Below are positions 1 to 64,000 of a DNA stretch of 64,000 nt, one piece after another. Numbering within the stretch: the first letter of the stretch is position 1; each line of letters starts with the position of its first letter. The stretch is from positions 2,791 through 66,790 of the forward strand of contig JAWOFA010000034.1 of the NCBI GenBank assembly GCA_046482505.1, in the 5' to 3' direction. The stretch comes from Desulfuromonadaceae bacterium. GTDB lineage: Bacteria > Desulfobacterota > Desulfuromonadia > Desulfuromonadales > Desulfuromonadaceae. The position numbers and the translations under genes were made by a program. The notes under the pieces are model-generated. The model did not search any database. It had not been told where the DNA came from and was given only the letters and a program-made list of their open reading frames with translations.

Positions 1-195
1 TTACTCCAAAACGACGCTAACCCCGAAGCTATTGCTGCAGAAATTGAGCGACTTATTGACGACACCGACTATCGTAATTCCATGCTTGCAGAATTGGCTG
101 AGATTCGCTCCCGGATGGGCACGCCTGGATGTGCTGAAAGGGTAGCTCGGATGGTGCTGGAATTGTGTCAGAAGGGTGATTTTGAAAAAAGATAA
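1..195 (+). CDS. lpxB: lipid-A-disaccharide synthase, C-terminal fragment (5' end outside window)
   Basis: Frame-1 ORF open at the window edge, stop TAA 193-195. The tail LLQNDANPEAIAAEIERLIDD...AERVARMVLELCQKG resembles LpxB C-termini. It lies directly upstream of msbA/waaA/lpxK. Confidence 0.55.
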   Translation, partial: LLQNDANPEAIAAEIERLIDDTDYRNSMLAELAEIRSRMGTPGCAERVARMVLELCQKGDFEKR

Positions 196-1921
196 TCTGG
201 TTGTTTATAAACGTTTACTGAGTTACTCACGTCCTTATCTTAGTCGGATCATTATAGCGATGATCGCCTCCGTAGGGGTTGCAGCGAGTGATGTAGCCGT
301 AGCAAAGCTAATTCAGCCCCTGGTTGATCATGTGCTTGCCCCTGGCGGAGAGGCGCTGATTAATCTGGTTCCTTTTATTGTAATAGGAATTGCTCTGCTC
401 AAAGGCAGCTCGCGCTATGTACAGGAGTACTTTATTAAAACCGCCGGTCAGCTGGTGGTACAGGATTTGCGCAACGATTTGTATAAGCACACCTTACGCC
501 TCTCAATGGGGTTTTACTCCAAGGTACAATCCGGTACTGTAGTATCGCGTATTATTAACGACGTAGCTACGCTCCAGAAGTCTGCTGCTGATGAGCTTGT
601 AGCCCTAGTGCGTGAAGGACTAACCCTGATCGGGTTGGTGGCACTGCTCTTTTATAATGACTGGCGTCTTGCTCTGGTTGCATTTATTGTCCTACCTATA
701 GCTATTGTGCCGGCGACTCACATAGGTCGCCGGATTAAGCGTTATGTACATAAAAGCCTTTCCAATATCGGTAACCTGACAGGGATTTTACAGGAGGCCT
801 TTGGTGGAATAAAAGTAGTGAAGGCATTCGGAAACGAGGAAAAGGAAAAAGAGCGATTTGAAGCAGAAAACTATAACTACTATCGCCGAATAGCCAAGGT
901 TATTCGCTACGATTCAGCCAGTGCTCCTATCATAGAACTGTTGTCTTCCCTGGGAGCCGCCGGTGTGCTTTGGTATGGGCTTAATCGCGTCATGCAGGGG
1001 CATATAACTGAAGGGGAGCTGCTCTCGTTTATAACTGCCATGGGGATGATGTACGGTCCCTTGAAGCGCTTGGTGAAAACTAACAACGTAATTCAAAAGG
1101 CAATAGGCGCTGCGGAGCGTGTATTCAGTATGATGGATACACCTGTTGATCTTGATGATGTTCCTAACGCCCCTGAACTTGGGAAAGTAAAAGGACATGT
1201 GGTTTTCGACCATGTGGATTTTGGCTACGACCCTGATGAGTTGGTTCTGCACGATTTTAACCTCGAAGTGAAGCCCGGCACCACCGTAGCCTTGGTTGGG
1301 GCGAGCGGGGCGGGGAAATCAACAGTTATTGGTCTACTCGCGCGTTTTTACGATCCTCTGCGCGGGCGCATTGCCATTGATGGTATTGACATAGCCAAGG
1401 TAAGCCAAAAAAGCTTAAAACAGCAGATCGCCCTGGTAGATCAGGAGATCTTTTTATTTCATGATACCATTGCCAACAATATACGCTATGCGCGTCCGGA
1501 GGCGAGTGACACAGAGGTGGTACGTGCTGCACAGCAGGCTTTTGCGGATGACTTCATAGCGCAGATGCCGCAGGGGTTTGAAACTATTATCGGTGATCGG
1601 GGTGTACGTCTTTCCGGCGGGCAGCGCCAACGCATTTGTATTGCGCGCGCAATTTTGCGCGATGCTTCCATACTTCTGTTGGACGAAGCTACCAGTGCGT
1701 TGGATACTCAGAGCGAAGCAGTGGTGCAGAATGCACTGGAAAACCTTATGCAGGGACGTACTACTTTTGTTATTGCCCACCGCCTATCTACCGTGATGCA
1801 TGCAGATGAAATCCTAGTTATGCAGCACGGCAGGGTAGTAGAGCGCGGTTACCATGAAGAACTGTTAGCCCGTGGCGGGCATTATTTCGACCTGCATCAG
1901 ACCCAGTTCAAAGGGCAGTAA
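176..1921 (+). CDS. msbA: lipid A export ABC transporter ATP-binding/permease MsbA
   Basis: 581-aa ORF with a 6-TM exporter domain followed by Walker A GASGAGKST, ABC signature LSGGQRQR and Walker B ILLLDEATSALD. It lies within the lipid A cluster. The GTG start overlaps the lpxB stop. Confidence 0.9.
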   Translation: MILKKDNLVVYKRLLSYSRPYLSRIIIAMIASVGVAASDVAVAKLIQPLVDHVLAPGGEALINLVPFIVIGIALLKGSSRYVQEYFIKTAGQLVVQDLRNDLYKHTLRLSMGFYSKVQSGTVVSRIINDVATLQKSAADELVALVREGLTLIGLVALLFYNDWRLALVAFIVLPIAIVPATHIGRRIKRYVHKSLSNIGNLTGILQEAFGGIKVVKAFGNEEKEKERFEAENYNYYRRIAKVIRYDSASAPIIELLSSLGAAGVLWYGLNRVMQGHITEGELLSFITAMGMMYGPLKRLVKTNNVIQKAIGAAERVFSMMDTPVDLDDVPNAPELGKVKGHVVFDHVDFGYDPDELVLHDFNLEVKPGTTVALVGASGAGKSTVIGLLARFYDPLRGRIAIDGIDIAKVSQKSLKQQIALVDQEIFLFHDTIANNIRYARPEASDTEVVRAAQQAFADDFIAQMPQGFETIIGDRGVRLSGGQRQRICIARAILRDASILLLDEATSALDTQSEAVVQNALENLMQGRTTFVIAHRLSTVMHADEILVMQHGRVVERGYHEELLARGGHYFDLHQTQFKGQ

Positions 1922-1935
1922 GTTTAGCAATAGAT

Positions 1936-2601
1936 ATGAAAAGAATACAGGAATTCCTCCTCATCCACCTTGCTCCACCCCTTGCAGTTGTGTGTATTCA
2001 CTTGATCTATATGTGCTCGCGCAAAGAGATCGTAGTGGATCATGAGGTTGAGAATATGTGGGCACGGGAGGAAAAGATGATACTATCCATCTGGCACGAT
2101 CAACTGCTCCTGATGGCGAAAGCGTATACATATAAAGCACAGATACTCATCAGTTCATCGCGAGATGGAGAATTGATTGCACGTGCTATGGCATATATGG
2201 GGCAAAAAGCCGTGCGTGGGTCCTCAAGCCGGGGTGGTAGCACTGCATTTAAGCAAATGTTGCGCCTGGCACGCGAACCCTACGATCTGGTGATTACCCC
2301 GGACGGACCGCGTGGCCCTCGCCACGAAATTAAAGAGGGGGTAGTCCACCTGGCACGTTTGAGCAAGCGCGCAGTTGTCCCTATGACCATGGCATGTAGC
2401 CGGGGGCATCGCTTTGCCTCCTGGGATCGCTTTTTATTGCCGTATCCCTTTGGGCGTCTAGTGTTTGTGTATGGTAAGCCCCTGTATTTCTTTAAAGATG
2501 AAAGCGCAGAAGATTTTCACCACCGCCTGAGCGAAGCCATGGATAGGTGTGCAGAACAGGCTCGAGACAAACTGGAGACACATGGTTTATCTGCTGTATG
2601 A
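1936..2601 (+). CDS. DUF374 domain protein (lysophospholipid-acyltransferase-like, uncharacterised)
   Basis: 221 aa containing WHDQLLLM, SSSRDGELIA, VRGSSSRGG and ITPDGPRGP strings typical of DUF374 proteins. Located between msbA and waaA, overlapping the waaA start. Confidence 0.7.
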   Translation: MKRIQEFLLIHLAPPLAVVCIHLIYMCSRKEIVVDHEVENMWAREEKMILSIWHDQLLLMAKAYTYKAQILISSSRDGELIARAMAYMGQKAVRGSSSRGGSTAFKQMLRLAREPYDLVITPDGPRGPRHEIKEGVVHLARLSKRAVVPMTMACSRGHRFASWDRFLLPYPFGRLVFVYGKPLYFFKDESAEDFHHRLSEAMDRCAEQARDKLETHGLSAV

Positions 2602-3871
2602 TATTGTGCTGTTGCTGGGTATGGTGGTTCTGATCCCCTGGTATCTGGTGCGGGGGTGTATACGGGGTAAAATGCGCCAGGGCTTGCGTGAACGTCTTGG
2701 TTTTATTTCTTCCTCCGAACTGGAAACGATTAAAGGGCGCCGGGTGATCTGGATTCACGCCGTATCGGTGGGGGAAACCCGCGCAGCCATTCCCCTGATC
2801 AAGGGGCTGCGCCGTACCTATCCTGATGCTGCTCTGGTGCTTTCAAATGTCACTGAAACCGGACGGGAAATCGCAGAATCCATCCCTGAGATTGATCTAC
2901 GCATTTATTTTCCGGTGGATTTTTCCCTTACGGTGGCGCGGGCGTTGGATACAATTAAACCGGCACTGGTGTTGATCGTCGAAACTGAGCTGTGGCCTCA
3001 GTTTGTCCGCAAGTGCAAACAGCGTGCGATTCCGGTGATGCTGGTCAACGGGCGCATCTCCGATCGCTCCTTCCCGCGCTATAGAAGGGTGGGTGCGCTG
3101 GTGCTCCCGGTTTTGCGGCAGATATCCTCGTTTTGCATGCAGTCCCAGCAGGATGCAAGTAGGATTGAGGCCCTTGGAGCTGACCCCGAACATATCCATG
3201 TTAGCGGAAATGTGAAGTTTGATCAGGGGGAGATAAGCTGTTCCAGCGCTGATGTTGCAGCATTGCGCGCTAAGTTTGCCCTCCCGGCGCAGACAAAGAT
3301 CTGGGTGGCGGGGAGCACCCATCAGGGTGAAGATGAAATTGTCATTCGCATCTACCGGAAGCTGCTGTATGTTTTTCCTGATTTGATTCTCATACTGGTA
3401 CCGCGACATCCTCATCGCTGTCGTCAGATCGGTGAATTGCTCACACAGGAGAATATGGAGTGGCGTCTGCGCTCGAGTCAGAGTGAAACTCAGCTCCGGC
3501 ACGGCGATGTGTTGCTGGTTGATACCCTGGGAGAGATGGTGGAGTTTTATACCATTGCGGATGTGGTTTTTGTGGGCGGGAGCCTGGTCCCGGTGGGTGG
3601 ACACAATATCCTCGAAGCTTCCATGGTGAATAAACCGGTACTCTTTGGTCCCCACATGCAGAACTTTAAAGAGATAGCCCAGTACATCATTAGCGCCCAG
3701 GGATTCGGCAAAGTTGCTGGTGAAGCTGAGCTGGAGCAATTACTTACCCGCCTGCTGCACAACCCCGAGGCGGCACACGCCGCCGGATTGAGTGGATCGG
3801 CGATATTGCAACAGCATGCCGGCGCTACCGCACACACGCTTGCGGTGGCACGTGAGCTGTTGGAGCCCTGA
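2582..3871 (+). CDS. waaA: 3-deoxy-D-manno-octulosonic acid (Kdo) transferase
   Basis: ORF 2549-3871; start chosen at ATG 2582 (MVYLLYDIVLLLG membrane anchor). WIHAVSVGE and ETELWP motifs of Kdo transferases and a C-terminal GT-B fold (GGSLVPVGGHNILE). Confidence 0.9.
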   Translation: MVYLLYDIVLLLGMVVLIPWYLVRGCIRGKMRQGLRERLGFISSSELETIKGRRVIWIHAVSVGETRAAIPLIKGLRRTYPDAALVLSNVTETGREIAESIPEIDLRIYFPVDFSLTVARALDTIKPALVLIVETELWPQFVRKCKQRAIPVMLVNGRISDRSFPRYRRVGALVLPVLRQISSFCMQSQQDASRIEALGADPEHIHVSGNVKFDQGEISCSSADVAALRAKFALPAQTKIWVAGSTHQGEDEIVIRIYRKLLYVFPDLILILVPRHPHRCRQIGELLTQENMEWRLRSSQSETQLRHGDVLLVDTLGEMVEFYTIADVVFVGGSLVPVGGHNILEASMVNKPVLFGPHMQNFKEIAQYIISAQGFGKVAGEAELEQLLTRLLHNPEAAHAAGLSGSAILQQHAGATAHTLAVARELLEP

Positions 3872-3872
3872 A

Positions 3873-4988
3873 ATGCGTGAACAGATGGCGCTTTACTATC
3901 GCCGCCTGGCATTGGACGGGTGTTGTTACTGGTACGACTACCTCTTGATGCTCGTTCTCATTCCGTGTGGATACATCTACGGAGTTATCGGGCAGATCAG
4001 GGTATGGATGTATCGACGTGGAATTTTGCCAACCTATCGAGCACATGTACCGGTAATTTGTGTGGGTAACCTGGTTGTGGGGGGCACGGGGAAGACCCCG
4101 GTGGTGAGTTGGGTCCTCGATTTTCTCCATCAACATGGGTATCGCACCGTAGTTATCAGTCGCGGTTATGCCTCATCTCCCGCGACGGGAGAAGGTGTAA
4201 GAGCGCGCAAGGTTGAGGTCGAGAGGGCAGGCGGACATGCACATGCCGCAAGGGAGTATGGCGATGAACCTGTACTCCTTGCGTTACGCCATCCGCAAGC
4301 CAGCGTGGTGGTGGCACCGAAGCGCGCCGATGGCGTGCGCTATATTAAGGACCACCACGATGTTGATGTTATTCTCCTGGATGATGCGTTCCAGCACCTT
4401 GCGTTGGAGCGCAACCTTGATCTGGTTCTGCTCGATGCGCGCAAACCTCTGGGCAACGGGCGTGTCATGCCCGCTGGACTGATGCGTGAACGCCGCAGTG
4501 CTCTGCAGCGTGCGGATATGCTCCTGCTGACGCGCTACAGCTCCGATACAGATATCCCTGAGGTGCATCCAAAGTCTGCGGTGCACAAACCGACAGTGCG
4601 TGTGGCATATCGTCTCGCACCCTATGCCATTGATCTAAATGGAACCAGAGTATCATTAGATGATCTGTCGCGCTTCAGCCTCGGGGCATTTGCCGGGATT
4701 GCTGATCCGGAGGATTTTTTTGCATCCCTGCACAGATATGGTATACATCCACTCTCCGCGCTTCCCCTCGCAGATCATGCGCCATATACAGCGGAGAGGG
4801 TAGCGCATATTCTGACCCGCTTTGAGGGAGTGGAGGCGCTGATCACCACGGAAAAAGATGCAGTAAAGCTTGATCCGGAGTTGTTTCCGCTGCCATGCTA
4901 CTATGTGCCATTGGAAATCGAGCCGGTAGAAGAGGAAAGGCTGAAACAGGCTCTTTTGACCTCTCTGACTGTGCAGAATATTCACTAG
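3873..4988 (+). CDS. lpxK: tetraacyldisaccharide 4'-kinase
   Basis: ORF 3792-4988; start chosen at ATG 3873, just after the waaA stop. P-loop GNLVVGGTGKTP and ILLDDAFQH motif. Confidence 0.9.
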   Translation: MREQMALYYRRLALDGCCYWYDYLLMLVLIPCGYIYGVIGQIRVWMYRRGILPTYRAHVPVICVGNLVVGGTGKTPVVSWVLDFLHQHGYRTVVISRGYASSPATGEGVRARKVEVERAGGHAHAAREYGDEPVLLALRHPQASVVVAPKRADGVRYIKDHHDVDVILLDDAFQHLALERNLDLVLLDARKPLGNGRVMPAGLMRERRSALQRADMLLLTRYSSDTDIPEVHPKSAVHKPTVRVAYRLAPYAIDLNGTRVSLDDLSRFSLGAFAGIADPEDFFASLHRYGIHPLSALPLADHAPYTAERVAHILTRFEGVEALITTEKDAVKLDPELFPLPCYYVPLEIEPVEEERLKQALLTSLTVQNIH

Positions 4989-5009
4989 TTGCCCCTGGAG
5001 TGAAAATAT

Positions 5010-5210
5010 ATGCAACAAAATGTAGATCAGGATACCGTGAACGGCATGACCGTGCCTATGGATCTGATGGTATGCCCCAAGTGCAGAGGAGCACTCGAAG
5101 CTCGAGAGATTGAAGCAAAACCCCACCTGAGTTGCGCAGCATGTAAGCTCGCATATCCGGTAAGGGATGGTATCCCTCTGATGTTGCAGGATGAAGCGGT
5201 AAAACTCTAA
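5010..5210 (+). CDS. Trm112/UPF0434 (YcaR) family zinc-ribbon protein
   Basis: 66-aa ORF with CPKC...CAAC and a YPVRDGIPLML tail. Same position after lpxK as ycaR in enterobacteria. The true start may be an internal ATG (5046 or 5058). Confidence 0.8.
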   Translation: MQQNVDQDTVNGMTVPMDLMVCPKCRGALEAREIEAKPHLSCAACKLAYPVRDGIPLMLQDEAVKL

Positions 5211-6256
5211 TGCCTGGAGAGAAGCTACATAGCGCAAACAAGATTCTGGTACGCGGGACTAACTGGATCGGAGATGCGGTCATGACTACGCCGGCGCTGA
5301 TGGCCTTGCGTGCCGGGTGCCCGGATGCAGAAATTGTGTTGCTCACCAACCCACTGGTAGCGCCTCTGTTTAAGCACCATCCCGCGGTAGACCGGGTGCT
5401 GGTATACGCACGTAAAGGAAAACATCGGGGGCTACGCGGGTTTTACCGCATGGTGCGCGAGCTCCGCCGGGAAAACTTTGATGCGGCACTGCTGTTGCAA
5501 AATGCCATAGAAGCGGCATTGCTCACATTTGCTGCCCGCATCCCGTATCGCGCCGGATATCCAACCGATGTACGGCGGCTGCTCCTGAGCGATCCGGTGA
5601 ACCTGAATCCGGGGGACAAAACACTTCACCATACCGAGTACTATCTTACTCTGCTACGCCGGTTGGGCTTTGCCACCCCGCAGACAAGCCTGTGCCTCCA
5701 CGTTACTCCAGCGGAACTGGACTGGGCTCGAACCACGCTGGAGAGCAACAATGTAATTGCGTTGAACCCGGGGGCAGCCTATGGTTCGGCGAAACGCTGG
5801 TTTCCCGAGCGCTTTGCTGCGGTGGCAGATACCCTGGCACAGCGTTACGGCGCCACCATTCTCCTTACCGGAGGCCCGGGAGAGCGTGAAATAGGGGAAG
5901 AAATAGGTGCATTTATGCAGAGTGACTCCATCAATATGGTGGGGAAAACCGATGTACGTCAGATGATGGCACTGCTTGCCTCCAGCCGCCTGCTTATCAC
6001 TAATGACTCTGGCCCCATGCATGTAGCTGCAGCCTTTGACGTTCCCATTGTGGCGGTGTTTGGTCCAACAGATCACACCACCACCTCACCTGCATCGGAA
6101 ACGGTCGAAATTGTGCGTAAGGAGGTGGATTGTGCGCCGTGCCTGTTGCGCCAGTGCCCTACGGATCATCGCTGCATGAAAAATATCACCCCTGATGATG
6201 TCATTGCAGCGGCCATTAAACTGCTGGAAAAAGTAGATGAAGATTCTGATCGTTAA
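5210..6256 (+). CDS. waaF: ADP-heptose--LPS heptosyltransferase II (GT9)
   Basis: 348 aa with N-terminus ILVRGTNWIGDAVMTTPAL and NDSGPMHVAAA motif. The ATG overlaps the previous stop (TAATG). Confidence 0.8.
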   Translation: MPGEKLHSANKILVRGTNWIGDAVMTTPALMALRAGCPDAEIVLLTNPLVAPLFKHHPAVDRVLVYARKGKHRGLRGFYRMVRELRRENFDAALLLQNAIEAALLTFAARIPYRAGYPTDVRRLLLSDPVNLNPGDKTLHHTEYYLTLLRRLGFATPQTSLCLHVTPAELDWARTTLESNNVIALNPGAAYGSAKRWFPERFAAVADTLAQRYGATILLTGGPGEREIGEEIGAFMQSDSINMVGKTDVRQMMALLASSRLLITNDSGPMHVAAAFDVPIVAVFGPTDHTTTSPASETVEIVRKEVDCAPCLLRQCPTDHRCMKNITPDDVIAAAIKLLEKVDEDSDR

Positions 6257-7274
6257 AGTCAGTGCCCTGGGTGATGTTATTCATGCGCTGCCGGTGCTCA
6301 GCTATATTAAGCAACTCCACCCCGATGCGCATATCGACTGGCTGATAGAAGATAATTTTGCTCCGATCCTTGAGAACCATCCTCTGCTGCATCGGATTAT
6401 ACGTGTAAATACACGCCAATGGCGTAATATGTCGCTCGTAGCCATGGCAAAGCAGATCCGTGAATTTGTGAAAAATTTGCGCCGCGAGCGCTATGATTTT
6501 GTGTTTGATCTGCAGGGCAACAGCAAAAGTGCCCTGTTTACCCTGGTGAGCAGGGGAGGGAACAAGTACGGCTTTTCCCGCCGCGAAGTGCGTGAATGGC
6601 CCAATGTGCTCGCGACCCGATATCGGATTCAACCAGGCGCACATGAGCAACATGTCGCTCGGCGGGCCCTCGCGGTGGTGCGCGCGGCTCTCCCTGGAGG
6701 GGACGAAGTATCACTGTGTGGGCCACTGCATATAGCGGATCAACACACACAGGAGATTGAGCGGTATATAGATCAGTTCGCTCTGGATAAATGCAGCATA
6801 ATTGTCCTCCACTATGGCACCACCTGGGATACCAAGTTATGGCATCTGTCTATGTGGAAGCAGCTGGCGGCAAAATTGGTTCAGTGCTCCCAAACCGCTA
6901 TAATCCTGACGTGGGGGAGCCCTGACGAACTCCATGCGGCCGAGCAGATCCGTGCCAGCGTAGATGGCGCAGCGCTTATCTGGCCTCGCGTCTCTTTGCC
7001 TGAATTGGCCGCGTTACTTGCGCGGGCCGATCTTGTGGTGGGATGCGATACCGGGCCAGTGCATATAGCCGCCGCAACCGGGACGCCCACCGTGTCAATG
7101 TATCGTGCTACGGACGCACTGCGCAACGGGCCTGAAGGAGAGAAGCACATTCGCCTGCAGACCCCTATGCCATGTGCTAAATGTCTGCGGAAACAGTGTG
7201 AATACGATGCCCAGTGCTCTACTTCCATTCGGGTTGCGGATGTACTGGATGCTATAGAAAAAACTATAGATTGA
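6237..7274 (+). CDS. waaC: ADP-heptose--LPS heptosyltransferase I (GT9)
   Basis: 345 aa with N-terminus MKILIVKVSALGDVIHALP and CDTGPVHIAAA motif. It overlaps waaF by 20 nt. The I versus II assignment rests on sequence pattern only. Confidence 0.75.
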   Translation: MKILIVKVSALGDVIHALPVLSYIKQLHPDAHIDWLIEDNFAPILENHPLLHRIIRVNTRQWRNMSLVAMAKQIREFVKNLRRERYDFVFDLQGNSKSALFTLVSRGGNKYGFSRREVREWPNVLATRYRIQPGAHEQHVARRALAVVRAALPGGDEVSLCGPLHIADQHTQEIERYIDQFALDKCSIIVLHYGTTWDTKLWHLSMWKQLAAKLVQCSQTAIILTWGSPDELHAAEQIRASVDGAALIWPRVSLPELAALLARADLVVGCDTGPVHIAAATGTPTVSMYRATDALRNGPEGEKHIRLQTPMPCAKCLRKQCEYDAQCSTSIRVADVLDAIEKTID

Positions 7275-7291
7275 GTGAAAGGAAACATGTT

Positions 7292-7876
7292 GTGCAATCT
7301 TGCATAGAGGACCACATTCAACGGCATATAGAGGTGTTTGAAAAAGTTTTTCTTCCCATGGCTCCTCAGCTAGAAGAGTGCGCCGCACTGTTGTGTTCCT
7401 GTTTCAGAGCTGGTAACAAGGTTCTGGTGATGGGCAATGGTGGGTCGGCAGCAGATTCGCAGCACTTAGCAGCTGAGTTAGTCGGGCGTTTCATGTTAAA
7501 TCGAGCCGCTTTGCCAGCCATATCTCTTGCTACTGACACCTCGATTCTTACGGCTATTGCAAATGATTTTGGCTATGATGAAGTCTTTAAACGACAGGTA
7601 GAGGCACTAGCCAACCCCGGTGACGTGGTGATAGGGATATCTACTAGCGGAAACTCTTCTAATGTAGTTGCGGCCCTAGATGTAGCGCGCCAAGAGGACT
7701 GTAAAATAGTGACCCTTAGTGGCAGGGACGGGGGCAGAATGGCTGCCTACGCAGATCTGAACCTCAATGTTGCAGTGAATGAGACGCCGCGCATTCAGGA
7801 AGTACACCTGAGCATAATACATATTCTGTGTGATCTGGTGGAACAGAAGCTGTTTCCGGAGCAGGAGGGCCCTTGA
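7292..7876 (+). CDS. gmhA: D-sedoheptulose 7-phosphate isomerase
   Basis: SIS domain with GNGGSAADSQHLAAEL and GISTSGNSSNV. The ORF opens at 7214; GTG 7292 was chosen because it gives a GmhA-like N-terminal length (TTG 7271 is an alternative). Confidence 0.88.
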   Translation: MQSCIEDHIQRHIEVFEKVFLPMAPQLEECAALLCSCFRAGNKVLVMGNGGSAADSQHLAAELVGRFMLNRAALPAISLATDTSILTAIANDFGYDEVFKRQVEALANPGDVVIGISTSGNSSNVVAALDVARQEDCKIVTLSGRDGGRMAAYADLNLNVAVNETPRIQEVHLSIIHILCDLVEQKLFPEQEGP

Positions 7877-8709
7877 AGCTTACGGCCTCTGATGTATTGA
7901 TCATTCCGCAGGAGTGGAAGGATGCCAAGGGTGATGTTGACTGGTTTGACAAGATACTATCCCTACAAGGGGATGAATATCGCAACATGGACGGGCGCCG
8001 TACACTGCGCTTTGACATGCTGGGGCAGAGCTATTTTGTTAAGATGTATACCGGTTTGGGTTGGAATCGCATCTGCAAAAGCTTGTTACGCTTCAAGACC
8101 CCGCCTGTGCTTTCGGCATATAACGAGTGGCTAGCTATTAAAATTTTAACCGGTCTTGGCATAGATACGATGAATACAGTGGCGTACGGCGAACGCGGGC
8201 GTACCCCCGCCACACGTCAGTCTTTTCTCGTCACTGATGATCTGAATCCTGCTCAGAGTTTAGAGGATGTTTGCTGTGACTGGCGCGATAATCCCCCCCC
8301 TGTAGCGTTTAAACGTGCGTTGCTCCAGCGCATTGCAGAGATTACCAGCAAGATGCACTTGCATGGGATAAATCATCGTGATTACTATATATGCCATTTT
8401 CTCCTCGACACCTCCAATGGGGACGTTATCACAAATGCGGATAAGTTACGCGTATTCCTTATTGATCTGCATCGGGTTCAGTTCCGCAAACAGGTACCGC
8501 GGCGTTGGCAGATAAAGGATATCGCCTCACTCTATTTTTCTGCTCTTGATATTGGATTAACCAGACGCGACTGTCTACGCTTTATCCGTATTTACACCTC
8601 AGAGCCACTACGAGTAAGTTTAGTCCGGGATAAGTGCCTATGGCGTCAGGTTGAAAAGCGCAGCGGTAAACTGTATAAGCGCTACGAGCGTAAGTACAGG
8701 AATACTTGA
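7873..8709 (+). CDS. lipopolysaccharide core kinase (RfaP/WaaP / Kdo-kinase family)
   Basis: 278 aa with catalytic loop HGINHRDYYICHFLLD and FLIDLHR, typical of LPS kinase family proteins. The TTG start overlaps the gmhA stop (TTGA). Confidence 0.72.
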   Translation: MKLTASDVLIIPQEWKDAKGDVDWFDKILSLQGDEYRNMDGRRTLRFDMLGQSYFVKMYTGLGWNRICKSLLRFKTPPVLSAYNEWLAIKILTGLGIDTMNTVAYGERGRTPATRQSFLVTDDLNPAQSLEDVCCDWRDNPPPVAFKRALLQRIAEITSKMHLHGINHRDYYICHFLLDTSNGDVITNADKLRVFLIDLHRVQFRKQVPRRWQIKDIASLYFSALDIGLTRRDCLRFIRIYTSEPLRVSLVRDKCLWRQVEKRSGKLYKRYERKYRNT

Positions 8710-8793
8710 TTTTTAAGAACATTGGTTTGGCGTTCTTCCTTTTTAATTATTTGCCGAGGCTCAGTATGACAGGGCTATGTTACAGGTAAAATT

Positions 8794-10275
8794 ATGAATA
8801 CACATGCAGTAGATATATCTGACATAGAAGATTTTTTAGCCAAAATCCCCGAAATTAAGGTAGTGGTGATTGGTGACCTGATGCTGGATGAATATCTATG
8901 GGGTGCTACAGAGCGTATCTCCCCTGAGGCCCCGGTGCCGATTATTAATGTTGGGCGCGAAGACCTGCGCCTGGGCGGCGCGGGCAACGTAGTGAACAAT
9001 CTCAGGGTGCTAGGAGCTCACGTAATGTTGGCTTCGGTTCTGGGTGATGATCGAGACGGCGAGGTTATTCGCGAACGGTTGCAGCGTGCCCAGGTTGATA
9101 TTGATGCGCTGGTTCACGATCACAGCCGTATTACAAGTCGCAAGACCCGTATCCTTTCAGGTAATCAGCAGATGCTGCGTATTGATCGCGAAACTACTAA
9201 GGCCGTTAAACCTGAGATTGAACAGCATTTGTTGCATAAAATAAGTTCCAAGTTAGCTTATGCAGACGTTATATATCTGTCTGATTATGGCAAAGGGGTA
9301 CTGTCTGAAACTCTTATTCAGGCAATAATAGACCAGGCTAAAAATAAAAATACACCTGTAGTTGTGGATCCAAAAGGGACAGACTATATCAGATATCGTG
9401 GTGCAACATTGTTGACTCCGAACCGTAAGGAAGCGTCACTTGCAACCGGCATAGGAATTAAGGATGACGATACACTTTGTGCAGCAGGGGCGCAGATTCT
9501 TGAAGTGGCACAGCTTAAAGCCCTCGTACTGACTCGCAGCGAACAGGGGATGAGCCTTTTTCAGTATAATGCCGAGCCGGTTCATATTCCTACTCGAGGA
9601 CGTGAAGTATATGATGTTTCAGGAGCTGGGGATACCGTATTAACAGTCGTAGGTTTGGGGATAGCCGCCGGGTTTTCACTTGAACAGGCTTCTTTTATGG
9701 CTAATATCGCTGCAGGTGTTGTTGTAGGTAAAGTAGGAACTTCTACTGCAAGTCCTGCCGAAATTGTGGAGGCCGCTGGCTTTCTTGTTGCTGGAAGCCA
9801 GACAAAGATTTGCGAGCCCCATGCTCTACAGATTGTATTGCGGCGTTTGCGTCAGATGGGGCGTAAAGTGGTTTTTACTAATGGTTGTTTTGATATTCTC
9901 CATGCCGGGCATGTTAGCTATCTGCAACGTGCGCGCGAACTTGGAGACATTCTGGTGTTGGGTCTGAATAGTGATGAGTCTGTACGACGACTTAAAGGTG
10001 AATCTCGTCCCTTGGTTCCAGAAACTGACCGTGCCGTGATTCTTGCAGCACTGTCGTGTGTAGACCATGTGGTTATTTTTGATGAAGATACACCTCTTGA
10101 ACTGATTGAACTCCTGCAACCGGATATTCTGGTGAAGGGGAACGATTATGCAGAGGGTGATGTTGTTGGCGCCGAACTTATCCGCGAGTGGGGAGGGAGT
10201 GTGGAACTCATGCCATTTATGTCCGGGCGCTCTACTACTGCGCTGGTGAGTAAAATAAGTGGATATACCAAATAG
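8794..10275 (+). CDS. hldE: bifunctional D-beta-D-heptose 7-phosphate kinase / heptose 1-phosphate adenylyltransferase
   Basis: 493 aa. N-terminal PfkB-type kinase (VSGAGDT) plus C-terminal cytidylyltransferase domain (FTNGCFDILHAGH). Confidence 0.92.
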   Translation: MNTHAVDISDIEDFLAKIPEIKVVVIGDLMLDEYLWGATERISPEAPVPIINVGREDLRLGGAGNVVNNLRVLGAHVMLASVLGDDRDGEVIRERLQRAQVDIDALVHDHSRITSRKTRILSGNQQMLRIDRETTKAVKPEIEQHLLHKISSKLAYADVIYLSDYGKGVLSETLIQAIIDQAKNKNTPVVVDPKGTDYIRYRGATLLTPNRKEASLATGIGIKDDDTLCAAGAQILEVAQLKALVLTRSEQGMSLFQYNAEPVHIPTRGREVYDVSGAGDTVLTVVGLGIAAGFSLEQASFMANIAAGVVVGKVGTSTASPAEIVEAAGFLVAGSQTKICEPHALQIVLRRLRQMGRKVVFTNGCFDILHAGHVSYLQRARELGDILVLGLNSDESVRRLKGESRPLVPETDRAVILAALSCVDHVVIFDEDTPLELIELLQPDILVKGNDYAEGDVVGAELIREWGGSVELMPFMSGRSTTALVSKISGYTK

Positions 10276-10373
10276 TTCATACTGCATCTTTTCAGCCTGT
10301 GCGTGACTCTAGACAGCCTGTTTTCTGAGTTCTAAACGTTCACTTAATATGTATTACATAATGGAGACTTACA

Positions 10374-10676
10374 GTGTTTTTTAGTCGCAAATGTCACAAT
10401 TGCGGGATGCCGGTTGCAAGACGTGTGACCCAGTGCGTTCAGTGTGATGCTATTCTGCGCGAGCAGGTTGCTCCGGTCAGCTACAAGGGCAGAGGAAAAC
10501 GTGAGTTGTTTGCAATTATCTGCGTAGCATGTAGTTGTATGAGCTTTGTACTCTCTTTTGGCGTTAGCGGTATGTACCGCGATGGCGGCATCCTGTGGGG
10601 CATGATAAGTCTGGCCCTGGTTCTTATTTCAATCAACTGGGTCCGGAAGCTTGAGCAACTTCGCGATAAATCTTGA
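10374..10676 (+). CDS. hypothetical zinc-ribbon membrane protein
   Basis: 100-aa ORF with a GTG start. CHNC...CVQC ribbon followed by two hydrophobic helices. No family recognised. Confidence 0.4.
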   Translation: MFFSRKCHNCGMPVARRVTQCVQCDAILREQVAPVSYKGRGKRELFAIICVACSCMSFVLSFGVSGMYRDGGILWGMISLALVLISINWVRKLEQLRDKS

Positions 10677-10725
10677 AAGATAAGATTGATTTAGTGCCAG
10701 ATCCTGTTCTCTGAATATAACCGCA

Positions 10726-11238
10726 TCAGTCCTTCCATTTCTGGATGAATAGCTGATTCTTCTGAATATTTTCGTTATCCGGATCCAGCTCAATTGCTTT
10801 TTCAAGCCATGTTTTTGCCTCTTTCAGGAGACGTTTGGTTGAGGCTGAATCAGGACTTTCCCCATCACTTTGTTCCAGGGACTGCTGAAATGCAATAGAC
10901 GCCATGTTATTGCAAGCAAGAGCTGCCTGCTGTTGCCAGGTTGCACCGCTGACAATTGTCTTTTTATTCTCCTCCAGCATTTCCAGAGCGATAAGGGTGT
11001 TTTCTCTTGCCTTGGAATATGTCCCCTGTTTGATATCGATGCGCCCCAGGTTGAGGTATGCTACTGCAATATTGGGATTTTCTTCCAGTGCACGTAAAAA
11101 CAGGTCGCGTGCTTCGGCAGGTTTTCCATTATTTAAAGCCTTAACTCCATTGTTATATGTCTCTTCTCCGGGGTCGGCACATCCTGTCAGCAACAGAATT
11201 AAACCGAGCAGAAATGTCTTGATAATTGTTGATCTCAT
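10726..11238 (-). CDS. TPR-repeat lipoprotein
   Basis: ORF 10726-11265; start chosen at ATG 11238 (MRSTIIKTFLLGLILLLTGC lipobox). TPR-like repeats (AEARDLFLRALEENPN, AIELDPDN). Confidence 0.7.
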   Translation of the reverse strand: MRSTIIKTFLLGLILLLTGCADPGEETYNNGVKALNNGKPAEARDLFLRALEENPNIAVAYLNLGRIDIKQGTYSKARENTLIALEMLEENKKTIVSGATWQQQAALACNNMASIAFQQSLEQSDGESPDSASTKRLLKEAKTWLEKAIELDPDNENIQKNQLFIQKWKD

Positions 11239-11411
11239 ATATATTCCCTTTGTTTCTAAAATCAATAAAGATGCTTTTGCTTAAATGTTGAGTGCCAAAT
11301 GCAAGGCGTGAGATTGTCGAGCAATGCGGCGTACCTACGAACGTCGACTATGCGATTCAGTTGCCAGTATCACCACAGTGGGACATCGGACAGTGATATT
11401 CTGCAACGTCA

Positions 11412-12065
11412 TCAATAAAAGGTTATACCTAAATACAATGCTGCCCCAATGATGGAGGCATTGGCCACAACGTGTGAGATAATACTACAATACACACCTT
11501 TACTCCAGAGCGTTATCACGGTGTAGGTTAAACCTGATAGAAATAGATATACGCTGTGATTACTGGTTGGCAGGGTACCCAGAACTACAACCATGGTGAA
11601 TGAAAACAGATTAAAAGTGCCGAGTGGAATTGACTTGAAATCAGGTGTGATAAAGTATCTGAGTAGGAATGAGCGCCAGAACAGTTCAGATATAATGGGT
11701 ATAATAACTGCGAACGAAACTACAGTCAGAGTTACAATAATAAATCTGCGTGCCCCTGACCAGTTTTCTGCAATCTGTAAAGGTTCTGGAGATGATACCC
11801 CGATGCGAATTAAAACATACCACAATATGGCGAGGATTAGACCAGATCCTGCACCGATCAAAGCATGAACTACAGGGGTTGAAGAAAATACATCACGGGT
11901 CAATTTGTCGCGCCACAAATAAACCAGCGTGGCTGCTGCAATGCTACCCATAATCAATAATTGATAGCGCCAGTCGGGGAGAAATAATGCAGTTTCAGAA
12001 CAAATAAGGATAAGCAGGAAGGGAAATACGTAGGGGATCCAGGATTTTGTAAAAAATTTAAGCAT
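11412..12065 (-). CDS. CPBP (CAAX protease-like) intramembrane metalloprotease family protein
   Basis: 217 aa, polytopic membrane protein. SELFWRSFLLRY (degenerate EExxxR motif) and a distal IISHVVANA His motif. AT-richer than its neighbours. Confidence 0.55.
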   Translation of the reverse strand: MLKFFTKSWIPYVFPFLLILICSETALFLPDWRYQLLIMGSIAAATLVYLWRDKLTRDVFSSTPVVHALIGAGSGLILAILWYVLIRIGVSSPEPLQIAENWSGARRFIIVTLTVVSFAVIIPIISELFWRSFLLRYFITPDFKSIPLGTFNLFSFTMVVVLGTLPTSNHSVYLFLSGLTYTVITLWSKGVYCSIISHVVANASIIGAALYLGITFY

Positions 12066-12369
12066 GGATGACCGTTCCAGTTATTAAAGAATTTGGCAAT
12101 AAAAGTGCGTGATCAGCTGCATAATACACGCTTTTATCTGGTGCGTTAAGTATACAAAAGGGATAGACTGTAGAATCAACCTCTGAGTTCAGTAACCGGA
12201 TTTATCTCCAAAATTAATTCATAGGGAGTATTCTCTTGAATTCACTATCCCAGGGCAGTTATGTTGCGTTTAATTCGCAGCAACAGGGCTTCTGGTCATA
12301 TTAACAGCTGACTTTTACTTAATCCTTCAAGCAATTCAAAATCCATACAGACAGTTATCGGGAATATAA

Positions 12370-13917
12370 ATGAGAGTAATAACCGGATATAATATATCTT
12401 TTATTTTGAGTGCCGCTTTTTTAATTTTCCTTACCACTTCTGGATTTGCGCTTCAGTCAGACGGACTCGAGGACAGAGTGGTTGAATATCAGCTGGACAA
12501 TGGTCTTACACTTCTTGTTGCCCAACGTCCAGAAATTCCTACATTTACTGCATTTATAACTCTGGGGGTAGGCTCGGTAAACGAGCAGGAAGATAACCGC
12601 GGCATTGCCCATTTACTGGAACATATGCGCTTTAAAGGCACGGAAAGTATAGGAACAAAGAATTACGCAGAGGAAGAAAAGCTTTTGCGCCAGATTGATG
12701 AATGCGTGGCGCAGATCGAAGAGTGTAAACAAAGCGAAGCCTGTACGGATAAAGAACTTGCTGATTTGGACGCACGCCTCAAGAAACTTCAGTCGGAACA
12801 TAGCGATCTGGTGGTAAAAGATGAAGCGGCTCAGATATATGCGCGCCACGGTGGAGTGGGTTTCAATGCCTACACCAGTAAAGATCTCACTACCTATCTT
12901 GTTTCTCTACCTGCCAACAAACTTGAACTCTGGGTGTCTATGGAAGCTGACCGCATGAAGAATACGGTTTTGCGCGAATTTTACACCGAAAAAGAGGTTA
13001 TACTGGAGGAGAGAAGGCGTTCCTACGAGACCCGGCCGCGCGGTATGATGTATGAAGCTCTGCTCGCAACAGCATTCAGGGTGCATCCGTACCGTCATCC
13101 CATCATTGGCTGGAATTCGGATATCCGCGCACTCACCAAAGAGCAGACCCGCAAGTTTATGCATGATTACTACATGCCACAGAATGCGGTCATTGCTCTC
13201 GTAGGTGATATAGACCCTAAAGAGGCTCTCCAGCTGGTAGAACAGTACTTTGGTGATATCCCTCCGGGGAAAGAGGTGCCTGAGGTACGTGCACAGGAGC
13301 CGCCCCAGAGAGGGGAGCGTCGTGCCGAAGTGGTTTTCGATGCTAATCAGCGCCTGTTGGTGGGATACCATAAACCAACTTTCCCCGCACGGGATGACTA
13401 TGCTTTTGATCTGCTCAGCACCATTCTTGGGCAGGGTCCTTCATCACGCCTGCATCGAGCCCTGGTGCTTGATCAGGGCCTGGCGAGTTCAGTGTCGGTA
13501 TATACTGCGCCGGGGGCACGTTACCCCAACTTGTTTGTCATCGGTGCTATCCCACGCCATCCTCATACAAGTGCTGAGGTTGAAAAGGCGATTTATACCC
13601 AGTTGGAGCAGATTAAACGTGAAGGGGTCCGCTCAGAGGAATTGGAGCAGGCGCGCAAAAGGCTGCGTGCTGATCGTATCCGCCACTTGAGGAGCAATCG
13701 AGGTTTGGCTTCAATGCTTACCCACTTTGAGGTTGTAACCGGCTCCTGGGAATATCTGCTCAAATATGACGAGGTTTTGCGCAGCATTACCGCAGAGGAG
13801 GTAAAAGAGGCGGCGCAAAAGTGGCTAATTAAGGATAATCGTACCGTGGTCACCTTGAAGCCTTCACATGAGCAGGCAAATGACTTCCCTCAGGCTGGAG
13901 GCGCAGATGCACAGTAA
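12370..13917 (+). CDS. M16 (pitrilysin) family zinc peptidase, catalytic-type subunit
   Basis: 515 aa with a signal-like N-terminus and the inverted zinc motif HLLEH (HxxEH) followed by downstream E. Confidence 0.85.
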   Translation: MRVITGYNISFILSAAFLIFLTTSGFALQSDGLEDRVVEYQLDNGLTLLVAQRPEIPTFTAFITLGVGSVNEQEDNRGIAHLLEHMRFKGTESIGTKNYAEEEKLLRQIDECVAQIEECKQSEACTDKELADLDARLKKLQSEHSDLVVKDEAAQIYARHGGVGFNAYTSKDLTTYLVSLPANKLELWVSMEADRMKNTVLREFYTEKEVILEERRRSYETRPRGMMYEALLATAFRVHPYRHPIIGWNSDIRALTKEQTRKFMHDYYMPQNAVIALVGDIDPKEALQLVEQYFGDIPPGKEVPEVRAQEPPQRGERRAEVVFDANQRLLVGYHKPTFPARDDYAFDLLSTILGQGPSSRLHRALVLDQGLASSVSVYTAPGARYPNLFVIGAIPRHPHTSAEVEKAIYTQLEQIKREGVRSEELEQARKRLRADRIRHLRSNRGLASMLTHFEVVTGSWEYLLKYDEVLRSITAEEVKEAAQKWLIKDNRTVVTLKPSHEQANDFPQAGGADAQ

Positions 13918-15367
13918 TATGCTGAAAAGAATTATACGTATAGCTGCAGTACTGTTGATGCTGTGTGTGGGAGCAACCACAGGGTGGGGGCAGGATAATA
14001 CACAGAATATGCGGCCCGACGATCTTGAATTTGAGCCTTTGCGCTGGAGTATGCAGACGCCTAGCAAGGTATCCCTGGAGAATGGGATCAAGATATACCA
14101 TCAGAGTAATGCTGAATTACCCATGGTCGATATTACCCTGATGTTCGGGGTGGGGCGCAGCGTGGAAAACTCCGGCAATGCGGGTCTTATGCAACTTTTT
14201 GCCCAGGCGCTGGAGAATGGTGGAACTCAGAAAATCTCTGCCTCCGAATTTGATGCCAGACTTGATGCCCTGGCTATCAATCTCAATGTGGACACCGGGC
14301 CGTATACAACAACGCTAAAGATTTCGGTCATGAAAGAAGACCTGAATAAAGGGATGGCGTTGCTCGCTCAATTGGTACGCAACCCAGGTTTTGATGCGGA
14401 AAGATTTGATACGGCGCGTCAGCAGCTTATGGAACAGGTAAGGCGTCGGCTCGATAATCCCGGGTCCATTGCAGAGCAGCTTATGTTGGGACACTTGTAT
14501 CCCAACCATCCTCTGGGACGCAAGCCCACTCTCGAAACCCTCGACAGCATAAGGCGCGCTGATCTTCTCCATCTGCATCAGCGCTATTTTGGTCCGGGGA
14601 ATATGCATGTGGCCATTTCCGGAGATATAGGAGGGAATGAGGCCACACAACTTCTTGACGCAAGTTTTTCCACATGGGAGAGGGAAACAGAGTATGCCGA
14701 AGTACCTTCTCTTGAAGATGTTGCAAGTGTTGGGGAACCTGGTCCGGTCATTGTAGCGCAACGTCCTTTGAGTCAAACCACTATTCGCCTGGTAGAGCGT
14801 GGAATTAAACGCGATAATCCGGATGTATATGCAGTTGAGATCATGAATTACATCCTCGGCGGGGGTGGGTTCAACTCGCGCCTGATGCGTGAAATCCGCT
14901 CCAACCGCGGTCTGGCGTATTCGGTTTTCTCCCATTTCTCTATGGGACGCCGCCTGCAGGGTGCTTTTTTTGCCGGGTGTGAGACCAAGGCCGAATCGGT
15001 AGCAGAGGCGGTTGGCTTGTTTGCCTCAATTATGCAGGATTTACGCGCAGGGGGGGTAACTGAAGAGGAACTGCAACTGGCCAAACAGAGCCGGATAAAT
15101 TCATTCGTGTTCCGGTTTGAAAATCGCCACAGTCTGGTTACCAAAGTAATGGAGTATGATTTTTACGGCTATCCGAAAGATTATCTGACCCGATATCGTG
15201 AACATATTCGCAGTGTAACGGCTCAAGATGTACAGCGGGTGGCACAAAAGTATCTTCATCCGGAACGCCAGGCTATAATTCTGGTGGGGGAGATAGGAGA
15301 AGAGGAAATAGCGACTCTGGCACAAGAAAGGGAAGTAAAAAGTATCAATCCTCAGGATCTGCTGTAG
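13907..15367 (+). CDS. M16 family peptidase, non-catalytic-type subunit
   Basis: ORF 13868-15367; start chosen at ATG 13907 (MHSNMLKRIIRIAAVLLML signal peptide). M16 fold strings are present, but HxxEH is replaced by MQLFAQALENG. Confidence 0.8.
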   Translation: MHSNMLKRIIRIAAVLLMLCVGATTGWGQDNTQNMRPDDLEFEPLRWSMQTPSKVSLENGIKIYHQSNAELPMVDITLMFGVGRSVENSGNAGLMQLFAQALENGGTQKISASEFDARLDALAINLNVDTGPYTTTLKISVMKEDLNKGMALLAQLVRNPGFDAERFDTARQQLMEQVRRRLDNPGSIAEQLMLGHLYPNHPLGRKPTLETLDSIRRADLLHLHQRYFGPGNMHVAISGDIGGNEATQLLDASFSTWERETEYAEVPSLEDVASVGEPGPVIVAQRPLSQTTIRLVERGIKRDNPDVYAVEIMNYILGGGGFNSRLMREIRSNRGLAYSVFSHFSMGRRLQGAFFAGCETKAESVAEAVGLFASIMQDLRAGGVTEEELQLAKQSRINSFVFRFENRHSLVTKVMEYDFYGYPKDYLTRYREHIRSVTAQDVQRVAQKYLHPERQAIILVGEIGEEEIATLAQEREVKSINPQDLL

Positions 15368-16118
15368 GGGATGTTATAAAGTGGCGTACAGTAAAGATGC
15401 CTTTGTCGTGTTCAACGTAGTTTCCGAGCTTTCCCCACTCACCAACTACTATGATTTGCGGTTTTAAACGCAGTTGTTGCCAGTTGTTGTGAAAGTGCCC
15501 GCAGACCAACGCATCACATCCCATTTCAAAACGCTGGTGGGCTGCGGCAATAATTTTTTCCCGGGGTACGGACGTGCAGGTAGATGTTTTGCTGTAACCA
15601 TTAGGCCTCACCTTGTCCTGGTTGACGCGCTTCTTTTTGCTCCAATTGCCTAGATGTGCAGCGAATTTCCACACCAAGTCCGGATGTATAATCCTGCTCA
15701 ATATTCTCACGACGCGGCTGCGGAATAGCTTGCGCAGCCATAGATATGAGCGGTTGGGGGTGATAAGATCCCCATGTTCCACCCATATCCGGGTTTCGCC
15801 TAGGGTTATGCAGGCTCCGTCAGGGATGATTCTGGCTTCCAGGGTCTCAGAGAAAAAAGGGCCGACATTAAAGTCATGGTTGCCTTCAACCATCACAATT
15901 TTGGTGCCTTCCTGTTTGTGGGCGCTGAGTTCGTGCAGTAAAGGGATATGTGCACTGTAAACACAGTAGCGATAACCTATCCAGAACTCGAAAATATCTC
16001 CAAGCAGAATCAGGGTGCGTATTTCGCCGCGATTCTGCTTCAGAAATTTAAGGAGTTGTATATAGTTGTCATCTGAAGGGTTTTTCAGATGTGCATCGGC
16101 AATAAAAATATCTTTCAT
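15345..16118 (-). CDS. lpxH: UDP-2,3-diacylglucosamine diphosphatase
   Basis: Calcineurin-like metallophosphoesterase motifs FIADAHL, LLGDIFEFWIG (LpxH signature) and VEGNHDF. Start at ATG 16118 (MKDIF). The 3' end overlaps the convergent M16 gene by 23 nt. Confidence 0.8.
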   Translation of the reverse strand: MKDIFIADAHLKNPSDDNYIQLLKFLKQNRGEIRTLILLGDIFEFWIGYRYCVYSAHIPLLHELSAHKQEGTKIVMVEGNHDFNVGPFFSETLEARIIPDGACITLGETRIWVEHGDLITPNRSYLWLRKLFRSRVVRILSRIIHPDLVWKFAAHLGNWSKKKRVNQDKVRPNGYSKTSTCTSVPREKIIAAAHQRFEMGCDALVCGHFHNNWQQLRLKPQIIVVGEWGKLGNYVEHDKGIFTVRHFITSPTADPED

Positions 16119-16275
16119 GCCGCGCAATATAGCAGCAGAGTTAACTCCCGAGCAACAATTGTTCTATGGAGTTGGGAGTTTTGCATTCGAAATACTTGAA
16201 GTGGAGGAATGTTTGTCGCAACCTGTTTCTATAACCGATGCTTCGTCACCATCTCAGCAGAAGGCGAAGCCCCGT

Positions 16276-16812
16276 ATGCTCTTACATGCATGCTGTGCCC
16301 CTTGCAGCTCTGCTGTAGTGGAAAGGCTTGCAACTGACTACGCCATCACCATTTACTTTTACAATCCCAATATCCATCCGCGTTCGGAATTTATTAAGCG
16401 CCGTGATGAGTTGCAGCACTGGTGTGACCAGATTGCAGGAATATCTTGTATCGTTTCTGATTATATCCCTGAAGAGTGGATGGAACAGATTCGCGGTCTG
16501 GAACAGGAGCCTGAGCGGGGCAGGCGGTGTAATCGCTGTTTCCGTCTGCGTCTGCAACATGCCGCAGAGTATGCCAGCGTGCATAATTATGACCTGTTTA
16601 CCACTGTTCTTTCTATTTCTCCGCATAAACGTCACACGCACATTAACCGTCTCGGTCTGGCCCTTGCGCACCATTATGGGGTCGATTTCTACACCGCTAA
16701 TTTTAAAAAACAGAACGGTTATAAACGTAGTGTGGAGATCTCCAGAGAGCTTGGCTTTTATCGCCAAAATTACTGCGGGTGCGTGTTTTCAGCTAAGCAT
16801 GCACGATCTTAA
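16276..16812 (+). CDS. queH: epoxyqueuosine reductase QueH (DUF208)
   Basis: LLHACCAPCSS N-terminal Cys cluster plus a C-terminal YCGC motif. The ORF opens at 16066. ATG 16276 was chosen because QueH proteins start just before the CCAPC motif; ATG 16117 would overlap the divergent lpxH start. Confidence 0.75.
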   Translation: MLLHACCAPCSSAVVERLATDYAITIYFYNPNIHPRSEFIKRRDELQHWCDQIAGISCIVSDYIPEEWMEQIRGLEQEPERGRRCNRCFRLRLQHAAEYASVHNYDLFTTVLSISPHKRHTHINRLGLALAHHYGVDFYTANFKKQNGYKRSVEISRELGFYRQNYCGCVFSAKHARS

Positions 16813-16860
16813 CCTCCTGTTTGAAAGGCCCCTCTGTGTGGCGGGGTATTTAGAGTACAC

Positions 16861-18606
16861 ATGAGCGGTGAAGTGATAACCCAGAGGATCGTACGCGGCC
16901 GTTTGATAATGCAGTTGCTTGCTGCTGTAGTTATCGGTCTCGTCTCCGGATTGCTTGCTGTAGCATTTCGGTTTCTGCTGCTTGAAGGCACTGAGGTATT
17001 TTGGGGAGGATCATACAACCTGGTGGCAGCAGCGCGGGATCTCCCCTGGTATGCCGTGGTTGGTATCCCCGTCGGTGGTGGCCTTTTTCTGGGTCTGATA
17101 CTCTACCCCCGCGCACCAGATACCCGCGGCGCCGGAGTGCCAGATGTTATAGAGGCGATGGTGGAGCGTGGTGGGGATATCCATCATCGTACCACCCTGT
17201 ACAAGATGCTTGCTACTTTGATTTCACTCAGTTGCGGCGCTTCAGTCGGGCGTGAAGGTCCCATGGTCCACATTGGAGCATCCGTAGGCTCTGCGGTGGC
17301 ACGTGTGTTGCGCGTAGCGCAGGAATGGAAGATTGTTTTTCTCGCCTGTGGTGCAGCCGGAGCCATAGCTGCTACATTTAATGCACCCATGGCGGGGATG
17401 CTGTTTGCTGCTGAAATTATCCTCATTGATTTTCAGGTTGGATATCTGAGTCAGATTGCAGTTTCAGCAGTTACAGCTACCGTGGTGTCTCATCAATTTC
17501 TCGGCGATCTGCCAACCTTTGATGTCCCCTCCGTGTCATTGGTACACTACTGGGAGATCCCCGTGTTCCTTCTCCTGGGCCTGATTGCGGGGCTACTCTC
17601 CATAGCGATTATAAAACTCATCAGCCGCGTCGAAGACAGCTTCAACGCCGCAGCTGTCCCTCTCCAATTTCGTCCTGCACTTGGAGGAGTTATACTTGGT
17701 GCTGTGGCCTTGTGGTGTCCCCACGTTCTGGGTGTAGGCTATTTTACCATGAACCAGGCGCTGAGCACCGCATTGGTACCCACTCTGATATTTACCATCC
17801 TTATTGCCAAATTGGTTGCTACGGTGTGCTGTGTAGGATCGGGCTTTTCCGGTGGTGTTATCGCTCCCTCTCTGTTTGTGGGCGCTCTAATCGGAAGCTT
17901 GTGCGGCATATCCGTGCAAATGCTGACGCCGGATCAGGTGGAGGTTACCTCGGAAAGTCTGTATGTCATGGTGGGGATGGCGGCTATGTTCAGTGGTATT
18001 ACGTTGGCGCCTATCACTGCAATGTTTACCATATTTGAACTTACATACAACTTTGAGATTATTCTCCCACTGATGGTTGGATGTATTGCAAGTCTTACCG
18101 TGGTACAGGCCGGTTACGGTATATCCATATACGAAACCAGGCTGGTGCGCAAAGGGGTGCGGATTGTGCGAGGCAGGGATGTGAATCTACTCAGATCTCT
18201 AAAGATTTACGACTATATGGAGCCTAATTTTGAGAGTATCAGCCAGAGTCTTCCGTTAGGTCAAGTGGCAAAAATCGCCCAGGAAAGCCAATATCCCCAC
18301 TTTGTAGTCCACGACAAAGACAATCTGATGGTCGGTATGTTGTCCATGCACGATTTGAAAGCCTGTCTCGGCGAGATGGGAGAATTGGCATATCTCGTCC
18401 TTGCTTCGGAAATTATGACTCGTGACGTCATTACCATTACTCCTGACGACAGCCTGGAAAAGGCCTTTGAAGTGTTTAAGGGTAAGAATATCTCAACCAT
18501 ACCGGTGGTGAGCGTATACTCTCCGCGTAAGGTGATGGGGGTGCTTAAAAAAAGTGACCTCATTCGTGCGTACAGTAGAAATGTGCTCAAGTTTGATGTA
18601 AAGTAA
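16861..18606 (+). CDS. ClC family voltage-gated chloride channel/antiporter with C-terminal CBS pair
   Basis: 581 aa with selectivity-filter strings GASVGREGP and GSGFSGGVIAPS, and two CBS domains at the C-terminus. Confidence 0.9.
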   Translation: MSGEVITQRIVRGRLIMQLLAAVVIGLVSGLLAVAFRFLLLEGTEVFWGGSYNLVAAARDLPWYAVVGIPVGGGLFLGLILYPRAPDTRGAGVPDVIEAMVERGGDIHHRTTLYKMLATLISLSCGASVGREGPMVHIGASVGSAVARVLRVAQEWKIVFLACGAAGAIAATFNAPMAGMLFAAEIILIDFQVGYLSQIAVSAVTATVVSHQFLGDLPTFDVPSVSLVHYWEIPVFLLLGLIAGLLSIAIIKLISRVEDSFNAAAVPLQFRPALGGVILGAVALWCPHVLGVGYFTMNQALSTALVPTLIFTILIAKLVATVCCVGSGFSGGVIAPSLFVGALIGSLCGISVQMLTPDQVEVTSESLYVMVGMAAMFSGITLAPITAMFTIFELTYNFEIILPLMVGCIASLTVVQAGYGISIYETRLVRKGVRIVRGRDVNLLRSLKIYDYMEPNFESISQSLPLGQVAKIAQESQYPHFVVHDKDNLMVGMLSMHDLKACLGEMGELAYLVLASEIMTRDVITITPDDSLEKAFEVFKGKNISTIPVVSVYSPRKVMGVLKKSDLIRAYSRNVLKFDVK

Positions 18607-18752
18607 AAGTCTTTACGTGGTTTTTACCAATATGTCTGGTACTCGTAAATCTACTCAAACCGTACCTATGCACAACCTCCAGCATTGAGAATGCTGGGGT
18701 GATTGTGTAACTGCTGGTTCACCCGGCGCACCATGTTTGGAGGTGTCAGTTT

Positions 18753-19781
18753 ATGTATGAAAATCGTTCCCTCGAATACAGTAATGAACTGCTGAGCCGG
18801 ATCGCTCCAGAGGATAAAGTCCTGATCGTGACCCACGACAATCCGGATCCAGATGCGCTTGCCAGCGCATATGCGCTGAGCTACCTGGTCGAGATGGCCC
18901 GGGGGATAAAGGCGGTAATTGCATGTGGGGGAGTAGTTGGACGCCGGGAAAATCGCACGTTGATTGATAAAATAGAGATCCCTATCGAGCAGGTTGATCA
19001 GCTTGATCTTGCCGATTTTGATCATGTATGCATGGTTGATGCTCAGCCCGGGACGGGCAACAGCAGTATGGCATCTGAACGTGACCTCGGGGTAATAATC
19101 GACCACCATCCCATCCGTAACGATGCTCCCCCTGCGAATATTATTTATGACGTGCGCCCCGAGTACGGTGCCTGTGCTACCATTTTATTTGAATATCTGC
19201 ACGCACAGAATATTCGTTTAAGTACAAGGCTGGCGACAGCCATGTTTTATGCCATACGCTCAGAAACCCAGGATCTGGGGCGCGAATGGGTAGCTCCGGA
19301 TCGGCATGCCTACCTGGAACTTTTATCTCTGAGTAATAACAGAATTTTGTTTGATATAGCCCAGGCCAAGGTACCGCGCAGTTATTTTGCCAGCTTTGAT
19401 AAGGCGCTGCAATCGGCGCGCACTTATAACGATATCCTGGTGTTTAATCTGTACGATATCGATCACTCCGATATTGTAGCAGAGATGGCGGATTTTCTGT
19501 TGCGTACTGAAGGTGTCGGTATTGTGCTGGGGCTGGGGTGCATTGGAAATGAAGAGGTGCTTTCATTGCGCACCGACCGTGAGGATATTTTTGCTGGCAG
19601 GCTGGTAAGACGTTTGCTGGATGGATTGGGGACTGCCGGCGGTCACGGTATGGTTGCCGGCGGTCAGATCAAGGGGATTAGTCACACACGAGAAGCCCAG
19701 GCTGAACTGGAACAAAAACTTATATCCCGCTTGTTGGATATTTTTGAATATGAAAACATAGAAGGTCAGGCTCTTCTTTAA
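18753..19781 (+). CDS. DHH/DHHA1 family phosphoesterase (NrnA-like)
   Basis: THDNPDPDALAS (DxD), IIDHHP (DHH) and a C-terminal GGHGMVAGG (DHHA1 GGGH-like) motif. Confidence 0.78.
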   Translation: MYENRSLEYSNELLSRIAPEDKVLIVTHDNPDPDALASAYALSYLVEMARGIKAVIACGGVVGRRENRTLIDKIEIPIEQVDQLDLADFDHVCMVDAQPGTGNSSMASERDLGVIIDHHPIRNDAPPANIIYDVRPEYGACATILFEYLHAQNIRLSTRLATAMFYAIRSETQDLGREWVAPDRHAYLELLSLSNNRILFDIAQAKVPRSYFASFDKALQSARTYNDILVFNLYDIDHSDIVAEMADFLLRTEGVGIVLGLGCIGNEEVLSLRTDREDIFAGRLVRRLLDGLGTAGGHGMVAGGQIKGISHTREAQAELEQKLISRLLDIFEYENIEGQALL

Positions 19782-19985
19782 GGGTGTCTGCTTTAAATCT
19801 AACTATTAGTTGAAAGAGTTGCCTCGGCCTATTTTAAGGGGCGTCTTCTGTTTGTAATTATGGCCATCAGTGGGTCTCATTGGCGCCGTCCATGACGCCA
19901 AATGCCCTTGAAGTTGGGCTCCCACAAGCCCTCGCTTGGAAATCCCTTTTTTAACCCGACATTGTCCGGGGCGAGATTCTATCCC

Positions 19986-21053
19986 ATGCGTTTCATCTGT
20001 TCCCTAATATTTTTAAGTATCTGTTTTGCGTCTGTTCAGGTCAGCGCTGAAGTTGAGTTGGCGCGCCAGGGTCAAACCCCGCAAACGATACAAGAGGTTT
20101 ACAATGTTGATGGTGCGGCGTATCTGGCTCTTGACGATATTCTGCCAGCCATAGGTCTTTCCGGTTATTGGGACTCCACCAGGCATCAGTACTTCATCAA
20201 TCTTCCAAAAGGGAGGGCAAGTTTGTACCCCGGTGGCCCCTATATGAGGTATGGACAACGCTACATTATGCTCGATCTCCCTGCCCGTTTTATCGATGGG
20301 CGCCTGCGGATAGCGGAGCAGGTAGTTCTTAATCAGCTCGGCGATCAGCTTTCTGATGATATTTATTATCGCAATCTGTCGCGAAATAAACGAAACCGCG
20401 ATTCTGGGTCTGCAGATCAGGATCAGCTTTTTTCTTTTCTGTTACATAAGCAGTTTTCTCAGGATCGTCAGGTTTTGCGCGGAATCGCCCTGGACCCGGC
20501 ACATGGCGGGGATGATGTCGGAGTGATGGGCCTGCAGGGGATTAAGGAAAAAGATGTAGCGTTAAAGATTGCGCTGGATTTGCGCCGCCATGTCAAAATG
20601 CAGTTAGGTGCTCCTGTGTATTTGAGCCGGAATGAAGATTACACTATCAGTGACAGAGAGCGCCTGAAAACCGCGCGCGAAAACCCCGTAGATCTGCTTC
20701 TTCACCTGCATGCACAGGCTGCCTTGAACTCAGAACAGCAGGGGATTCACCTGTATGTGCGTACCAACCCTGAGGTGGATCCGCTTGTGACATTCAGCCC
20801 GGATAGCAGCATGACCCTTGCATTGCGTTTAAGCAGTGCTCTGCGCGAAGCCGGGTTTAATGTACGCGAAATCAGCAGCACCGCTTTACTGCCAATTCCG
20901 CGAGGTGATCTTCCCACAGTGCTGATTGAACTGGGATACTTGAGTAATACAGAGGATGTACATATTCTCACTAGTGAGGGGCAGCGTCAGCGTTTGGTTG
21001 CTGCGTTGCTGAAAGGTATGCAGGACTTTCACGAGAATCTAGAACCCATGTGA
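19986..21053 (+). CDS. N-acetylmuramoyl-L-alanine amidase (Amidase_3, AmiC-like)
   Basis: ORF 19902-21053; start chosen at ATG 19986 (signal peptide MRFICSLIFLSICFASVQVSA). LDPAHGGDD, LLHLHAQA and IELGYLSN motifs. Confidence 0.8.
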   Translation: MRFICSLIFLSICFASVQVSAEVELARQGQTPQTIQEVYNVDGAAYLALDDILPAIGLSGYWDSTRHQYFINLPKGRASLYPGGPYMRYGQRYIMLDLPARFIDGRLRIAEQVVLNQLGDQLSDDIYYRNLSRNKRNRDSGSADQDQLFSFLLHKQFSQDRQVLRGIALDPAHGGDDVGVMGLQGIKEKDVALKIALDLRRHVKMQLGAPVYLSRNEDYTISDRERLKTARENPVDLLLHLHAQAALNSEQQGIHLYVRTNPEVDPLVTFSPDSSMTLALRLSSALREAGFNVREISSTALLPIPRGDLPTVLIELGYLSNTEDVHILTSEGQRQRLVAALLKGMQDFHENLEPM

Positions 21054-21163
21054 GTTCAGTTTGCAATTACCTGTTTCGTATGTTCCCCCTTCGGGTAGTT
21101 AACAGTCGTCAGCATAACCTTTATCTAAAAAAGAGCCCGGGATGAAAGGGCTACAGGAGAACT

Positions 21164-21895
21164 TTGATGCAACATGGTATACGTATTGACGGACGCCAGG
21201 CCGGAGAGCTGCGTTCCGTAAGTTTTGAAACCGGATTTACCCGCTATGCAGAAGGTTCTGTGCTGATTCGTGCAGGGATGACCGCAGTATTGTGCAACGC
21301 CTCTGTGGAGGAGAAAGTTCCCCCTTTCATGCGGGGTGAAGGGCGTGGCTGGGTTACTGCCGAGTATTCTATGCTGCCCCGCGCTACCCATACCCGCAAC
21401 ATGCGTGAATCAACCAAAGGAAAGATCGGGGGCCGTACCCACGAGATTCAGCGTCTTATCGGGCGTGCTTTGCGCGCTGTAATTGATTTTGATCTTCTGG
21501 GGGAGCGTACTATCCAACTTGACTGCGATGTTCTTCAGGCTGACGGAGGAACCCGCACTGCAGCCATCAGTGGAGCCTATGTGGCACTACGTCTTGCGAT
21601 TGCCTCTCTGCTGGAGCAGGGAGTGCTTAAGCAAAGCCCGGTGGTGGATTCCGTTGCTGCCATCAGTACCGGTATTGTGGAGGATATACCCCTGCTGGAT
21701 CTTGCCTACTCAGAGGACTCAATTGCTGATGTAGATATGAACTTTGTGATTACCGGTTCAGGGAAGTTTATCGAAGTTCAAGGCACTGCAGAGACACGCC
21801 CTTTCAGCGGTGTTGAACTCGATGCTATGCGGAATCTGGCTCTAAAGGGGTGTGTGGAAATACACCAACTTCAACAAAAAGCTCTTGAAGGATAG
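21164..21895 (+). CDS. rph: ribonuclease PH
   Basis: 243 aa with [21 protein letters not shown] and [15 protein letters not shown] strings typical of RNase PH. Confidence 0.92.
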
Positions 21896-21897
21896 AT

Positions 21898-22488
21898 ATG
21901 CGCTTAGTTGTAGCGACCACCAATCAGGGTAAGTTGCGTGAAATAAGGCAGCGGCTTAAGGATACTACTGTCGAGATAGAAGGTCTGGAGGCTCATCCGC
22001 AGTGTAAACCTGCCGTTGAAGATGGGCACACTTTTGCGCAAAATGCGATAAAAAAGGCTCAGGCAATAGCTGAGCAGAGTGGCAAATTATGCCTGGCGGA
22101 TGATTCCGGCCTGGTAGTCGATGCTTTGGATGGTCGTCCCGGGGTGCACTCAGCGCGTTTTGCTCACGCAGAAGCCACCGATGCGGAAAATAATGCATAT
22201 CTGCTTGAATGTTTACGTGGCGTACCCGACTCCGAACGGGGTGCAACATTTATCTGTGTTATGGCTCTTTGTGCCCCTGATGGTGAGTGTCGTCTGTTTG
22301 AAGGGAGGCTTGCCGGCATGATTCTATGTGAGCCTGAAGGGGACGGAGGATTTGGCTACGATCCCCTTTTCTGGCTCCCGCAGCAAAAGATATCTCTGGC
22401 GCAGCTTGCCCTGGAAGATAAAAACCGCATAAGCCACCGAGGTTTGGCACTAACGCAAGTATTGGAATTTTTGCAACAATCAGTTTGA
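21898..22488 (+). CDS. rdgB: dITP/XTP pyrophosphatase (RdgB/HAM1)
   Basis: 196 aa with VVATTNQGKLREI, LADDSGL, GFGYDPLF and SHRG motifs. Conserved rph-rdgB pair. Confidence 0.9.
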   Translation: MRLVVATTNQGKLREIRQRLKDTTVEIEGLEAHPQCKPAVEDGHTFAQNAIKKAQAIAEQSGKLCLADDSGLVVDALDGRPGVHSARFAHAEATDAENNAYLLECLRGVPDSERGATFICVMALCAPDGECRLFEGRLAGMILCEPEGDGGFGYDPLFWLPQQKISLAQLALEDKNRISHRGLALTQVLEFLQQSV

Positions 22489-22569
22489 CTTAGAGAGGAA
22501 TATGTATTCTAATATTATGTTGATATGATTAATTGTGAAGATAGATAACGAGCGAGGATAGATACCGGG

Positions 22570-23499
22570 ATGGAAAAAAATCAGGAGCTCAACCCAGACG
22601 CTTACAAACAGATGCTTGAAGCACTTCCAGTTGGTTTGTTTTTTACAGATGCAGATGCTGAAATTAAGGTTTGGAATAAAGCTATCACAAAACAACTAGG
22701 GGTGTATGCTGCGGATGTAACAGGCCAGACACTGGATCAAGCAGGTTTGACGGCTGAAATATGTGGGCATAAGTTTCCTTCAAATGAGTGTGTTTTGCTG
22801 GAATATCTTCAAAGCATAGATACGAATGTTTCAAATTGTGAGAAACAGACATTCTGTCTGCATATTGCAGGTGCGACAGAGACTTCCGATTTTGCCTGCC
22901 AGTTGATTTATGCGGAAGATGGCTCACTGCAGGGAGTTCTCGGTATAGCTACTGAACTTCAAAACCAGGAACATTCCCACCATTGCTTAAAGAGCGAGAC
23001 TTTCGAGCCCAGCTCTGCTCTTGAAGAAGATACATTTAATGTCCTCAATACATCAGCGTTTTATGACGCTCTAAACCGGGACTGGCATCGATACCAACGA
23101 TATCAGAATATTTTTTCTATTCTGAGCCTCGAAATAGATTACTATCCCCATTTCGAAGCGGTCTTGGGTGAAAACGCTGCGAGTGACCTTATAACTCATG
23201 TAATTTCGAATATTGGATCATCCCTGCGCCGTTCGGATATTATAGGCCAGGTGGCAGCAAATCGTTTTATCATCCTTCTGTCCAACTCTGATCGTAAATC
23301 AGCTCTCAAAGTTGCCAATATGCTGTTGGATAATTTGCATCAGCAGACCTGTCCTGATCTTCCACTTGTTATGAGTGCAAGCATCGGTGCCGTATCAGTA
23401 GAAGATAAGCAATCTCTGGACAAGACGCTGGAACGGGCGGACAATGCACTTCACCGTTCGGTAGAAATGGGTCGCAATCAGGTTACTTTCTGGGGTTAA
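22570..23499 (+). CDS. PAS-like sensor + degenerate GGDEF domain protein (predicted non-catalytic)
   Basis: 309 aa. The C-terminal GGDEF fold (SIGAVSVE, ERADNALHRSVEMGRNQV) has the active-site GG[DE]EF replaced by AANRF (nt 23254-23268). RRSD sits five residues upstream (I-site position). Confidence 0.75.
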   Translation: MEKNQELNPDAYKQMLEALPVGLFFTDADAEIKVWNKAITKQLGVYAADVTGQTLDQAGLTAEICGHKFPSNECVLLEYLQSIDTNVSNCEKQTFCLHIAGATETSDFACQLIYAEDGSLQGVLGIATELQNQEHSHHCLKSETFEPSSALEEDTFNVLNTSAFYDALNRDWHRYQRYQNIFSILSLEIDYYPHFEAVLGENAASDLITHVISNIGSSLRRSDIIGQVAANRFIILLSNSDRKSALKVANMLLDNLHQQTCPDLPLVMSASIGAVSVEDKQSLDKTLERADNALHRSVEMGRNQVTFWG

Positions 23500-23676
23500 A
23501 GCCTGGCGCACAGCAAAGGTGCGTTGACTTTTGGGCAGGGTAATGGTAAAAGCCCACACCCTGATGCATTAAAAAAGTATGCCGAAGGTGCAACTTGAAC
23601 GATTAAACCTCATTTCCGCTCCCGGCGGGATCTGTTATTTTTATCAAAAACCGAACATTGGAAAGGAAGACGCTAC

Positions 23677-24090
23677 ATGGAGAAGACATTTGCAATTATA
23701 AAGCCCGACGCTTTTGCGGCAGGAAACGCAGGTAAAATTCTTGATCGTATCTACGCAGAGGGGTTCAATGTTGTAGGCCTCAAAAAAATCTATCTCAGCA
23801 AGGTTGAAGCTGAAGGTTTTTATTATGTGCATAAAGAGCGTCCTTTTTTTGGAGAACTCACAGATTTCATGAGTAGTGGTCCCTGCGTGGTGATGGCACT
23901 TGAAGCAGAAAACGCAATTATGAAATGGCGTGACCTCATGGGCGCAACCAACCCAGCAGATGCCGCTGAAGGAACCCTGCGTCGCGAGTTCGGCACCTCC
24001 ATCGGAGAAAATGCCACTCACGGTTCTGACGCTCCTGAGACCGCAGCATTCGAGCTCGGATATTTCTTCTCCGGCATTGAGCTGCTGTAA
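23677..24090 (+). CDS. ndk: nucleoside-diphosphate kinase
   Basis: 137 aa with TFAIIKPDA and NATHGSD (active-site His) motifs. Confidence 0.95.
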
Positions 24091-24123
24091 TTCGGTAAGC
24101 TCAATCGTGCTTGATGATTAAAG

Positions 24124-24155
24124 GCCCTTCGGATACAATCCGTGGGGCTTTTTTA
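24124..24155 (+). terminator. rho-independent terminator after ndk
   Basis: GCCCUUCGGAU-aca-AUCCGUGGGGC hairpin (10 bp plus one U-U mismatch) followed by UUUUUUAAUU. Confidence 0.7.
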
Positions 24156-24219
24156 ATTCCTGCTCCAGTGTTGATAAGCGGCAGGACTTTACCCCTACAG
24201 AGACAGTGAATTTATTGCA

Positions 24220-25284
24220 ATGGGTGATACAAAAGTAGACTTGCGCGGCCTTACTTCCGCCGATCTGATAGCTTTTTTGGCTGGTTTGGGCAAAGAGCGC
24301 TTCCGTAGTAAACAGTTGATGAGTTGGATGTATAAAAAAAATGTATCTGACTTCAGTCAGATGACGGACTTATCCAAGGATCTGCGCGCGGAGCTCGAAC
24401 AGCGTGCATTCATTTCAGAATGGACTCCGGAGTCTGAAGAGGTAAGCGCGGATGGAACACGGAAATACCTGTTTCGTCTTGCAGACGGTGAAAGCATTGA
24501 GACCGTTCTTATCCCTATGGAGAGTGGTCGCTCCACTCTGTGTATCTCCTCCCAGGTGGGTTGTGCCATGCAGTGTGATTTCTGCCTCACCGGGACCTTC
24601 GGACTCAAACGCAACCTTAGCACAGCGGAAATTGTCAATCAGGTAAGTGCGCTGCGGAGTGAACACCATATTCACAATATTGTAGTTATGGGGATGGGAG
24701 AGCCGTTACAGAACCTGGATAACATGGTGAGCGCCCTTGAGATCTTCTATGACCCTGCGGGGATGGATTACAGCTCGCGCAAGATAACCCTTTCAACCTG
24801 CGGTCTCGTGCCGCAAATGCATGAGCTGGCAAGCCGTATCAACGTAAATCTTGCTATATCTCTCAACGCCTCCAATGACGAAGTACGCAGCCGGCTGATG
24901 CCGGTAAACAAGCGCTATCCATTGCGTGAGCTTATCCAGGCATGTCGTGATTTTCCTCTACATGGCAAACGCCGCATTACTTTTGAATATATCCTTATCC
25001 AGGATCTTAATGACTCCATCGCGGATGCCCGGCGTCTGGTGAAGTTGCTCCACGGGGTAAAGGCAAAGGTGAACCTGATTCCGTTTAACGAGCATGAGGG
25101 ATCGAAATACAAATGCCCCTCTGAGGAGAGTATAAACGCGTTTCAGAGTTTTCTGCTTCAGCGCAATATTGTAGCTATCCGCAGGGCGAGCAAAGGGCAG
25201 GATATCTCTGCGGCCTGCGGTCAACTTAAAGGTAAACTGGAAGCTGAATCTCACAATACCAAGAGTGTGGAAAGGACAGAGTAG
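24220..25284 (+). CDS. rlmN: 23S rRNA/tRNA adenine-C2 methyltransferase, radical SAM
   Basis: 354 aa with the CxxxCxxC cluster motif read as CAMQCDFC, MGMGEPL, and a C-terminal SAACGQL motif. Confidence 0.92.
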   Translation: MGDTKVDLRGLTSADLIAFLAGLGKERFRSKQLMSWMYKKNVSDFSQMTDLSKDLRAELEQRAFISEWTPESEEVSADGTRKYLFRLADGESIETVLIPMESGRSTLCISSQVGCAMQCDFCLTGTFGLKRNLSTAEIVNQVSALRSEHHIHNIVVMGMGEPLQNLDNMVSALEIFYDPAGMDYSSRKITLSTCGLVPQMHELASRINVNLAISLNASNDEVRSRLMPVNKRYPLRELIQACRDFPLHGKRRITFEYILIQDLNDSIADARRLVKLLHGVKAKVNLIPFNEHEGSKYKCPSEESINAFQSFLLQRNIVAIRRASKGQDISAACGQLKGKLEAESHNTKSVERTE

Positions 25285-26154
25285 ATGGCGCAAACGGTGA
25301 TAGGTGTAATTGGCGGGAGTGGTCTGTATGAACTGGAGGGATTGCAGAATGTTGAAGAAGTGCGCCTGCAGACCCCCTTTGGTGAACCTTCGGATGCATA
25401 CATTACCGGTACTCTGGGGGATGTGAAGCTGGTTTTCCTGCCGCGGCATGGACGCGGGCATCGCTACCTTCCTTCAGAGGTTCCTTATCGAGCTAACATC
25501 TACGGTATGAAGATGCTCGGTGTCGAGCAGATAATCTCGGTTTCTGCTGTGGGAAGTATGCAGGAAGAGATCGCACCGGGGCATATTGTCCTGCCCGATC
25601 AGTTTATCGATCGTACCACAGGTAAACGCGACAACACCTTCTTTGGAGACGGAATCGTCGGGCATGTACAGTTTGCCAATCCCATCTGTTCCGATTTGAG
25701 TCAGAGCCTGGCTAGTGCGGCTAAGGGGGCAGGCGCAACCCTGCACACGGGCGGAACCTATATCTGCATTGAGGGGCCGACCTTTTCAACCCGGGCGGAG
25801 TCGAACCTGTTCCGCAGTTGGGGGGTAGATGTGATAGGGATGACCAATCTGCCTGAGGCGCGTCTCGCGCGTGAGGCGGAGATATGTTACTCCACCATGG
25901 CGTTGGCCACTGATTACGACTGCTGGAACGAGTCTCACGATGACGTGTCAGTAGAGGCCGTGATGGCGATTATGCAGGAAAATATTGAGATGGCAAAAAA
26001 GATTATTGCCGCTTCAGTCGAGATCATAGGTGGTGCACGCACCTGCGCGTGTGTGAATGCAGCGCAGCACTGTGTTATGACCGCTCCGACCCGTTTCAAT
26101 CCCACAACACGTACAAAACTCGATCTGATTATCGGTAAGTATTTCAAGGAGTAG
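25285..26154 (+). CDS. mtnP: S-methyl-5'-thioadenosine phosphorylase
   Basis: 289 aa with IGVIGGSGLY, FLPRHGRGH and VIGMTNLPEARLAREAE strings of the MTAP/PNP family. Confidence 0.87.
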   Translation: MAQTVIGVIGGSGLYELEGLQNVEEVRLQTPFGEPSDAYITGTLGDVKLVFLPRHGRGHRYLPSEVPYRANIYGMKMLGVEQIISVSAVGSMQEEIAPGHIVLPDQFIDRTTGKRDNTFFGDGIVGHVQFANPICSDLSQSLASAAKGAGATLHTGGTYICIEGPTFSTRAESNLFRSWGVDVIGMTNLPEARLAREAEICYSTMALATDYDCWNESHDDVSVEAVMAIMQENIEMAKKIIAASVEIIGGARTCACVNAAQHCVMTAPTRFNPTTRTKLDLIIGKYFKE

Positions 26155-26161
26155 TTGAGAC

Positions 26162-27073
26162 ATGAGTATTTTAGCAGTTGGTTCCATGGCGTTTGACAGT
26201 GTGGAGACCCCCTTTGGCAAGGCGGAAGAAGTGCTGGGCGGTTCCGCCACCTACTTTTCCACCGCAGCGAGTTTTTTTACCCCAGTCAATCTGGTTGCGG
26301 TGGTGGGGGAGGATTTTCCTCCTGAGCATATTGAGTTCCTGCAAAACCGTGGCGTTAATACCGAGGGAATAACCCGCACCTCAGGTCAAACCTTTCGCTG
26401 GAAGGGTTCCTACGGTTACGATCTCAACGAAGCCACCACTCTGGATACCCAGCTTAATGTGCTGGCCGATTTTGATCCGCAGCTGCCGGAGCATTATCGC
26501 AATGCCGAATATATTTTTCTAGGCAACATTGATCCGGAACTGCAGTTAAATGTACTCAAGCAGGTGGTACGCCCGAAGGTTGTTGCGTGTGACAGTATGA
26601 ACTTCTGGATTGAGGGGAAGCGCGAAGCGCTGCTTGAGACTTTAAAACATGTAGATATCCTCCTCATCAATGAGGCAGAAGTACGCCAGCTGGCGCAGGA
26701 GCCAAACATGGTAAAAGCGGCCCATAAGGTGCTGGCAATGGGCCCTAATACCCTGGTGGTAAAACAAGGGGAATATGGCGCGGTTATGTTTACCCCTCAC
26801 AGTGTTTTTTCCGCTCCAGCGTATCCCCTTGAAGCGGTATTTGATCCCACCGGCGCGGGAGATTCCTTTGCCGGGGGATTTATGGGTTATTTGAGCAGTA
26901 CCAATAATCTATCAGATGAAGCTATGCGCCAGGCGATTGTGTTTGGCAGTGTCATGGCTTCGTTCAATGTAGAAGAGTTCAGTCTGGAGCGCATGCGCAC
27001 TCTGGACATTGAGCAGGTACGAAACCGGTATCGTAAGTTTCAGCTACTCACCGAATTTAAAGGGGTGGACTAA
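26162..27073 (+). CDS. PfkB family carbohydrate/nucleoside kinase
   Basis: 303 aa with GGSATY and DPTGAGDSFAGGF (PfkB signature 2). Substrate cannot be determined from sequence. Confidence 0.8.
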   Translation: MSILAVGSMAFDSVETPFGKAEEVLGGSATYFSTAASFFTPVNLVAVVGEDFPPEHIEFLQNRGVNTEGITRTSGQTFRWKGSYGYDLNEATTLDTQLNVLADFDPQLPEHYRNAEYIFLGNIDPELQLNVLKQVVRPKVVACDSMNFWIEGKREALLETLKHVDILLINEAEVRQLAQEPNMVKAAHKVLAMGPNTLVVKQGEYGAVMFTPHSVFSAPAYPLEAVFDPTGAGDSFAGGFMGYLSSTNNLSDEAMRQAIVFGSVMASFNVEEFSLERMRTLDIEQVRNRYRKFQLLTEFKGVD

Positions 27074-27097
27074 CCCCCCCCGGGACTGGAGAAAACC

Positions 27098-27844
27098 ATG
27101 CTCAGAATGATCAGCCTGCTAGTTATTCTCTGTTGTGTATGTGGGTGTGCCGCAAATGGTCCGTCCAAAAAAGACATGGCAAAATCCCACTACCAACTGG
27201 CACAGTCATACATGGCAACGCGTGACTACAGCACTGCGTTGCAGGAATTACGCGAAGGCATACGCCTGCAACCGCGCAATCACGATATGCACAACCTTAT
27301 CGCCCAGGCATATCAACGCAAAGCCGCGCTTGAGCAAGCTGAAACCCATTATTTAAAAGCACTGGAACTCAAGCCTGACGATCCCTATATCCAGAACAAT
27401 CTGGCCGCCTTATACCTGGATATGCAGCGTTGGGATGATGCCGCGACATATTTTCGTAAAGCAGCAGATAATCTGGTGTTCAAGTATCCGGTTCGGGCTT
27501 TGACCGGTTTAGGGGTGGCGCATCATCGTGCAGGTGAATATACCCAGGCGGTAATGGCGTACAAGGAAGCACTCAAACAGTTTCCTAACAACCTGACCGT
27601 GCTGAGTCTGCTGGGGCAGACTTACGCCAAAATGGAGAAGTTCTCTCTCGCGCAGGAGGCGTTTGAGCGTGCTTTGGAGATAGACCCACTTGATAATGCT
27701 CTGCGCTTTGAATATGCCAAGACCCTGCTCAAACAAGAACGCAACGACAGGGCACAGGAGGAGTTTAGAGAAATAGCCAACCGCGAAGATAAAACCAAGT
27801 TAGGTAAAGAAGCGCGCGATTATCTGAAAATGCTTGAGAATTAG
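27098..27844 (+). CDS. TPR lipoprotein, candidate type IV pilus biogenesis/stability protein (PilW/PilF/Tgl-like)
   Basis: 248 aa with a lipobox (LVILCCVCGC) and about six TPR repeats. Size, architecture and location downstream of ndk-rlmN match the pilW/pilF context known in other proteobacteria. Confidence 0.55.
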   Translation: MLRMISLLVILCCVCGCAANGPSKKDMAKSHYQLAQSYMATRDYSTALQELREGIRLQPRNHDMHNLIAQAYQRKAALEQAETHYLKALELKPDDPYIQNNLAALYLDMQRWDDAATYFRKAADNLVFKYPVRALTGLGVAHHRAGEYTQAVMAYKEALKQFPNNLTVLSLLGQTYAKMEKFSLAQEAFERALEIDPLDNALRFEYAKTLLKQERNDRAQEEFREIANREDKTKLGKEARDYLKMLEN

Positions 27845-28014
27845 GTATTACGCACATATTCAGGGGGTATTGAGTCTGGATTGAGATTACTGCCCGTTCT
27901 TGACTTCAGTTTGGCCAGTGCTATCCTTCAGACATAAGGTAAGTGTGTTCGCATTTGACAGGTAGAAGCAGCCAGGGGCGGCTCAGCTTAATTCAATTCC
28001 CAGAGTATAGTGAT

Positions 28015-28389
28015 ATGCAGAGAAAAAAAACGATATTGGTGGTTGACGATGAGGAAACCAGCAGATACTCCCTGGGTAAATTACTCGAACGGGAAGGGTA
28101 TGAAGTGGGCTGTGCCGCTGATGGCAACGAAGCCCTGAAAGAACTGCAGAGCCGGCATGTTGACTGTGTTTTGAGTGATATAAAGATGCCCGGATTGGAT
28201 GGAATCAGCCTGCTGCAGCGGATTAAGTCAAAATATCCCGACATCCATGTTATAATGATTACAGCCTACGGTGAAGTTGATGTTTATCTCGAATCTGCCA
28301 ACCTCGGGGCTTACGATTTTGTGCATAAGCCGATTAAATTTGAAGAGTTGAAGTTGGTACTTAAAAAAATAGCAGTGGTTGGTGATTAG
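28015..28389 (+). CDS. stand-alone response regulator receiver protein
   Basis: ORF 27943-28389; start chosen at ATG 28015 (MQRKKTILVVDDEE). Phospho-acceptor context VLSDIKMPG and conserved K (HKP). Confidence 0.85.
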   Translation: MQRKKTILVVDDEETSRYSLGKLLEREGYEVGCAADGNEALKELQSRHVDCVLSDIKMPGLDGISLLQRIKSKYPDIHVIMITAYGEVDVYLESANLGAYDFVHKPIKFEELKLVLKKIAVVGD

Positions 28390-28417
28390 TTGCTTTTCTC
28401 TCTATAGGAGGTTTGTT

Positions 28418-28864
28418 ATGAAAGAATTCAAGACTGTTCTGTTTGCAACCGATTTTTCTGATTGTTCCCAAAAAGCCTTTGAGTACGCGAATGCCATCTG
28501 TACTGCATCAGGGGCGCGCCTGGAGATTATTCACACCATCGGCGAGCCTGTAGATCTACGTGGTTTCTATGTTCCGCATGTATCTTTTGATGTCCTCTCT
28601 AAAGAGATTGAAGAGAGCGCCAAGAAGATGATGGATGACTTTTGCGCCGATAATTTATCTGAGTCTGACAACTATGGTACAACGGTTATATCCGGGGTCC
28701 CGCATGAGGAAATAATCAGTCAGGCGGAAAAAGTAGATGCGGATGTTATTGTGATGGGTACGCATGGGCGCAGTGGCCTTGATCACGTCCTTTTTGGCAG
28801 TACCACAGAAAAAGTGATCCGAAAATCAACTATTCCGGTTCTTTCTGTACCTAACCCTAAATAG
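28418..28864 (+). CDS. universal stress protein (UspA family)
   Basis: ORF 28379-28864; start chosen at ATG 28418. VLFATDFS, VIVMGTHGRSG and GSTTEKVIRKSTIPVL motifs. Confidence 0.88.
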   Translation: MKEFKTVLFATDFSDCSQKAFEYANAICTASGARLEIIHTIGEPVDLRGFYVPHVSFDVLSKEIEESAKKMMDDFCADNLSESDNYGTTVISGVPHEEIISQAEKVDADVIVMGTHGRSGLDHVLFGSTTEKVIRKSTIPVLSVPNPK

Positions 28865-28899
28865 CTAAATCGATTCAGGGTAAGTTATGCCTGTAGATC

Positions 28900-28934
28900 A
28901 AGGGCGAGCTCCTTTTGTGGCTTGCCCTTTTTCT
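28900..28934 (+). terminator. rho-independent terminator after usp
   Basis: AAGGGCGAGC / GCUUGCCCUU 10-bp stem (one G-U), 10-nt loop, then a U-run. Confidence 0.55.
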
Positions 28935-28986
28935 ATGTACCTTTATCAACCAAGAGGTAGAAGCAAAGGAAACTCAGGAGTTACCC

Positions 28987-30192
28987 ATGCCGGAAAAAAT
29001 TGTTGTCATAGATGATGAACGTGCGGTTCTTGAGTTGTGTCAGATCATTCTCGGGAGCAGGGGATACGACGTCAGGACTGCGAGCAGCGGGCATGAAGGG
29101 CTTCAACTGATTGAGGAGTTCAGGCCCGCGCTGATCCTGCTTGATTATATGATGCCCGGCATGGACGGCATGGAGGTGCTCCGAGAGGTGAAGGCCTCGT
29201 ACGAAGATGTATATGTGGTGATGTTTACCGGCAAAGGAAGCGAGTCTGTAGCGGTTGAAGTGATGAAAGCCGGAGCGAGCGATTATATCCTGAAGCCGTT
29301 CAATAACAAGGATCTGTTTGATCGCATAGAAAATGTTCTGCATATCCGCCATATTGAAATGGTTAACCGGCGTCTGAAACAGGAACGCGAGGAGTTGCAG
29401 CATGAGATTCAACTCTGGAATCGTGAGCTTGAATTCCGCGTGCGGGAAAAGTCGCGAGAGTTGGAACAGGCCAACCGTGAAGTGATTCAGGCCGAAAAGC
29501 TCGTGACTGTAGGGCATCTTGCGGCAGGGATGGCGCATGAAATTCGCAACCCTCTCAATTCAATCGCGCTGACTGCGCAGTTGCTCCAGTCTGAGTGTGA
29601 AGGAGAAGCAGATGAAAATGCTCTTGGATATGCCCAGAGTATTCTCTCCGAAGTAGAGCGCGTTGATAATATTTTGCGTAGATTGCTCGGTGCGAGTAAA
29701 CAGAAACCCGCAGGTGAGGCGCGTCAGGTAAATTTGCGTAGCTGTGTTGAGTCAGCGCTTGAACTGTTTAACGAACAAATTAAGCATCAGAAAATTACCC
29801 TTGAGCTCAACCTGTGTCCATCACCGGTGTATATCGAGTCCAGGGGGGATGAGGTAGAGCAGGTGTTTACCAATCTGGTCGGCAATGCGCTGCACGAAAT
29901 GCCGGACTCCGGAACCTTGAGCATCGATCTGAAGGTTGAATCCGACAAAGCTCAGGTTCATGTGGGTGATACCGGTTCCGGTATTCCTGAGGATAATTTG
30001 GTGAAGATTTTCGATCCTTTTTATACCACAAAAAGCAATGGTACCGGTTTCGGCCTTTCTGTTGTATTACGCGTCGTTAAGAGCTGTAACGGTAACATAA
30101 GGGTTGAAAGTGAACCCGGCAAAGGGGCAGATTTTTACATGGAATTTCCCCTCTCACAAGTTTCTGCGTCCGCAGATGTGGCTGTAGAATAG
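28987..30192 (+). CDS. receiver-domain-containing sensor histidine kinase (REC-HisKA-HATPase, cytoplasmic)
   Basis: ORF 28915-30192; start chosen at ATG 28987 (MPEKIVVIDDE). REC (LLDYMMPGMDG), coiled coil, H-box HEIRNPL, N-box NLVGNALHE, G-boxes DTGSGI and GTGFGLS. No TM segment. Confidence 0.85.
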   Translation: MPEKIVVIDDERAVLELCQIILGSRGYDVRTASSGHEGLQLIEEFRPALILLDYMMPGMDGMEVLREVKASYEDVYVVMFTGKGSESVAVEVMKAGASDYILKPFNNKDLFDRIENVLHIRHIEMVNRRLKQEREELQHEIQLWNRELEFRVREKSRELEQANREVIQAEKLVTVGHLAAGMAHEIRNPLNSIALTAQLLQSECEGEADENALGYAQSILSEVERVDNILRRLLGASKQKPAGEARQVNLRSCVESALELFNEQIKHQKITLELNLCPSPVYIESRGDEVEQVFTNLVGNALHEMPDSGTLSIDLKVESDKAQVHVGDTGSGIPEDNLVKIFDPFYTTKSNGTGFGLSVVLRVVKSCNGNIRVESEPGKGADFYMEFPLSQVSASADVAVE

Positions 30193-30201
30193 GTCCCTAT
30201 T

Positions 30202-31809
30202 TTGACTCAGTATCCTTATCAACGCTGGAAACTTACCCAGGTCAGCCTCAGTCTCGAGCAAGATGAAGCGCAACTTCCCGAGGTAGTGGCGCAGATCCTC
30301 AAGGTTCAACAGAGCGCTATACTCAATCTGAAGATCATGCGCCGGGGCATTGACGCACGCCGCAAACGCCGGATTTTGCGGGTATATACCATCGCATTTG
30401 ACTTGCCTTTGGATGTCAGCGTGCCAGTGCACCTGCAGAATAGCGGAACATTACAACCATTGGATAAAACCCAGGATACGAGATGCCACTATGTGCGCCC
30501 TTCCGCAACCCAGCGTATTGTCGTGGCGGGGATGGGGCCATCTGGACTCTTTGCCGCGCTCGAACTGGCACACAGTGGCCACAGTGTGACCCTGCTGGAG
30601 CGCGGCGCTCCGGTGGCAGAGCGGGTACGCGATGTTGAAACCTTCTGGTCGGGAGGTGCGCTCAATCCCCAGAGCAATGTTCAGTTCGGCGAGGGAGGAG
30701 CAGGAACCTTTTCCGACGGTAAACTCACCACCAGGATCAAGCATCCCCTCGCTGCCAGAGTAATGGAAACCTTTGTTGCCTGTGGCGCTTCGGAGGATAT
30801 CCGTATCGATGCCAAACCCCATATCGGTACCGATGTGCTGCGTACGGTACTGGTAAATCTGCGTTCAGAGCTGCGTTCACTCGGAGTGGAGATCAGATAT
30901 CATTCTCAGCTTACCGATCTGGAGATTGAACACGGTTGTGTCAAGGGGGTTGTGGTCAATGCCTCTGAACAGATACACTGCGATGCAGTTGTCCTTGCGG
31001 TGGGACACAGTGCCAGAGATACCTATACCATGCTGTACCAACGGGGGATCGCGATGGAGCCCAAGCCCTTTGCCGTAGGGGTGCGGGTCGAACATCCGGC
31101 GTCACTGATTAACTCCATCCAGTACGGGATGGAATCGCATCCGCGTCTTCCCACTGCGGAATACGCCCTCAGCTGGAATGATCGCAACAGCGGCAGAGGG
31201 GTATATTCCTTCTGTATGTGCCCTGGGGGCGAAGTGGTATTGAGCAGTAGTGAGGAACACGGGGTGGTGGTAAATGGCATGAGCCACTCCAGGCGTGCTG
31301 GTGATTATTCGAACAGTGCTCTGGTGGTGGGAGTAAAACCGCAGGACTTCGAAGGACATACACCCCTCGCCGGGGTTGAATTTCAGCGCTTCTGGGAGCA
31401 GAAAGCATATGCAGGCAATGGCGACTACCGTCCGCCGGCTCAGAACATGCTCAGCTTTTTACAGCGCGGCTATGCCCCGGTTAACAGCACATGCCGCCCC
31501 GGAGTGCGTGAAGAGGAACTGCGTGAATATCTGCCAGCGTTTGTATATGCAGGGCTACAACAGGCACTCCCCAGCTTTGAGCGTAAAATGCGCGGTTTTA
31601 TCAGTACCGAAGCTAGCATTATCGGGCTTGAAACAAGAACTTCAGCTCCCCTGCGGATTTTGCGCACCTCCGGGATGGAATCGGTTAACTGTAACGGTTT
31701 GTACCCCGTAGGTGAGGGTGCAGGTTACGCTGGGGGGATAATGAGTGCAGCCCTTGACGGTCTCAAGGTTGTGCAGGCGATAAACGAGCAAACACATGTT
31801 GAAACCTGA
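30202..31809 (+). CDS. FAD-dependent oxidoreductase of unknown specificity (COG2509-like)
   Basis: 535 aa with dinucleotide fold VVAGMGPSGLFAALELA...LLERG and a C-terminal GEGAGYAGGI motif. Confidence 0.75.
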   Translation: MTQYPYQRWKLTQVSLSLEQDEAQLPEVVAQILKVQQSAILNLKIMRRGIDARRKRRILRVYTIAFDLPLDVSVPVHLQNSGTLQPLDKTQDTRCHYVRPSATQRIVVAGMGPSGLFAALELAHSGHSVTLLERGAPVAERVRDVETFWSGGALNPQSNVQFGEGGAGTFSDGKLTTRIKHPLAARVMETFVACGASEDIRIDAKPHIGTDVLRTVLVNLRSELRSLGVEIRYHSQLTDLEIEHGCVKGVVVNASEQIHCDAVVLAVGHSARDTYTMLYQRGIAMEPKPFAVGVRVEHPASLINSIQYGMESHPRLPTAEYALSWNDRNSGRGVYSFCMCPGGEVVLSSSEEHGVVVNGMSHSRRAGDYSNSALVVGVKPQDFEGHTPLAGVEFQRFWEQKAYAGNGDYRPPAQNMLSFLQRGYAPVNSTCRPGVREEELREYLPAFVYAGLQQALPSFERKMRGFISTEASIIGLETRTSAPLRILRTSGMESVNCNGLYPVGEGAGYAGGIMSAALDGLKVVQAINEQTHVET

Positions 31810-31859
31810 ATTTAAATCAATATGTCTCCCTGGAGGAGCATACAACAGGAGCAGTATTT

Positions 31860-33023
31860 TTGAAGAAAACCTATATTGAAGAAATCCGCGAACGCGATCC
31901 CATCAACAGCGTATTTCTGGTGCGGGATAAGAACATGGCTATGGCCAAAAACGGCAAGCCGTATATGAACCTGAAAATCATGGACCGGAGCGGAGAAGTT
32001 GACGGACGCATCTGGGATAGGGTTGATGAACTAAACTCGCAGTTTGATAAGGATGATTTTGTCCACGTCAAGGGTAAAGCCAATCTCTTCATGGGCAAGA
32101 TGCAGTTTATCATTAGCAGCATCGAACGCGTCGATGAACAACAGATTAATCTGGGCGATTTTCTCCCTGTAAGTGCCAATGACCCTCAGGAAATGCGGGC
32201 GGAAATGCAGGAGATGATTGCGCGCATTGCTGATCCGGACTATCGCCGCCTACTTGAGGCCTTCAGCTCAGATGAGGAATTTATGCGCCTGTATCTCAAG
32301 GCTCCTGCAGCAAAGTCCATGCACCATGTGTATCTCGGCGGTCTGCTGGAGCACTCCCTGTGTGTTGCACGTCTGGCACAGGATGTAAGCGCGCGCTATC
32401 CTCGCATTGACCGCGATCTGCTGCTGTGCAGTGCGCTTTTGCATGATATCGGAAAGGTTGCGGAGTTGCGCTATGCGCGCAGTTTTGACTACACTGACGC
32501 TGGGAAACTCATCGGGCATATTGTCATGGGGGTTGAAATGCTGGAGGAGAAGATCAGGACCTGCCCTGGTTTCCCGCCACTGAAGACCATGCTGCTCAAG
32601 CACATGCTCCTCTCCCATCACGGCCAGTACGAGTATGGATCCCCCAAGAGACCCAAAACCCTTGAGGCTGTAGTGCTTAACTTCGTCGACGATATGGATG
32701 CGAAGATCAACGGCATAGCCCTGCATATTGATCGTGAGCAGCACAATCCCTCTGAATGGACATCTTATCATCGCTTATATGATCGCTACTTCTATGCTCC
32801 TGCACATGAAGCAGGTAAAAATATAAAACCTGCTGCGCCATCTGCACTCGAAGATGCTGCTTCCGCACCGGCGCCTACAAAGGATGAGAATAAACGTCCC
32901 ACAGACAAGAGACAGTCCAAAACCAACAAAAGATATCAGGACCCCCTGCGCAGTTCCCTCGGCGACCAGCTTGCGGGTGCAACCCTGGATTTATTTGAAA
33001 ACAGAGAGGATGGAGAAAAATGA
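31860..33023 (+). CDS. OB-fold + HD-domain 3'-5' exoribonuclease (YhaM-like)
   Basis: 387 aa, TTG start. N-terminal OB fold; HD domain (HHVYLGGLLEHSL, LLHDIGK, HHG). Confidence 0.78.
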   Translation: MKKTYIEEIRERDPINSVFLVRDKNMAMAKNGKPYMNLKIMDRSGEVDGRIWDRVDELNSQFDKDDFVHVKGKANLFMGKMQFIISSIERVDEQQINLGDFLPVSANDPQEMRAEMQEMIARIADPDYRRLLEAFSSDEEFMRLYLKAPAAKSMHHVYLGGLLEHSLCVARLAQDVSARYPRIDRDLLLCSALLHDIGKVAELRYARSFDYTDAGKLIGHIVMGVEMLEEKIRTCPGFPPLKTMLLKHMLLSHHGQYEYGSPKRPKTLEAVVLNFVDDMDAKINGIALHIDREQHNPSEWTSYHRLYDRYFYAPAHEAGKNIKPAAPSALEDAASAPAPTKDENKRPTDKRQSKTNKRYQDPLRSSLGDQLAGATLDLFENREDGEK

Positions 33024-33652
33024 TCATTAAGACTCTGCCCGTAGGCCCCCTACAGGTTAATTGTTATATCGTTGCATGTCCGCGCACCAAAAAGGCGTTA
33101 ATTGTAGATCCGGGAGACGAAGCGGAGCAAATTCTCCGTGTGATAGAGCAGGAGGGGCTCGAGCCCAAGATACTGGTGAATACCCACGGCCATTTCGATC
33201 ATGTCGGAGGGAATAGCGCTCTTCTGGAAAAAACCGGCATTGAGTTCTGTATGCACGAAGATGATGTCCCCATGCTTAAACAGGCATCGCGCCAGGCTGC
33301 GAGCTTTGGATTGCCTGCAGTTGAATCACCCCAGCCGAGTCGTTTTCTGCAAAATGGCGATCTTCTGGAGGTCGGCGACTTAAGTTTTGAGGTAATCCAT
33401 ACTCCGGGACATTCACCCGGCGGAATATGCCTGTATGGTGAAGGACACCTTTTCTCCGGGGATACACTCTTTGCCGGTTCCATCGGGCGCACTGATCTGC
33501 CGGGCGGGGATATGCAGCAACTGATCGGGCATGTCCGTTCCCAGCTTATGGTCCTGCCCGGATCCACAGTGGTACATCCCGGGCACGGCCCTGAATCCAC
33601 CATTGCTGCGGAGCAGAGTTCTAATCCGTTTGTCAATGGCGACTATGTTTGA
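33020..33652 (+). CDS. MBL-fold metallo-hydrolase (glyoxalase II-like)
   Basis: 210 aa with THGHFDHVGG (HxHxDH), HTPGHSPG and a distal HPGHG. Confidence 0.85.
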   Translation: MIIKTLPVGPLQVNCYIVACPRTKKALIVDPGDEAEQILRVIEQEGLEPKILVNTHGHFDHVGGNSALLEKTGIEFCMHEDDVPMLKQASRQAASFGLPAVESPQPSRFLQNGDLLEVGDLSFEVIHTPGHSPGGICLYGEGHLFSGDTLFAGSIGRTDLPGGDMQQLIGHVRSQLMVLPGSTVVHPGHGPESTIAAEQSSNPFVNGDYV

Positions 33653-33873
33653 TGTACTCACAAATACGTCAGATGCCCTGCCGGAAACCGGAATAATTGA
33701 TACTTTTGCTAAAAATCATAAGATGGCTAAGCAAAAATTTCGACCTACAAGGCCTGGTGGGTTTTCAGGGACGAAGGCATACATCTGGTATGTCGAGATC
33801 CTGAAAAAACGCCGTAACGCCGTAGGGCGGTCTTTTGCGACGCCATCAATAATTGACTAAGAGGTCACAACTT

Positions 33874-35082
33874 ATGCCAACGTTGGAGGGTAAACAGATC
33901 GTACTCGGGGTGTGCGGCGGAATCGCGGTGTATAAAGCCGTGGAACTGCTGCGCCTGCTCACCAAGGCCGGAGCCGAGGTCTCGGTGGTGATGACCGCAA
34001 ATGCATGTGAGTTTGTTACACCGCTGACCTTTCAGACCCTCTCGAATAACCCCGTGCATACCCATATGTTCGATCTGTATCAGGAAAAAGAGATCGGGCA
34101 TATCTCTCTGGCGGATAAAGCCGATATGTGCGTAGTTGTTCCCGCAACGGCAAACATTATCGGCAAACTCAGCGGTGGAATTGCGGATGATCTGCTCAGT
34201 ACTACCCTGATGGCGACTAAGGCTCCTGTGGTTCTGGCCCCTTCCATGAATGTGAATATGTATGAAAGTGCGGCGTTACAGCACAACCTGCAGGTATTGT
34301 CTCAGCGCGGTTTCAACATCATTGAACCCGATGAAGGATACCTTGCATGCGGCTGGGACGGGAAGGGTAAATTGCCCGCTCCGGAGCATATTCTGGCGTG
34401 GATTGAACGCATTGCAACTCCTGCCGATCTGAGCGGAGAGCGGGTTCTGGTGAGTGCCGGTCCCACGCGCGAAGAGATCGATCCGGTGCGCTATGTATCC
34501 AACTACTCTTCGGGTAAAATGGGATATGCCATTGCGCGTGCCGCATGGGAACGTGGTGCTGAGGTGGTACTGGTGAGCGGACCTACAGCACTTGAAGCTC
34601 CAGTCGGGGTGCGGCGTGTATGTGTCACAAGTGCCAGAGAGATGCATGCCGCAGTGATGCATGAATTACCTGAAGCCAGTGTGGTGATCAAGGCAGCAGC
34701 TGTAGCAGACTATCGTCCCTGCAGTGCTGCAGCCCAGAAGATCAAGAAAAATCCCGGTGCCATGAGTCTCGAGTTGGAGCCCAATCCGGATATTCTGGCA
34801 CAGATCGGGGCTCAGAAAACCGGGCAGGTTGTAGTTGGATTTGCTGCCGAAACCCATGATATCCTGCGTCATGCGCGTGAGAAGCTGCAACGTAAAAACC
34901 TGGATCTTCTTGTGGCCAACGACGTGACAGCGAAAGGAGCAGGTTTCGATGTTGATACCAATGTGGTGAAGTTTCTGCATGCGGACGGGAGGGTTGAAGA
35001 GATGCCCGAACAGAGCAAAGCCGAGGTTGCACATGCACTGTTGGATCGGATCAGTGCCTGCATTGGCGCTCGTCGTGCCTAG
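33874..35082 (+). CDS. coaBC: bifunctional phosphopantothenoylcysteine decarboxylase / phosphopantothenate--cysteine ligase
   Basis: ORF 33853-35082; start ATG 33874 preceded by AAGAGG. Flavoprotein domain ([15 protein letters not shown]-like PSMN) plus the CoaB domain ([10 protein letters not shown]). Confidence 0.92.
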
Positions 35083-35972
35083 ATATTGTTGAGCGGGTTA
35101 GTGATATTGGAGCGGAAGTGCTCCTTGATATCATCAAGTACCGGAACGCTGAGTTCGGAGGGGAGGCGCCCATCCTGCCACAGAGTCTTAAGGCTGGTGC
35201 GCATTTTGTGCGCGGTCTGCAGGGCGCGTTCGCCGGTGGGGTCGGCATTGAGGTAGATACTCTGCGGGTCGGAGAGTACGCTCATGCTCGCTTCCAGGGC
35301 CAGATCCAGATATTCCTGGCGATCTTTCTGCTCCAGCCTCCACACTGAACGTTCATCGAGGCGCTTTAGAATCCGCTGCCAGCGCTGGATACGGCTGATG
35401 AGCAACATAGAATTAAACATGCGCTTATTGGTGCCGAAGGAGAACAGTGTACGTACCAATACGCGGCGCAACAGTTTGTCGTTATCGCTGAAATCGTTCT
35501 GTGCAAGATCACGGGCCTGAACCCATATCTTTGGATCGATGCGTGCCTCAAAGCGAAGCTCCCAGTAGGCGTGATTGAGAAACATGGTGTTGTAACTGCG
35601 CACCATTTTATACGGCACCATAAAGCCATGTGCTATGGTATCCGCGCCGAGATGGGCAATGTAGCCATACGCACATGCGCGTTGCGCATCAGTTTTTGCC
35701 GCAGCCAGAACCTTGTTGCCCATGTTCCAGCTGTGGCAGTGTTTCAGATAGTGGGTGTATTTTTTCCCCAGGGTAATATCTGCACTTATGCAGCCGTAGA
35801 GAAAATCGTGCGGAAAAGCGTTCAGAAGCGTTGCCAGATGGGCGGGAAGATTCCCCGTCTTCGCCAGGATGCTGTTGCCCAGGTGCAGGTGCACCCCGAA
35901 GCCCCACGCCCATACTTCGGTAGGGACGAGGCAAATACTAAAAAAAGTAAGCAAAGTTAAGCATGAGCGCAT
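35079..35972 (-). CDS. secreted zinc-dependent phospholipase C family protein
   Basis: 297 aa with a signal peptide ending ...EVWA. WGFGVHLHLG follows (N-terminal Trp/His zinc-ligand pattern), with further His-rich strings (HLGADTIAHGF). Confidence 0.6.
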   Translation of the reverse strand: MRSCLTLLTFFSICLVPTEVWAWGFGVHLHLGNSILAKTGNLPAHLATLLNAFPHDFLYGCISADITLGKKYTHYLKHCHSWNMGNKVLAAAKTDAQRACAYGYIAHLGADTIAHGFMVPYKMVRSYNTMFLNHAYWELRFEARIDPKIWVQARDLAQNDFSDNDKLLRRVLVRTLFSFGTNKRMFNSMLLISRIQRWQRILKRLDERSVWRLEQKDRQEYLDLALEASMSVLSDPQSIYLNADPTGERALQTAHKMRTSLKTLWQDGRLPSELSVPVLDDIKEHFRSNITNPLNNI

Positions 35973-36046
35973 ACAATCATCTCCGCGCCGGACCGGAAAA
36001 GCGTTTTAAGTGTTTCTATAACCTCTGAACAGGATAATGCCATCCG

Positions 36047-36796
36047 TTGGCGGATGTAAAGGATATGGTTGATAAACGTACACAACTCATACAATTCGCA
36101 CGCTCAAGCACCGTAGCTGCCCTGCAGGATATGCAGCGCTGGGGTGTTGAAGACCTCCATTTTGATACGAAAACACCGGAATTATTGCCCTTGTGCTCCA
36201 GCCTTGATCCGGCAGTGGCAGCAACGACTACATGCCGCACGGAAACACTCGAAGAGATACGTGCCGATCTGGGCGAATGTCAGCGCTGTCCTCTGGGACG
36301 CACGCGCACCAACCTGGTATTTGGGAGCGGAAATTCCAAAGCGTCTCTGGTGTTTGTCGGCGAGGGTCCGGGGCGCTGGGAAGATGAGCAGGGCGAGCCT
36401 TTTGTGGGGGAGGCGGGGTTGTTGTTGAATCGGATTCTGTTTGCCATGGGACTTGAGCGTGAAGATGTGTATATCTGCAATGTAATCAAGTGCCGCCCAC
36501 CTCAGAATCGTAATCCAGAAGATGAAGAGATTGCTGCGTGCGAGCCATTTCTGAAACGCCAGCTCAATGCCATCAACCCCGATGTTCTGGTGGCCCTGGG
36601 GAAATTTGCCGCGCAAACCCTGTTGCAGGATAAAACCCCCATCAGTAAATTGCGCGGCGAGTGGCGCAGTTACAACGGTATAGACCTCATGCCTACATTC
36701 CATCCAGCTTATCTGCTGCGCAATCCCGGGCACAAACGCGAAATGTGGCAGGATATGAAACATGTGATGCAGCGCCTGCGCAGTCGGGGGGAGTAG
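36047..36796 (+). CDS. udg: uracil-DNA glycosylase, family 4
   Basis: CQRCPL...TNLVFGSGN...LVFVGEGPG..ED..GEPFVGEAG and a distal HPAYLLR. TTG 36047 or ATG 36065 start. Confidence 0.87.
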   Translation: MADVKDMVDKRTQLIQFARSSTVAALQDMQRWGVEDLHFDTKTPELLPLCSSLDPAVAATTTCRTETLEEIRADLGECQRCPLGRTRTNLVFGSGNSKASLVFVGEGPGRWEDEQGEPFVGEAGLLLNRILFAMGLEREDVYICNVIKCRPPQNRNPEDEEIAACEPFLKRQLNAINPDVLVALGKFAAQTLLQDKTPISKLRGEWRSYNGIDLMPTFHPAYLLRNPGHKREMWQDMKHVMQRLRSRGE

Positions 36797-36797
36797 A

Positions 36798-37181
36798 TCA
36801 AAGTTCAGTGCTCGCGATGCACTCGATTTCAATTTTTGCTTTTTTAGGCAGGGCCGCAACCTGGATGCATGCACGTGCGGGAGCCGGAGCGCCGACATAT
36901 TCAGCATAGATATCGTTAACTACGCTAAAATCATCCAGATCGGTAAGATAGATCGTGGTTTTAAGCACCTGGGTAAAAGTGAGTTCCGCAGCGGCCAGGA
37001 CCTCTTTAAGATTCTGCATAACCTGATGGGTCTGACCCTTTATGGATGGAGCGGAAATATCTCCTGTGCGCGGATCAATGGGGATCTGCCCGGAACAGAA
37101 TACCAGTTTTCCACTTTTAATTGCCTGAGAGTATGGGCCAATGGCCTGAGGGGCAGCCTCGGTAGTGATTTCAGTTTTCAT
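36798..37181 (-). CDS. ridA: RidA family reactive enamine/imine deaminase
   Basis: ORF 36798-37271; start chosen at ATG 37181. APQAIGPYSQAI and PARACIQVAALP motifs of YjgF/RidA. Confidence 0.9.
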   Translation of the reverse strand: MKTEITTEAAPQAIGPYSQAIKSGKLVFCSGQIPIDPRTGDISAPSIKGQTHQVMQNLKEVLAAAELTFTQVLKTTIYLTDLDDFSVVNDIYAEYVGAPAPARACIQVAALPKKAKIEIECIASTEL

Positions 37182-37382
37182 GGCAAAAGATCTCCTTCGT
37201 TTAATCTCAATTGTCGGTGTTAGGAAAGTCTTCCAACGCATGTGCGTTTGCAATTTGAATGACACATCCATTGCATTTTAAGCATGCCTGGCGATGTGTG
37301 CAATAATTATTACGCCATTAACTGAGGCGAAACCACTGCAAGTTGATGAGGGTATGTTTGAAGGGGAAATGGAGGTTCAACA

Positions 37383-38243
37383 ATGAACGACAGATTCAGA
37401 GCTGCACGAGTTTCAGCGCACGGTGGACACAGCGGTCAGTTTTGCCTCCATGCACAGGACGACCTGGAGGCGATGGTGCAGGAATACATCAGGCAGGATT
37501 TCGCCTGGTTTGGGGTTTCAGAACACATGCCTCCACTGTACGATGAGTACCGTTATGCAGATGAACGTGAGGCGGGTATCAGCAGTATTGCTCTGCAGGA
37601 TCAGTTTGGCCACTATGTAGAAACGGCGCAGAGCCTTAAAGAGCGTTACCGCAGCCAAACACCCCTGCTGGTGGGGATGGAAACTGAATGTTATCCAGGT
37701 GGGCTTGAATATGCATTAGAGTTGCAACAGAGGTACGCTCTGGACTATATTGTCGGGTCCGTGCACCATGTGCGGGGAGTGAATTTTGATTTCAGTCCTG
37801 CTGAATATGCTCATGCTACCGAGGTTTGTGGAGATATAGATGCGCTCTACTGTACCTATTTTGATGAGCAATTTGAGATGCTTCAGTATTTGAAGCCGGC
37901 GGTAGTGGGCCATTTTGATCTGATTCGCCTCTATGACCCCGATTACTCCAGGCGCTTAGCTACGCCCGCAGTAATGCAGCGCATTGAACGCAATCTGGCG
38001 TATGTCGGTGAGCAGCGCCTGTGCCTCGATCTCAATATGCGCGCACTGCTTAAAGGTGCCCCGGAGCCATATATATCGCGTTCGATTCTCGAAAAAGCGT
38101 TGGCAATGGGGGTCGATATTCTGCCCGGGGATGATTCACACAGTGTATCCAGTGTAGGCAGCGGTATTGATGCGGGCATAACCCTGTTGCAAGAGCTCGG
38201 GTATGAATGCATGTGGCAACGCCCGGATAGGCTTCATGCTTGA
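37383..38243 (+). CDS. hisK: histidinol-phosphatase, PHP family (HisJ/HisK type)
   Basis: 286 aa with HGGHSGQFCLHA, SEHMP, GSVHHV, GHFDL and DSH metal-ligand strings of PHP histidinol phosphatases. Confidence 0.78.
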   Translation: MNDRFRAARVSAHGGHSGQFCLHAQDDLEAMVQEYIRQDFAWFGVSEHMPPLYDEYRYADEREAGISSIALQDQFGHYVETAQSLKERYRSQTPLLVGMETECYPGGLEYALELQQRYALDYIVGSVHHVRGVNFDFSPAEYAHATEVCGDIDALYCTYFDEQFEMLQYLKPAVVGHFDLIRLYDPDYSRRLATPAVMQRIERNLAYVGEQRLCLDLNMRALLKGAPEPYISRSILEKALAMGVDILPGDDSHSVSSVGSGIDAGITLLQELGYECMWQRPDRLHA

Positions 38244-38318
38244 TGATTCTGCCGGGTTTTCATGCAGTCACAGCCTTACACGCAGACAAAGATATAGATA
38301 ACGTAGCTGTTCAGCAAA

Positions 38319-38431
38319 GGCTTATGGCACCCATTCCAAGGGACACGACTGTTTGAGATTGGGGCCATCCATGGCCGTTCGACTGTCGCCGTCCGTGGCG
38401 ACAGACGCCCTTTCCATGGGTACCATAAGCC
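38319..38431. other. 113-nt multi-stem structured element between hisK and metF (candidate leader RNA / sRNA / MITE-like)
   Basis: 15-nt closing inverted repeat GGCTTATGGCACCCA / TGGGTACCATAAGCC (14/15). Inner helix AAGGG/CCCTT. Two internal hairpins: GGCCAT-CC-ATGGCC, and CTGTCGCC-GTCCGT-GGCGACAG. Confidence 0.4.
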
Positions 38432-38506
38432 CCTGCCGCTAGTGGATGATGAATAGTTACTAGATAACAATACATACAGGATTAGAACAGGACACGATAT
38501 TTGAAT

Positions 38507-39376
38507 ATGAAAAACATACTTAACAATCAGGAAACCTCTCTAAGCTTTGAATTCTTTCCCCCCAAAACCGAACGCGGGTGGGATAATTTGCTGGATAATA
38601 TTGAAAAGCTCATGCCGCTCAAACCCTCATCGGTGAGTGTTACCTATGGCGCCGGTGGCTCTACGCGCAGTCAGACCAATCGCCTGGTGATGCGCATACA
38701 TGAGGAATGCAAGGTCCCCGTGGTGCCACATCAGACCTGTGTTGCGGCTACGCGCTCTGAAGTGCGCACCATCATGCAGCGGTATCGTGATGCCGGGGTG
38801 TATAATGTGCTGGCGCTGCGCGGTGATCCGCCCGTGGGTGAGGATGACTGGTATCCGCCTGAGGATGGGTTTAAATACGCTGTGGATCTGGTGCGTTTTA
38901 TCCGGGCGGAGTTCCCCGATACCAGCATCGGGGTGGCGGGCTTCCCCGAGGGTCATCCGCAGATGCCGAATCGCCTCCTGGAGATTGAGTATCTCAAGGA
39001 GAAGGTCGATGCGGGGGCGGATTACATTGTTACCCAGCTGTTTTTTGACAACCGTGACTTCTACGACTTTTGTGAGCGGTGCCGCCTGGCGGGAATTGAA
39101 GTTCCCATCATTGCCGGGATAATGCCGTTGCGGAATCGCAAGGGAATGGAGAAGATGGCTGAGCTAGCCGCCGGGGCGCGTTTCCCCGCAGCACTACTGC
39201 GTCAGGTTGCTGAAGCGTCTGATGATGCAGCGGTGGAGCGGATCGGGCTCGACTGGGCTACGGAACAGGTGCGCGATTTGCTTGAGCACAAAGTCAGTGG
39301 AGTCCACTTCTACACCCTTAACAGTGCAGAGCCCACCCTGGAGATCTTTGCGCGCCTGGGCTTGACCCAGCGCTGA
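38507..39376 (+). CDS. metF: methylenetetrahydrofolate reductase
   Basis: LSFEFFPPKTERG N-terminus, VTYGAGGSTR and ALRGDPP motifs. TTG 38501 is an alternative start. Confidence 0.9.
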   Translation: MKNILNNQETSLSFEFFPPKTERGWDNLLDNIEKLMPLKPSSVSVTYGAGGSTRSQTNRLVMRIHEECKVPVVPHQTCVAATRSEVRTIMQRYRDAGVYNVLALRGDPPVGEDDWYPPEDGFKYAVDLVRFIRAEFPDTSIGVAGFPEGHPQMPNRLLEIEYLKEKVDAGADYIVTQLFFDNRDFYDFCERCRLAGIEVPIIAGIMPLRNRKGMEKMAELAAGARFPAALLRQVAEASDDAAVERIGLDWATEQVRDLLEHKVSGVHFYTLNSAEPTLEIFARLGLTQR

Positions 39377-39419
39377 GCATTGCTCGCTGTTCTGGTTTGA
39401 TGTAGTTGCGGGGACATCT

Positions 39420-39935
39420 TTAGTTTGGATGTTTCTGCAGCAATTCCAGAATTCCCCGGATCAGATCGAGGGGAGTGGGAGGGCAGCCCTTGATGTAGGC
39501 ATCCACGGGGAGCACGTTGTCTACACCGCCACAACTGGCATAACTGGTGCCGAACTCTCCGCCGGTTGCGGCGCACTCCCCCATAGCCACAACCAGCTTC
39601 GGTGCCGGAGTACAGGCGTAGGTGCGTTTCAGGGCCTCCTGCATATGGCGGGATACCACCCCGGTCACCAGAAGCATATCCGCATGCCGGGGCGAGGCGA
39701 CAAAGTGGATCCCGAAGCGTTCGATATCGTAGAAACTGTTGTTGACCGCATGCATCTCCAATTCACACCCGTTACACGAGCCCGCATCCACCATGCGGAT
39801 TGCCAGACTCCCTCCGAATGTGGCGGCAATGTGACGCTGACATTCCCTGCCTAATTCGGCGATCTCCACTTCTGCTGTACTGATGGTTTCGGTCAACCGC
39901 CCGGTACGGCGGATTTTGTTTAATATGGAAAGCAT
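39420..39935 (-). CDS. NuoB/HycG-like [4Fe-4S] small subunit of Ehr-type complex
   Basis: 171 aa. The four cluster Cys are retained (GSCNGCE, GECA, GCPP). Confidence 0.85.
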   Translation of the reverse strand: MLSILNKIRRTGRLTETISTAEVEIAELGRECQRHIAATFGGSLAIRMVDAGSCNGCELEMHAVNNSFYDIERFGIHFVASPRHADMLLVTGVVSRHMQEALKRTYACTPAPKLVVAMGECAATGGEFGTSYASCGGVDNVLPVDAYIKGCPPTPLDLIRGILELLQKHPN

Positions 39936-39964
39936 ATCCTGTCATTCCTTCAGGTTGGACGTTT

Positions 39965-41590
39965 TTAAAGATCGTGACCGGAGTACGAACCGTTAACCGA
40001 TTTGTTACACACCGGGAAGTCGGGGATAATGTTCCCGTGGATCAGCCCCTCCAAAGCAGGCCAGTTGAGCCAGCTCGGATCGCGCGGGAAGTAACGTTCC
40101 ACATTACCCTCTGCATTGAGATGCACATACGCCACGGTTTCTCCGCGCCATCCTTCCACCAGCCCGACCCCGGCGCTATCTCGATACGCAGGTTTTTTGT
40201 CTGCCACAGCAGCCCCGTTCGGCAAGGTGTTAAGCAGGGTGGTTATCAGATCTGTGGCGATCAGGATTTCATCTCCACGCACCCGGGTGCGCTTTGCCAC
40301 ATCCCCCTCCGAATACACCGGCACTTTGACATCCAGTTCCTGATACGGAGGATAGGGAGCATCGCGGCGCAGATCATAGTCGATATTGCTGGCGCGTCCC
40401 ACATATCCCAGGGCTCCGAGACGGGCAGCCGTTTTGTGGGGCAGAATACCGGTGGTACGCAAACGATCCTGCAGGGAAGGATATTCGAGAATCATAGGCA
40501 TCAATTCCGCCACTTCGGTGCGCAACATCTCCTGCTCCTTCAGCATTGCGGCGATTCCATCCGCATCCAGATCGCAGCTTACTCCCCCCATTGCAATACA
40601 GTCCATCAGGAGACGATGGCCGAATAATTCCATATTCAAACGCTGGATACGTTCGCGCAGGGTACTGAACTGCACCATAGCGAAGGAAAAGCCCACATCA
40701 TTGCAGATTGCCCCGATGTCACCGCAGTGATTGGCTATCCGTTCGCGCTCTGCGAGTATCGCACGTAAGGCGAGGGCCCGCGGGGGAACTTCGACCTCCA
40801 GGGCATGCTCCACTGACTGCGCCGCCGCCCAGCTGTGGGCGATACAGCTGTCACCACTCACGCGTGCCGCGAGGCGGAGTAAGCCGGGGATATCGCGTCC
40901 CTCCGCAATCTTTTCAATCCCTTTATGCACATAGCCCAAATGGCCTTCGAGACGCAGCATATCTTCGCCAATGGTGTGAAAGCGAAAATGCCCCGGTTCG
41001 ATGATCCCCGCATGTACCGGCCCCACAGGAACCTCGTGAAGATCTTCCCCCTCCATCTTTACAAATGGATAGGTGTGGTCGGTGGGGGTGTCGGGGGCAG
41101 GATTGCCGGCTAAGGGGAATTCCTTCCGCAGCGGGAACACACCTGCACTCCACGCCTGATGCCGGGTCCAGCGGCGCGGATCGGGGTGCTCACTGAAGTG
41201 AATGCCTAACATATCCTGCACATGGCGTTCGGGACGGTCAGCATTGGGATACACCCCTGTCATGGAAGGGAGTTCTGGGTGCGTAGGCGGTATCTGAGTG
41301 GTCAGTAGAAGATGCCCCCTTTCGCCCCCCCACAGTGCCATCACCCATATTTTGTCACTGCGCTCCTCTGCCCACAGCGCACTCCAGCGCAGGTGGGAGT
41401 ATTTGCATACCGCAGCGGCATCGCTCCAGCACGGAGCATCAATGTTTACCACTACACACGCGCCCACAGGAACGCCATTGGGAGTGGAGGTGGTTAACGC
41501 AGCGGCATGCAGATGTTCTACACATTGATTTACATTGGAGTTTGTCTCCCGGATTTGTTGTAGGTAAGATGGTCTGTTGGAGTCGGGCAT
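39965..41590 (-). CDS. fused NuoC-NuoD / HycE-HyfG-like large subunit lacking all [NiFe] Cys ligands (EhrL-like)
   Basis: ORF extends to 41707; start chosen at ATG 41590 (ATGA overlap with the upstream gene). GPVHAGIIEPGHFRF is conserved. The L1 motif reads RVSGDSCIAH instead of RxCGxCxxxH. The C-terminus reads NGSYSGHDL instead of DPCxxCxxR. Confidence 0.85.
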   Translation of the reverse strand: MPDSNRPSYLQQIRETNSNVNQCVEHLHAAALTTSTPNGVPVGACVVVNIDAPCWSDAAAVCKYSHLRWSALWAEERSDKIWVMALWGGERGHLLLTTQIPPTHPELPSMTGVYPNADRPERHVQDMLGIHFSEHPDPRRWTRHQAWSAGVFPLRKEFPLAGNPAPDTPTDHTYPFVKMEGEDLHEVPVGPVHAGIIEPGHFRFHTIGEDMLRLEGHLGYVHKGIEKIAEGRDIPGLLRLAARVSGDSCIAHSWAAAQSVEHALEVEVPPRALALRAILAERERIANHCGDIGAICNDVGFSFAMVQFSTLRERIQRLNMELFGHRLLMDCIAMGGVSCDLDADGIAAMLKEQEMLRTEVAELMPMILEYPSLQDRLRTTGILPHKTAARLGALGYVGRASNIDYDLRRDAPYPPYQELDVKVPVYSEGDVAKRTRVRGDEILIATDLITTLLNTLPNGAAVADKKPAYRDSAGVGLVEGWRGETVAYVHLNAEGNVERYFPRDPSWLNWPALEGLIHGNIIPDFPVCNKSVNGSYSGHDL

Positions 41591-43080
41591 CAAAGTACCC
41601 CCTTTCCGCTGATCATAATCGTGGCCTGATCGATCCACCCTGCGAGGACATCGGGTACGGCAATCCCCAGCCACAGAATGATGCACAGATGCAGGGCCAC
41701 TGGCCACATGTTGGCTTTAATTCTTATCTGCCCCTTAGGACACGTACCAAACACCATGGGTTGAACATGGCGAAACAGACCAGCAAAGGCGATACTCAGA
41801 CCCACAAGCAGGGTGATAACGAGCCAGGGATAACTTTTAATCGTGGCACTGAAGAGAAGAAATTCACTGGTAAACACCCCGAACGGGGGGAGGCCGGCGA
41901 TGGCTACAGTGCCGATAAGCAGCCCCCAACCGACCTCTGGCTGAGTCTTTATAAGGCCGCGGATCTGATCAATAGATTGGGTTTTACATACCTGCGCGGC
42001 GTGTCCCACAGTGACAAAAATAGCCGATTTGGTCAGGGAGTGGACGATCATGTGCAGCAGGGCACCGAATGTAGCCAATGACCCGCCAATCCCGAAGGCA
42101 AAGGTGATCAAGCCCATGTGCTCGATGGATGAGTAGCTGAACATCCGCTTGATATCGCGCTGGCGGTGCAGAAGCAACCCCGCCACCAGAAACGAGAGGA
42201 GGCCAAACCCCATCATGATATGACCGGCAATGTTGGTGCCCAGCGCCGGATCAATGAGCATTTTGAAGCGCACCACCGCATACAGGGCGATGTTGAGCAA
42301 CAGGCCGGATAAAATGGCTGACATGGGTGTCGGGCCTTCACTATGCGCATCCGGGAGCCAGTTGTGCAGGGGCACCAGACCGATCTTGGTCCCGTAGCCC
42401 ACAATCAGGAATACAAAAGCGAGCAACAGCACGGTCGGTTCCAGCTCGGCGGCATGCGCATAGAGGACACTCCACATCAGCGCCTGACTTGAGTCGGGTA
42501 TGATCTGTACCGCAGCAAAGTAGATCAGGGTGGTGCCGAACAGTGCCTGCGCAATTCCGACGCCGCAGATGAGAAAGTACTTCCACCCAGCCTCAATTGA
42601 TTCCGGAGTGCGGTACAGGCTTACCAGCAATACCGTGGCCAGGGTGGCACCTTCCACCGCAACCTACAAAATACCCAGATTGTTGGTCATGAGGGCAAGG
42701 AGCATAGTGAACAGGAATCCCTGGTACATACTGTGATACAGGCGCATCCCCCCTGCTTTTACGCGCCCGATCTCCTGTTCATGCGCCATATAGGGGCCGG
42801 AAAACACCGCCGTAGTCATCCCTACAAAGGAGTTGAGGAGCACCAGATATACATTGAATGCGTCCACGTAGAAGAAGTTGGACGGGGTAATGATGGAGCC
42901 GGAATAAAATACCTCTACCGCCAGTTTGAATGAGGTGACAAAAGTAGCGATACAGATGAGTAGATTGAGTTTGCCCGCGAGGCGAAGATGGCCGCAGAAT
43001 GCCAGGATAGCGGCGCCTCCCAGCGGAAGGAGCAGGGTGAGATACAAGGCTGAATATGTGGAGAACATGAGATTCTGCAT
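41590..43080 (-). pseudogene. NuoN/HyfF-type antiporter-like subunit (EhrD-like) interrupted by one in-frame TAG
   Basis: Two same-frame ORFs, 42664-43080 (138 aa, ends ...MTNNLGIL-TAG) and 41590-42657 (355 aa). Reading through gives NNLGIL*VAVEGATLATVLL. The stop sits where HyfF/NuoN-type proteins have a conserved Trp (TGG). Confidence 0.7.
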
Positions 43081-43754
43081 CAGTCCACCTCTTTCAGGCG
43101 GTTGAGTTTATCTACATCGAGGGAGCCGAATTCGGTGCGAATCTGGAAAAAGAAGATCCCAAATAAAATAGCTGCCACCAGTACATCCAGCGCCACCCCC
43201 ATCTCTACCACCATGGGCATCCCATGGGTTGCGGCCACCGCAGCAAACATCAGACCGTTTTCCATGCACATGAATCCCACTACCTGCACTATCGCCTTGC
43301 GACGTGAAATGATCAGGAGCATCCCCAACAATATGATTGCCAGGGAGATGGCAATGGTGTTGCGCGTTGCGAGCATGGAGAGTTCGCGGATGGGAAGAAC
43401 CGTGTAGTAACTGAACAGCACCAGCGCCGCACCCCCGAGCATGATCAGCGTCGGGTTGCCCACTACCTCGACCTCGCGTTTGATATCCAGATGCGTCACC
43501 AGCTTTTGGAGTTGAATGGGGATGAAAAACACCTTCAGTCCCAGGGTGAGTGCGGCTGAGATGAGGAGGTGGTGACGCCCGTAGGTAAACGCAATGACCA
43601 GAGTAGTAGCGAATAGCAATCCGCCCTGAAGGGCAAATATGTGAATCAGGGTGAGCAAACGTGTCTGCGCCAGCAGCAGGAATGAGGTGAACAACATCAG
43701 TGCCGCCAGGGTCAGGATTAACTGCTCAGCCAGAGTAAATACGCTGATATCCAT
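43080..43754 (-). CDS. HyfE-like small membrane subunit (EhrC-like)
   Basis: 224 aa, about 7 TM helices and no cofactor motifs. ATGA overlaps at both ends with neighbouring subunits. Confidence 0.72.
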   Translation of the reverse strand: MDISVFTLAEQLILTLAALMLFTSFLLLAQTRLLTLIHIFALQGGLLFATTLVIAFTYGRHHLLISAALTLGLKVFFIPIQLQKLVTHLDIKREVEVVGNPTLIMLGGAALVLFSYYTVLPIRELSMLATRNTIAISLAIILLGMLLIISRRKAIVQVVGFMCMENGLMFAAVAATHGMPMVVEMGVALDVLVAAILFGIFFFQIRTEFGSLDVDKLNRLKEVD

Positions 43755-44698
43755 CAGTACACCTCCAGAACCACATGGCTGAGCATGCCGAGGAGAGAGA
43801 GAATAAACGCCAGACTTAAGAATTCCGGGGCACGGAAGAGGCGCATCTTAGCCAGCACCGATTCCGCCAATGCCAGAACCGCTCCAATAAGCATAAGCTT
43901 TGCCAGCATGCTCAGGGTGCCGATGGCGAGCGGGAGAACTCCCTGGTTCAAGGCGATCCCCCAGGGGATAAACAGATTGGTAATCAGGACGCCGAATATC
44001 AGCATCTTGAGCATGGATGCCCACTCCAGCAGGGCGAGATGACGCCCACTGTACTCAAGGATCATCGCTTCATGCACCATGGTCAATTCCAGGTGAGTAG
44101 CTGGATTGTCGATGGGGATGCGCCCGCATTCCGCCGTAGCCACGAGCAACAGACTCAAACCGGAAAAGATAAACGATGGATGAATCTGGAACGGCTGGGT
44201 CAGGGAGAAATGCACCATCGTATCCAGGTTGGTGCTGGCGAAGGTCATGGAGAGGGTGAAAATGGAGAGCAGCATCGCTGGCTCCGCCAGGGACGAAATG
44301 GTGACCTCGCGCGATGCTCCCATGCCGCCAAAAGCAGTGCCGATGTCCATCCCTGCGAGGCTGAGAAAGAAACGCCCGAGGGCAAAGAACCCCACCAGCA
44401 CAATGACATCCGCAATTGCCGCCGTGGGCAGACCGATGGCAAAAGCGGGTACCACCGAACACGCCAACACGGTAACGCTGAACACCAGATAGGGGGTGGC
44501 GCGAAACAGCGGGGAGGCATGGTGAGCCAGCACCACCTCTTTGCGCATCAGTTTCGCCAGGTCGCGGTAGGGTTGCCACGGAGCCGGACCACGGCGGCAT
44601 TGCAACTTGCACTTTACCCATTTAACCCACCCGCTCAACAGGGGGGCAAGAAGCAACAGTAAAAAGGTTTGCACAAAAGCGAGAATCCAGGCATTCAT
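43754..44698 (-). CDS. NuoH/HycD-like membrane subunit (EhrB-like)
   Basis: ORF extends to 44710; ATG 44698 gives an ATGA overlap with the upstream stop. RRGPAPWQPYRDLAKL loop and EAMILEYSG strings typical of NuoH/HycD. Confidence 0.85.
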   Translation of the reverse strand: MNAWILAFVQTFLLLLLAPLLSGWVKWVKCKLQCRRGPAPWQPYRDLAKLMRKEVVLAHHASPLFRATPYLVFSVTVLACSVVPAFAIGLPTAAIADVIVLVGFFALGRFFLSLAGMDIGTAFGGMGASREVTISSLAEPAMLLSIFTLSMTFASTNLDTMVHFSLTQPFQIHPSFIFSGLSLLLVATAECGRIPIDNPATHLELTMVHEAMILEYSGRHLALLEWASMLKMLIFGVLITNLFIPWGIALNQGVLPLAIGTLSMLAKLMLIGAVLALAESVLAKMRLFRAPEFLSLAFILSLLGMLSHVVLEVY

Positions 44699-46713
44699 GA
44701 CACAATCCACAGCATTACAATGAGGGTAAAAAAGGAATACGCCAGATAGGTGCGGATATTGCCGCCCTGCAGGCGGGCAACTATTCTGGCGCTGCGCTGG
44801 ATTAAGTGCCCAAGAGGCAGATAGAGTTTATCCCAGGCCCAGTCGCCGATGTGGATGCTGTAACGTCCTCCGTTCGTTGCTCCCGATGGGGGGGAGACCT
44901 TCTCCTCTATGGGCCAGACCGGGCGGAATATGCGGCGGATCGGCTGAGAAAAACTGGAGGCGGTATATTGGGTGCGTGCTTCGAGGGGGCCAAAGCCGCA
45001 GTCCCATGCAGGGCTGAAGCGCACCGGGGTCTGGCGTCGGCGGGGATGGAGCAAAACATATGCTCCGAGCCACGCAATACATATCCCGAACAGCACCATG
45101 GGGGCGCCGTACGAAGATGCGCGCGCGGAAACCGGGGTGAGCCACACCCAGGAATTCGTTTCAATAGAACTCAGCCCACTTCCGAGCCCACTTCCGAGTA
45201 GTGCAGTTGGTATCGCCTGCATGCTGTTGATCACCGGAGCGGGGAATATCCCCAGAAGAAGACAACTCAGGGCGAGAATAATCTGGCTTGTTTTCATCCC
45301 GGCAGAGACTTCATGGGCACGCAGCATATCCTCGGTGCGCGCCTGGCCCAAAAATGCAATCCCGTACACCTTTACAAAACACGCTGCTGCGAGCGCCCCG
45401 GTCAAGGCGAGCGCGGCGGCGGCTACCGCTACCATGGACTTTATCACCCCGCTTTCAAGTGCAGTTCCCTGCAGAGCGGTTTGAAACGTGAGCCATTCAG
45501 AGACAAAGCCGTTGAAGGGTGGAAGGGCAGAAATACTGATACATCCCACCAGAAAACATACCCCGGTAACAGGCATAAGGCGCAGAAGCCCGCCCATGTG
45601 ATTCAGGTCATGACGCCCGCTCTGCTGGATAACTGCGCCAGCCCCGAGGAATAGCAGACTTTTAAACAGTGCATGGTTCATACAGTGATACAGCGCGGCG
45701 ATGAGACCGAGTGCAGCGAGTGCGGGTATGTCGTTACTCGCAAACAGAAACGAGAGCCCGAGTCCCATATAGATGATGCCGATATTCTCGACACTGTGAT
45801 AGGCCAGAAGGCGTTTGAGGTCGTGTTGCATCAAGGCATACAGCACCCCCAGCAACGCTGATGCGCACCCGGCAAGAAGCACAATCACACCCCACTGCCA
45901 GTGAATTGTTCCGAGCAGGTCATAACAGAAACGGATGAACCCATACACAGCGACCTTAAGCATTACTCCCGACATCAGGGCGGAGATATGCGAGGGCGCC
46001 GCCGGATGTGCCTGGGGTAGCCACACATGGAGAGGAACGATTCCCGCCTTCATTCCAAAGCCGATAAAAGCAAGTCCGAAGGCGATATGTTCCCAATAGG
46101 GTGCAAGGGAGGCATTTTGCATGGCGCTGAAGGTGAAGCCATCTCCAGATCCCGCAAGCACCCCGAAACCGAGGAGGATGAAGAGTCCACCAGCCTGTGC
46201 CATGAGCAGGTAGATGAAAGCGGCCTGAGTGTTTTTCTCCTGGGAGTGATCGTGGACTACGAGGAAATAACTCGCTACAGACATCAATTCCCATGCGACC
46301 ATAAACGAAAACGCGTCAGCGGCCAGGATAACCAGGTACATCCCCGCAATAAACAAGCCGGTGAATACGGCAAGGGTTCGCGCAGAAGCTGTATCAGCGC
46401 CGCTGCAGATTACATAGTTTGGCCCGAACAGCGATACAATCGCACTTACCCCGCCCACCAATAAGAGGAAGAATCCGGCCAGCGGATCAAGATGCTGGTG
46501 GCTGTGGAGCCACGGTAAGCCAATGGGGAGAACTGCACTCACATCCGAGTTGGCGACCATAACCATTGCGCCCGCACAAGCGCACATAATGCCTGATACC
46601 CCCAGCAAGGCAAATGTAAGACGCACCCCGGTGTTGATGCTGCGTACCGGTAGTGGAGCTACTGCAGCGAGCAAAGCAACGATGACGCCAAAGTGGGCTA
46701 AGTGTAGATACAT
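44695..46713 (-). CDS. NuoL/HyfB/HycC-like antiporter-like membrane subunit (EhrA-like)
   Basis: 672 aa, polytopic. VAWELMSVASYFLV, LPQAHPAAPSHISALMSG and LAYHSVENIG motifs of the Mrp/NuoL family. Confidence 0.85.
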   Translation of the reverse strand: MYLHLAHFGVIVALLAAVAPLPVRSINTGVRLTFALLGVSGIMCACAGAMVMVANSDVSAVLPIGLPWLHSHQHLDPLAGFFLLLVGGVSAIVSLFGPNYVICSGADTASARTLAVFTGLFIAGMYLVILAADAFSFMVAWELMSVASYFLVVHDHSQEKNTQAAFIYLLMAQAGGLFILLGFGVLAGSGDGFTFSAMQNASLAPYWEHIAFGLAFIGFGMKAGIVPLHVWLPQAHPAAPSHISALMSGVMLKVAVYGFIRFCYDLLGTIHWQWGVIVLLAGCASALLGVLYALMQHDLKRLLAYHSVENIGIIYMGLGLSFLFASNDIPALAALGLIAALYHCMNHALFKSLLFLGAGAVIQQSGRHDLNHMGGLLRLMPVTGVCFLVGCISISALPPFNGFVSEWLTFQTALQGTALESGVIKSMVAVAAAALALTGALAAACFVKVYGIAFLGQARTEDMLRAHEVSAGMKTSQIILALSCLLLGIFPAPVINSMQAIPTALLGSGLGSGLSSIETNSWVWLTPVSARASSYGAPMVLFGICIAWLGAYVLLHPRRRQTPVRFSPAWDCGFGPLEARTQYTASSFSQPIRRIFRPVWPIEEKVSPPSGATNGGRYSIHIGDWAWDKLYLPLGHLIQRSARIVARLQGGNIRTYLAYSFFTLIVMLWIVS

Positions 46714-46757
46714 GGGGCAATCCTGCCGTAGGGGGATGATGCGTTTATTCCATATTT

Positions 46758-47438
46758 TTATGCGTTGTTGATGCGATTCTCCGCATCCTGTATGGCGGCA
46801 AAAACCTCATCGCGTCCCGGTTGCGTGGCCAGAAGCTGCCTTAAGGCAGCATCGCGCAGAATGTACTGAAGTACAGAGAGCAGATGTAGCTGGAGCCGTA
46901 AAGAGGGTGACACCACAATAATCAGAGTATGAACCGGTTTGCTGTCCAGCGCTCCATACTCAACCGGATGTTCCAGAAAGCAGATATTCACTTTGGCACG
47001 GGTGAGATGGTCCAGAACCGCATTGCGTGGGTGGGGCAGGGCAATTCCGTCCCCGATGCCGGTTGATGCAAGCTCCTCGCGGATAATCAGCACCTTTTTC
47101 AACATCTCCAGATCAACTTCATCCGGCAGGCGTAAGTGACTTACCGCGTCAGCGATGACCTCATCTCTGGAGTTTCCGGCAACCCGGTACACGATGCCGC
47201 CGGCGTTGAGAGCATCGGCAAGTTTGGGCAGCGGTTCCTTTTCCCGTCCACATAACTCAAACGGTTCTTCAATCACATGGCGCCGTTTTGATGTGGCCCA
47301 GTCGAGCAGTTCTGCTCGTTTAAATCTGTAACTTCCGTGTACCTTATAGGTAGGGACCAGATTGCGTTTGATCCAGCGGTAGACAGTTTTTTCGGATACG
47401 GACAACAGCCTCGCGGTCTCTTTTACGTTTACGTACAT
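46758..47438 (-). CDS. excisionase-type HTH + PTS EIIA(type 2/Ntr-like) fusion regulator
   Basis: 226 aa. N-terminal VKETARLLSVSEKTVYRWIKRNLVPTYKVHGSYRFKRAELLDWA (Xis/MerR-type HTH). C-terminal EIIA-2 domain with phosphorylatable His in GIGDGIALPHPR. It lies 44 nt upstream of the first Ehr gene on the same strand. Confidence 0.8.
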   Translation of the reverse strand: MYVNVKETARLLSVSEKTVYRWIKRNLVPTYKVHGSYRFKRAELLDWATSKRRHVIEEPFELCGREKEPLPKLADALNAGGIVYRVAGNSRDEVIADAVSHLRLPDEVDLEMLKKVLIIREELASTGIGDGIALPHPRNAVLDHLTRAKVNICFLEHPVEYGALDSKPVHTLIIVVSPSLRLQLHLLSVLQYILRDAALRQLLATQPGRDEVFAAIQDAENRINNA

Positions 47439-47450
47439 ATATCTCCTCTT

Positions 47451-47466
47451 TTGTCAAATTTGACAA
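47451..47466. promoter_or_regulatory. perfect 16-bp palindrome TTGTCAAATTTGACAA (candidate operator)
   Basis: Read directly from the sequence. It lies 12 nt upstream of the regulator start codon, abutting its AAGAGGAG RBS. A third TTGACA half-site is at 47471-47476. Confidence 0.5.
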
Positions 47467-47512
47467 TCAATTGACATATGTATACTTTAGTTACATCAGG
47501 GTATGTAAGTCA

Positions 47513-47544
47513 ATGCGTTATTTGCCTTTGGTCAAATAACGCAT
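47513..47544. promoter_or_regulatory. 12-bp-arm perfect inverted repeat ATGCGTTATTTG-N8-CAAATAACGCAT
   Basis: Read directly from the sequence, in the divergent intergenic region. It abuts a possible minus-strand -35 (TTGACT, 47508-47513) with TAAAGT as -10 (47484-47489). No U-run follows on either strand, so it is not a typical terminator. Confidence 0.45.
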
Positions 47545-47634
47545 CACAGTAGCTAAATAGCTGTGTTGATATATATTGATAAGTTTTTTATGCGCCTGAA
47601 TAGTGCAATTTATAAACATCAAAAAGGGGGTTCC

Positions 47635-48576
47635 ATGTATACTTTTGGTCCTGTACCCTCCCGCCGTCTCGGACAAAGCCTGGGAATTAATAATATCCCG
47701 CCTAAATACTGCAGTTACGCCTGTGTGTATTGCCAATTAGGGCGGGCAATCCGGCTTGTTCAGATGCCCGAAGAGTTTTACCATCCCATGGCAGTGGTAA
47801 AAGCAGTACAAGAGAAACTCGATGTTCTCCACCTCTCAGGACAACATGTAGACTATCTAACAATTGTGGCGGACGGTGAACCGACCCTGGATCTGCATCT
47901 GAGAGAATTGATTGATGCCCTGCAGGGTACCAATCTTCCAGTTGCAGTCATAACCAACGGAACCATGCTGCAATTTCCGCAAGTGCGCACTGCGCTCTCA
48001 AAAGCAAACTGGGTTTCGGTGAAGGTTGACAGTGTTGATGAGAGCACGTGGCGAAGAATTGATCGACCCGCTAAAGGTTTGCATTTGGACAAAATACTTT
48101 ACGGTATTGATAAATTTGCCGCAGAATTTTCCGGTACTCTGGTAACCGAAACCATGCTGGTGTCAGATTGCAACACCGATGAACAAACTCTCGGAAAGAC
48201 GGCATGTTATATCAGAAAACTTAATCCTGAATGTGCATACTTAAGTGCGCCGGTTCGCCCGCCGGCAGAAAACTGGGTTGAAGTTCCTTCACCTGAAATA
48301 TGCAACCGGGCGTTCCAGATCTTTGATTCACACATTGAAAGGGTGGAGTATCTGCTGGGATACGAGGGAAACGCGTTTGCTCATAGCGGAGATCCGGTTG
48401 AAGATGTTCTCAGTATTACCGCCGTACATCCCATGCGTGAAGATGCCTTAGAAGCACTTCTGCAACGACAGGGGGCAGATTTTGCTGTGGTGGATAATCT
48501 GATACAGCAGGGGTTATTGAAGTGTACGCCATATGCGGGGAACCGTTTTTATGCCCGCGTATTGAGACGAAGTTGA
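47635..48576 (+). CDS. radical SAM protein of unknown function (COG0731-like)
   Basis: ORF 47563-48576; start ATG 47635 preceded by AAAAAGGGGG. FGPVPSRRLGQSLGINNIPPKYCSYACVYCQLG (CxxxCxxC) and a GEPTL motif. Confidence 0.8.
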   Translation: MYTFGPVPSRRLGQSLGINNIPPKYCSYACVYCQLGRAIRLVQMPEEFYHPMAVVKAVQEKLDVLHLSGQHVDYLTIVADGEPTLDLHLRELIDALQGTNLPVAVITNGTMLQFPQVRTALSKANWVSVKVDSVDESTWRRIDRPAKGLHLDKILYGIDKFAAEFSGTLVTETMLVSDCNTDEQTLGKTACYIRKLNPECAYLSAPVRPPAENWVEVPSPEICNRAFQIFDSHIERVEYLLGYEGNAFAHSGDPVEDVLSITAVHPMREDALEALLQRQGADFAVVDNLIQQGLLKCTPYAGNRFYARVLRRS

Positions 48577-48722
48577 ATTTGCCTGAAATATTGATTCATT
48601 TTCCAAACAGAAAGCCTCAGATCAATTAGAGCTGGGTTTGGCATTAAAATTGTAGCAAAGGTACAAAATCAACTGCGTAGATATTTGTGTTTTGAACAAC
48701 TTCTGAGTATGAAGGTGATCGG

Positions 48723-49541
48723 TTGAACGTTTTCTCCTGTGTTTTAACATTTATCGGCATGCTTGCTTTGCTGTGTGCATTGTGGCCGGTAGCCAGAATT
48801 CGAAAAATCCTTCCTGAGCCGGCTCTTATCCGGGCATGGAATGTGTTGTCAATTTTTATTCTCTTATTTATCGGAGGGTATTTTTTATATCTTCTTGTTT
48901 CATGTGCGACTCACGAATCCATGGGAGAGATGATCGTTCCGGTGGTCTTTTTCTTCGGTGGAATTTTTGTGTTTATTGTGTGCCGTCTCTTTGATACTAC
49001 CGCAACGAAACTGGTAGATTTCAAGCGTTTGGAGTATGAAAGTATTCATGATCCACTAACGGGGATATTCAACCGACGTCATATGCAGCACAGTCTTGAA
49101 TCTCAGGCGGCGTTAGCACGCCGCAATAACACATCGTTAGCACTGTTGCTCATAGATCTGGATCATTTTAAAGAGGTTAACGACCAGTACGGTCATCTGT
49201 GTGGCGATGGTGTTTTGCGTCAGGTGACGGATACGATTGTGTCTCTGGTTAAACGCGATATCGATATGGTATTCAGATACGGTGGAGAGGAGTTTCTGGT
49301 AATGCTGCCTCAAACACCGCTGGAAGGCGCAGTCGTCCTGGCGGAAAAGATACGCGCCAGTATTGCGGAATCGGTGTTTGAAGTGGAATGCCAGGATGGT
49401 TTTATCCAGGTGGACTGCAGTGTCAGTATTGGTGTTGTAGTATACGATCCTGCCAAACAGAATATTATGCAATGTGTGGCACAAGCGGATGCTAAATTGT
49501 ATCAGGCAAAGGAAAATGGACGTAATCAGGTTGTGAGTTGA
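48723..49541 (+). CDS. membrane-anchored diguanylate cyclase (GGDEF)
   Basis: 272 aa with three N-terminal TM helices. DLDHFKEVNDQYGHLCGD, intact RYGGEEF active site and an RDID I-site. Confidence 0.85.
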   Translation: MNVFSCVLTFIGMLALLCALWPVARIRKILPEPALIRAWNVLSIFILLFIGGYFLYLLVSCATHESMGEMIVPVVFFFGGIFVFIVCRLFDTTATKLVDFKRLEYESIHDPLTGIFNRRHMQHSLESQAALARRNNTSLALLLIDLDHFKEVNDQYGHLCGDGVLRQVTDTIVSLVKRDIDMVFRYGGEEFLVMLPQTPLEGAVVLAEKIRASIAESVFEVECQDGFIQVDCSVSIGVVVYDPAKQNIMQCVAQADAKLYQAKENGRNQVVS

Positions 49542-49604
49542 AAGCTGCATCTCAAGGCTCCCCAACCCATCTAATAATCCTATCAGGTAATAGGGGCAGA
49601 ACAC

Positions 49605-50522
49605 GTGGATATCCGTCGTCTGGAAATTTTTTGTGCTGTTGTTGATAAAGGTAGTTTTACCCGTGCTGCAGATGCAGTATTTATTTCACAGCCTTCAGTA
49701 AGCGAAAATATCCGCATTCTGGAGCAGCAGCTGGGTGAAAAACTGGTCGATCGTCTTGGCCGGCAGGCACATCCTACCCATGCTGGGAAAATACTGTACA
49801 AATACGCGCGCAAGATGATCCAAATTCAAAACGATGCCAAACAGGCAATTAGCAGCTATCAGGGCAATCTAACCGGTCTTATGAGTGTGGGCGCCAGTAC
49901 GGTGCCCGGCGCTTTTCTGCTCCCGGGATTGCTGCAGAGCTTTAAACAGCTGTATCCGCAGGCTCAGTTGCAGTTACTTATCTCCGGCAGTGCTCGGGTT
50001 GTAGATGATGTTCTGAATGGAACCCTGGAACTGGGGCTGGTGGGAAGCAAACCCAGGGATCAACGCCTTGTGCATGAAAGAGTGTTTAATGATGAGCTTC
50101 AACTCGTGGTACATCCTGATCATCCATTCGCTTCAAGGAAGGAAGTTAATGCAGGAGAGTTGCTTGATGTCCCCTTTGTGATGCGTGAATATGGATCAGG
50201 TACCCGAACAGAAATGAGTGCGGCACTAAAGGATGCTGAACTGGATGCGGGACAATTGCGCGTTATCGCAGATGTGGGAAGTAATGAGGCCGTGCGCGAA
50301 GCGGTTAAAAGCGGGATAGGGGTTGCTATCCTTTCTGCGCTGGCTGTACGCGATGATATCGGGCGTAATAAGTTAGCAGCAGTGGGTATAAATGGGGTTA
50401 AAATGCCGCGCTCTTTCTATCTTATCCATCGCAGTGGGCGTCAGCATAGCCCTCTCGCTGCAGCGTTCCACGCGCATGTGTTAGAAGAGCTTGGGCGCGA
50501 GAATTCCGAGCTTCAGGGTTAG
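49605..50522 (+). CDS. LysR family transcriptional regulator
   Basis: 305 aa, GTG start. HTH (LEIFCAVVDKGSFTRAADAVFISQPSVSENIRILE) plus a LysR substrate-binding domain. Confidence 0.88.
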   Translation: MDIRRLEIFCAVVDKGSFTRAADAVFISQPSVSENIRILEQQLGEKLVDRLGRQAHPTHAGKILYKYARKMIQIQNDAKQAISSYQGNLTGLMSVGASTVPGAFLLPGLLQSFKQLYPQAQLQLLISGSARVVDDVLNGTLELGLVGSKPRDQRLVHERVFNDELQLVVHPDHPFASRKEVNAGELLDVPFVMREYGSGTRTEMSAALKDAELDAGQLRVIADVGSNEAVREAVKSGIGVAILSALAVRDDIGRNKLAAVGINGVKMPRSFYLIHRSGRQHSPLAAAFHAHVLEELGRENSELQG

Positions 50523-50524
50523 AG

Positions 50525-51931
50525 TCAGAACTCGATGCCCAGGCGCTTTATCTTCTCCACCATGGTGGTGCGCTTTATATTAAGCATAGCTGCCGCCTTT
50601 GATTTTACTCCCGCACTGTTCACCAGCGCCTGACGTATCCATTCCCTTTCAATCTGCTGAATCTGTGCCGGCATGTCTAAGCCCTCTGCAGGTAAAGTAG
50701 CAGGAACTTGTTTTTGCTGGCGTTTTACTCCGGATATGTGCGGAGGCAACTCGTCGACCCCTATTATGTCCTTGTCGCACAACGCTGCGGTGCGTTCAAT
50801 GATATTTTCTAACTCACGCACATTCCCCGGCCACGGATATTCCTCCAATATTTCAAAGACTTCTTTGGCAAAACTGAGTTGTCCACATTTAAGCTGGTTG
50901 CAACTCTTTTTAAGAAAGTGCCGCGCCAGGATGGAGATATCTTCTTTGCGTTCGCGCAGGGGAGGTAGATTGATAGGAATAACGTTGAGGCGGTAGAACA
51001 GATCTTCGCGAAATGTTCCATCGGTTATCATCTCTTCGAGGTTGGTGTTAGTTGCAGAGATGATGCGAATATTGAGTTTGATTGAATGATTCCCCCCCAC
51101 AGGCTCGACTTCTTGCTCCTGCAGCACCCGTAAAAGCTTTAATTGCAGGGGAACCGGCATGGTGCCGATCTCATCCAGAAATATAGTGCCACCGTTGGCC
51201 TGTTCAAAGCGTCCCGGCTTGGTTTTTATTGCCCCTGTAAACGAGCCACGCATGTGACCGAATAACTCACTTTCAAGCAGATCCTGCGGGATGGCGCCGC
51301 AGTTGATAGCCACAAAGGGCTTGTCCTGCCTGGGTCCGTTGTAGTGCAGTGCGCGCGCTACCAACTCCTTGCCCGTCCCGGATTCTCCCAGAATCAGAAT
51401 AGACGAATCAGTGTCGACTACCTTCTCCATACGGGTGAAAACCTTCTGGAGGGCTGTGCTTGTGCCGATAATATTAGCAAAACTGTGCCTGTTGTGGAGT
51501 TGTTGACGCAGGAGCTTGTTTTCCTGGATTAGTTTTTGTTTCTCCAGTGATTTTGCAATTATCAGTTTCAATTTGTCGATATTCAGTGGCTTGGTGATAT
51601 AATCATAGGCACCATTTTTCATCGCCTCTACAGCGGTTTCGGCTGAAGCGTTTCCTGTTATGAGGATTACATTGGTGAGGGGGGAGTGCTCCTGTATATG
51701 CTTCAGGATCTCAAGACCATCTACTCCGGGAAGCATTAGGTCTGTAATCACTACCGCGTAGGTGTTTTGTGCCAGAATTCGAATAGCGTCTTCGCCACTG
51801 CGGGCGTTGGTTACTCCGTAGCCGGCTCGTTGCAGAACAGTGTGCAGCACCTTGTTGCTCTGCACGTCATCATCAACTAACAGAATCTGTATTTGTGCAT
51901 CCACTGCTGTTCTCCGTAAATGTAAAGTCAA
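50525..51931 (-). CDS. sigma-54-dependent response regulator (NtrC family: REC-AAA+-Fis HTH)
   Basis: REC (ILLVDDD, ITDLMLPGVDG). AAA+ with Walker A GESGTGKE, GAFTGA-like GSFTGA and ESELFGH. C-terminal HTH. The start is uncertain (TTG 51931 or a downstream GTG). Confidence 0.9.
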   Translation of the reverse strand: MTLHLRRTAVDAQIQILLVDDDVQSNKVLHTVLQRAGYGVTNARSGEDAIRILAQNTYAVVITDLMLPGVDGLEILKHIQEHSPLTNVILITGNASAETAVEAMKNGAYDYITKPLNIDKLKLIIAKSLEKQKLIQENKLLRQQLHNRHSFANIIGTSTALQKVFTRMEKVVDTDSSILILGESGTGKELVARALHYNGPRQDKPFVAINCGAIPQDLLESELFGHMRGSFTGAIKTKPGRFEQANGGTIFLDEIGTMPVPLQLKLLRVLQEQEVEPVGGNHSIKLNIRIISATNTNLEEMITDGTFREDLFYRLNVIPINLPPLRERKEDISILARHFLKKSCNQLKCGQLSFAKEVFEILEEYPWPGNVRELENIIERTAALCDKDIIGVDELPPHISGVKRQQKQVPATLPAEGLDMPAQIQQIEREWIRQALVNSAGVKSKAAAMLNIKRTTMVEKIKRLGIEF

Positions 51932-52214
51932 GTGTCCGGCGTCATAATTTTGACTAAGCTAGCAGATAGAGATTTTATTTGCCAGATTTTTAAGCCTGTA
52001 TCTTCCTGATAAACCTGAGATATCTGGTATTATAGGTTAAAGAAAGTATTTTTATCGATTCATGTAGAAGGTTCTTTGTTCTTGACATCTTCAGTATAAT
52101 TCTGTTTAAGTTGCCTAAGTATTTGAAATAAAACGTATTTTTAAAGTATGGCTAAAAAACACGTGCGTTTTTTATCTGGTATTAAAAGCGTTTTCTAGCA
52201 TGAATGGAGGCAGT

Positions 52215-55200
52215 ATGGCTGTAAAGCAATTTAAGAAAATCATGGCCGCAAACCGCGGCGAAATCGCGATCAGGATCTTTCGTGCATGCACAGAGTTGGG
52301 TATAGGTACCCTGGCAATTTACTCTGAAGAAGATAAGGTTGCATTGCACCGCTACAAGGCCGATGAAGCATACATGATCGGCAAAGGGAAAGGTCCCATT
52401 GATGCATATCTCGGTATTGATGAGATCATTGAACTGGCGCGTGCGAAAGAGGTTGATGCCATCCATCCCGGATATGGCTTTTTATCTGAAAATCCGGAAT
52501 TTGCTGAAGCCTGTGAAAACGCAGGCATTGCGTTTATCGGCCCCACTCCGGAAATTCAACGTCGCCTGGGCAATAAGGTTGCTGCGCGTGAGGTTGCTAT
52601 CGCTGCAGGTGTACCGATTGTTCCGGGGACGGAAAACCCGGTAAAGACCGAAGAAGAGGCGCTGCTCTTTGCCAAAGAGTGCGGCTATCCCATTATAGTA
52701 AAAGCCGCCGCTGGCGGTGGTGGTCGTGGGATGCGTGTAGTGCGCAAACGCGAAGAGTTGGTTGAAAGTATCAAGTCTGCTACATCGGAGGCCAAGGCCG
52801 CCTTCGGTGATGGCACGGTGTTTCTGGAAAAGTACCTGGAACATCCCAAGCACATTGAAGTGCAGGTGATGGGTGACCAATACGGCAATATGGTCCATTA
52901 CTTTGAGCGTGATTGCTCCATCCAGCGGCGCCATCAGAAAGTGATAGAACTTGCCCCGTCACCCTCGCTGAGTAAGAAAAAGCGCGATGAGGTGTGCAAG
53001 TATGCGATGCAGATTGTGCAGGAAGTGGGGTATGTCAACGCCGGCACAGTGGAATTTCTTATGGATAAAGAGGGTAAATTCTACTTTATCGAAACCAATC
53101 CGCGTATTCAGGTAGAGCACACGGTTACCGAATTGGTTACCATGCGTAACCTGGTTCAGACCCAGATTCTGGTAGCACAGGGATACAAGCTTTCCGACCC
53201 AGAGATCGGCATCAAGAAGCAGAGCGATATAGAGATGCGTGGTTATGCGATTCAGTGTCGTGTGACTACAGAAGATCCGGCAAACAATTTTGCCCCCGAT
53301 TTTGGCACCATTAAAGCCTACCGTACTGCAGTGGGCTTTGGGGTGCGTCTGGATGCGGCCAACGGCTTTGCCGGCTCTGAAATTACGCCGTACTACGATT
53401 CGCTTCTGGTTAAGGTCTCCACCTGGGGGATATCGTTCCTCGATGCGTGCCGTACCATGAACCGCGCCCTTAAGGAATTCAGGGTCAGGGGGGTTAAGAC
53501 CAATATCGGTTTCCTTGAAAATGTGATCACGCACGAGCCTTTCATCAAGGGGGAGTGTGACACTTCGTATCTGGATGATCATCCGGAGCTCTTTATCATT
53601 CCCGAGAAGAAAGACAGAGCCAACAAGTTGCTTCAGTATATCGGGCATGTATCTGTCAATGGTTATCCAAATATCAAGAAACGCCTGAAGCTTAATGATT
53701 TGCGCGAAGCTCATGTCCCGTCAATACCCTCAGACATACCCTGTCCACGAGGAACGCGCGACATATTACTGGATAAGGGCCCCGAAGGGTTGGCAAAGTG
53801 GGTAAAAGATCAGAATCAGCTACTCATTACTGATACCACTATGCGTGATGCGCATCAGTCCATTCTCGCGACCAGGGTGCGCACCTATGACCTGGAAAAA
53901 ATTGCAGCTGCTACGAGTCACCTTGGCGGCGGTTTGTTCTCTATGGAGATGTGGGGTGGAGCCACCTTTGACGTAGCAATGCGCTTTTTGACCGAGGACC
54001 CATGGGAGCGCCTCGATCGCCTCCGCGCTAAAGTGCCTAATACACTGTTTCAGATGCTGCTGCGCGGTTCCAATGCGGTGGGCTACACCAATTACCCCGA
54101 CAACGTCGTACAGGATTTTGTTGCGAGAGCGGCCAAAGGTGGTATCGATGTGTTCCGGGTTTTTGACTCGCTGAACTGGACCAAGGGGATGAAGGTAGCG
54201 ATGGATGCGGTGCAGAAAGAGGGCGCCGTTTGTGAAGCTGCCATGTGTTATACCGGTGATATCTCCGACCCCACACGAGACAAGTACCCTCTGGAGTACT
54301 ATGTCAACATGGCCAAAGAGCTCGAAAATATGGGAGCGCATATCCTCGGGATCAAGGATATGGCCGGATTGCTCAAACCTTTTGCAGCCGAAAAACTGAT
54401 TAAAGCCCTGAAAGAAGAAGTGGGAATTCCTATCCATCTCCATACCCATGATACTTCAGGCAATGGTGGTACCATGCTTCTCATGGCTTCCAAGGCCGGG
54501 GTGGATATTGTAGATACCGCGCTTTCCTCCATCTCCGGGCTCACCTCTCAGCCCAGCATGAATGCCCTTATTGCAACCCTTGAGGGGACCATGTGGGATC
54601 CGAAGCTGGATAAAGAGGGGATGCAACAGCTCGCCAACTACTGGGAAACCGTGCGCACTTACTACGAGCCTTTCGAATCCGAGTTGCGTGCCAGCACCGC
54701 CCAGGTCTACGAGCATGAAATACCCGGGGGGCAGTACTCCAACTACAAACCGCAGGTTGAAGGTCTGGGACTCGGACACCGCTGGGAAGAGTGTAAACAG
54801 ATGTATCGCAAGGTCAACGATATGTTTGGCGATCTGGTCAAGGTAACTCCTTCCTCCAAAATCGTGGGGGATATGGCGATGTTCATGGTGCAGAACAACC
54901 TCGAGCCTGAAGATGTGATGGAGCGCGGCCACGATCTTGCGTTCCCGCAGGGGGTTGTAGATTTCTTCAAGGGGATGCTGGGGCAGCCCTACGGTGGATT
55001 CCCGGAGAAACTTCAGAAAATAATCCTCAAGGATGAAGTACCTTTTACCCATCGACCCGGCGAGTTTCTGGAACCGGTGGATTTTGCCGCCAAGAAAGAG
55101 GAGCTTGAAAAGAAACTCGGTCACGAGATCAAGGATCGTGATGTCTCCTCTGCCGTGCTCTATCCCGGCGTGTTCGAAGAGTTTGATCGTCACAGGCAGC

Positions 55201-55661
55201 AATATAGCGATACCTCTGTTCTATCTACACCGCTGTACTTCTACGGCCTTGAGCCCGGAGATGAAGTGAGTGTGGAGATTGAAGAGGGGAAAACTCTGAT
55301 TGTAAAGATGACCGCCATCGGCGAAGTGAGCAAGGATGGTACTCGGAGTATCTTCTTTGAACTCAACGGGGAGCCGCGCCAGGTTACTGTCAAAGACCTC
55401 TCCGCAGATACAGCTGATGCGGATATCGTGCTCGCAGACCCGGGTAACGACAAGCATATCGGCGCACCTATGCCGGGTAAGATCTTCAAGATGAATGTAG
55501 CTGTGGGAGATGAAGTCAAAGCCGGAGATACCCTGTTGGTTACCGAAGCGATGAAGATGGAAACCAACGTGCGCGCTAAAACCGATGGCGTAGTAAAGGA
55601 GATCCTTTTGGGTGAAGGATCCCAGGTGCAGCAGGATGTACTCATAGTCGTGCTCGAATAG
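52215..55661 (+). CDS. pyc: pyruvate carboxylase (single-chain)
   Basis: ORF 52200-55661; ATG 52215 preceded by GGAGG. Biotin carboxylase domain (ANRGEIAIRIFRA, GGGGRGMR), carboxyltransferase domain (DTTMRDAHQS, HTHDTSG) and biotinyl motif EAMKMET. Confidence 0.93.
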   Translation: MAVKQFKKIMAANRGEIAIRIFRACTELGIGTLAIYSEEDKVALHRYKADEAYMIGKGKGPIDAYLGIDEIIELARAKEVDAIHPGYGFLSENPEFAEACENAGIAFIGPTPEIQRRLGNKVAAREVAIAAGVPIVPGTENPVKTEEEALLFAKECGYPIIVKAAAGGGGRGMRVVRKREELVESIKSATSEAKAAFGDGTVFLEKYLEHPKHIEVQVMGDQYGNMVHYFERDCSIQRRHQKVIELAPSPSLSKKKRDEVCKYAMQIVQEVGYVNAGTVEFLMDKEGKFYFIETNPRIQVEHTVTELVTMRNLVQTQILVAQGYKLSDPEIGIKKQSDIEMRGYAIQCRVTTEDPANNFAPDFGTIKAYRTAVGFGVRLDAANGFAGSEITPYYDSLLVKVSTWGISFLDACRTMNRALKEFRVRGVKTNIGFLENVITHEPFIKGECDTSYLDDHPELFIIPEKKDRANKLLQYIGHVSVNGYPNIKKRLKLNDLREAHVPSIPSDIPCPRGTRDILLDKGPEGLAKWVKDQNQLLITDTTMRDAHQSILATRVRTYDLEKIAAATSHLGGGLFSMEMWGGATFDVAMRFLTEDPWERLDRLRAKVPNTLFQMLLRGSNAVGYTNYPDNVVQDFVARAAKGGIDVFRVFDSLNWTKGMKVAMDAVQKEGAVCEAAMCYTGDISDPTRDKYPLEYYVNMAKELENMGAHILGIKDMAGLLKPFAAEKLIKALKEEVGIPIHLHTHDTSGNGGTMLLMASKAGVDIVDTALSSISGLTSQPSMNALIATLEGTMWDPKLDKEGMQQLANYWETVRTYYEPFESELRASTAQVYEHEIPGGQYSNYKPQVEGLGLGHRWEECKQMYRKVNDMFGDLVKVTPSSKIVGDMAMFMVQNNLEPEDVMERGHDLAFPQGVVDFFKGMLGQPYGGFPEKLQKIILKDEVPFTHRPGEFLEPVDFAAKKEELEKKLGHEIKDRDVSSAVLYPGVFEEFDRHRQQYSDTSVLSTPLYFYGLEPGDEVSVEIEEGKTLIVKMTAIGEVSKDGTRSIFFELNGEPRQVTVKDLSADTADADIVLADPGNDKHIGAPMPGKIFKMNVAVGDEVKAGDTLLVTEAMKMETNVRAKTDGVVKEILLGEGSQVQQDVLIVVLE

Positions 55662-55691
55662 TACTTGTGGTAGATTAAACAGGTATGAGAT

Positions 55692-55733
55692 AACAGGGCT
55701 GTTCTCTATTTCGGGGGGCGGCCCTGTTTTTAT
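55692..55733 (+). terminator. rho-independent terminator after pyc
   Basis: AACAGGGC...GCCCUGUU stem, extended by G-U-rich pairs, followed by UUUUAUU. Confidence 0.55.
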
Positions 55734-55857
55734 TGGAGCAGGGGAGGGATTGGTTCCCCGCATACGGGTTTCACAATAATGACCCTGTAAATTGATTACG
55801 CTTGTTCTGCCCTACATTCTGTTGTAATAAGTCAACCTTTGGGGAATATTTTTTGTT

Positions 55858-56661
55858 ATGTCTGAGCAGGAGCTTTTTGCGTCCAGCATTGATTATTTGA
55901 GCTATGTAGGAATATTTGTTTTCGGAGCGGTTATCGGTTCATTTTTGAATGTGTGCATTCACCGTTTGCCGTTGGGGCAGTCAATAGTTTTTCCTGCGTC
56001 CCACTGTCCCGAATGCAGCACCGAACTGCGCTGGTATCACAATATCCCAGTCCTTAGTTTTCTGTTTTTAAAGGGGCGTTGCTGTTTTTGTGCTGCCCGG
56101 ATATCCTGGCGCTACCCCACGGTTGAGATACTCAATGCCCTGTTTTACACTGCCGTGTTTCATATCTCCGGATATTCTCTTACCTCCCTGGTGCTGTTTG
56201 TATTTATTTCTGCGTTAATAGTTATAACCTTCATCGATCTTGACCATCGCATCATCCCGGATTTAATCAGTTTGCCGGGAATCGTTCTCGGTTTTGCAGC
56301 TTCTTTTATCCTCCCCTGGGTCTCATGGCAGGATTCCATTCTTGGTATTCTTCTCGGAGGTGGTAGCCTTTTTGCAGTGGCGTATATTTACGCTTTCTTC
56401 ACCGGTAAGGAAGGGATGGGAGGGGGCGATATAAAGCTTTTGGCTATGATCGGCGCTTTCCTTGGTTATAAGGCGGTATTGCCGGTTATTTTCCTTAGTT
56501 CCCTCATGGGAACAGCGATAGGTATCCCACTGATGTTCCTCAAGAAGGCGGATGGGGGGCTGGCAATACCCTTTGGTCCATTTCTTGCTGCTGCCTCACT
56601 GGTGTATCTATTCGCAGGTCAGTATCTTATAAGATGGTATCTGGAACTGTTTGTAGTTTAG
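55858..56661 (+). CDS. pilD: prepilin peptidase / N-methyltransferase (A24 family)
   Basis: 267 aa with the Cys motif CPECSTEL...CCFCAA, polytopic membrane domain and catalytic Asp contexts (FIDLDHRIIPD, GGGDIKL). Confidence 0.9.
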   Translation: MSEQELFASSIDYLSYVGIFVFGAVIGSFLNVCIHRLPLGQSIVFPASHCPECSTELRWYHNIPVLSFLFLKGRCCFCAARISWRYPTVEILNALFYTAVFHISGYSLTSLVLFVFISALIVITFIDLDHRIIPDLISLPGIVLGFAASFILPWVSWQDSILGILLGGGSLFAVAYIYAFFTGKEGMGGGDIKLLAMIGAFLGYKAVLPVIFLSSLMGTAIGIPLMFLKKADGGLAIPFGPFLAAASLVYLFAGQYLIRWYLELFVV

Positions 56662-56872
56662 CGCATTATACAGGGCAGTAAATACGATACCGAAGTATGT
56701 TTTCTACGTGTAAACACAAAACATTGTTGCAGTTGTGATAAAATTAACTTAGTCTTACAGGATAAAAACTTATTTATCCTGCTGCAGGGTTATGCATGTA
56801 CACCCAGTGTAAATTAAAGGGAAAGTGTGAGTAGAAGTAAATCGTTACCTTTTTGATTTTTCTTAATTATTC

Positions 56873-56900
56873 TTGACCTGTGCTCAATAGCACCTATAAT
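56873..56900 (+). promoter_or_regulatory. near-consensus sigma-70 promoter upstream of pilM
   Basis: TTGACC (56873-56878), 16-nt spacer, TATAAT (56895-56900). The spacer contains the inverted repeat GTGCT-CAAT-AGCAC. It would give a 5' leader of about 130 nt. Confidence 0.5.
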
Positions 56901-57034
56901 TCAGTTAATTGAACGTCGATTGAAGCATCTTCAGGAGCAGCAAGCACAGGATGGTTTTTCAAACGTATTATGTGAATAAAGGTTTTTCGGCTGCCATGCC
57001 TTGATGTCTCCGTTCCAGGAGGGGAATAAAAATC

Positions 57035-58096
57035 ATGTTTAGATCTAAAAAAGCGATTTTAGGGATCGATATCGGAGCCAGCGCCATAAAGATGGTGCAA
57101 TTCAAGGAATCTAAGTCTGGTTACATCCTCAAGGTGCTAGATCTTGAGCCGTTGCCGTCAGAGGCGGTGGTAGATAGCTCAATCATGGATTCCAGTGCAG
57201 TAGTCCAGGCTATTCACGATCTAATTGAACGCAACAGCATTGGCAAAAATGCCGAGGTTGCGATTGCAGTGTCAGGGCATTCTGTAATTGTGCGTAAAAT
57301 ATCTCTCCCCCTGATGACGGAAGAGGAACTGGACGGATCCATACAGTGGGAAGCCGAGCAGTACATCCCCTTTGATATAGCTGAAGTATATCTGGATTAC
57401 CAGATTATCGGTCCCGATCCTGCAGATCAGGGGCAGATGGAGGTGGTCCTGATTGCTGCACGGCGCGAATTTGTCAACGAGTATACCGGCGTTGTCAGGG
57501 AGAGCGGCCTAGTTCCTGTTGTGGTTGATGTAGGATGTTTTGCAGTCGAGAATATCTACTGTACCCTATACACAGAGGAGATGCTTGATGTAGTCGCACT
57601 TATAGACATTGGTGCGAGTGGGGCACAGTTGAGTGTACTGAAGGATAATATCTCGGTATTTACCCGTGAGATACAGATCGGTGGCGATTCCTTCAACGAA
57701 GAGCTGCAAAAGCGCTTCGGTCTCAGTAATGAAGACGCGGAAATGCTCAAGATTAATGGCTCTTATGAAGGGGTGGATACAGATGAAGCTCAAACCGTCA
57801 TGGAGCAGGTAGTAGATAATCTCGTCCAGGAGCTAACTCGCGCCCTGGACTTTTTTTCGGCTACCTTCAACGACGAAACAGTTTCAAAGGTTTATCTTAC
57901 CGGTGGTGTATGTCTCACTTCCGGGTTGCTGGATAAGTTTGAAGAGTCTCTCGATGCTCCGGTAGCTCTCCTGGATCCATTCAGCAGGGTACAGATGAAG
58001 GAGACTGAGTTCGACCTGGAGTTTGTTAAGTCTTCGGCGCCCTTTTATGCCGTAGCTGCCGGCCTGGCTACAAGAAAGTTTGGAGACAAGCTATGA
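57035..58096 (+). CDS. pilM: type IV pilus assembly protein PilM
   Basis: 353 aa, actin-like ATPase fold (LGIDIGASAIKMV, DIGASGAQLSV). First gene of a pilMNOPQ array with overlapping stops and starts. Confidence 0.92.
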   Translation: MFRSKKAILGIDIGASAIKMVQFKESKSGYILKVLDLEPLPSEAVVDSSIMDSSAVVQAIHDLIERNSIGKNAEVAIAVSGHSVIVRKISLPLMTEEELDGSIQWEAEQYIPFDIAEVYLDYQIIGPDPADQGQMEVVLIAARREFVNEYTGVVRESGLVPVVVDVGCFAVENIYCTLYTEEMLDVVALIDIGASGAQLSVLKDNISVFTREIQIGGDSFNEELQKRFGLSNEDAEMLKINGSYEGVDTDEAQTVMEQVVDNLVQELTRALDFFSATFNDETVSKVYLTGGVCLTSGLLDKFEESLDAPVALLDPFSRVQMKETEFDLEFVKSSAPFYAVAAGLATRKFGDKL

Positions 58097-58671
58097 TTAA
58101 AATTAACCTTCTACCGGTAAAGTCGGTCCAGAAGCAGATTCAGGTGCGCAACAACCTGCTCGTAGCAGTGGTTATGCTGTTACTGGTGGGCGGGGTCTGT
58201 TATGTGTTCTATTCTTCTCTAAAGTCCGACATAGCAACCGTTGACCGTGAGATTCAGGATAATCGTCGTGAGATAAGTAGTCTGAAGAAGAAGATCGGTG
58301 AGGTTAATCGGTTTAAAAAACTCCAGAAAGAGCTGGAGAACAAATTGAAAATCATGGATGAACTCCGCGCCTCCAAGTCAGGTCCCGTGCACCTGATGGA
58401 TGAACTGATTAAAGCTTTGCCGGAAAAGCTCTGGATCACCTCTTTTACTGAACGAGGCGGTTCTGTGCAGATCAGCGGTGTGGGCCTGACTGAAAATGAT
58501 GTAGCCACCTTTATGACCAATCTGGAAGGCTCTGCATATTATTCAGGGGTGGAACTTAGGGTGACTAAGCAGAAAGTACAGGATGGGCTGCGTTTGCAGA
58601 ATTTCGACATATCGTGTCGTGCACAAAATCCTGTTACGTCTGATGCTGATAAACAGGGGGGCAAACCATGA
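58093..58671 (+). CDS. pilN: type IV pilus assembly protein PilN
   Basis: 192 aa. MIKINLLP N-terminus, single TM and coiled coil. ATGA overlap with pilM. Confidence 0.88.
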   Translation: MIKINLLPVKSVQKQIQVRNNLLVAVVMLLLVGGVCYVFYSSLKSDIATVDREIQDNRREISSLKKKIGEVNRFKKLQKELENKLKIMDELRASKSGPVHLMDELIKALPEKLWITSFTERGGSVQISGVGLTENDVATFMTNLEGSAYYSGVELRVTKQKVQDGLRLQNFDISCRAQNPVTSDADKQGGKP

Positions 58672-59258
58672 ATCCGCAAGTCGAGAAAATCATTAAATTA
58701 CCTCTGTATCAACGCGTATTGATACTGGTGGTGCTTTTATCTCTTTTAGTGGGAGCGTTTGTCTACTTTATTTATACCCCCGCAAGCGAAGAACTGGCCA
58801 AGAAGCAGGCGCAGAATGACAAGTTACTGGTAGAATTGCAGGAAAGCCGCCGAATCGCAAATAATCTCCCCCGCTTCAAGGCAGAATATGAAGCGATGAA
58901 AAAGCAACTTGATCAGGCGCTGAATGAACTTCCGAATAAACAGGAAATCCCTTCACTGCTCAGAAATATCGCCGGTCTCGCACGTGACAACGGTCTTGAG
59001 GTGTTACAGTTCAAACCGGAAAATGAATCTGCAAAAAACTTTTATGCAGAAGTTCCAGTGAGTCTTGACCTGAAGGGCAGTTATCACCAGATGGCTCTGT
59101 TTTGTCAGGCAGTGTCTCAGATGGCGCGAATTGTAAATATCAAGGATATAAAACTTGGAAAGCCGCAGCAGCAAAACGGGACAACAGTGCTCTCCATATC
59201 CTGCCGGGCGGTAACATATCGTTTCCTTGAGACATCCAGTGCAGAGAAAGGAAAATAA
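58668..59258 (+). CDS. pilO: type IV pilus assembly protein PilO
   Basis: 196 aa with a single TM, coiled coil and C-terminal ferredoxin-like core. Overlaps the pilN stop. Confidence 0.87.
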   Translation: MNPQVEKIIKLPLYQRVLILVVLLSLLVGAFVYFIYTPASEELAKKQAQNDKLLVELQESRRIANNLPRFKAEYEAMKKQLDQALNELPNKQEIPSLLRNIAGLARDNGLEVLQFKPENESAKNFYAEVPVSLDLKGSYHQMALFCQAVSQMARIVNIKDIKLGKPQQQNGTTVLSISCRAVTYRFLETSSAEKGK

Positions 59259-59260
59259 CT

Positions 59261-59794
59261 ATGGGACGTTACGTGGCATTCCTTCTAGTTCTGCTCATGT
59301 CTTGTATGGTATGCGGATGTTCCGATGACAAACCGCAGCAGATGAAACCGGTGCAAGCACGCAGTAGCGCTCCTGCTGAGCGCCCGGCACCTGATAAGGA
59401 TAAAGGCGTTGCCCCGGAGGTGGAGCAGAAACCGGAAAAACCTGTATTTATTTATGTTGAAGAGGGGCGACGTGATCCCTTCACTTCACTACTTACGATT
59501 AAAGAATCGGTGGAAGATGAGGCGGAGCCTCTCACTCCACTGCAGAAATTTGGCCTTAAAGAGATCCGCTTGATGGCCATTGTAATAGGGAAAGGGGAGC
59601 CGCGTGCTATGGTTGTAGCACCGGACAAAAAGGCATATACCCTGACCCGCGGAGTTAAGATTGGGAGAAATAAAGGGGTTGTGCAGGAGATTACCCCGGA
59701 GGAAATAATTGTAGAGGAGCGTTTCCGCGATTTTGCCGGAACAACGCGGACCGAAATCAAACGTATGACGCTTCCTCAGGGAGAAGGGGAATGA
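59261..59794 (+). CDS. pilP: type IV pilus assembly lipoprotein PilP
   Basis: 177 aa with a lipobox (MVCGCS), Pro/Lys-rich linker and C-terminal beta domain (RDPF...LKEIRLMAIV). Position between pilO and pilQ. Confidence 0.8.
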   Translation: MGRYVAFLLVLLMSCMVCGCSDDKPQQMKPVQARSSAPAERPAPDKDKGVAPEVEQKPEKPVFIYVEEGRRDPFTSLLTIKESVEDEAEPLTPLQKFGLKEIRLMAIVIGKGEPRAMVVAPDKKAYTLTRGVKIGRNKGVVQEITPEEIIVEERFRDFAGTTRTEIKRMTLPQGEGE

Positions 59795-62079
59795 ATATGA
59801 AACAGAGAGTTTTTCTGCCAATCGTGCCGTTTGTATTGTTGTTTGCGGTGTTGATGTTGCCCGGCCTCCAAAGTGTGGTTCATGCACAGATGAATACCGT
59901 CACAGCAGTGCAGTTCGGGGTTGATACAGCTTCGATAGTCACTGATGCTGCGAATCCTGAATTCAATACTTATACACTAGGAGCGCCGGAACGCCTGGTG
60001 GTGGATATAGCCGATGTAACCCCGGCATTTCCAGAGCGTTCGTATGAGATAAACTCCGGGTTCAGCAGTGTGAGGGTTGGATTATATGCGGATAAAACCC
60101 GCTTTGTATTTGATGCCACTGAAGGACAATTGCCCGAAGCAAATGTGTATGTGGATGGCCGAGAGATTGTAGTGGACTGGTCTGGAGCAGAAAATGCTTC
60201 GGGGACAGATGACGTTGCTACCCGTTCCGCGACCGGAACCACCCTGGTGTCCGCGCAGAAGTCATATTCTCCCCAGCCCGGGGCACCTGCAGTTGCTACT
60301 GAGTTGAATTTCAATCTGGTAGGTTCGGAATCTGTTTTTACAGCAGATTTTGGCGGCGATACCAATCAAATCGAACTTATTCAACCACGCACTAAAGGAG
60401 ATATAATCCGTTTCGGAGTGGCAAATGCCGCCATCCCACGCAGCTTGCGTCGAGTTATTGATGCTTCAGTGTTCCCCAGTTCCTTACTGCAGATTACTCC
60501 CTATTCCACCATCATTGACGGCACGCGTAATGTGATGTTTGCAGTGCAACTCAAGGGAGATGTGGAGTACACCGTAGGGTTGAATGGCAACACTCTGGAG
60601 TTCAACTGTGCCAATGCTGAGTTTGCTGACATGGCGGCGGAGGATATGCAGCTTGCTGTGGATGTGATGGATGCCGACTCGGAAGACAATGCCCCCGAAA
60701 GGGCACAGACCGCCGATCTTTATTCCCAGGAAGAGGATCCTACTGTAGGAGACGTGCTTGAGTCGCTTTCCAGCGCTGAGGAAGCAGATACTTCAGACAT
60801 CGTTTCAGACCCGGTCAAGGTTTACACCGGCGAGCCGGTGAGTCTGGTATTTGACGATGCCGATATTCGTAAGATATTACGTCTAATCAGCGAAATCAGT
60901 GATATCAATCTTATTGTCGCTGAAGAGGTGCAGGGTACCATTTCTCTGCGCCTGCAGGATGTCCCCTGGGATCAGGCTCTCGATCTGATTCTTGAAATTC
61001 AGGAACTCGGCATGATCCAGAAGGGCAATGTGGCGCGCGTGCTTCCATTGGAAAAGATTCAAGCCATGGAAACTCAGCGCTTACGTGCCAAACAGGAAGT
61101 AAAGCGTTTGGAGGATACTCAAACAGAGATTTTTGCCATCAACTACAAGGATGCGGATTCCTTTGAAGATGTGATTGATGATATCCTCTCCGATCAGGGC
61201 GAAGTGCAGGTAATCGAGGGGAGTAAGAAGATCATGGTCAATGATATCCCTTCGAAGCTTGAAGAGGTGCGCGCAATCCTCAAACAGCTCGATGAACCCG
61301 TCAAGCAGGTGATGATAGAGGCGCGCATTGTGGAGGCCAATACCTCTGATGGCATCGATTTGGGGATCAATTGGGGATTTACTTACAATAATGATGCTAG
61401 TAATAGAAATGTTGACGACGATACTGATGAAATCGGCGATCCTGATGGCGGAGTAAGTTTGTCTGGGTTAGCAGAAAGTGCTTTGAGCATGGGCGGTGCT
61501 TTTCTTCTGCCTGCTTCCGGAAATACTGCAGGGATCGGTGGTTCCATGACATTTGGCAGAACTGGTTATGATACTAGCGTTCTTGATCTTCGCATTTCTG
61601 CTCTTGAAACCTCAGGTAGAGGCAGGGTTGTATCGTCACCCAAGGTTATGGCTCTGGATGGTGAAATTGCCAAAATTGAACAGGGGACATCAATTCCATA
61701 TCAGTCGGTAAGTGATCAGGGCACGACTACTGAGTTTGAAGATGCGACCCTGTCTTTGGAGGTGACTCCGGAAATCAACCCGGATAACACTATCATCATG
61801 GAGATCCTTGCTTCTAATAGTACGGTGGGCAATACTGTGAATACTGGTGCGGGCAGTGCCCCTGCCATTGACACCAAGGAAGCAGAAACAAAGTTGCTGC
61901 TTAAAAACGGTGAAACTACCGTCATTGGTGGTATTTACGTAGAAAATGAACAGAATGGCGAAACGGGCACCCCCTTATTGAAGGATATTCCGCTTCTTGG
62001 TCATCTGTTTAAATCCAGGAGTAAAAGCAATAGTCGCAGTGAGTTGCTGATTTTCATAACTCCACGCATTATTAACTAA
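59791..62079 (+). CDS. pilQ: type IV pilus secretin PilQ
   Basis: 762 aa with a signal peptide, AMIN-like N-terminal repeats and an acidic linker. Secretin core (GETTVIGGIY, PLLKDIPLLGHLFK, SELLIFITPRII). Confidence 0.92.
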   Translation: MNMKQRVFLPIVPFVLLFAVLMLPGLQSVVHAQMNTVTAVQFGVDTASIVTDAANPEFNTYTLGAPERLVVDIADVTPAFPERSYEINSGFSSVRVGLYADKTRFVFDATEGQLPEANVYVDGREIVVDWSGAENASGTDDVATRSATGTTLVSAQKSYSPQPGAPAVATELNFNLVGSESVFTADFGGDTNQIELIQPRTKGDIIRFGVANAAIPRSLRRVIDASVFPSSLLQITPYSTIIDGTRNVMFAVQLKGDVEYTVGLNGNTLEFNCANAEFADMAAEDMQLAVDVMDADSEDNAPERAQTADLYSQEEDPTVGDVLESLSSAEEADTSDIVSDPVKVYTGEPVSLVFDDADIRKILRLISEISDINLIVAEEVQGTISLRLQDVPWDQALDLILEIQELGMIQKGNVARVLPLEKIQAMETQRLRAKQEVKRLEDTQTEIFAINYKDADSFEDVIDDILSDQGEVQVIEGSKKIMVNDIPSKLEEVRAILKQLDEPVKQVMIEARIVEANTSDGIDLGINWGFTYNNDASNRNVDDDTDEIGDPDGGVSLSGLAESALSMGGAFLLPASGNTAGIGGSMTFGRTGYDTSVLDLRISALETSGRGRVVSSPKVMALDGEIAKIEQGTSIPYQSVSDQGTTTEFEDATLSLEVTPEINPDNTIIMEILASNSTVGNTVNTGAGSAPAIDTKEAETKLLLKNGETTVIGGIYVENEQNGETGTPLLKDIPLLGHLFKSRSKSNSRSELLIFITPRIIN

Positions 62080-62113
62080 AAGTACAACTGTATAGTTTAA
62101 ACGCTAAATATTC

Positions 62114-62142
62114 AAAAAGGACAGGCAGCGCCTGTCCTTTTT
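62114..62142 (+). terminator. rho-independent terminator after pilQ
   Basis: AAAAAGGACAGG-cagcg-CCUGUCCUUUUU: perfect 12-bp stem, 5-nt loop, U-tail. Confidence 0.75.
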
Positions 62143-62165
62143 GATTGAATCCACTGGCAAGCGAA

Positions 62166-62702
62166 ATGTTGCATAAACACATATTTTTTACTGGCTTTAT
62201 GGGCGCCGGAAAGTCTACCGTGGGTACACTTCTGGCGCACGCACTGGGGCTGGACTTTATCGATACGGATCAGCTCATCGTGCAGCGCCACTGCATGAGC
62301 ATCAACTCGATATTTGCCCATTATGGCGAAGCCTATTTCCGCTCCTGTGAAACAGCCGTGTTGCAGGAGCTGGATAGCATATCTGAGGCTGAAAGCATGA
62401 TTGTCTCCACCGGTGGCGGGATAGTAGGGCGGGAGGAAAATATCCGTCTGATGCATATGCACGGGACTATAGTCTATTTACACGCTTCGTGGGATACGCT
62501 GAGGCAGCGCTTGAGTGATGTATCCGATCGCCCTTTGGCTCTCAACGGTTCCGACGACAAACTCCATACCTTGTGGGCACAGCGCTTACCTCAGTACCGT
62601 AATGCAGACATTGAAATCGACACCAGTGGATTATCTCCACACCAGGTAGTTACGCAGCTGAAGTTGCTTTTGCATGACCCTGGTGCTGATGACCAATCCT
62701 AA
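62166..62702 (+). CDS. aroK: shikimate kinase
   Basis: ORF 62145-62702; start chosen at ATG 62166 (MLHKHIFFTGFMGAGKSTVG P-loop). STGGG motif. Confidence 0.9.
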   Translation: MLHKHIFFTGFMGAGKSTVGTLLAHALGLDFIDTDQLIVQRHCMSINSIFAHYGEAYFRSCETAVLQELDSISEAESMIVSTGGGIVGREENIRLMHMHGTIVYLHASWDTLRQRLSDVSDRPLALNGSDDKLHTLWAQRLPQYRNADIEIDTSGLSPHQVVTQLKLLLHDPGADDQS

Positions 62703-62733
62703 TTTAATCCCAAATAAAGTAGTGAACCCTCTC

Positions 62734-63837
62734 ATGCAAGAATTACGCGTAGATCTGGATAACAGAAGCTATTCCATCCATATCGGTTCGGACACACTAT
62801 CCTCCGTGGTTGAATTGCTCGAAGCGCTCAAGCTTTCAAAGCACCTGGTTGTAGTCACCAATGATGTGGTGGCGCCGCTGTACCTGGAGCAGGTGACTGG
62901 CTTATTACGAAATGCTGAGTATAATGTTGACTGTGTAATCCTTCCTGACGGTGAGCAACACAAGGACGCCACGAGTCTCAATGCCATCTACACCCGTATG
63001 CTTGAGCGTAACTGTGATCGTGATACTGCCATTGTGGCTCTCGGTGGTGGAGTGATTGGCGATATGGCCGGTTTTGCAGCTGCAACCTATATGCGCGGCA
63101 TTCCGTTTGTACAGATCCCCACCACTCTGCTGGCTCAGGTGGACAGTTCCGTGGGAGGAAAGACCGCGATCAATCATCCGCTGGGCAAAAACATGATCGG
63201 TGCCTTTTACCAGCCACGTAGCGTTATCATTGACGTCGCCACCCTGGATACGCTGGATGAGAGGCATTTTCGCGCCGGGTTGGCCGAAGTAGTAAAGTAC
63301 GGGGTTATTGCCGATGCTGATTTTTTCTCCTGGCTGGAGCAGAATATCCCCCGTTTATTGAGTAAAGATCCTGCCGCCCTTGAATATGCGATTAAGACCT
63401 GTTGCAGCATCAAAGCTGCGATTGTGGCCCAGGATGAAACCGAGCATTCGGTGCGCGCGCTGCTGAATTTCGGCCACACCTTCGGGCACGCGCTGGAGCA
63501 GTTGGGTGGCTATGGTACTATCCTCCATGGGGAAGGGGTCGCTATCGGGATGGCGGTAGCCACGCGCATATCCGCACTCAAAGGATTGTGCTCCACTGCA
63601 GATGTTGCAAGGCTGGATGCAATTCTAATACAATGCGGGCTGGATATCCATGTGCCTCAGGGTTTTACGCCGGAGCAGTTTGTCGCAGCGATGATGCGGG
63701 ATAAAAAGGTGAGTTCCGGCACCTTGCGTATGGTGTTGGCCCACGGCATAGGAACGAGTGAAGTTCAGGCCATCGAAGACCCCTTGCGCACCTTTACCCG
63801 GGTTCTGGCCGATTCCTCCCTGGTAGCGCCGAATTAA
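62734..63837 (+). CDS. aroB: 3-dehydroquinate synthase
   Basis: ORF 62674-63837; start chosen at ATG 62734 (MQELRVDLDNRSYSIHIGSD). LGGGVIGDMAGFAAATYMRGI, VDSSVGGKTAINHP and FGHTFGHALE motifs. Confidence 0.92.
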   Translation: MQELRVDLDNRSYSIHIGSDTLSSVVELLEALKLSKHLVVVTNDVVAPLYLEQVTGLLRNAEYNVDCVILPDGEQHKDATSLNAIYTRMLERNCDRDTAIVALGGGVIGDMAGFAAATYMRGIPFVQIPTTLLAQVDSSVGGKTAINHPLGKNMIGAFYQPRSVIIDVATLDTLDERHFRAGLAEVVKYGVIADADFFSWLEQNIPRLLSKDPAALEYAIKTCCSIKAAIVAQDETEHSVRALLNFGHTFGHALEQLGGYGTILHGEGVAIGMAVATRISALKGLCSTADVARLDAILIQCGLDIHVPQGFTPEQFVAAMMRDKKVSSGTLRMVLAHGIGTSEVQAIEDPLRTFTRVLADSSLVAPN

Positions 63838-63848
63838 CGGGATAAATT

Positions 63849-64000
63849 ATGCCGGATACAGACCTTAAACTGCTGCAGAAAAAGTGGAGTGATGCGCCCC
63901 AGTCCGAGGCGTTCTATCCTCTTGCACGCGCCTACTTTGACGTGGATCTCTCTGACGCAGCGGCAGATGTGCTGCAACAGGGGTTGCGCCATCATCCCAC
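63849..64000 (+). CDS. hypothetical protein, N-terminal fragment (possibly TPR-like; continues beyond window)
   Basis: ATG 63849 opens a frame that stays open to the window end (MPDTDLKLLQKKWSDAPQSEAFYPLARAYFDVDLSDAAADVLQQGLRHHP). Coding-like composition, 11 nt after aroB. Confidence 0.35.
   Translation, partial: MPDTDLKLLQKKWSDAPQSEAFYPLARAYFDVDLSDAAADVLQQGLRHHP

Follow-up and report, generated by a model that had tools for sequence, protein, structure and literature searches.

An Ehr-type complex with a remodelled [NiFe] site and a premature TAG in ehrD in a Desulfuromonadaceae bacterium

Six minus-strand genes of a Desulfuromonadaceae bacterium support the presence of an Ehr-type (energy-converting-hydrogenase-related) complex, which is a selected, probably redox-coupled ion-translocating machine, neither a hydrogenase nor a decaying relic. 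They lie in a window of 64,000 nucleotides (64 kb), the whole stretch analysed here, taken from a contig of a metagenome-assembled genome (MAG). Ehr has been described since 2005/2013 (Coppi, 2005; Marreiros et al, 2013; both as cited in PMC4758237, PMC7894505, and PMC6349859). It is defined by a group 4-related large subunit without the motifs RxCGxCxxxH and DPCxxCxxH/R, joined by a NuoB-like small subunit and syntenic NuoH-, HyfE-, and HyfB/F-like membrane subunits (PMC4378227; PMC6349859; PMC10284858). Each of these features recurs here, namely group 4/NuoD homology, Cys-less L1 and L2 motifs, a NuoB/HycG-like partner, and syntenic membrane subunits, and the Ehr assignment made in a first-pass annotation of the sequence is thus borne out. 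The locus is an ordinary member of a family already described, whose function is unassigned in papers up to 2026, and we know of no Ehr with a demonstrated donor, acceptor, ion, or activity.

Results

Organization of the ehr operon

The operon extends from 46,713 to 39,420 on the minus strand and comprises the co-directional, tightly coupled genes ehrA, ehrB, ehrC, ehrD, ehrL, and ehrS. Neighbouring genes overlap at four junctions, in some cases by a single nucleotide shared between stop and start, and at the fifth they are 29 nt apart. Gene set, strand, and span agree with the first-pass annotation, and Pfam and NCBIfam confirm the families. The six-gene order is kept in about 70 of 80 related genome loci from Desulfuromonadales, Gamma- and Betaproteobacteria, and Methylomirabilis, and no further neighbour gene recurs across these 80 loci.

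As annotated before, the operon contains no HycF/NuoI/Fer4-type subunit, nor does it contain a HycB/HyfA gene; the junctions (overlaps, 29–44 nt gaps) leave no room for either. NuoI, NuoA, NuoJ/K, and the N-module of complex I are likewise not encoded in the operon, and no MbsN-like gene was found there. Moreover, Pfam scans of the roughly 48 other ORFs in the window revealed no hyp gene, hydrogenase endopeptidase, formate dehydrogenase, or second hydrogenase, in line with the earlier reading on hyp/endopeptidase and formate dehydrogenase genes.

Compared by published subunit names, the Ehr of G. sulfurreducens (GSU0739-45) has the same set of EhrA, EhrB, EhrC, EhrD, EhrL, and EhrS, and its host belongs to the same lineage (Desulfuromonadales/Geobacter relatives). 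In this complex and in the Ehr family of Marreiros, both [NiFe] motifs are lost and a dedicated electron-input subunit is missing, as in our locus. Nothing essential differs; what sets the present locus apart is the premature TAG in ehrD and, within its lineage, a preceding gene for an HTH-EIIA(Ntr) protein. No Geobacter protein occurs among the best 120 EhrL matches.

EhrL has lost all four [NiFe] ligands

The large subunit EhrL (39,965–41,590, minus strand; 541 aa) is a fused NuoC-NuoD/HycE-like protein recognized by the Pfam models Complex1_30kDa, Complex1_49kDa, and NiFeSe_Hases. It is homologous to HycE (7z0s_E; E = 8e-62 with HMMER), MbhL (9e-37), and Nqo4 (9e-31), and 7z0s_E is also the best structural match of its AF2 model (Foldseek, TM 0.80). 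The monomer model is unconfident precisely at the pocket segments 182–223 and 521–541, so the pocket geometry is not given by it.

The L1-equivalent RVSGDSCIAH (residues 243–252; 40,835–40,864, minus strand) aligns under HycE RVCGICGFAH and MbhL RMCGICSFSH. The L2-equivalent NGSYSGHDL-stop (residues 533–541; 39,968–39,994, minus strand) aligns with HycE DPCYSCTDR, the HMMER alignment placing SVNGSYSG under SLDPCYSC. Consequently, the HycE ligands C241, C244, C531, and C534 correspond to S245, S248, S535, and G538 in EhrL. Both motifs lie exactly where the first-pass annotation had placed them, and its claim that all four Cys ligands are lost holds in the alignments to HycE and MbhL, neither of which puts a Cys at the L1 or L2 ligand columns. 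Judged from these replacements, which remove all four Cys, EhrL is unable to ligate Ni-Fe. Further, the protein has no C-terminal extension; its last residue corresponds to HycE R537, and since this is the HycE cleavage position, it needs no C-terminal processing.

The replacement motifs are themselves conserved. RVSGD[S/T] is kept in all 120 of the best 120 matches; of 80 related loci, all 80 have R243 and D247 and 78 have S245, while N533, G538, and D540 occur in 80/80 and S535 in 77/80. D247, C528, and D540 are new invariant residues at the former [NiFe] site. The Cys at position 249 is not conserved and is Thr in 82%. Among 130 complete 50%-cluster representatives, the ligand Cys are absent in 92; intermediates with one Cys (14 proteins) or three (two proteins) also exist.

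We considered whether the Cys loss might be an alignment artefact concealing a genuine group 4 [NiFe] hydrogenase (Hyf/Hyc/4f), as the NCBIfam/Pfam subunit names “hydrogenase 4 subunit B/F” and the weak NiFeSe_Hases match would suggest. Two independent alignments, to HycE and to MbhL, nevertheless give the same Ser/Ser/Ser/Gly pattern; HycF, HycB, a C-terminal extension, and hyp or protease genes in the window are all missing; and true 4-Cys relatives are clearly separable in the same alignment. EhrL falls outside these relatives in a large Cys-less clade, which also answers the question, left by the first-pass annotation, of a true 4a/4f enzyme. The artefact reading is refuted at the sequence level, and we give it practically no weight.

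The 4-Cys relatives (RxCGxCxxxH and ELCYxCxDR; 34–43% identity) share the GPxHAGIIEPGHFRF loop and the INKSF motif with EhrL and likewise end at ...DR/DL without extension, but keep all four ligand Cys. They probably represent HydDB group 4f, which has been named the hydrogenase group nearest to Ehr (PMC10284858).

EhrS keeps the residues for one proximal cluster

The NuoB/HycG-like small subunit EhrS (39,420–39,935, minus strand; 171 aa; Pfam Oxidored_q6, 5e-32) aligns to HycG (E = 1.5e-33) and MbhJ (2e-32) with the cluster Cys in register, confirming that all four are retained, as had been noted before. C54, C57, C121, and C151 follow the hydrogenase-type CxxC...C...C pattern and are invariant (71–75 loci). 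By this pattern, EhrS keeps the Cys for one hydrogenase-type proximal [4Fe-4S] cluster.

A catalytic role of such a cluster has a precedent in the sulfane sulfur reductase MBS, a group 4 descendant that lost hydrogenase activity but in which ion translocation is still coupled to redox chemistry. MBS lost its [NiFe] site and uses the proximal cluster catalytically. Three Cys hold this cluster and leave an Fe open; MbsL retains two vestigial Cys, and the complex includes the ferredoxin-binding MbsN and a full Mrp module (PMC8165549). Ehr might by analogy reduce sulfane sulfur or another small oxidant at or near its proximal cluster, and record titles, with no statistical test behind them, give the impression that many hosts reduce, oxidise, or disproportionate sulfur (Desulfuromonas, Desulfuromusa, Thiogranum, Thioploca, Sulfuricaulis). 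In contrast to MBS, the complex has a four-Cys cluster in EhrS, no vestigial Cys at the EhrL ligand columns, no MbsN, and a Hyf-type membrane arm, and the family extends to methanotrophs, nitrifiers, and ammonia-oxidising archaea (AOA). We regard an MBS-like reductase as improbable.

The path from the pocket to the membrane arm is preserved

The antiporter-type subunit EhrA (44,695–46,713, minus strand; 672 aa) is HyfB/NuoL-like (Pfam Proton_antipo_M, 7e-54), scores 801 bits against NCBIfam NF005086, above the cut-off of 667, and matches HycC (7z0s_C) with E = 2e-64. Its residues E142, K222, K253, K351, E406, and C572, the last being the Cys of the C-terminal ND3-like loop, are invariant (58–63 related loci). 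EhrB (43,754–44,710, minus strand; 318 aa; Pfam NADHdh, 2e-36) is a HycD/NuoH-like membrane anchor matching HycD (7z0s_D) with E = 1e-39. In this alignment, its E-channel residues R113, E135, E143, E194, and E214, together with F127, equal HycD R108, E130, E138, E189, E206, and F122, and all are invariant (66–67 loci). EhrC (43,080–43,754, minus strand; 224 aa) is a HyfE-like membrane subunit with a NuoK-like C-terminal part, whose matches to NCBIfam NF008556 (7e-27) and Pfam Oxidored_q2 (2e-5) both stay under the curated cut-offs; with 95% identity to the related locus L001, it is the best-conserved subunit. In the second antiporter-type subunit, EhrD, the residues E143, K232, K351, and E406 are invariant (74–78 loci).

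Coupling residues described in the structural study of FHL (PMC9474812) were mapped onto the HycE, HycD, and HycC alignments. All elements that link pocket and membrane arm in FHL and complex I are present and invariant across the family (58–80 loci), including in EhrL H193 and E198 of the β1-β2 loop, the canopy Arg R482, and H288, E441, and R399. An invariant Asn takes the place of the canopy Asp.

Every subunit finds its best match in sequence and structure in E. coli hydrogenase-4/FHL (HyfABCDEFGHI; HycBCDEFG, PDB 7Z0S), which shares the fused NuoC-NuoD large subunit, a small subunit of the CxxC type, the E-channel, the Cys of the ND3 loop, and EPGHFR in the β1-β2 loop. Ehr differs from it in the canopy Asn, in the missing [NiFe] ligands and C-terminal extension, in the lack of HyfA/HycB, HyfH/HycF, HyfD, and FdhF, and in having no maturation genes nearby. 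With the Q-module of complex I (NuoB/NuoCD/NuoH), Ehr has in common the fold, the loss of all four [NiFe] Cys, the canopy Arg/Lys, and the E-channel, and the EhrL pair N287-H288 corresponds to N185/H186 of NDUFS2. In contrast, the quinone ligands of complex I are missing (Nqo4 His38 is Ile197 and Tyr87 is Gly246 in EhrL), EhrS has CxxC in place of the tandem Cys-Cys for cluster N2 of NuoB, and NuoI, NuoA/J, and NuoEFG are absent; the canopy Asp, Asn in Ehr, is strictly conserved in complex I.

At the TM8 Lys position of MbhH and NuoM, EhrD carries an Asn, a substitution that counts against the coupling proposed in the Discussion.

A probable lineage-specific regulator gene precedes the operon

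A gene for a 226-aa HTH_17 and PTS-EIIA(Ntr)-type protein with a GIALPH136 motif (46,758–47,438, minus strand; Pfam PTS_EIIA_2, 3e-19; HTH_17, 2e-14) lies 44 nt upstream of ehrA in the same direction. It is likewise placed in six Desulfuromonad-type loci (L001, L002, L004, L005, L015, L020) and absent at the gamma- and betaproteobacterial ehr loci. Its dN/dS is 0.05–0.06. The product probably acts as a regulator specific to this lineage, and the gene may be transcribed together with the operon. Between a sigma-70-like promoter match (47,513–47,484) and its start codon, the perfect palindrome TTGTCAAATTTGACAA (47,451–47,466), which recurs unchanged in L001 and in degenerate form in L005, looks like a putative operator.

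The EIIA(Ntr) family is tied to K+/ion homeostasis through E. coli PtsN. The position of this gene ahead of the Desulfuromonad operons, together with the invariant antiporter-type residues and the lack of an electron-input subunit or conserved redox partner gene, would suit a redox-independent, Mrp-like cation/proton antiporter in which cap and Fe-S cluster serve as structure or as a redox sensor or gate. With neither an electron wire (HycF/HycB/NuoI) nor a conserved redox gene next to the operon, the EhrS cluster might serve structure or regulation alone, which also speaks against the reading favoured in the Discussion. Compared with the Mrp antiporter (MrpA-G, no redox cap), Ehr has only the MrpA/D-like EhrA and EhrD and the NuoK-like EhrC, and its NuoB, NuoCD, and NuoH homologues are extra; known Mrp antiporters operate without a NuoB/NuoD-like cap (PMC8165549). 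Moreover, the invariance of the cluster Cys, the β1-β2 loop Glu/His, the canopy Arg, and the proton-path residues goes beyond what a scaffold needs. We therefore rate a redox-independent antiporter as unlikely, though ahead of an MBS-like reductase.

An in-frame TAG interrupts ehrD

EhrD (41,590–43,080, minus strand) is a HyfF/NuoM-N-like antiporter-type subunit of 496 sense codons with a stop at codon 139. Its family had been named correctly in the first-pass annotation, which took it for a single intact ORF and missed the TAG at 42,664–42,666 (minus strand; NNLGIL*VAVEGATL). The TAG replaces the TGG of an invariant Trp four codons ahead of the TM5 Glu and divides the frame into 138 and 355 codons. 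The two fragments match NF005045 at positions 3–130 (136 bits) and 134–484 (569 bits; cut-off 543), and NCBI annotates them as separate proteins. TAG serves as a regular stop codon here, terminating 17 of the 60 ORFs in the window. The position reads TGG/Trp in 74/74 related loci, TGG in two assemblies of the same species (L081 and L083; 98.7–99.0% nucleotide identity), and Trp in ten 90%-cluster members. Barring a consensus error or re-initiation, this private TGG-to-TAG change probably leaves the complex crippled in the sampled population; the 355-codon remainder may be re-initiated at a GTG two codons past the TAG.

Consensus errors of the single-transition kind are uncommon in short-read assemblies. 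The TAG is one clean transition, neither a homopolymer nor a frameshift error, and NCBI retained two genes, all of which speaks against a sequencing or consensus error in an otherwise intact operon. For an error speak the origin of the window from a MAG contig, the TGG in both same-species assemblies, and the undecayed remainder of ehrD, which has a dN/dS of 0.034 and only two further amino-acid differences from L081. Such an error is a possibility of some substance, though we rate it as less likely than not.

The nonsense codon and the loss of the catalytic site could also mark a decaying, non-functional hydrogenase relic, and PMC13194489 deems Ehr non-functional, reporting ehrA-2 and ehrB as hot spots of mutation in laboratory evolution. 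Against this, all six genes have a dN/dS of 0.03–0.10 relative to the closest species, and of the codon differences from a same-species assembly, 55 are synonymous and 6 non-synonymous. Neither the replacement motifs nor the coupling residues vary across orders and classes, six-gene synteny is conserved, the ehrD stop is private to one assembly, and the subunits are detected in proteomes: in G. sulfurreducens, all Ehr subunits were found, more abundantly on formate (PMC7894505). Decay is already contradicted at the family level and appears very improbable.

Discussion

We favour, with reasonable though far from full confidence, a working Ehr membrane complex in which Fe-S redox chemistry drives or gates H+/Na+ movement and whose ehrD carries a private nonsense change. 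A soluble carrier or partner enzyme encoded elsewhere would reach the single Fe-S cluster directly and set its redox state. This state would alter charge or protonation in the remodelled EhrL pocket, which in turn, as the conserved residues suggest, may drive or gate H+/Na+ movement via EhrB, EhrC, EhrA, and EhrD. H+/H2 would not be the substrate, and neither would a quinone with the binding mode of complex I. Ehr is long known and very widespread, with Geobacter relatives as the classic hosts.

The six genes almost certainly encode an Ehr complex

Six closely packed genes on the minus strand (46713 to 39420) almost certainly encode an energy-converting-hydrogenase-related (Ehr) complex, in support of the identification made in the first-pass annotation. 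At four of the junctions the genes overlap or share 1 nt between stop and start codon, and at the fifth they lie 29 nt apart. Pfam and NCBIfam models assign the products to a HyfB/NuoL-like antiporter-type subunit (ehrA, 672 aa; NF005086, 801 bits, above cut-off), a HycD/NuoH-like anchor (ehrB, 318 aa), a HyfE-like subunit (ehrC, 224 aa), a HyfF-like antiporter-type subunit (ehrD), a fused NuoC-NuoD/HycE-like large subunit (EhrL, 541 aa, 39965-41590) and a NuoB/HycG-like small subunit (EhrS, 171 aa). The best solved relative of five subunits is the matching chain of E. coli formate hydrogenlyase (FHL; 7Z0S), the exception being the HyfF-like subunit, which best matches MbhH of Pyrococcus MBH. 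Coordinates, motifs and families of the module hold as first described; an in-frame stop in the HyfF-like gene had gone unnoticed.

The contig belongs to a metagenome-assembled genome, in which the region carries the NCBI proteins MFO7830794-801. The ehr operon leaves no room for a ferredoxin-like gene, and Pfam, run on the ~48 remaining ORFs of the window, detected no hyp, protease, formate dehydrogenase or second hydrogenase gene. This agrees with the earlier statement that the operon lacks a NuoI/HycF-type gene and the 64 kb lack hyp and formate dehydrogenase genes. By Pfam, these ORFs have only housekeeping functions, namely LPS core synthesis, M16 peptidases, a ClC channel, RNase PH, Ndk, RlmN, pyruvate carboxylase, pilMNOPQ and aroKB. 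Two ORFs, at 4656-5237 (minus, 193 aa) and 16328-16864 (plus, 178 aa), gave no Pfam hit at E<=0.001; the former, which adjoins heptosyltransferase genes, may be spurious. Rfam and tRNA scans of the 64-kb window gave no matches.

As cited in PMC4758237, Coppi (2005) gave Ehr its name in Geobacter, and Marreiros et al. (2013) generalised the concept. Later reports describe it in Sulfobacillus and in Methylacidiphilum, in Margulisbacteria and Saganbacteria, for which an FDH-Ehr hypothesis was put forward, and in comammox Nitrospira and ammonia-oxidising archaea (PMC10284858 among the sources). In G. sulfurreducens, all Ehr subunits were detected and were more abundant on formate (PMC7894505). As the first-pass annotation stated, no role is known to have been demonstrated, and literature up to 2026 still states that the function is unknown. 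Ehr differs from complex I, whose quinone ligands Nqo4 H38/Y87 are absent in EhrL (aligned residues Ile197/Gly246), and lacks the hallmarks of MBS (3-Cys cluster, two vestigial Cys, MbsN; PMC8165549). The locus is an ordinary additional Ehr member in an expected lineage.

EhrL lacks the [NiFe] ligands and EhrS retains its cluster cysteines

Alignment of EhrL to HycE and MbhL confirmed that Cys is absent from the ligand columns of L1 and L2, the two segments that hold the four [NiFe] ligands in group 4 hydrogenases; the motif sequences and coordinates first read from EhrL proved exact. In the HMMER alignments, RVSGDSCIAH lies under HycE RVCGICGFAH, and SVNGSYSG under HycE SLDPCYSC. The MbhL counterpart of the first motif is RMCGICSFSH. 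Once HycE numbering is corrected for the 7Z0S chain, which is offset by 12 residues, C241/C244/C531/C534 correspond to EhrL S245/S248/S535/G538. The last residue of EhrL, L541, is the equivalent of HycE R537, the residue on whose C-terminal side the HycI protease cleaves. Consequently, EhrL is devoid of both the ligands and a C-terminal extension. Cys249, just after the second lost ligand, was ruled out as a shifted ligand because Thr or Ser occupies this position in 97% of homologues.

The four Cys of EhrS (C54, C57, C121, C151), previously read as retained, are in register with HycG and MbhJ. Their pattern is the hydrogenase-type CxxC; complex I instead has tandem Cys.

Conservation and selection across Ehr relatives

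The replacement motifs RVSGD[S/T] and N[G]SY[S/A]G.DL are shared by all 120 of the closest homologues, and D247, C528, N533, G538, and D540 of EhrL by 80/80 loci. Cys is found at the S245 column in two GTDB loci. When 1.84 billion cluster representatives (50%-identity clusters) were searched for EhrL relatives, 130 of the best 150 proved to span all four ligand columns. Among these 130, no ligand-column Cys is present in 92, one in 14, three in 2, and four in 22. The one-Cys relatives mostly retain the first L1 Cys (RxCGDS). A graded ligand-Cys series is seen in the relatives P0170-P0318. The four-Cys relatives carry RxCGxCxxxH and ELCYxCxDR, have the GPxHAGIIEPGHFRF loop in common with Ehr and likewise lack the extension; they are probably group 4f enzymes. 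Group 4f comprises the hydrogenases nearest to Ehr (PMC10284858).

All six ehr genes display dN/dS values of 0.03-0.10 against the nearest species (loci L001 and L005), with dS >1. Compared with the conspecific locus L081, they differ by 55 synonymous and 6 non-synonymous codons, the stop being counted among the 6. The six-gene order is kept in about 70 of the 80 loci, and the hosts are Desulfuromonadales, many sulfur-/iron-oxidising or methanotrophic Gamma-/Betaproteobacteria, and Methylomirabilis. ORF clustering of the 80 loci with 10-kb flanks revealed nothing recurrent besides the six ehr genes themselves, and with that no conserved redox partner next to the operon; a 16-locus "cluster 5", which had appeared as a recurrent neighbour, is an antisense artefact inside ehrB.

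Selection and synteny, together with the conserved replacement motifs and the wider Cys-less neighbourhood, indicate that the Ehr family is alive. Ehr has been called non-functional in one paper (PMC13194489), a verdict contradicted by the selection data obtained here.

An in-frame stop codon interrupts ehrD

The HyfF-like gene had been described as encoding one NuoN/HyfF-like protein, but ehrD is divided by an in-frame TAG (42664-42666, minus strand; NNLGIL*VAVEGATL), which falls four codons ahead of the conserved Glu of TM5. The two fragments match positions 3-130 and 134-484 of one NCBIfam model, and NCBI annotates them as two proteins. In 74/74 related loci the codon is TGG, encoding an invariant Trp, and Trp also occupies the position in ten 90%-cluster members. 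Moreover, TGG is present in two same-species assemblies that are 98.7-99.0% identical in DNA, L081 (GCA_051745105.1) and L083 (SRR31818012). Reading of the TAG as pyrrolysine or by other recoding was rejected, since TAG is a normal terminator in the window (17/60 ORFs) and the conspecific assemblies read TGG.

The lesion is thus a G-to-A change private to this assembly, and either arose in the organism or is a consensus error of the assembly. We regard the former, a real and recent loss-of-function allele, as the probable explanation. The ehrD copy at this locus thus seems to be knocked out. Two codons past the TAG there is a GTG with an AGG in front of it, and we speculate that it could re-initiate the 355-codon remainder of ehrD.

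A probable upstream regulator and flanking genes

A gene for an HTH_17 and PTS-EIIA(Ntr)-type protein (46758-47438, minus) with the phosphorylatable-His motif GIALPH136 lies 44 nt upstream of ehrA in the same direction, a placement conserved only in Desulfuromonad-type loci. Just before its start codon is a perfect 16-nt palindrome, TTGTCAAATTTGACAA (47451-47466), which is identical in L001. A sigma-70-like promoter match precedes the gene; terminator and promoter scans were both at background level.

Further upstream, 1.3-4.5 kb from the regulator/ehr unit, genes for a GGDEF diguanylate cyclase, a LysR regulator, and a sigma-54-dependent response regulator occupy 48723-51931. The sigma-54 activator (50525-51931) has similar counterparts upstream in L001, L002, L004, and L005. 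The intergenic and ehr upstream regions contain no match to a sigma-54 promoter, and across the window such matches were at chance level. Divergent from the regulator/ehr unit is a gene for a 337-aa radical SAM protein (47563-48576, plus), which shows weak, sub-threshold resemblance to the viperin-like, TYW1, and MoaA families and has a fragmentary match close to the operon of L002 and of L015.

Coupling residues and a possible mechanism

Residues singled out in the published work on the FHL structure (PMC9474812) were mapped onto the Ehr subunits. EhrL retains the His and Glu of the β1-β2 loop (H193, E198), the canopy Arg (R482), and the proton-path residues H288, E441, and R399. The canopy Asp, strictly conserved in hydrogenases and complex I, is replaced by Asn533. 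In the membrane arm, EhrB retains HycD R108, F122, E130, E138, E189, and E206, while EhrA keeps the ND3-loop Cys (C572, equivalent to HycC C537) along with the TM5 Glu, the TM7/8/11 Lys, and the TM12 Glu. EhrD has the TM5 Glu, the TM7 and TM11 Lys, and the TM12 Glu, with Asn at the TM8 Lys position. This coupling set of EhrL and the membrane arm is invariant in 58-80 loci.

The AF2 model of EhrL (pLDDT 79, pTM 0.84) best matches HycE (TM 0.80). It is confident except at residues 182-223 and 521-541, where pLDDT falls below 50. These are the two most sequence-invariant segments, the β1-β2 loop GPVHAGIIEPGHFRF and the C-terminal NKSVNGSYSGHDL, and their equivalents are interface elements in FHL. 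The low values in the model are consistent with inter-subunit interface or pocket elements; the monomer model yields no usable pocket geometry.

Strong purifying selection, the invariant rebuilt pocket, and the fully retained coupling residues argue for the Ehr family being a working coupled machine rather than a relic. Ehr may be a redox-coupled or redox-gated ion-translocating complex, whose single cluster would be reached directly by a carrier or by a partner encoded elsewhere; we put this mechanism forward tentatively, as an inference that could well prove wrong. The family-invariant residues of the pocket are D247, C528, N533, and D540 together with the retained H193, E198, R482, and H288. 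That the one-time Ni-Fe pocket of EhrL, instead of being empty, has been rebuilt into an active site seems improbable; a cofactor other than Ni-Fe, or a small substrate, would then be bound there and be reduced directly by the single [4Fe-4S] cluster of EhrS.

Implications for the Ehr family

Annotation pipelines name ehr genes 'hydrogenase 4 subunit B/F', 'formate hydrogenlyase', or 'NADH-quinone oxidoreductase subunit C', so metagenome studies can wrongly credit H2/formate metabolism to Ehr-only organisms. Ehr ranks among the largest relatives of complex I for which no substrate is known: of the 130 nearest 50%-identity clusters spanning all ligand columns, at least 92 are without any ligand Cys. 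The question of its role is real but old, and this locus is no easier to test than the tractable G. sulfurreducens cluster. If the reading of the pocket as a rebuilt site were true, Ehr would add a new catalytic class to the complex-I-type ion pumps, one with a wide distribution among bacteria that cycle sulfur, iron, methane, and nitrogen.
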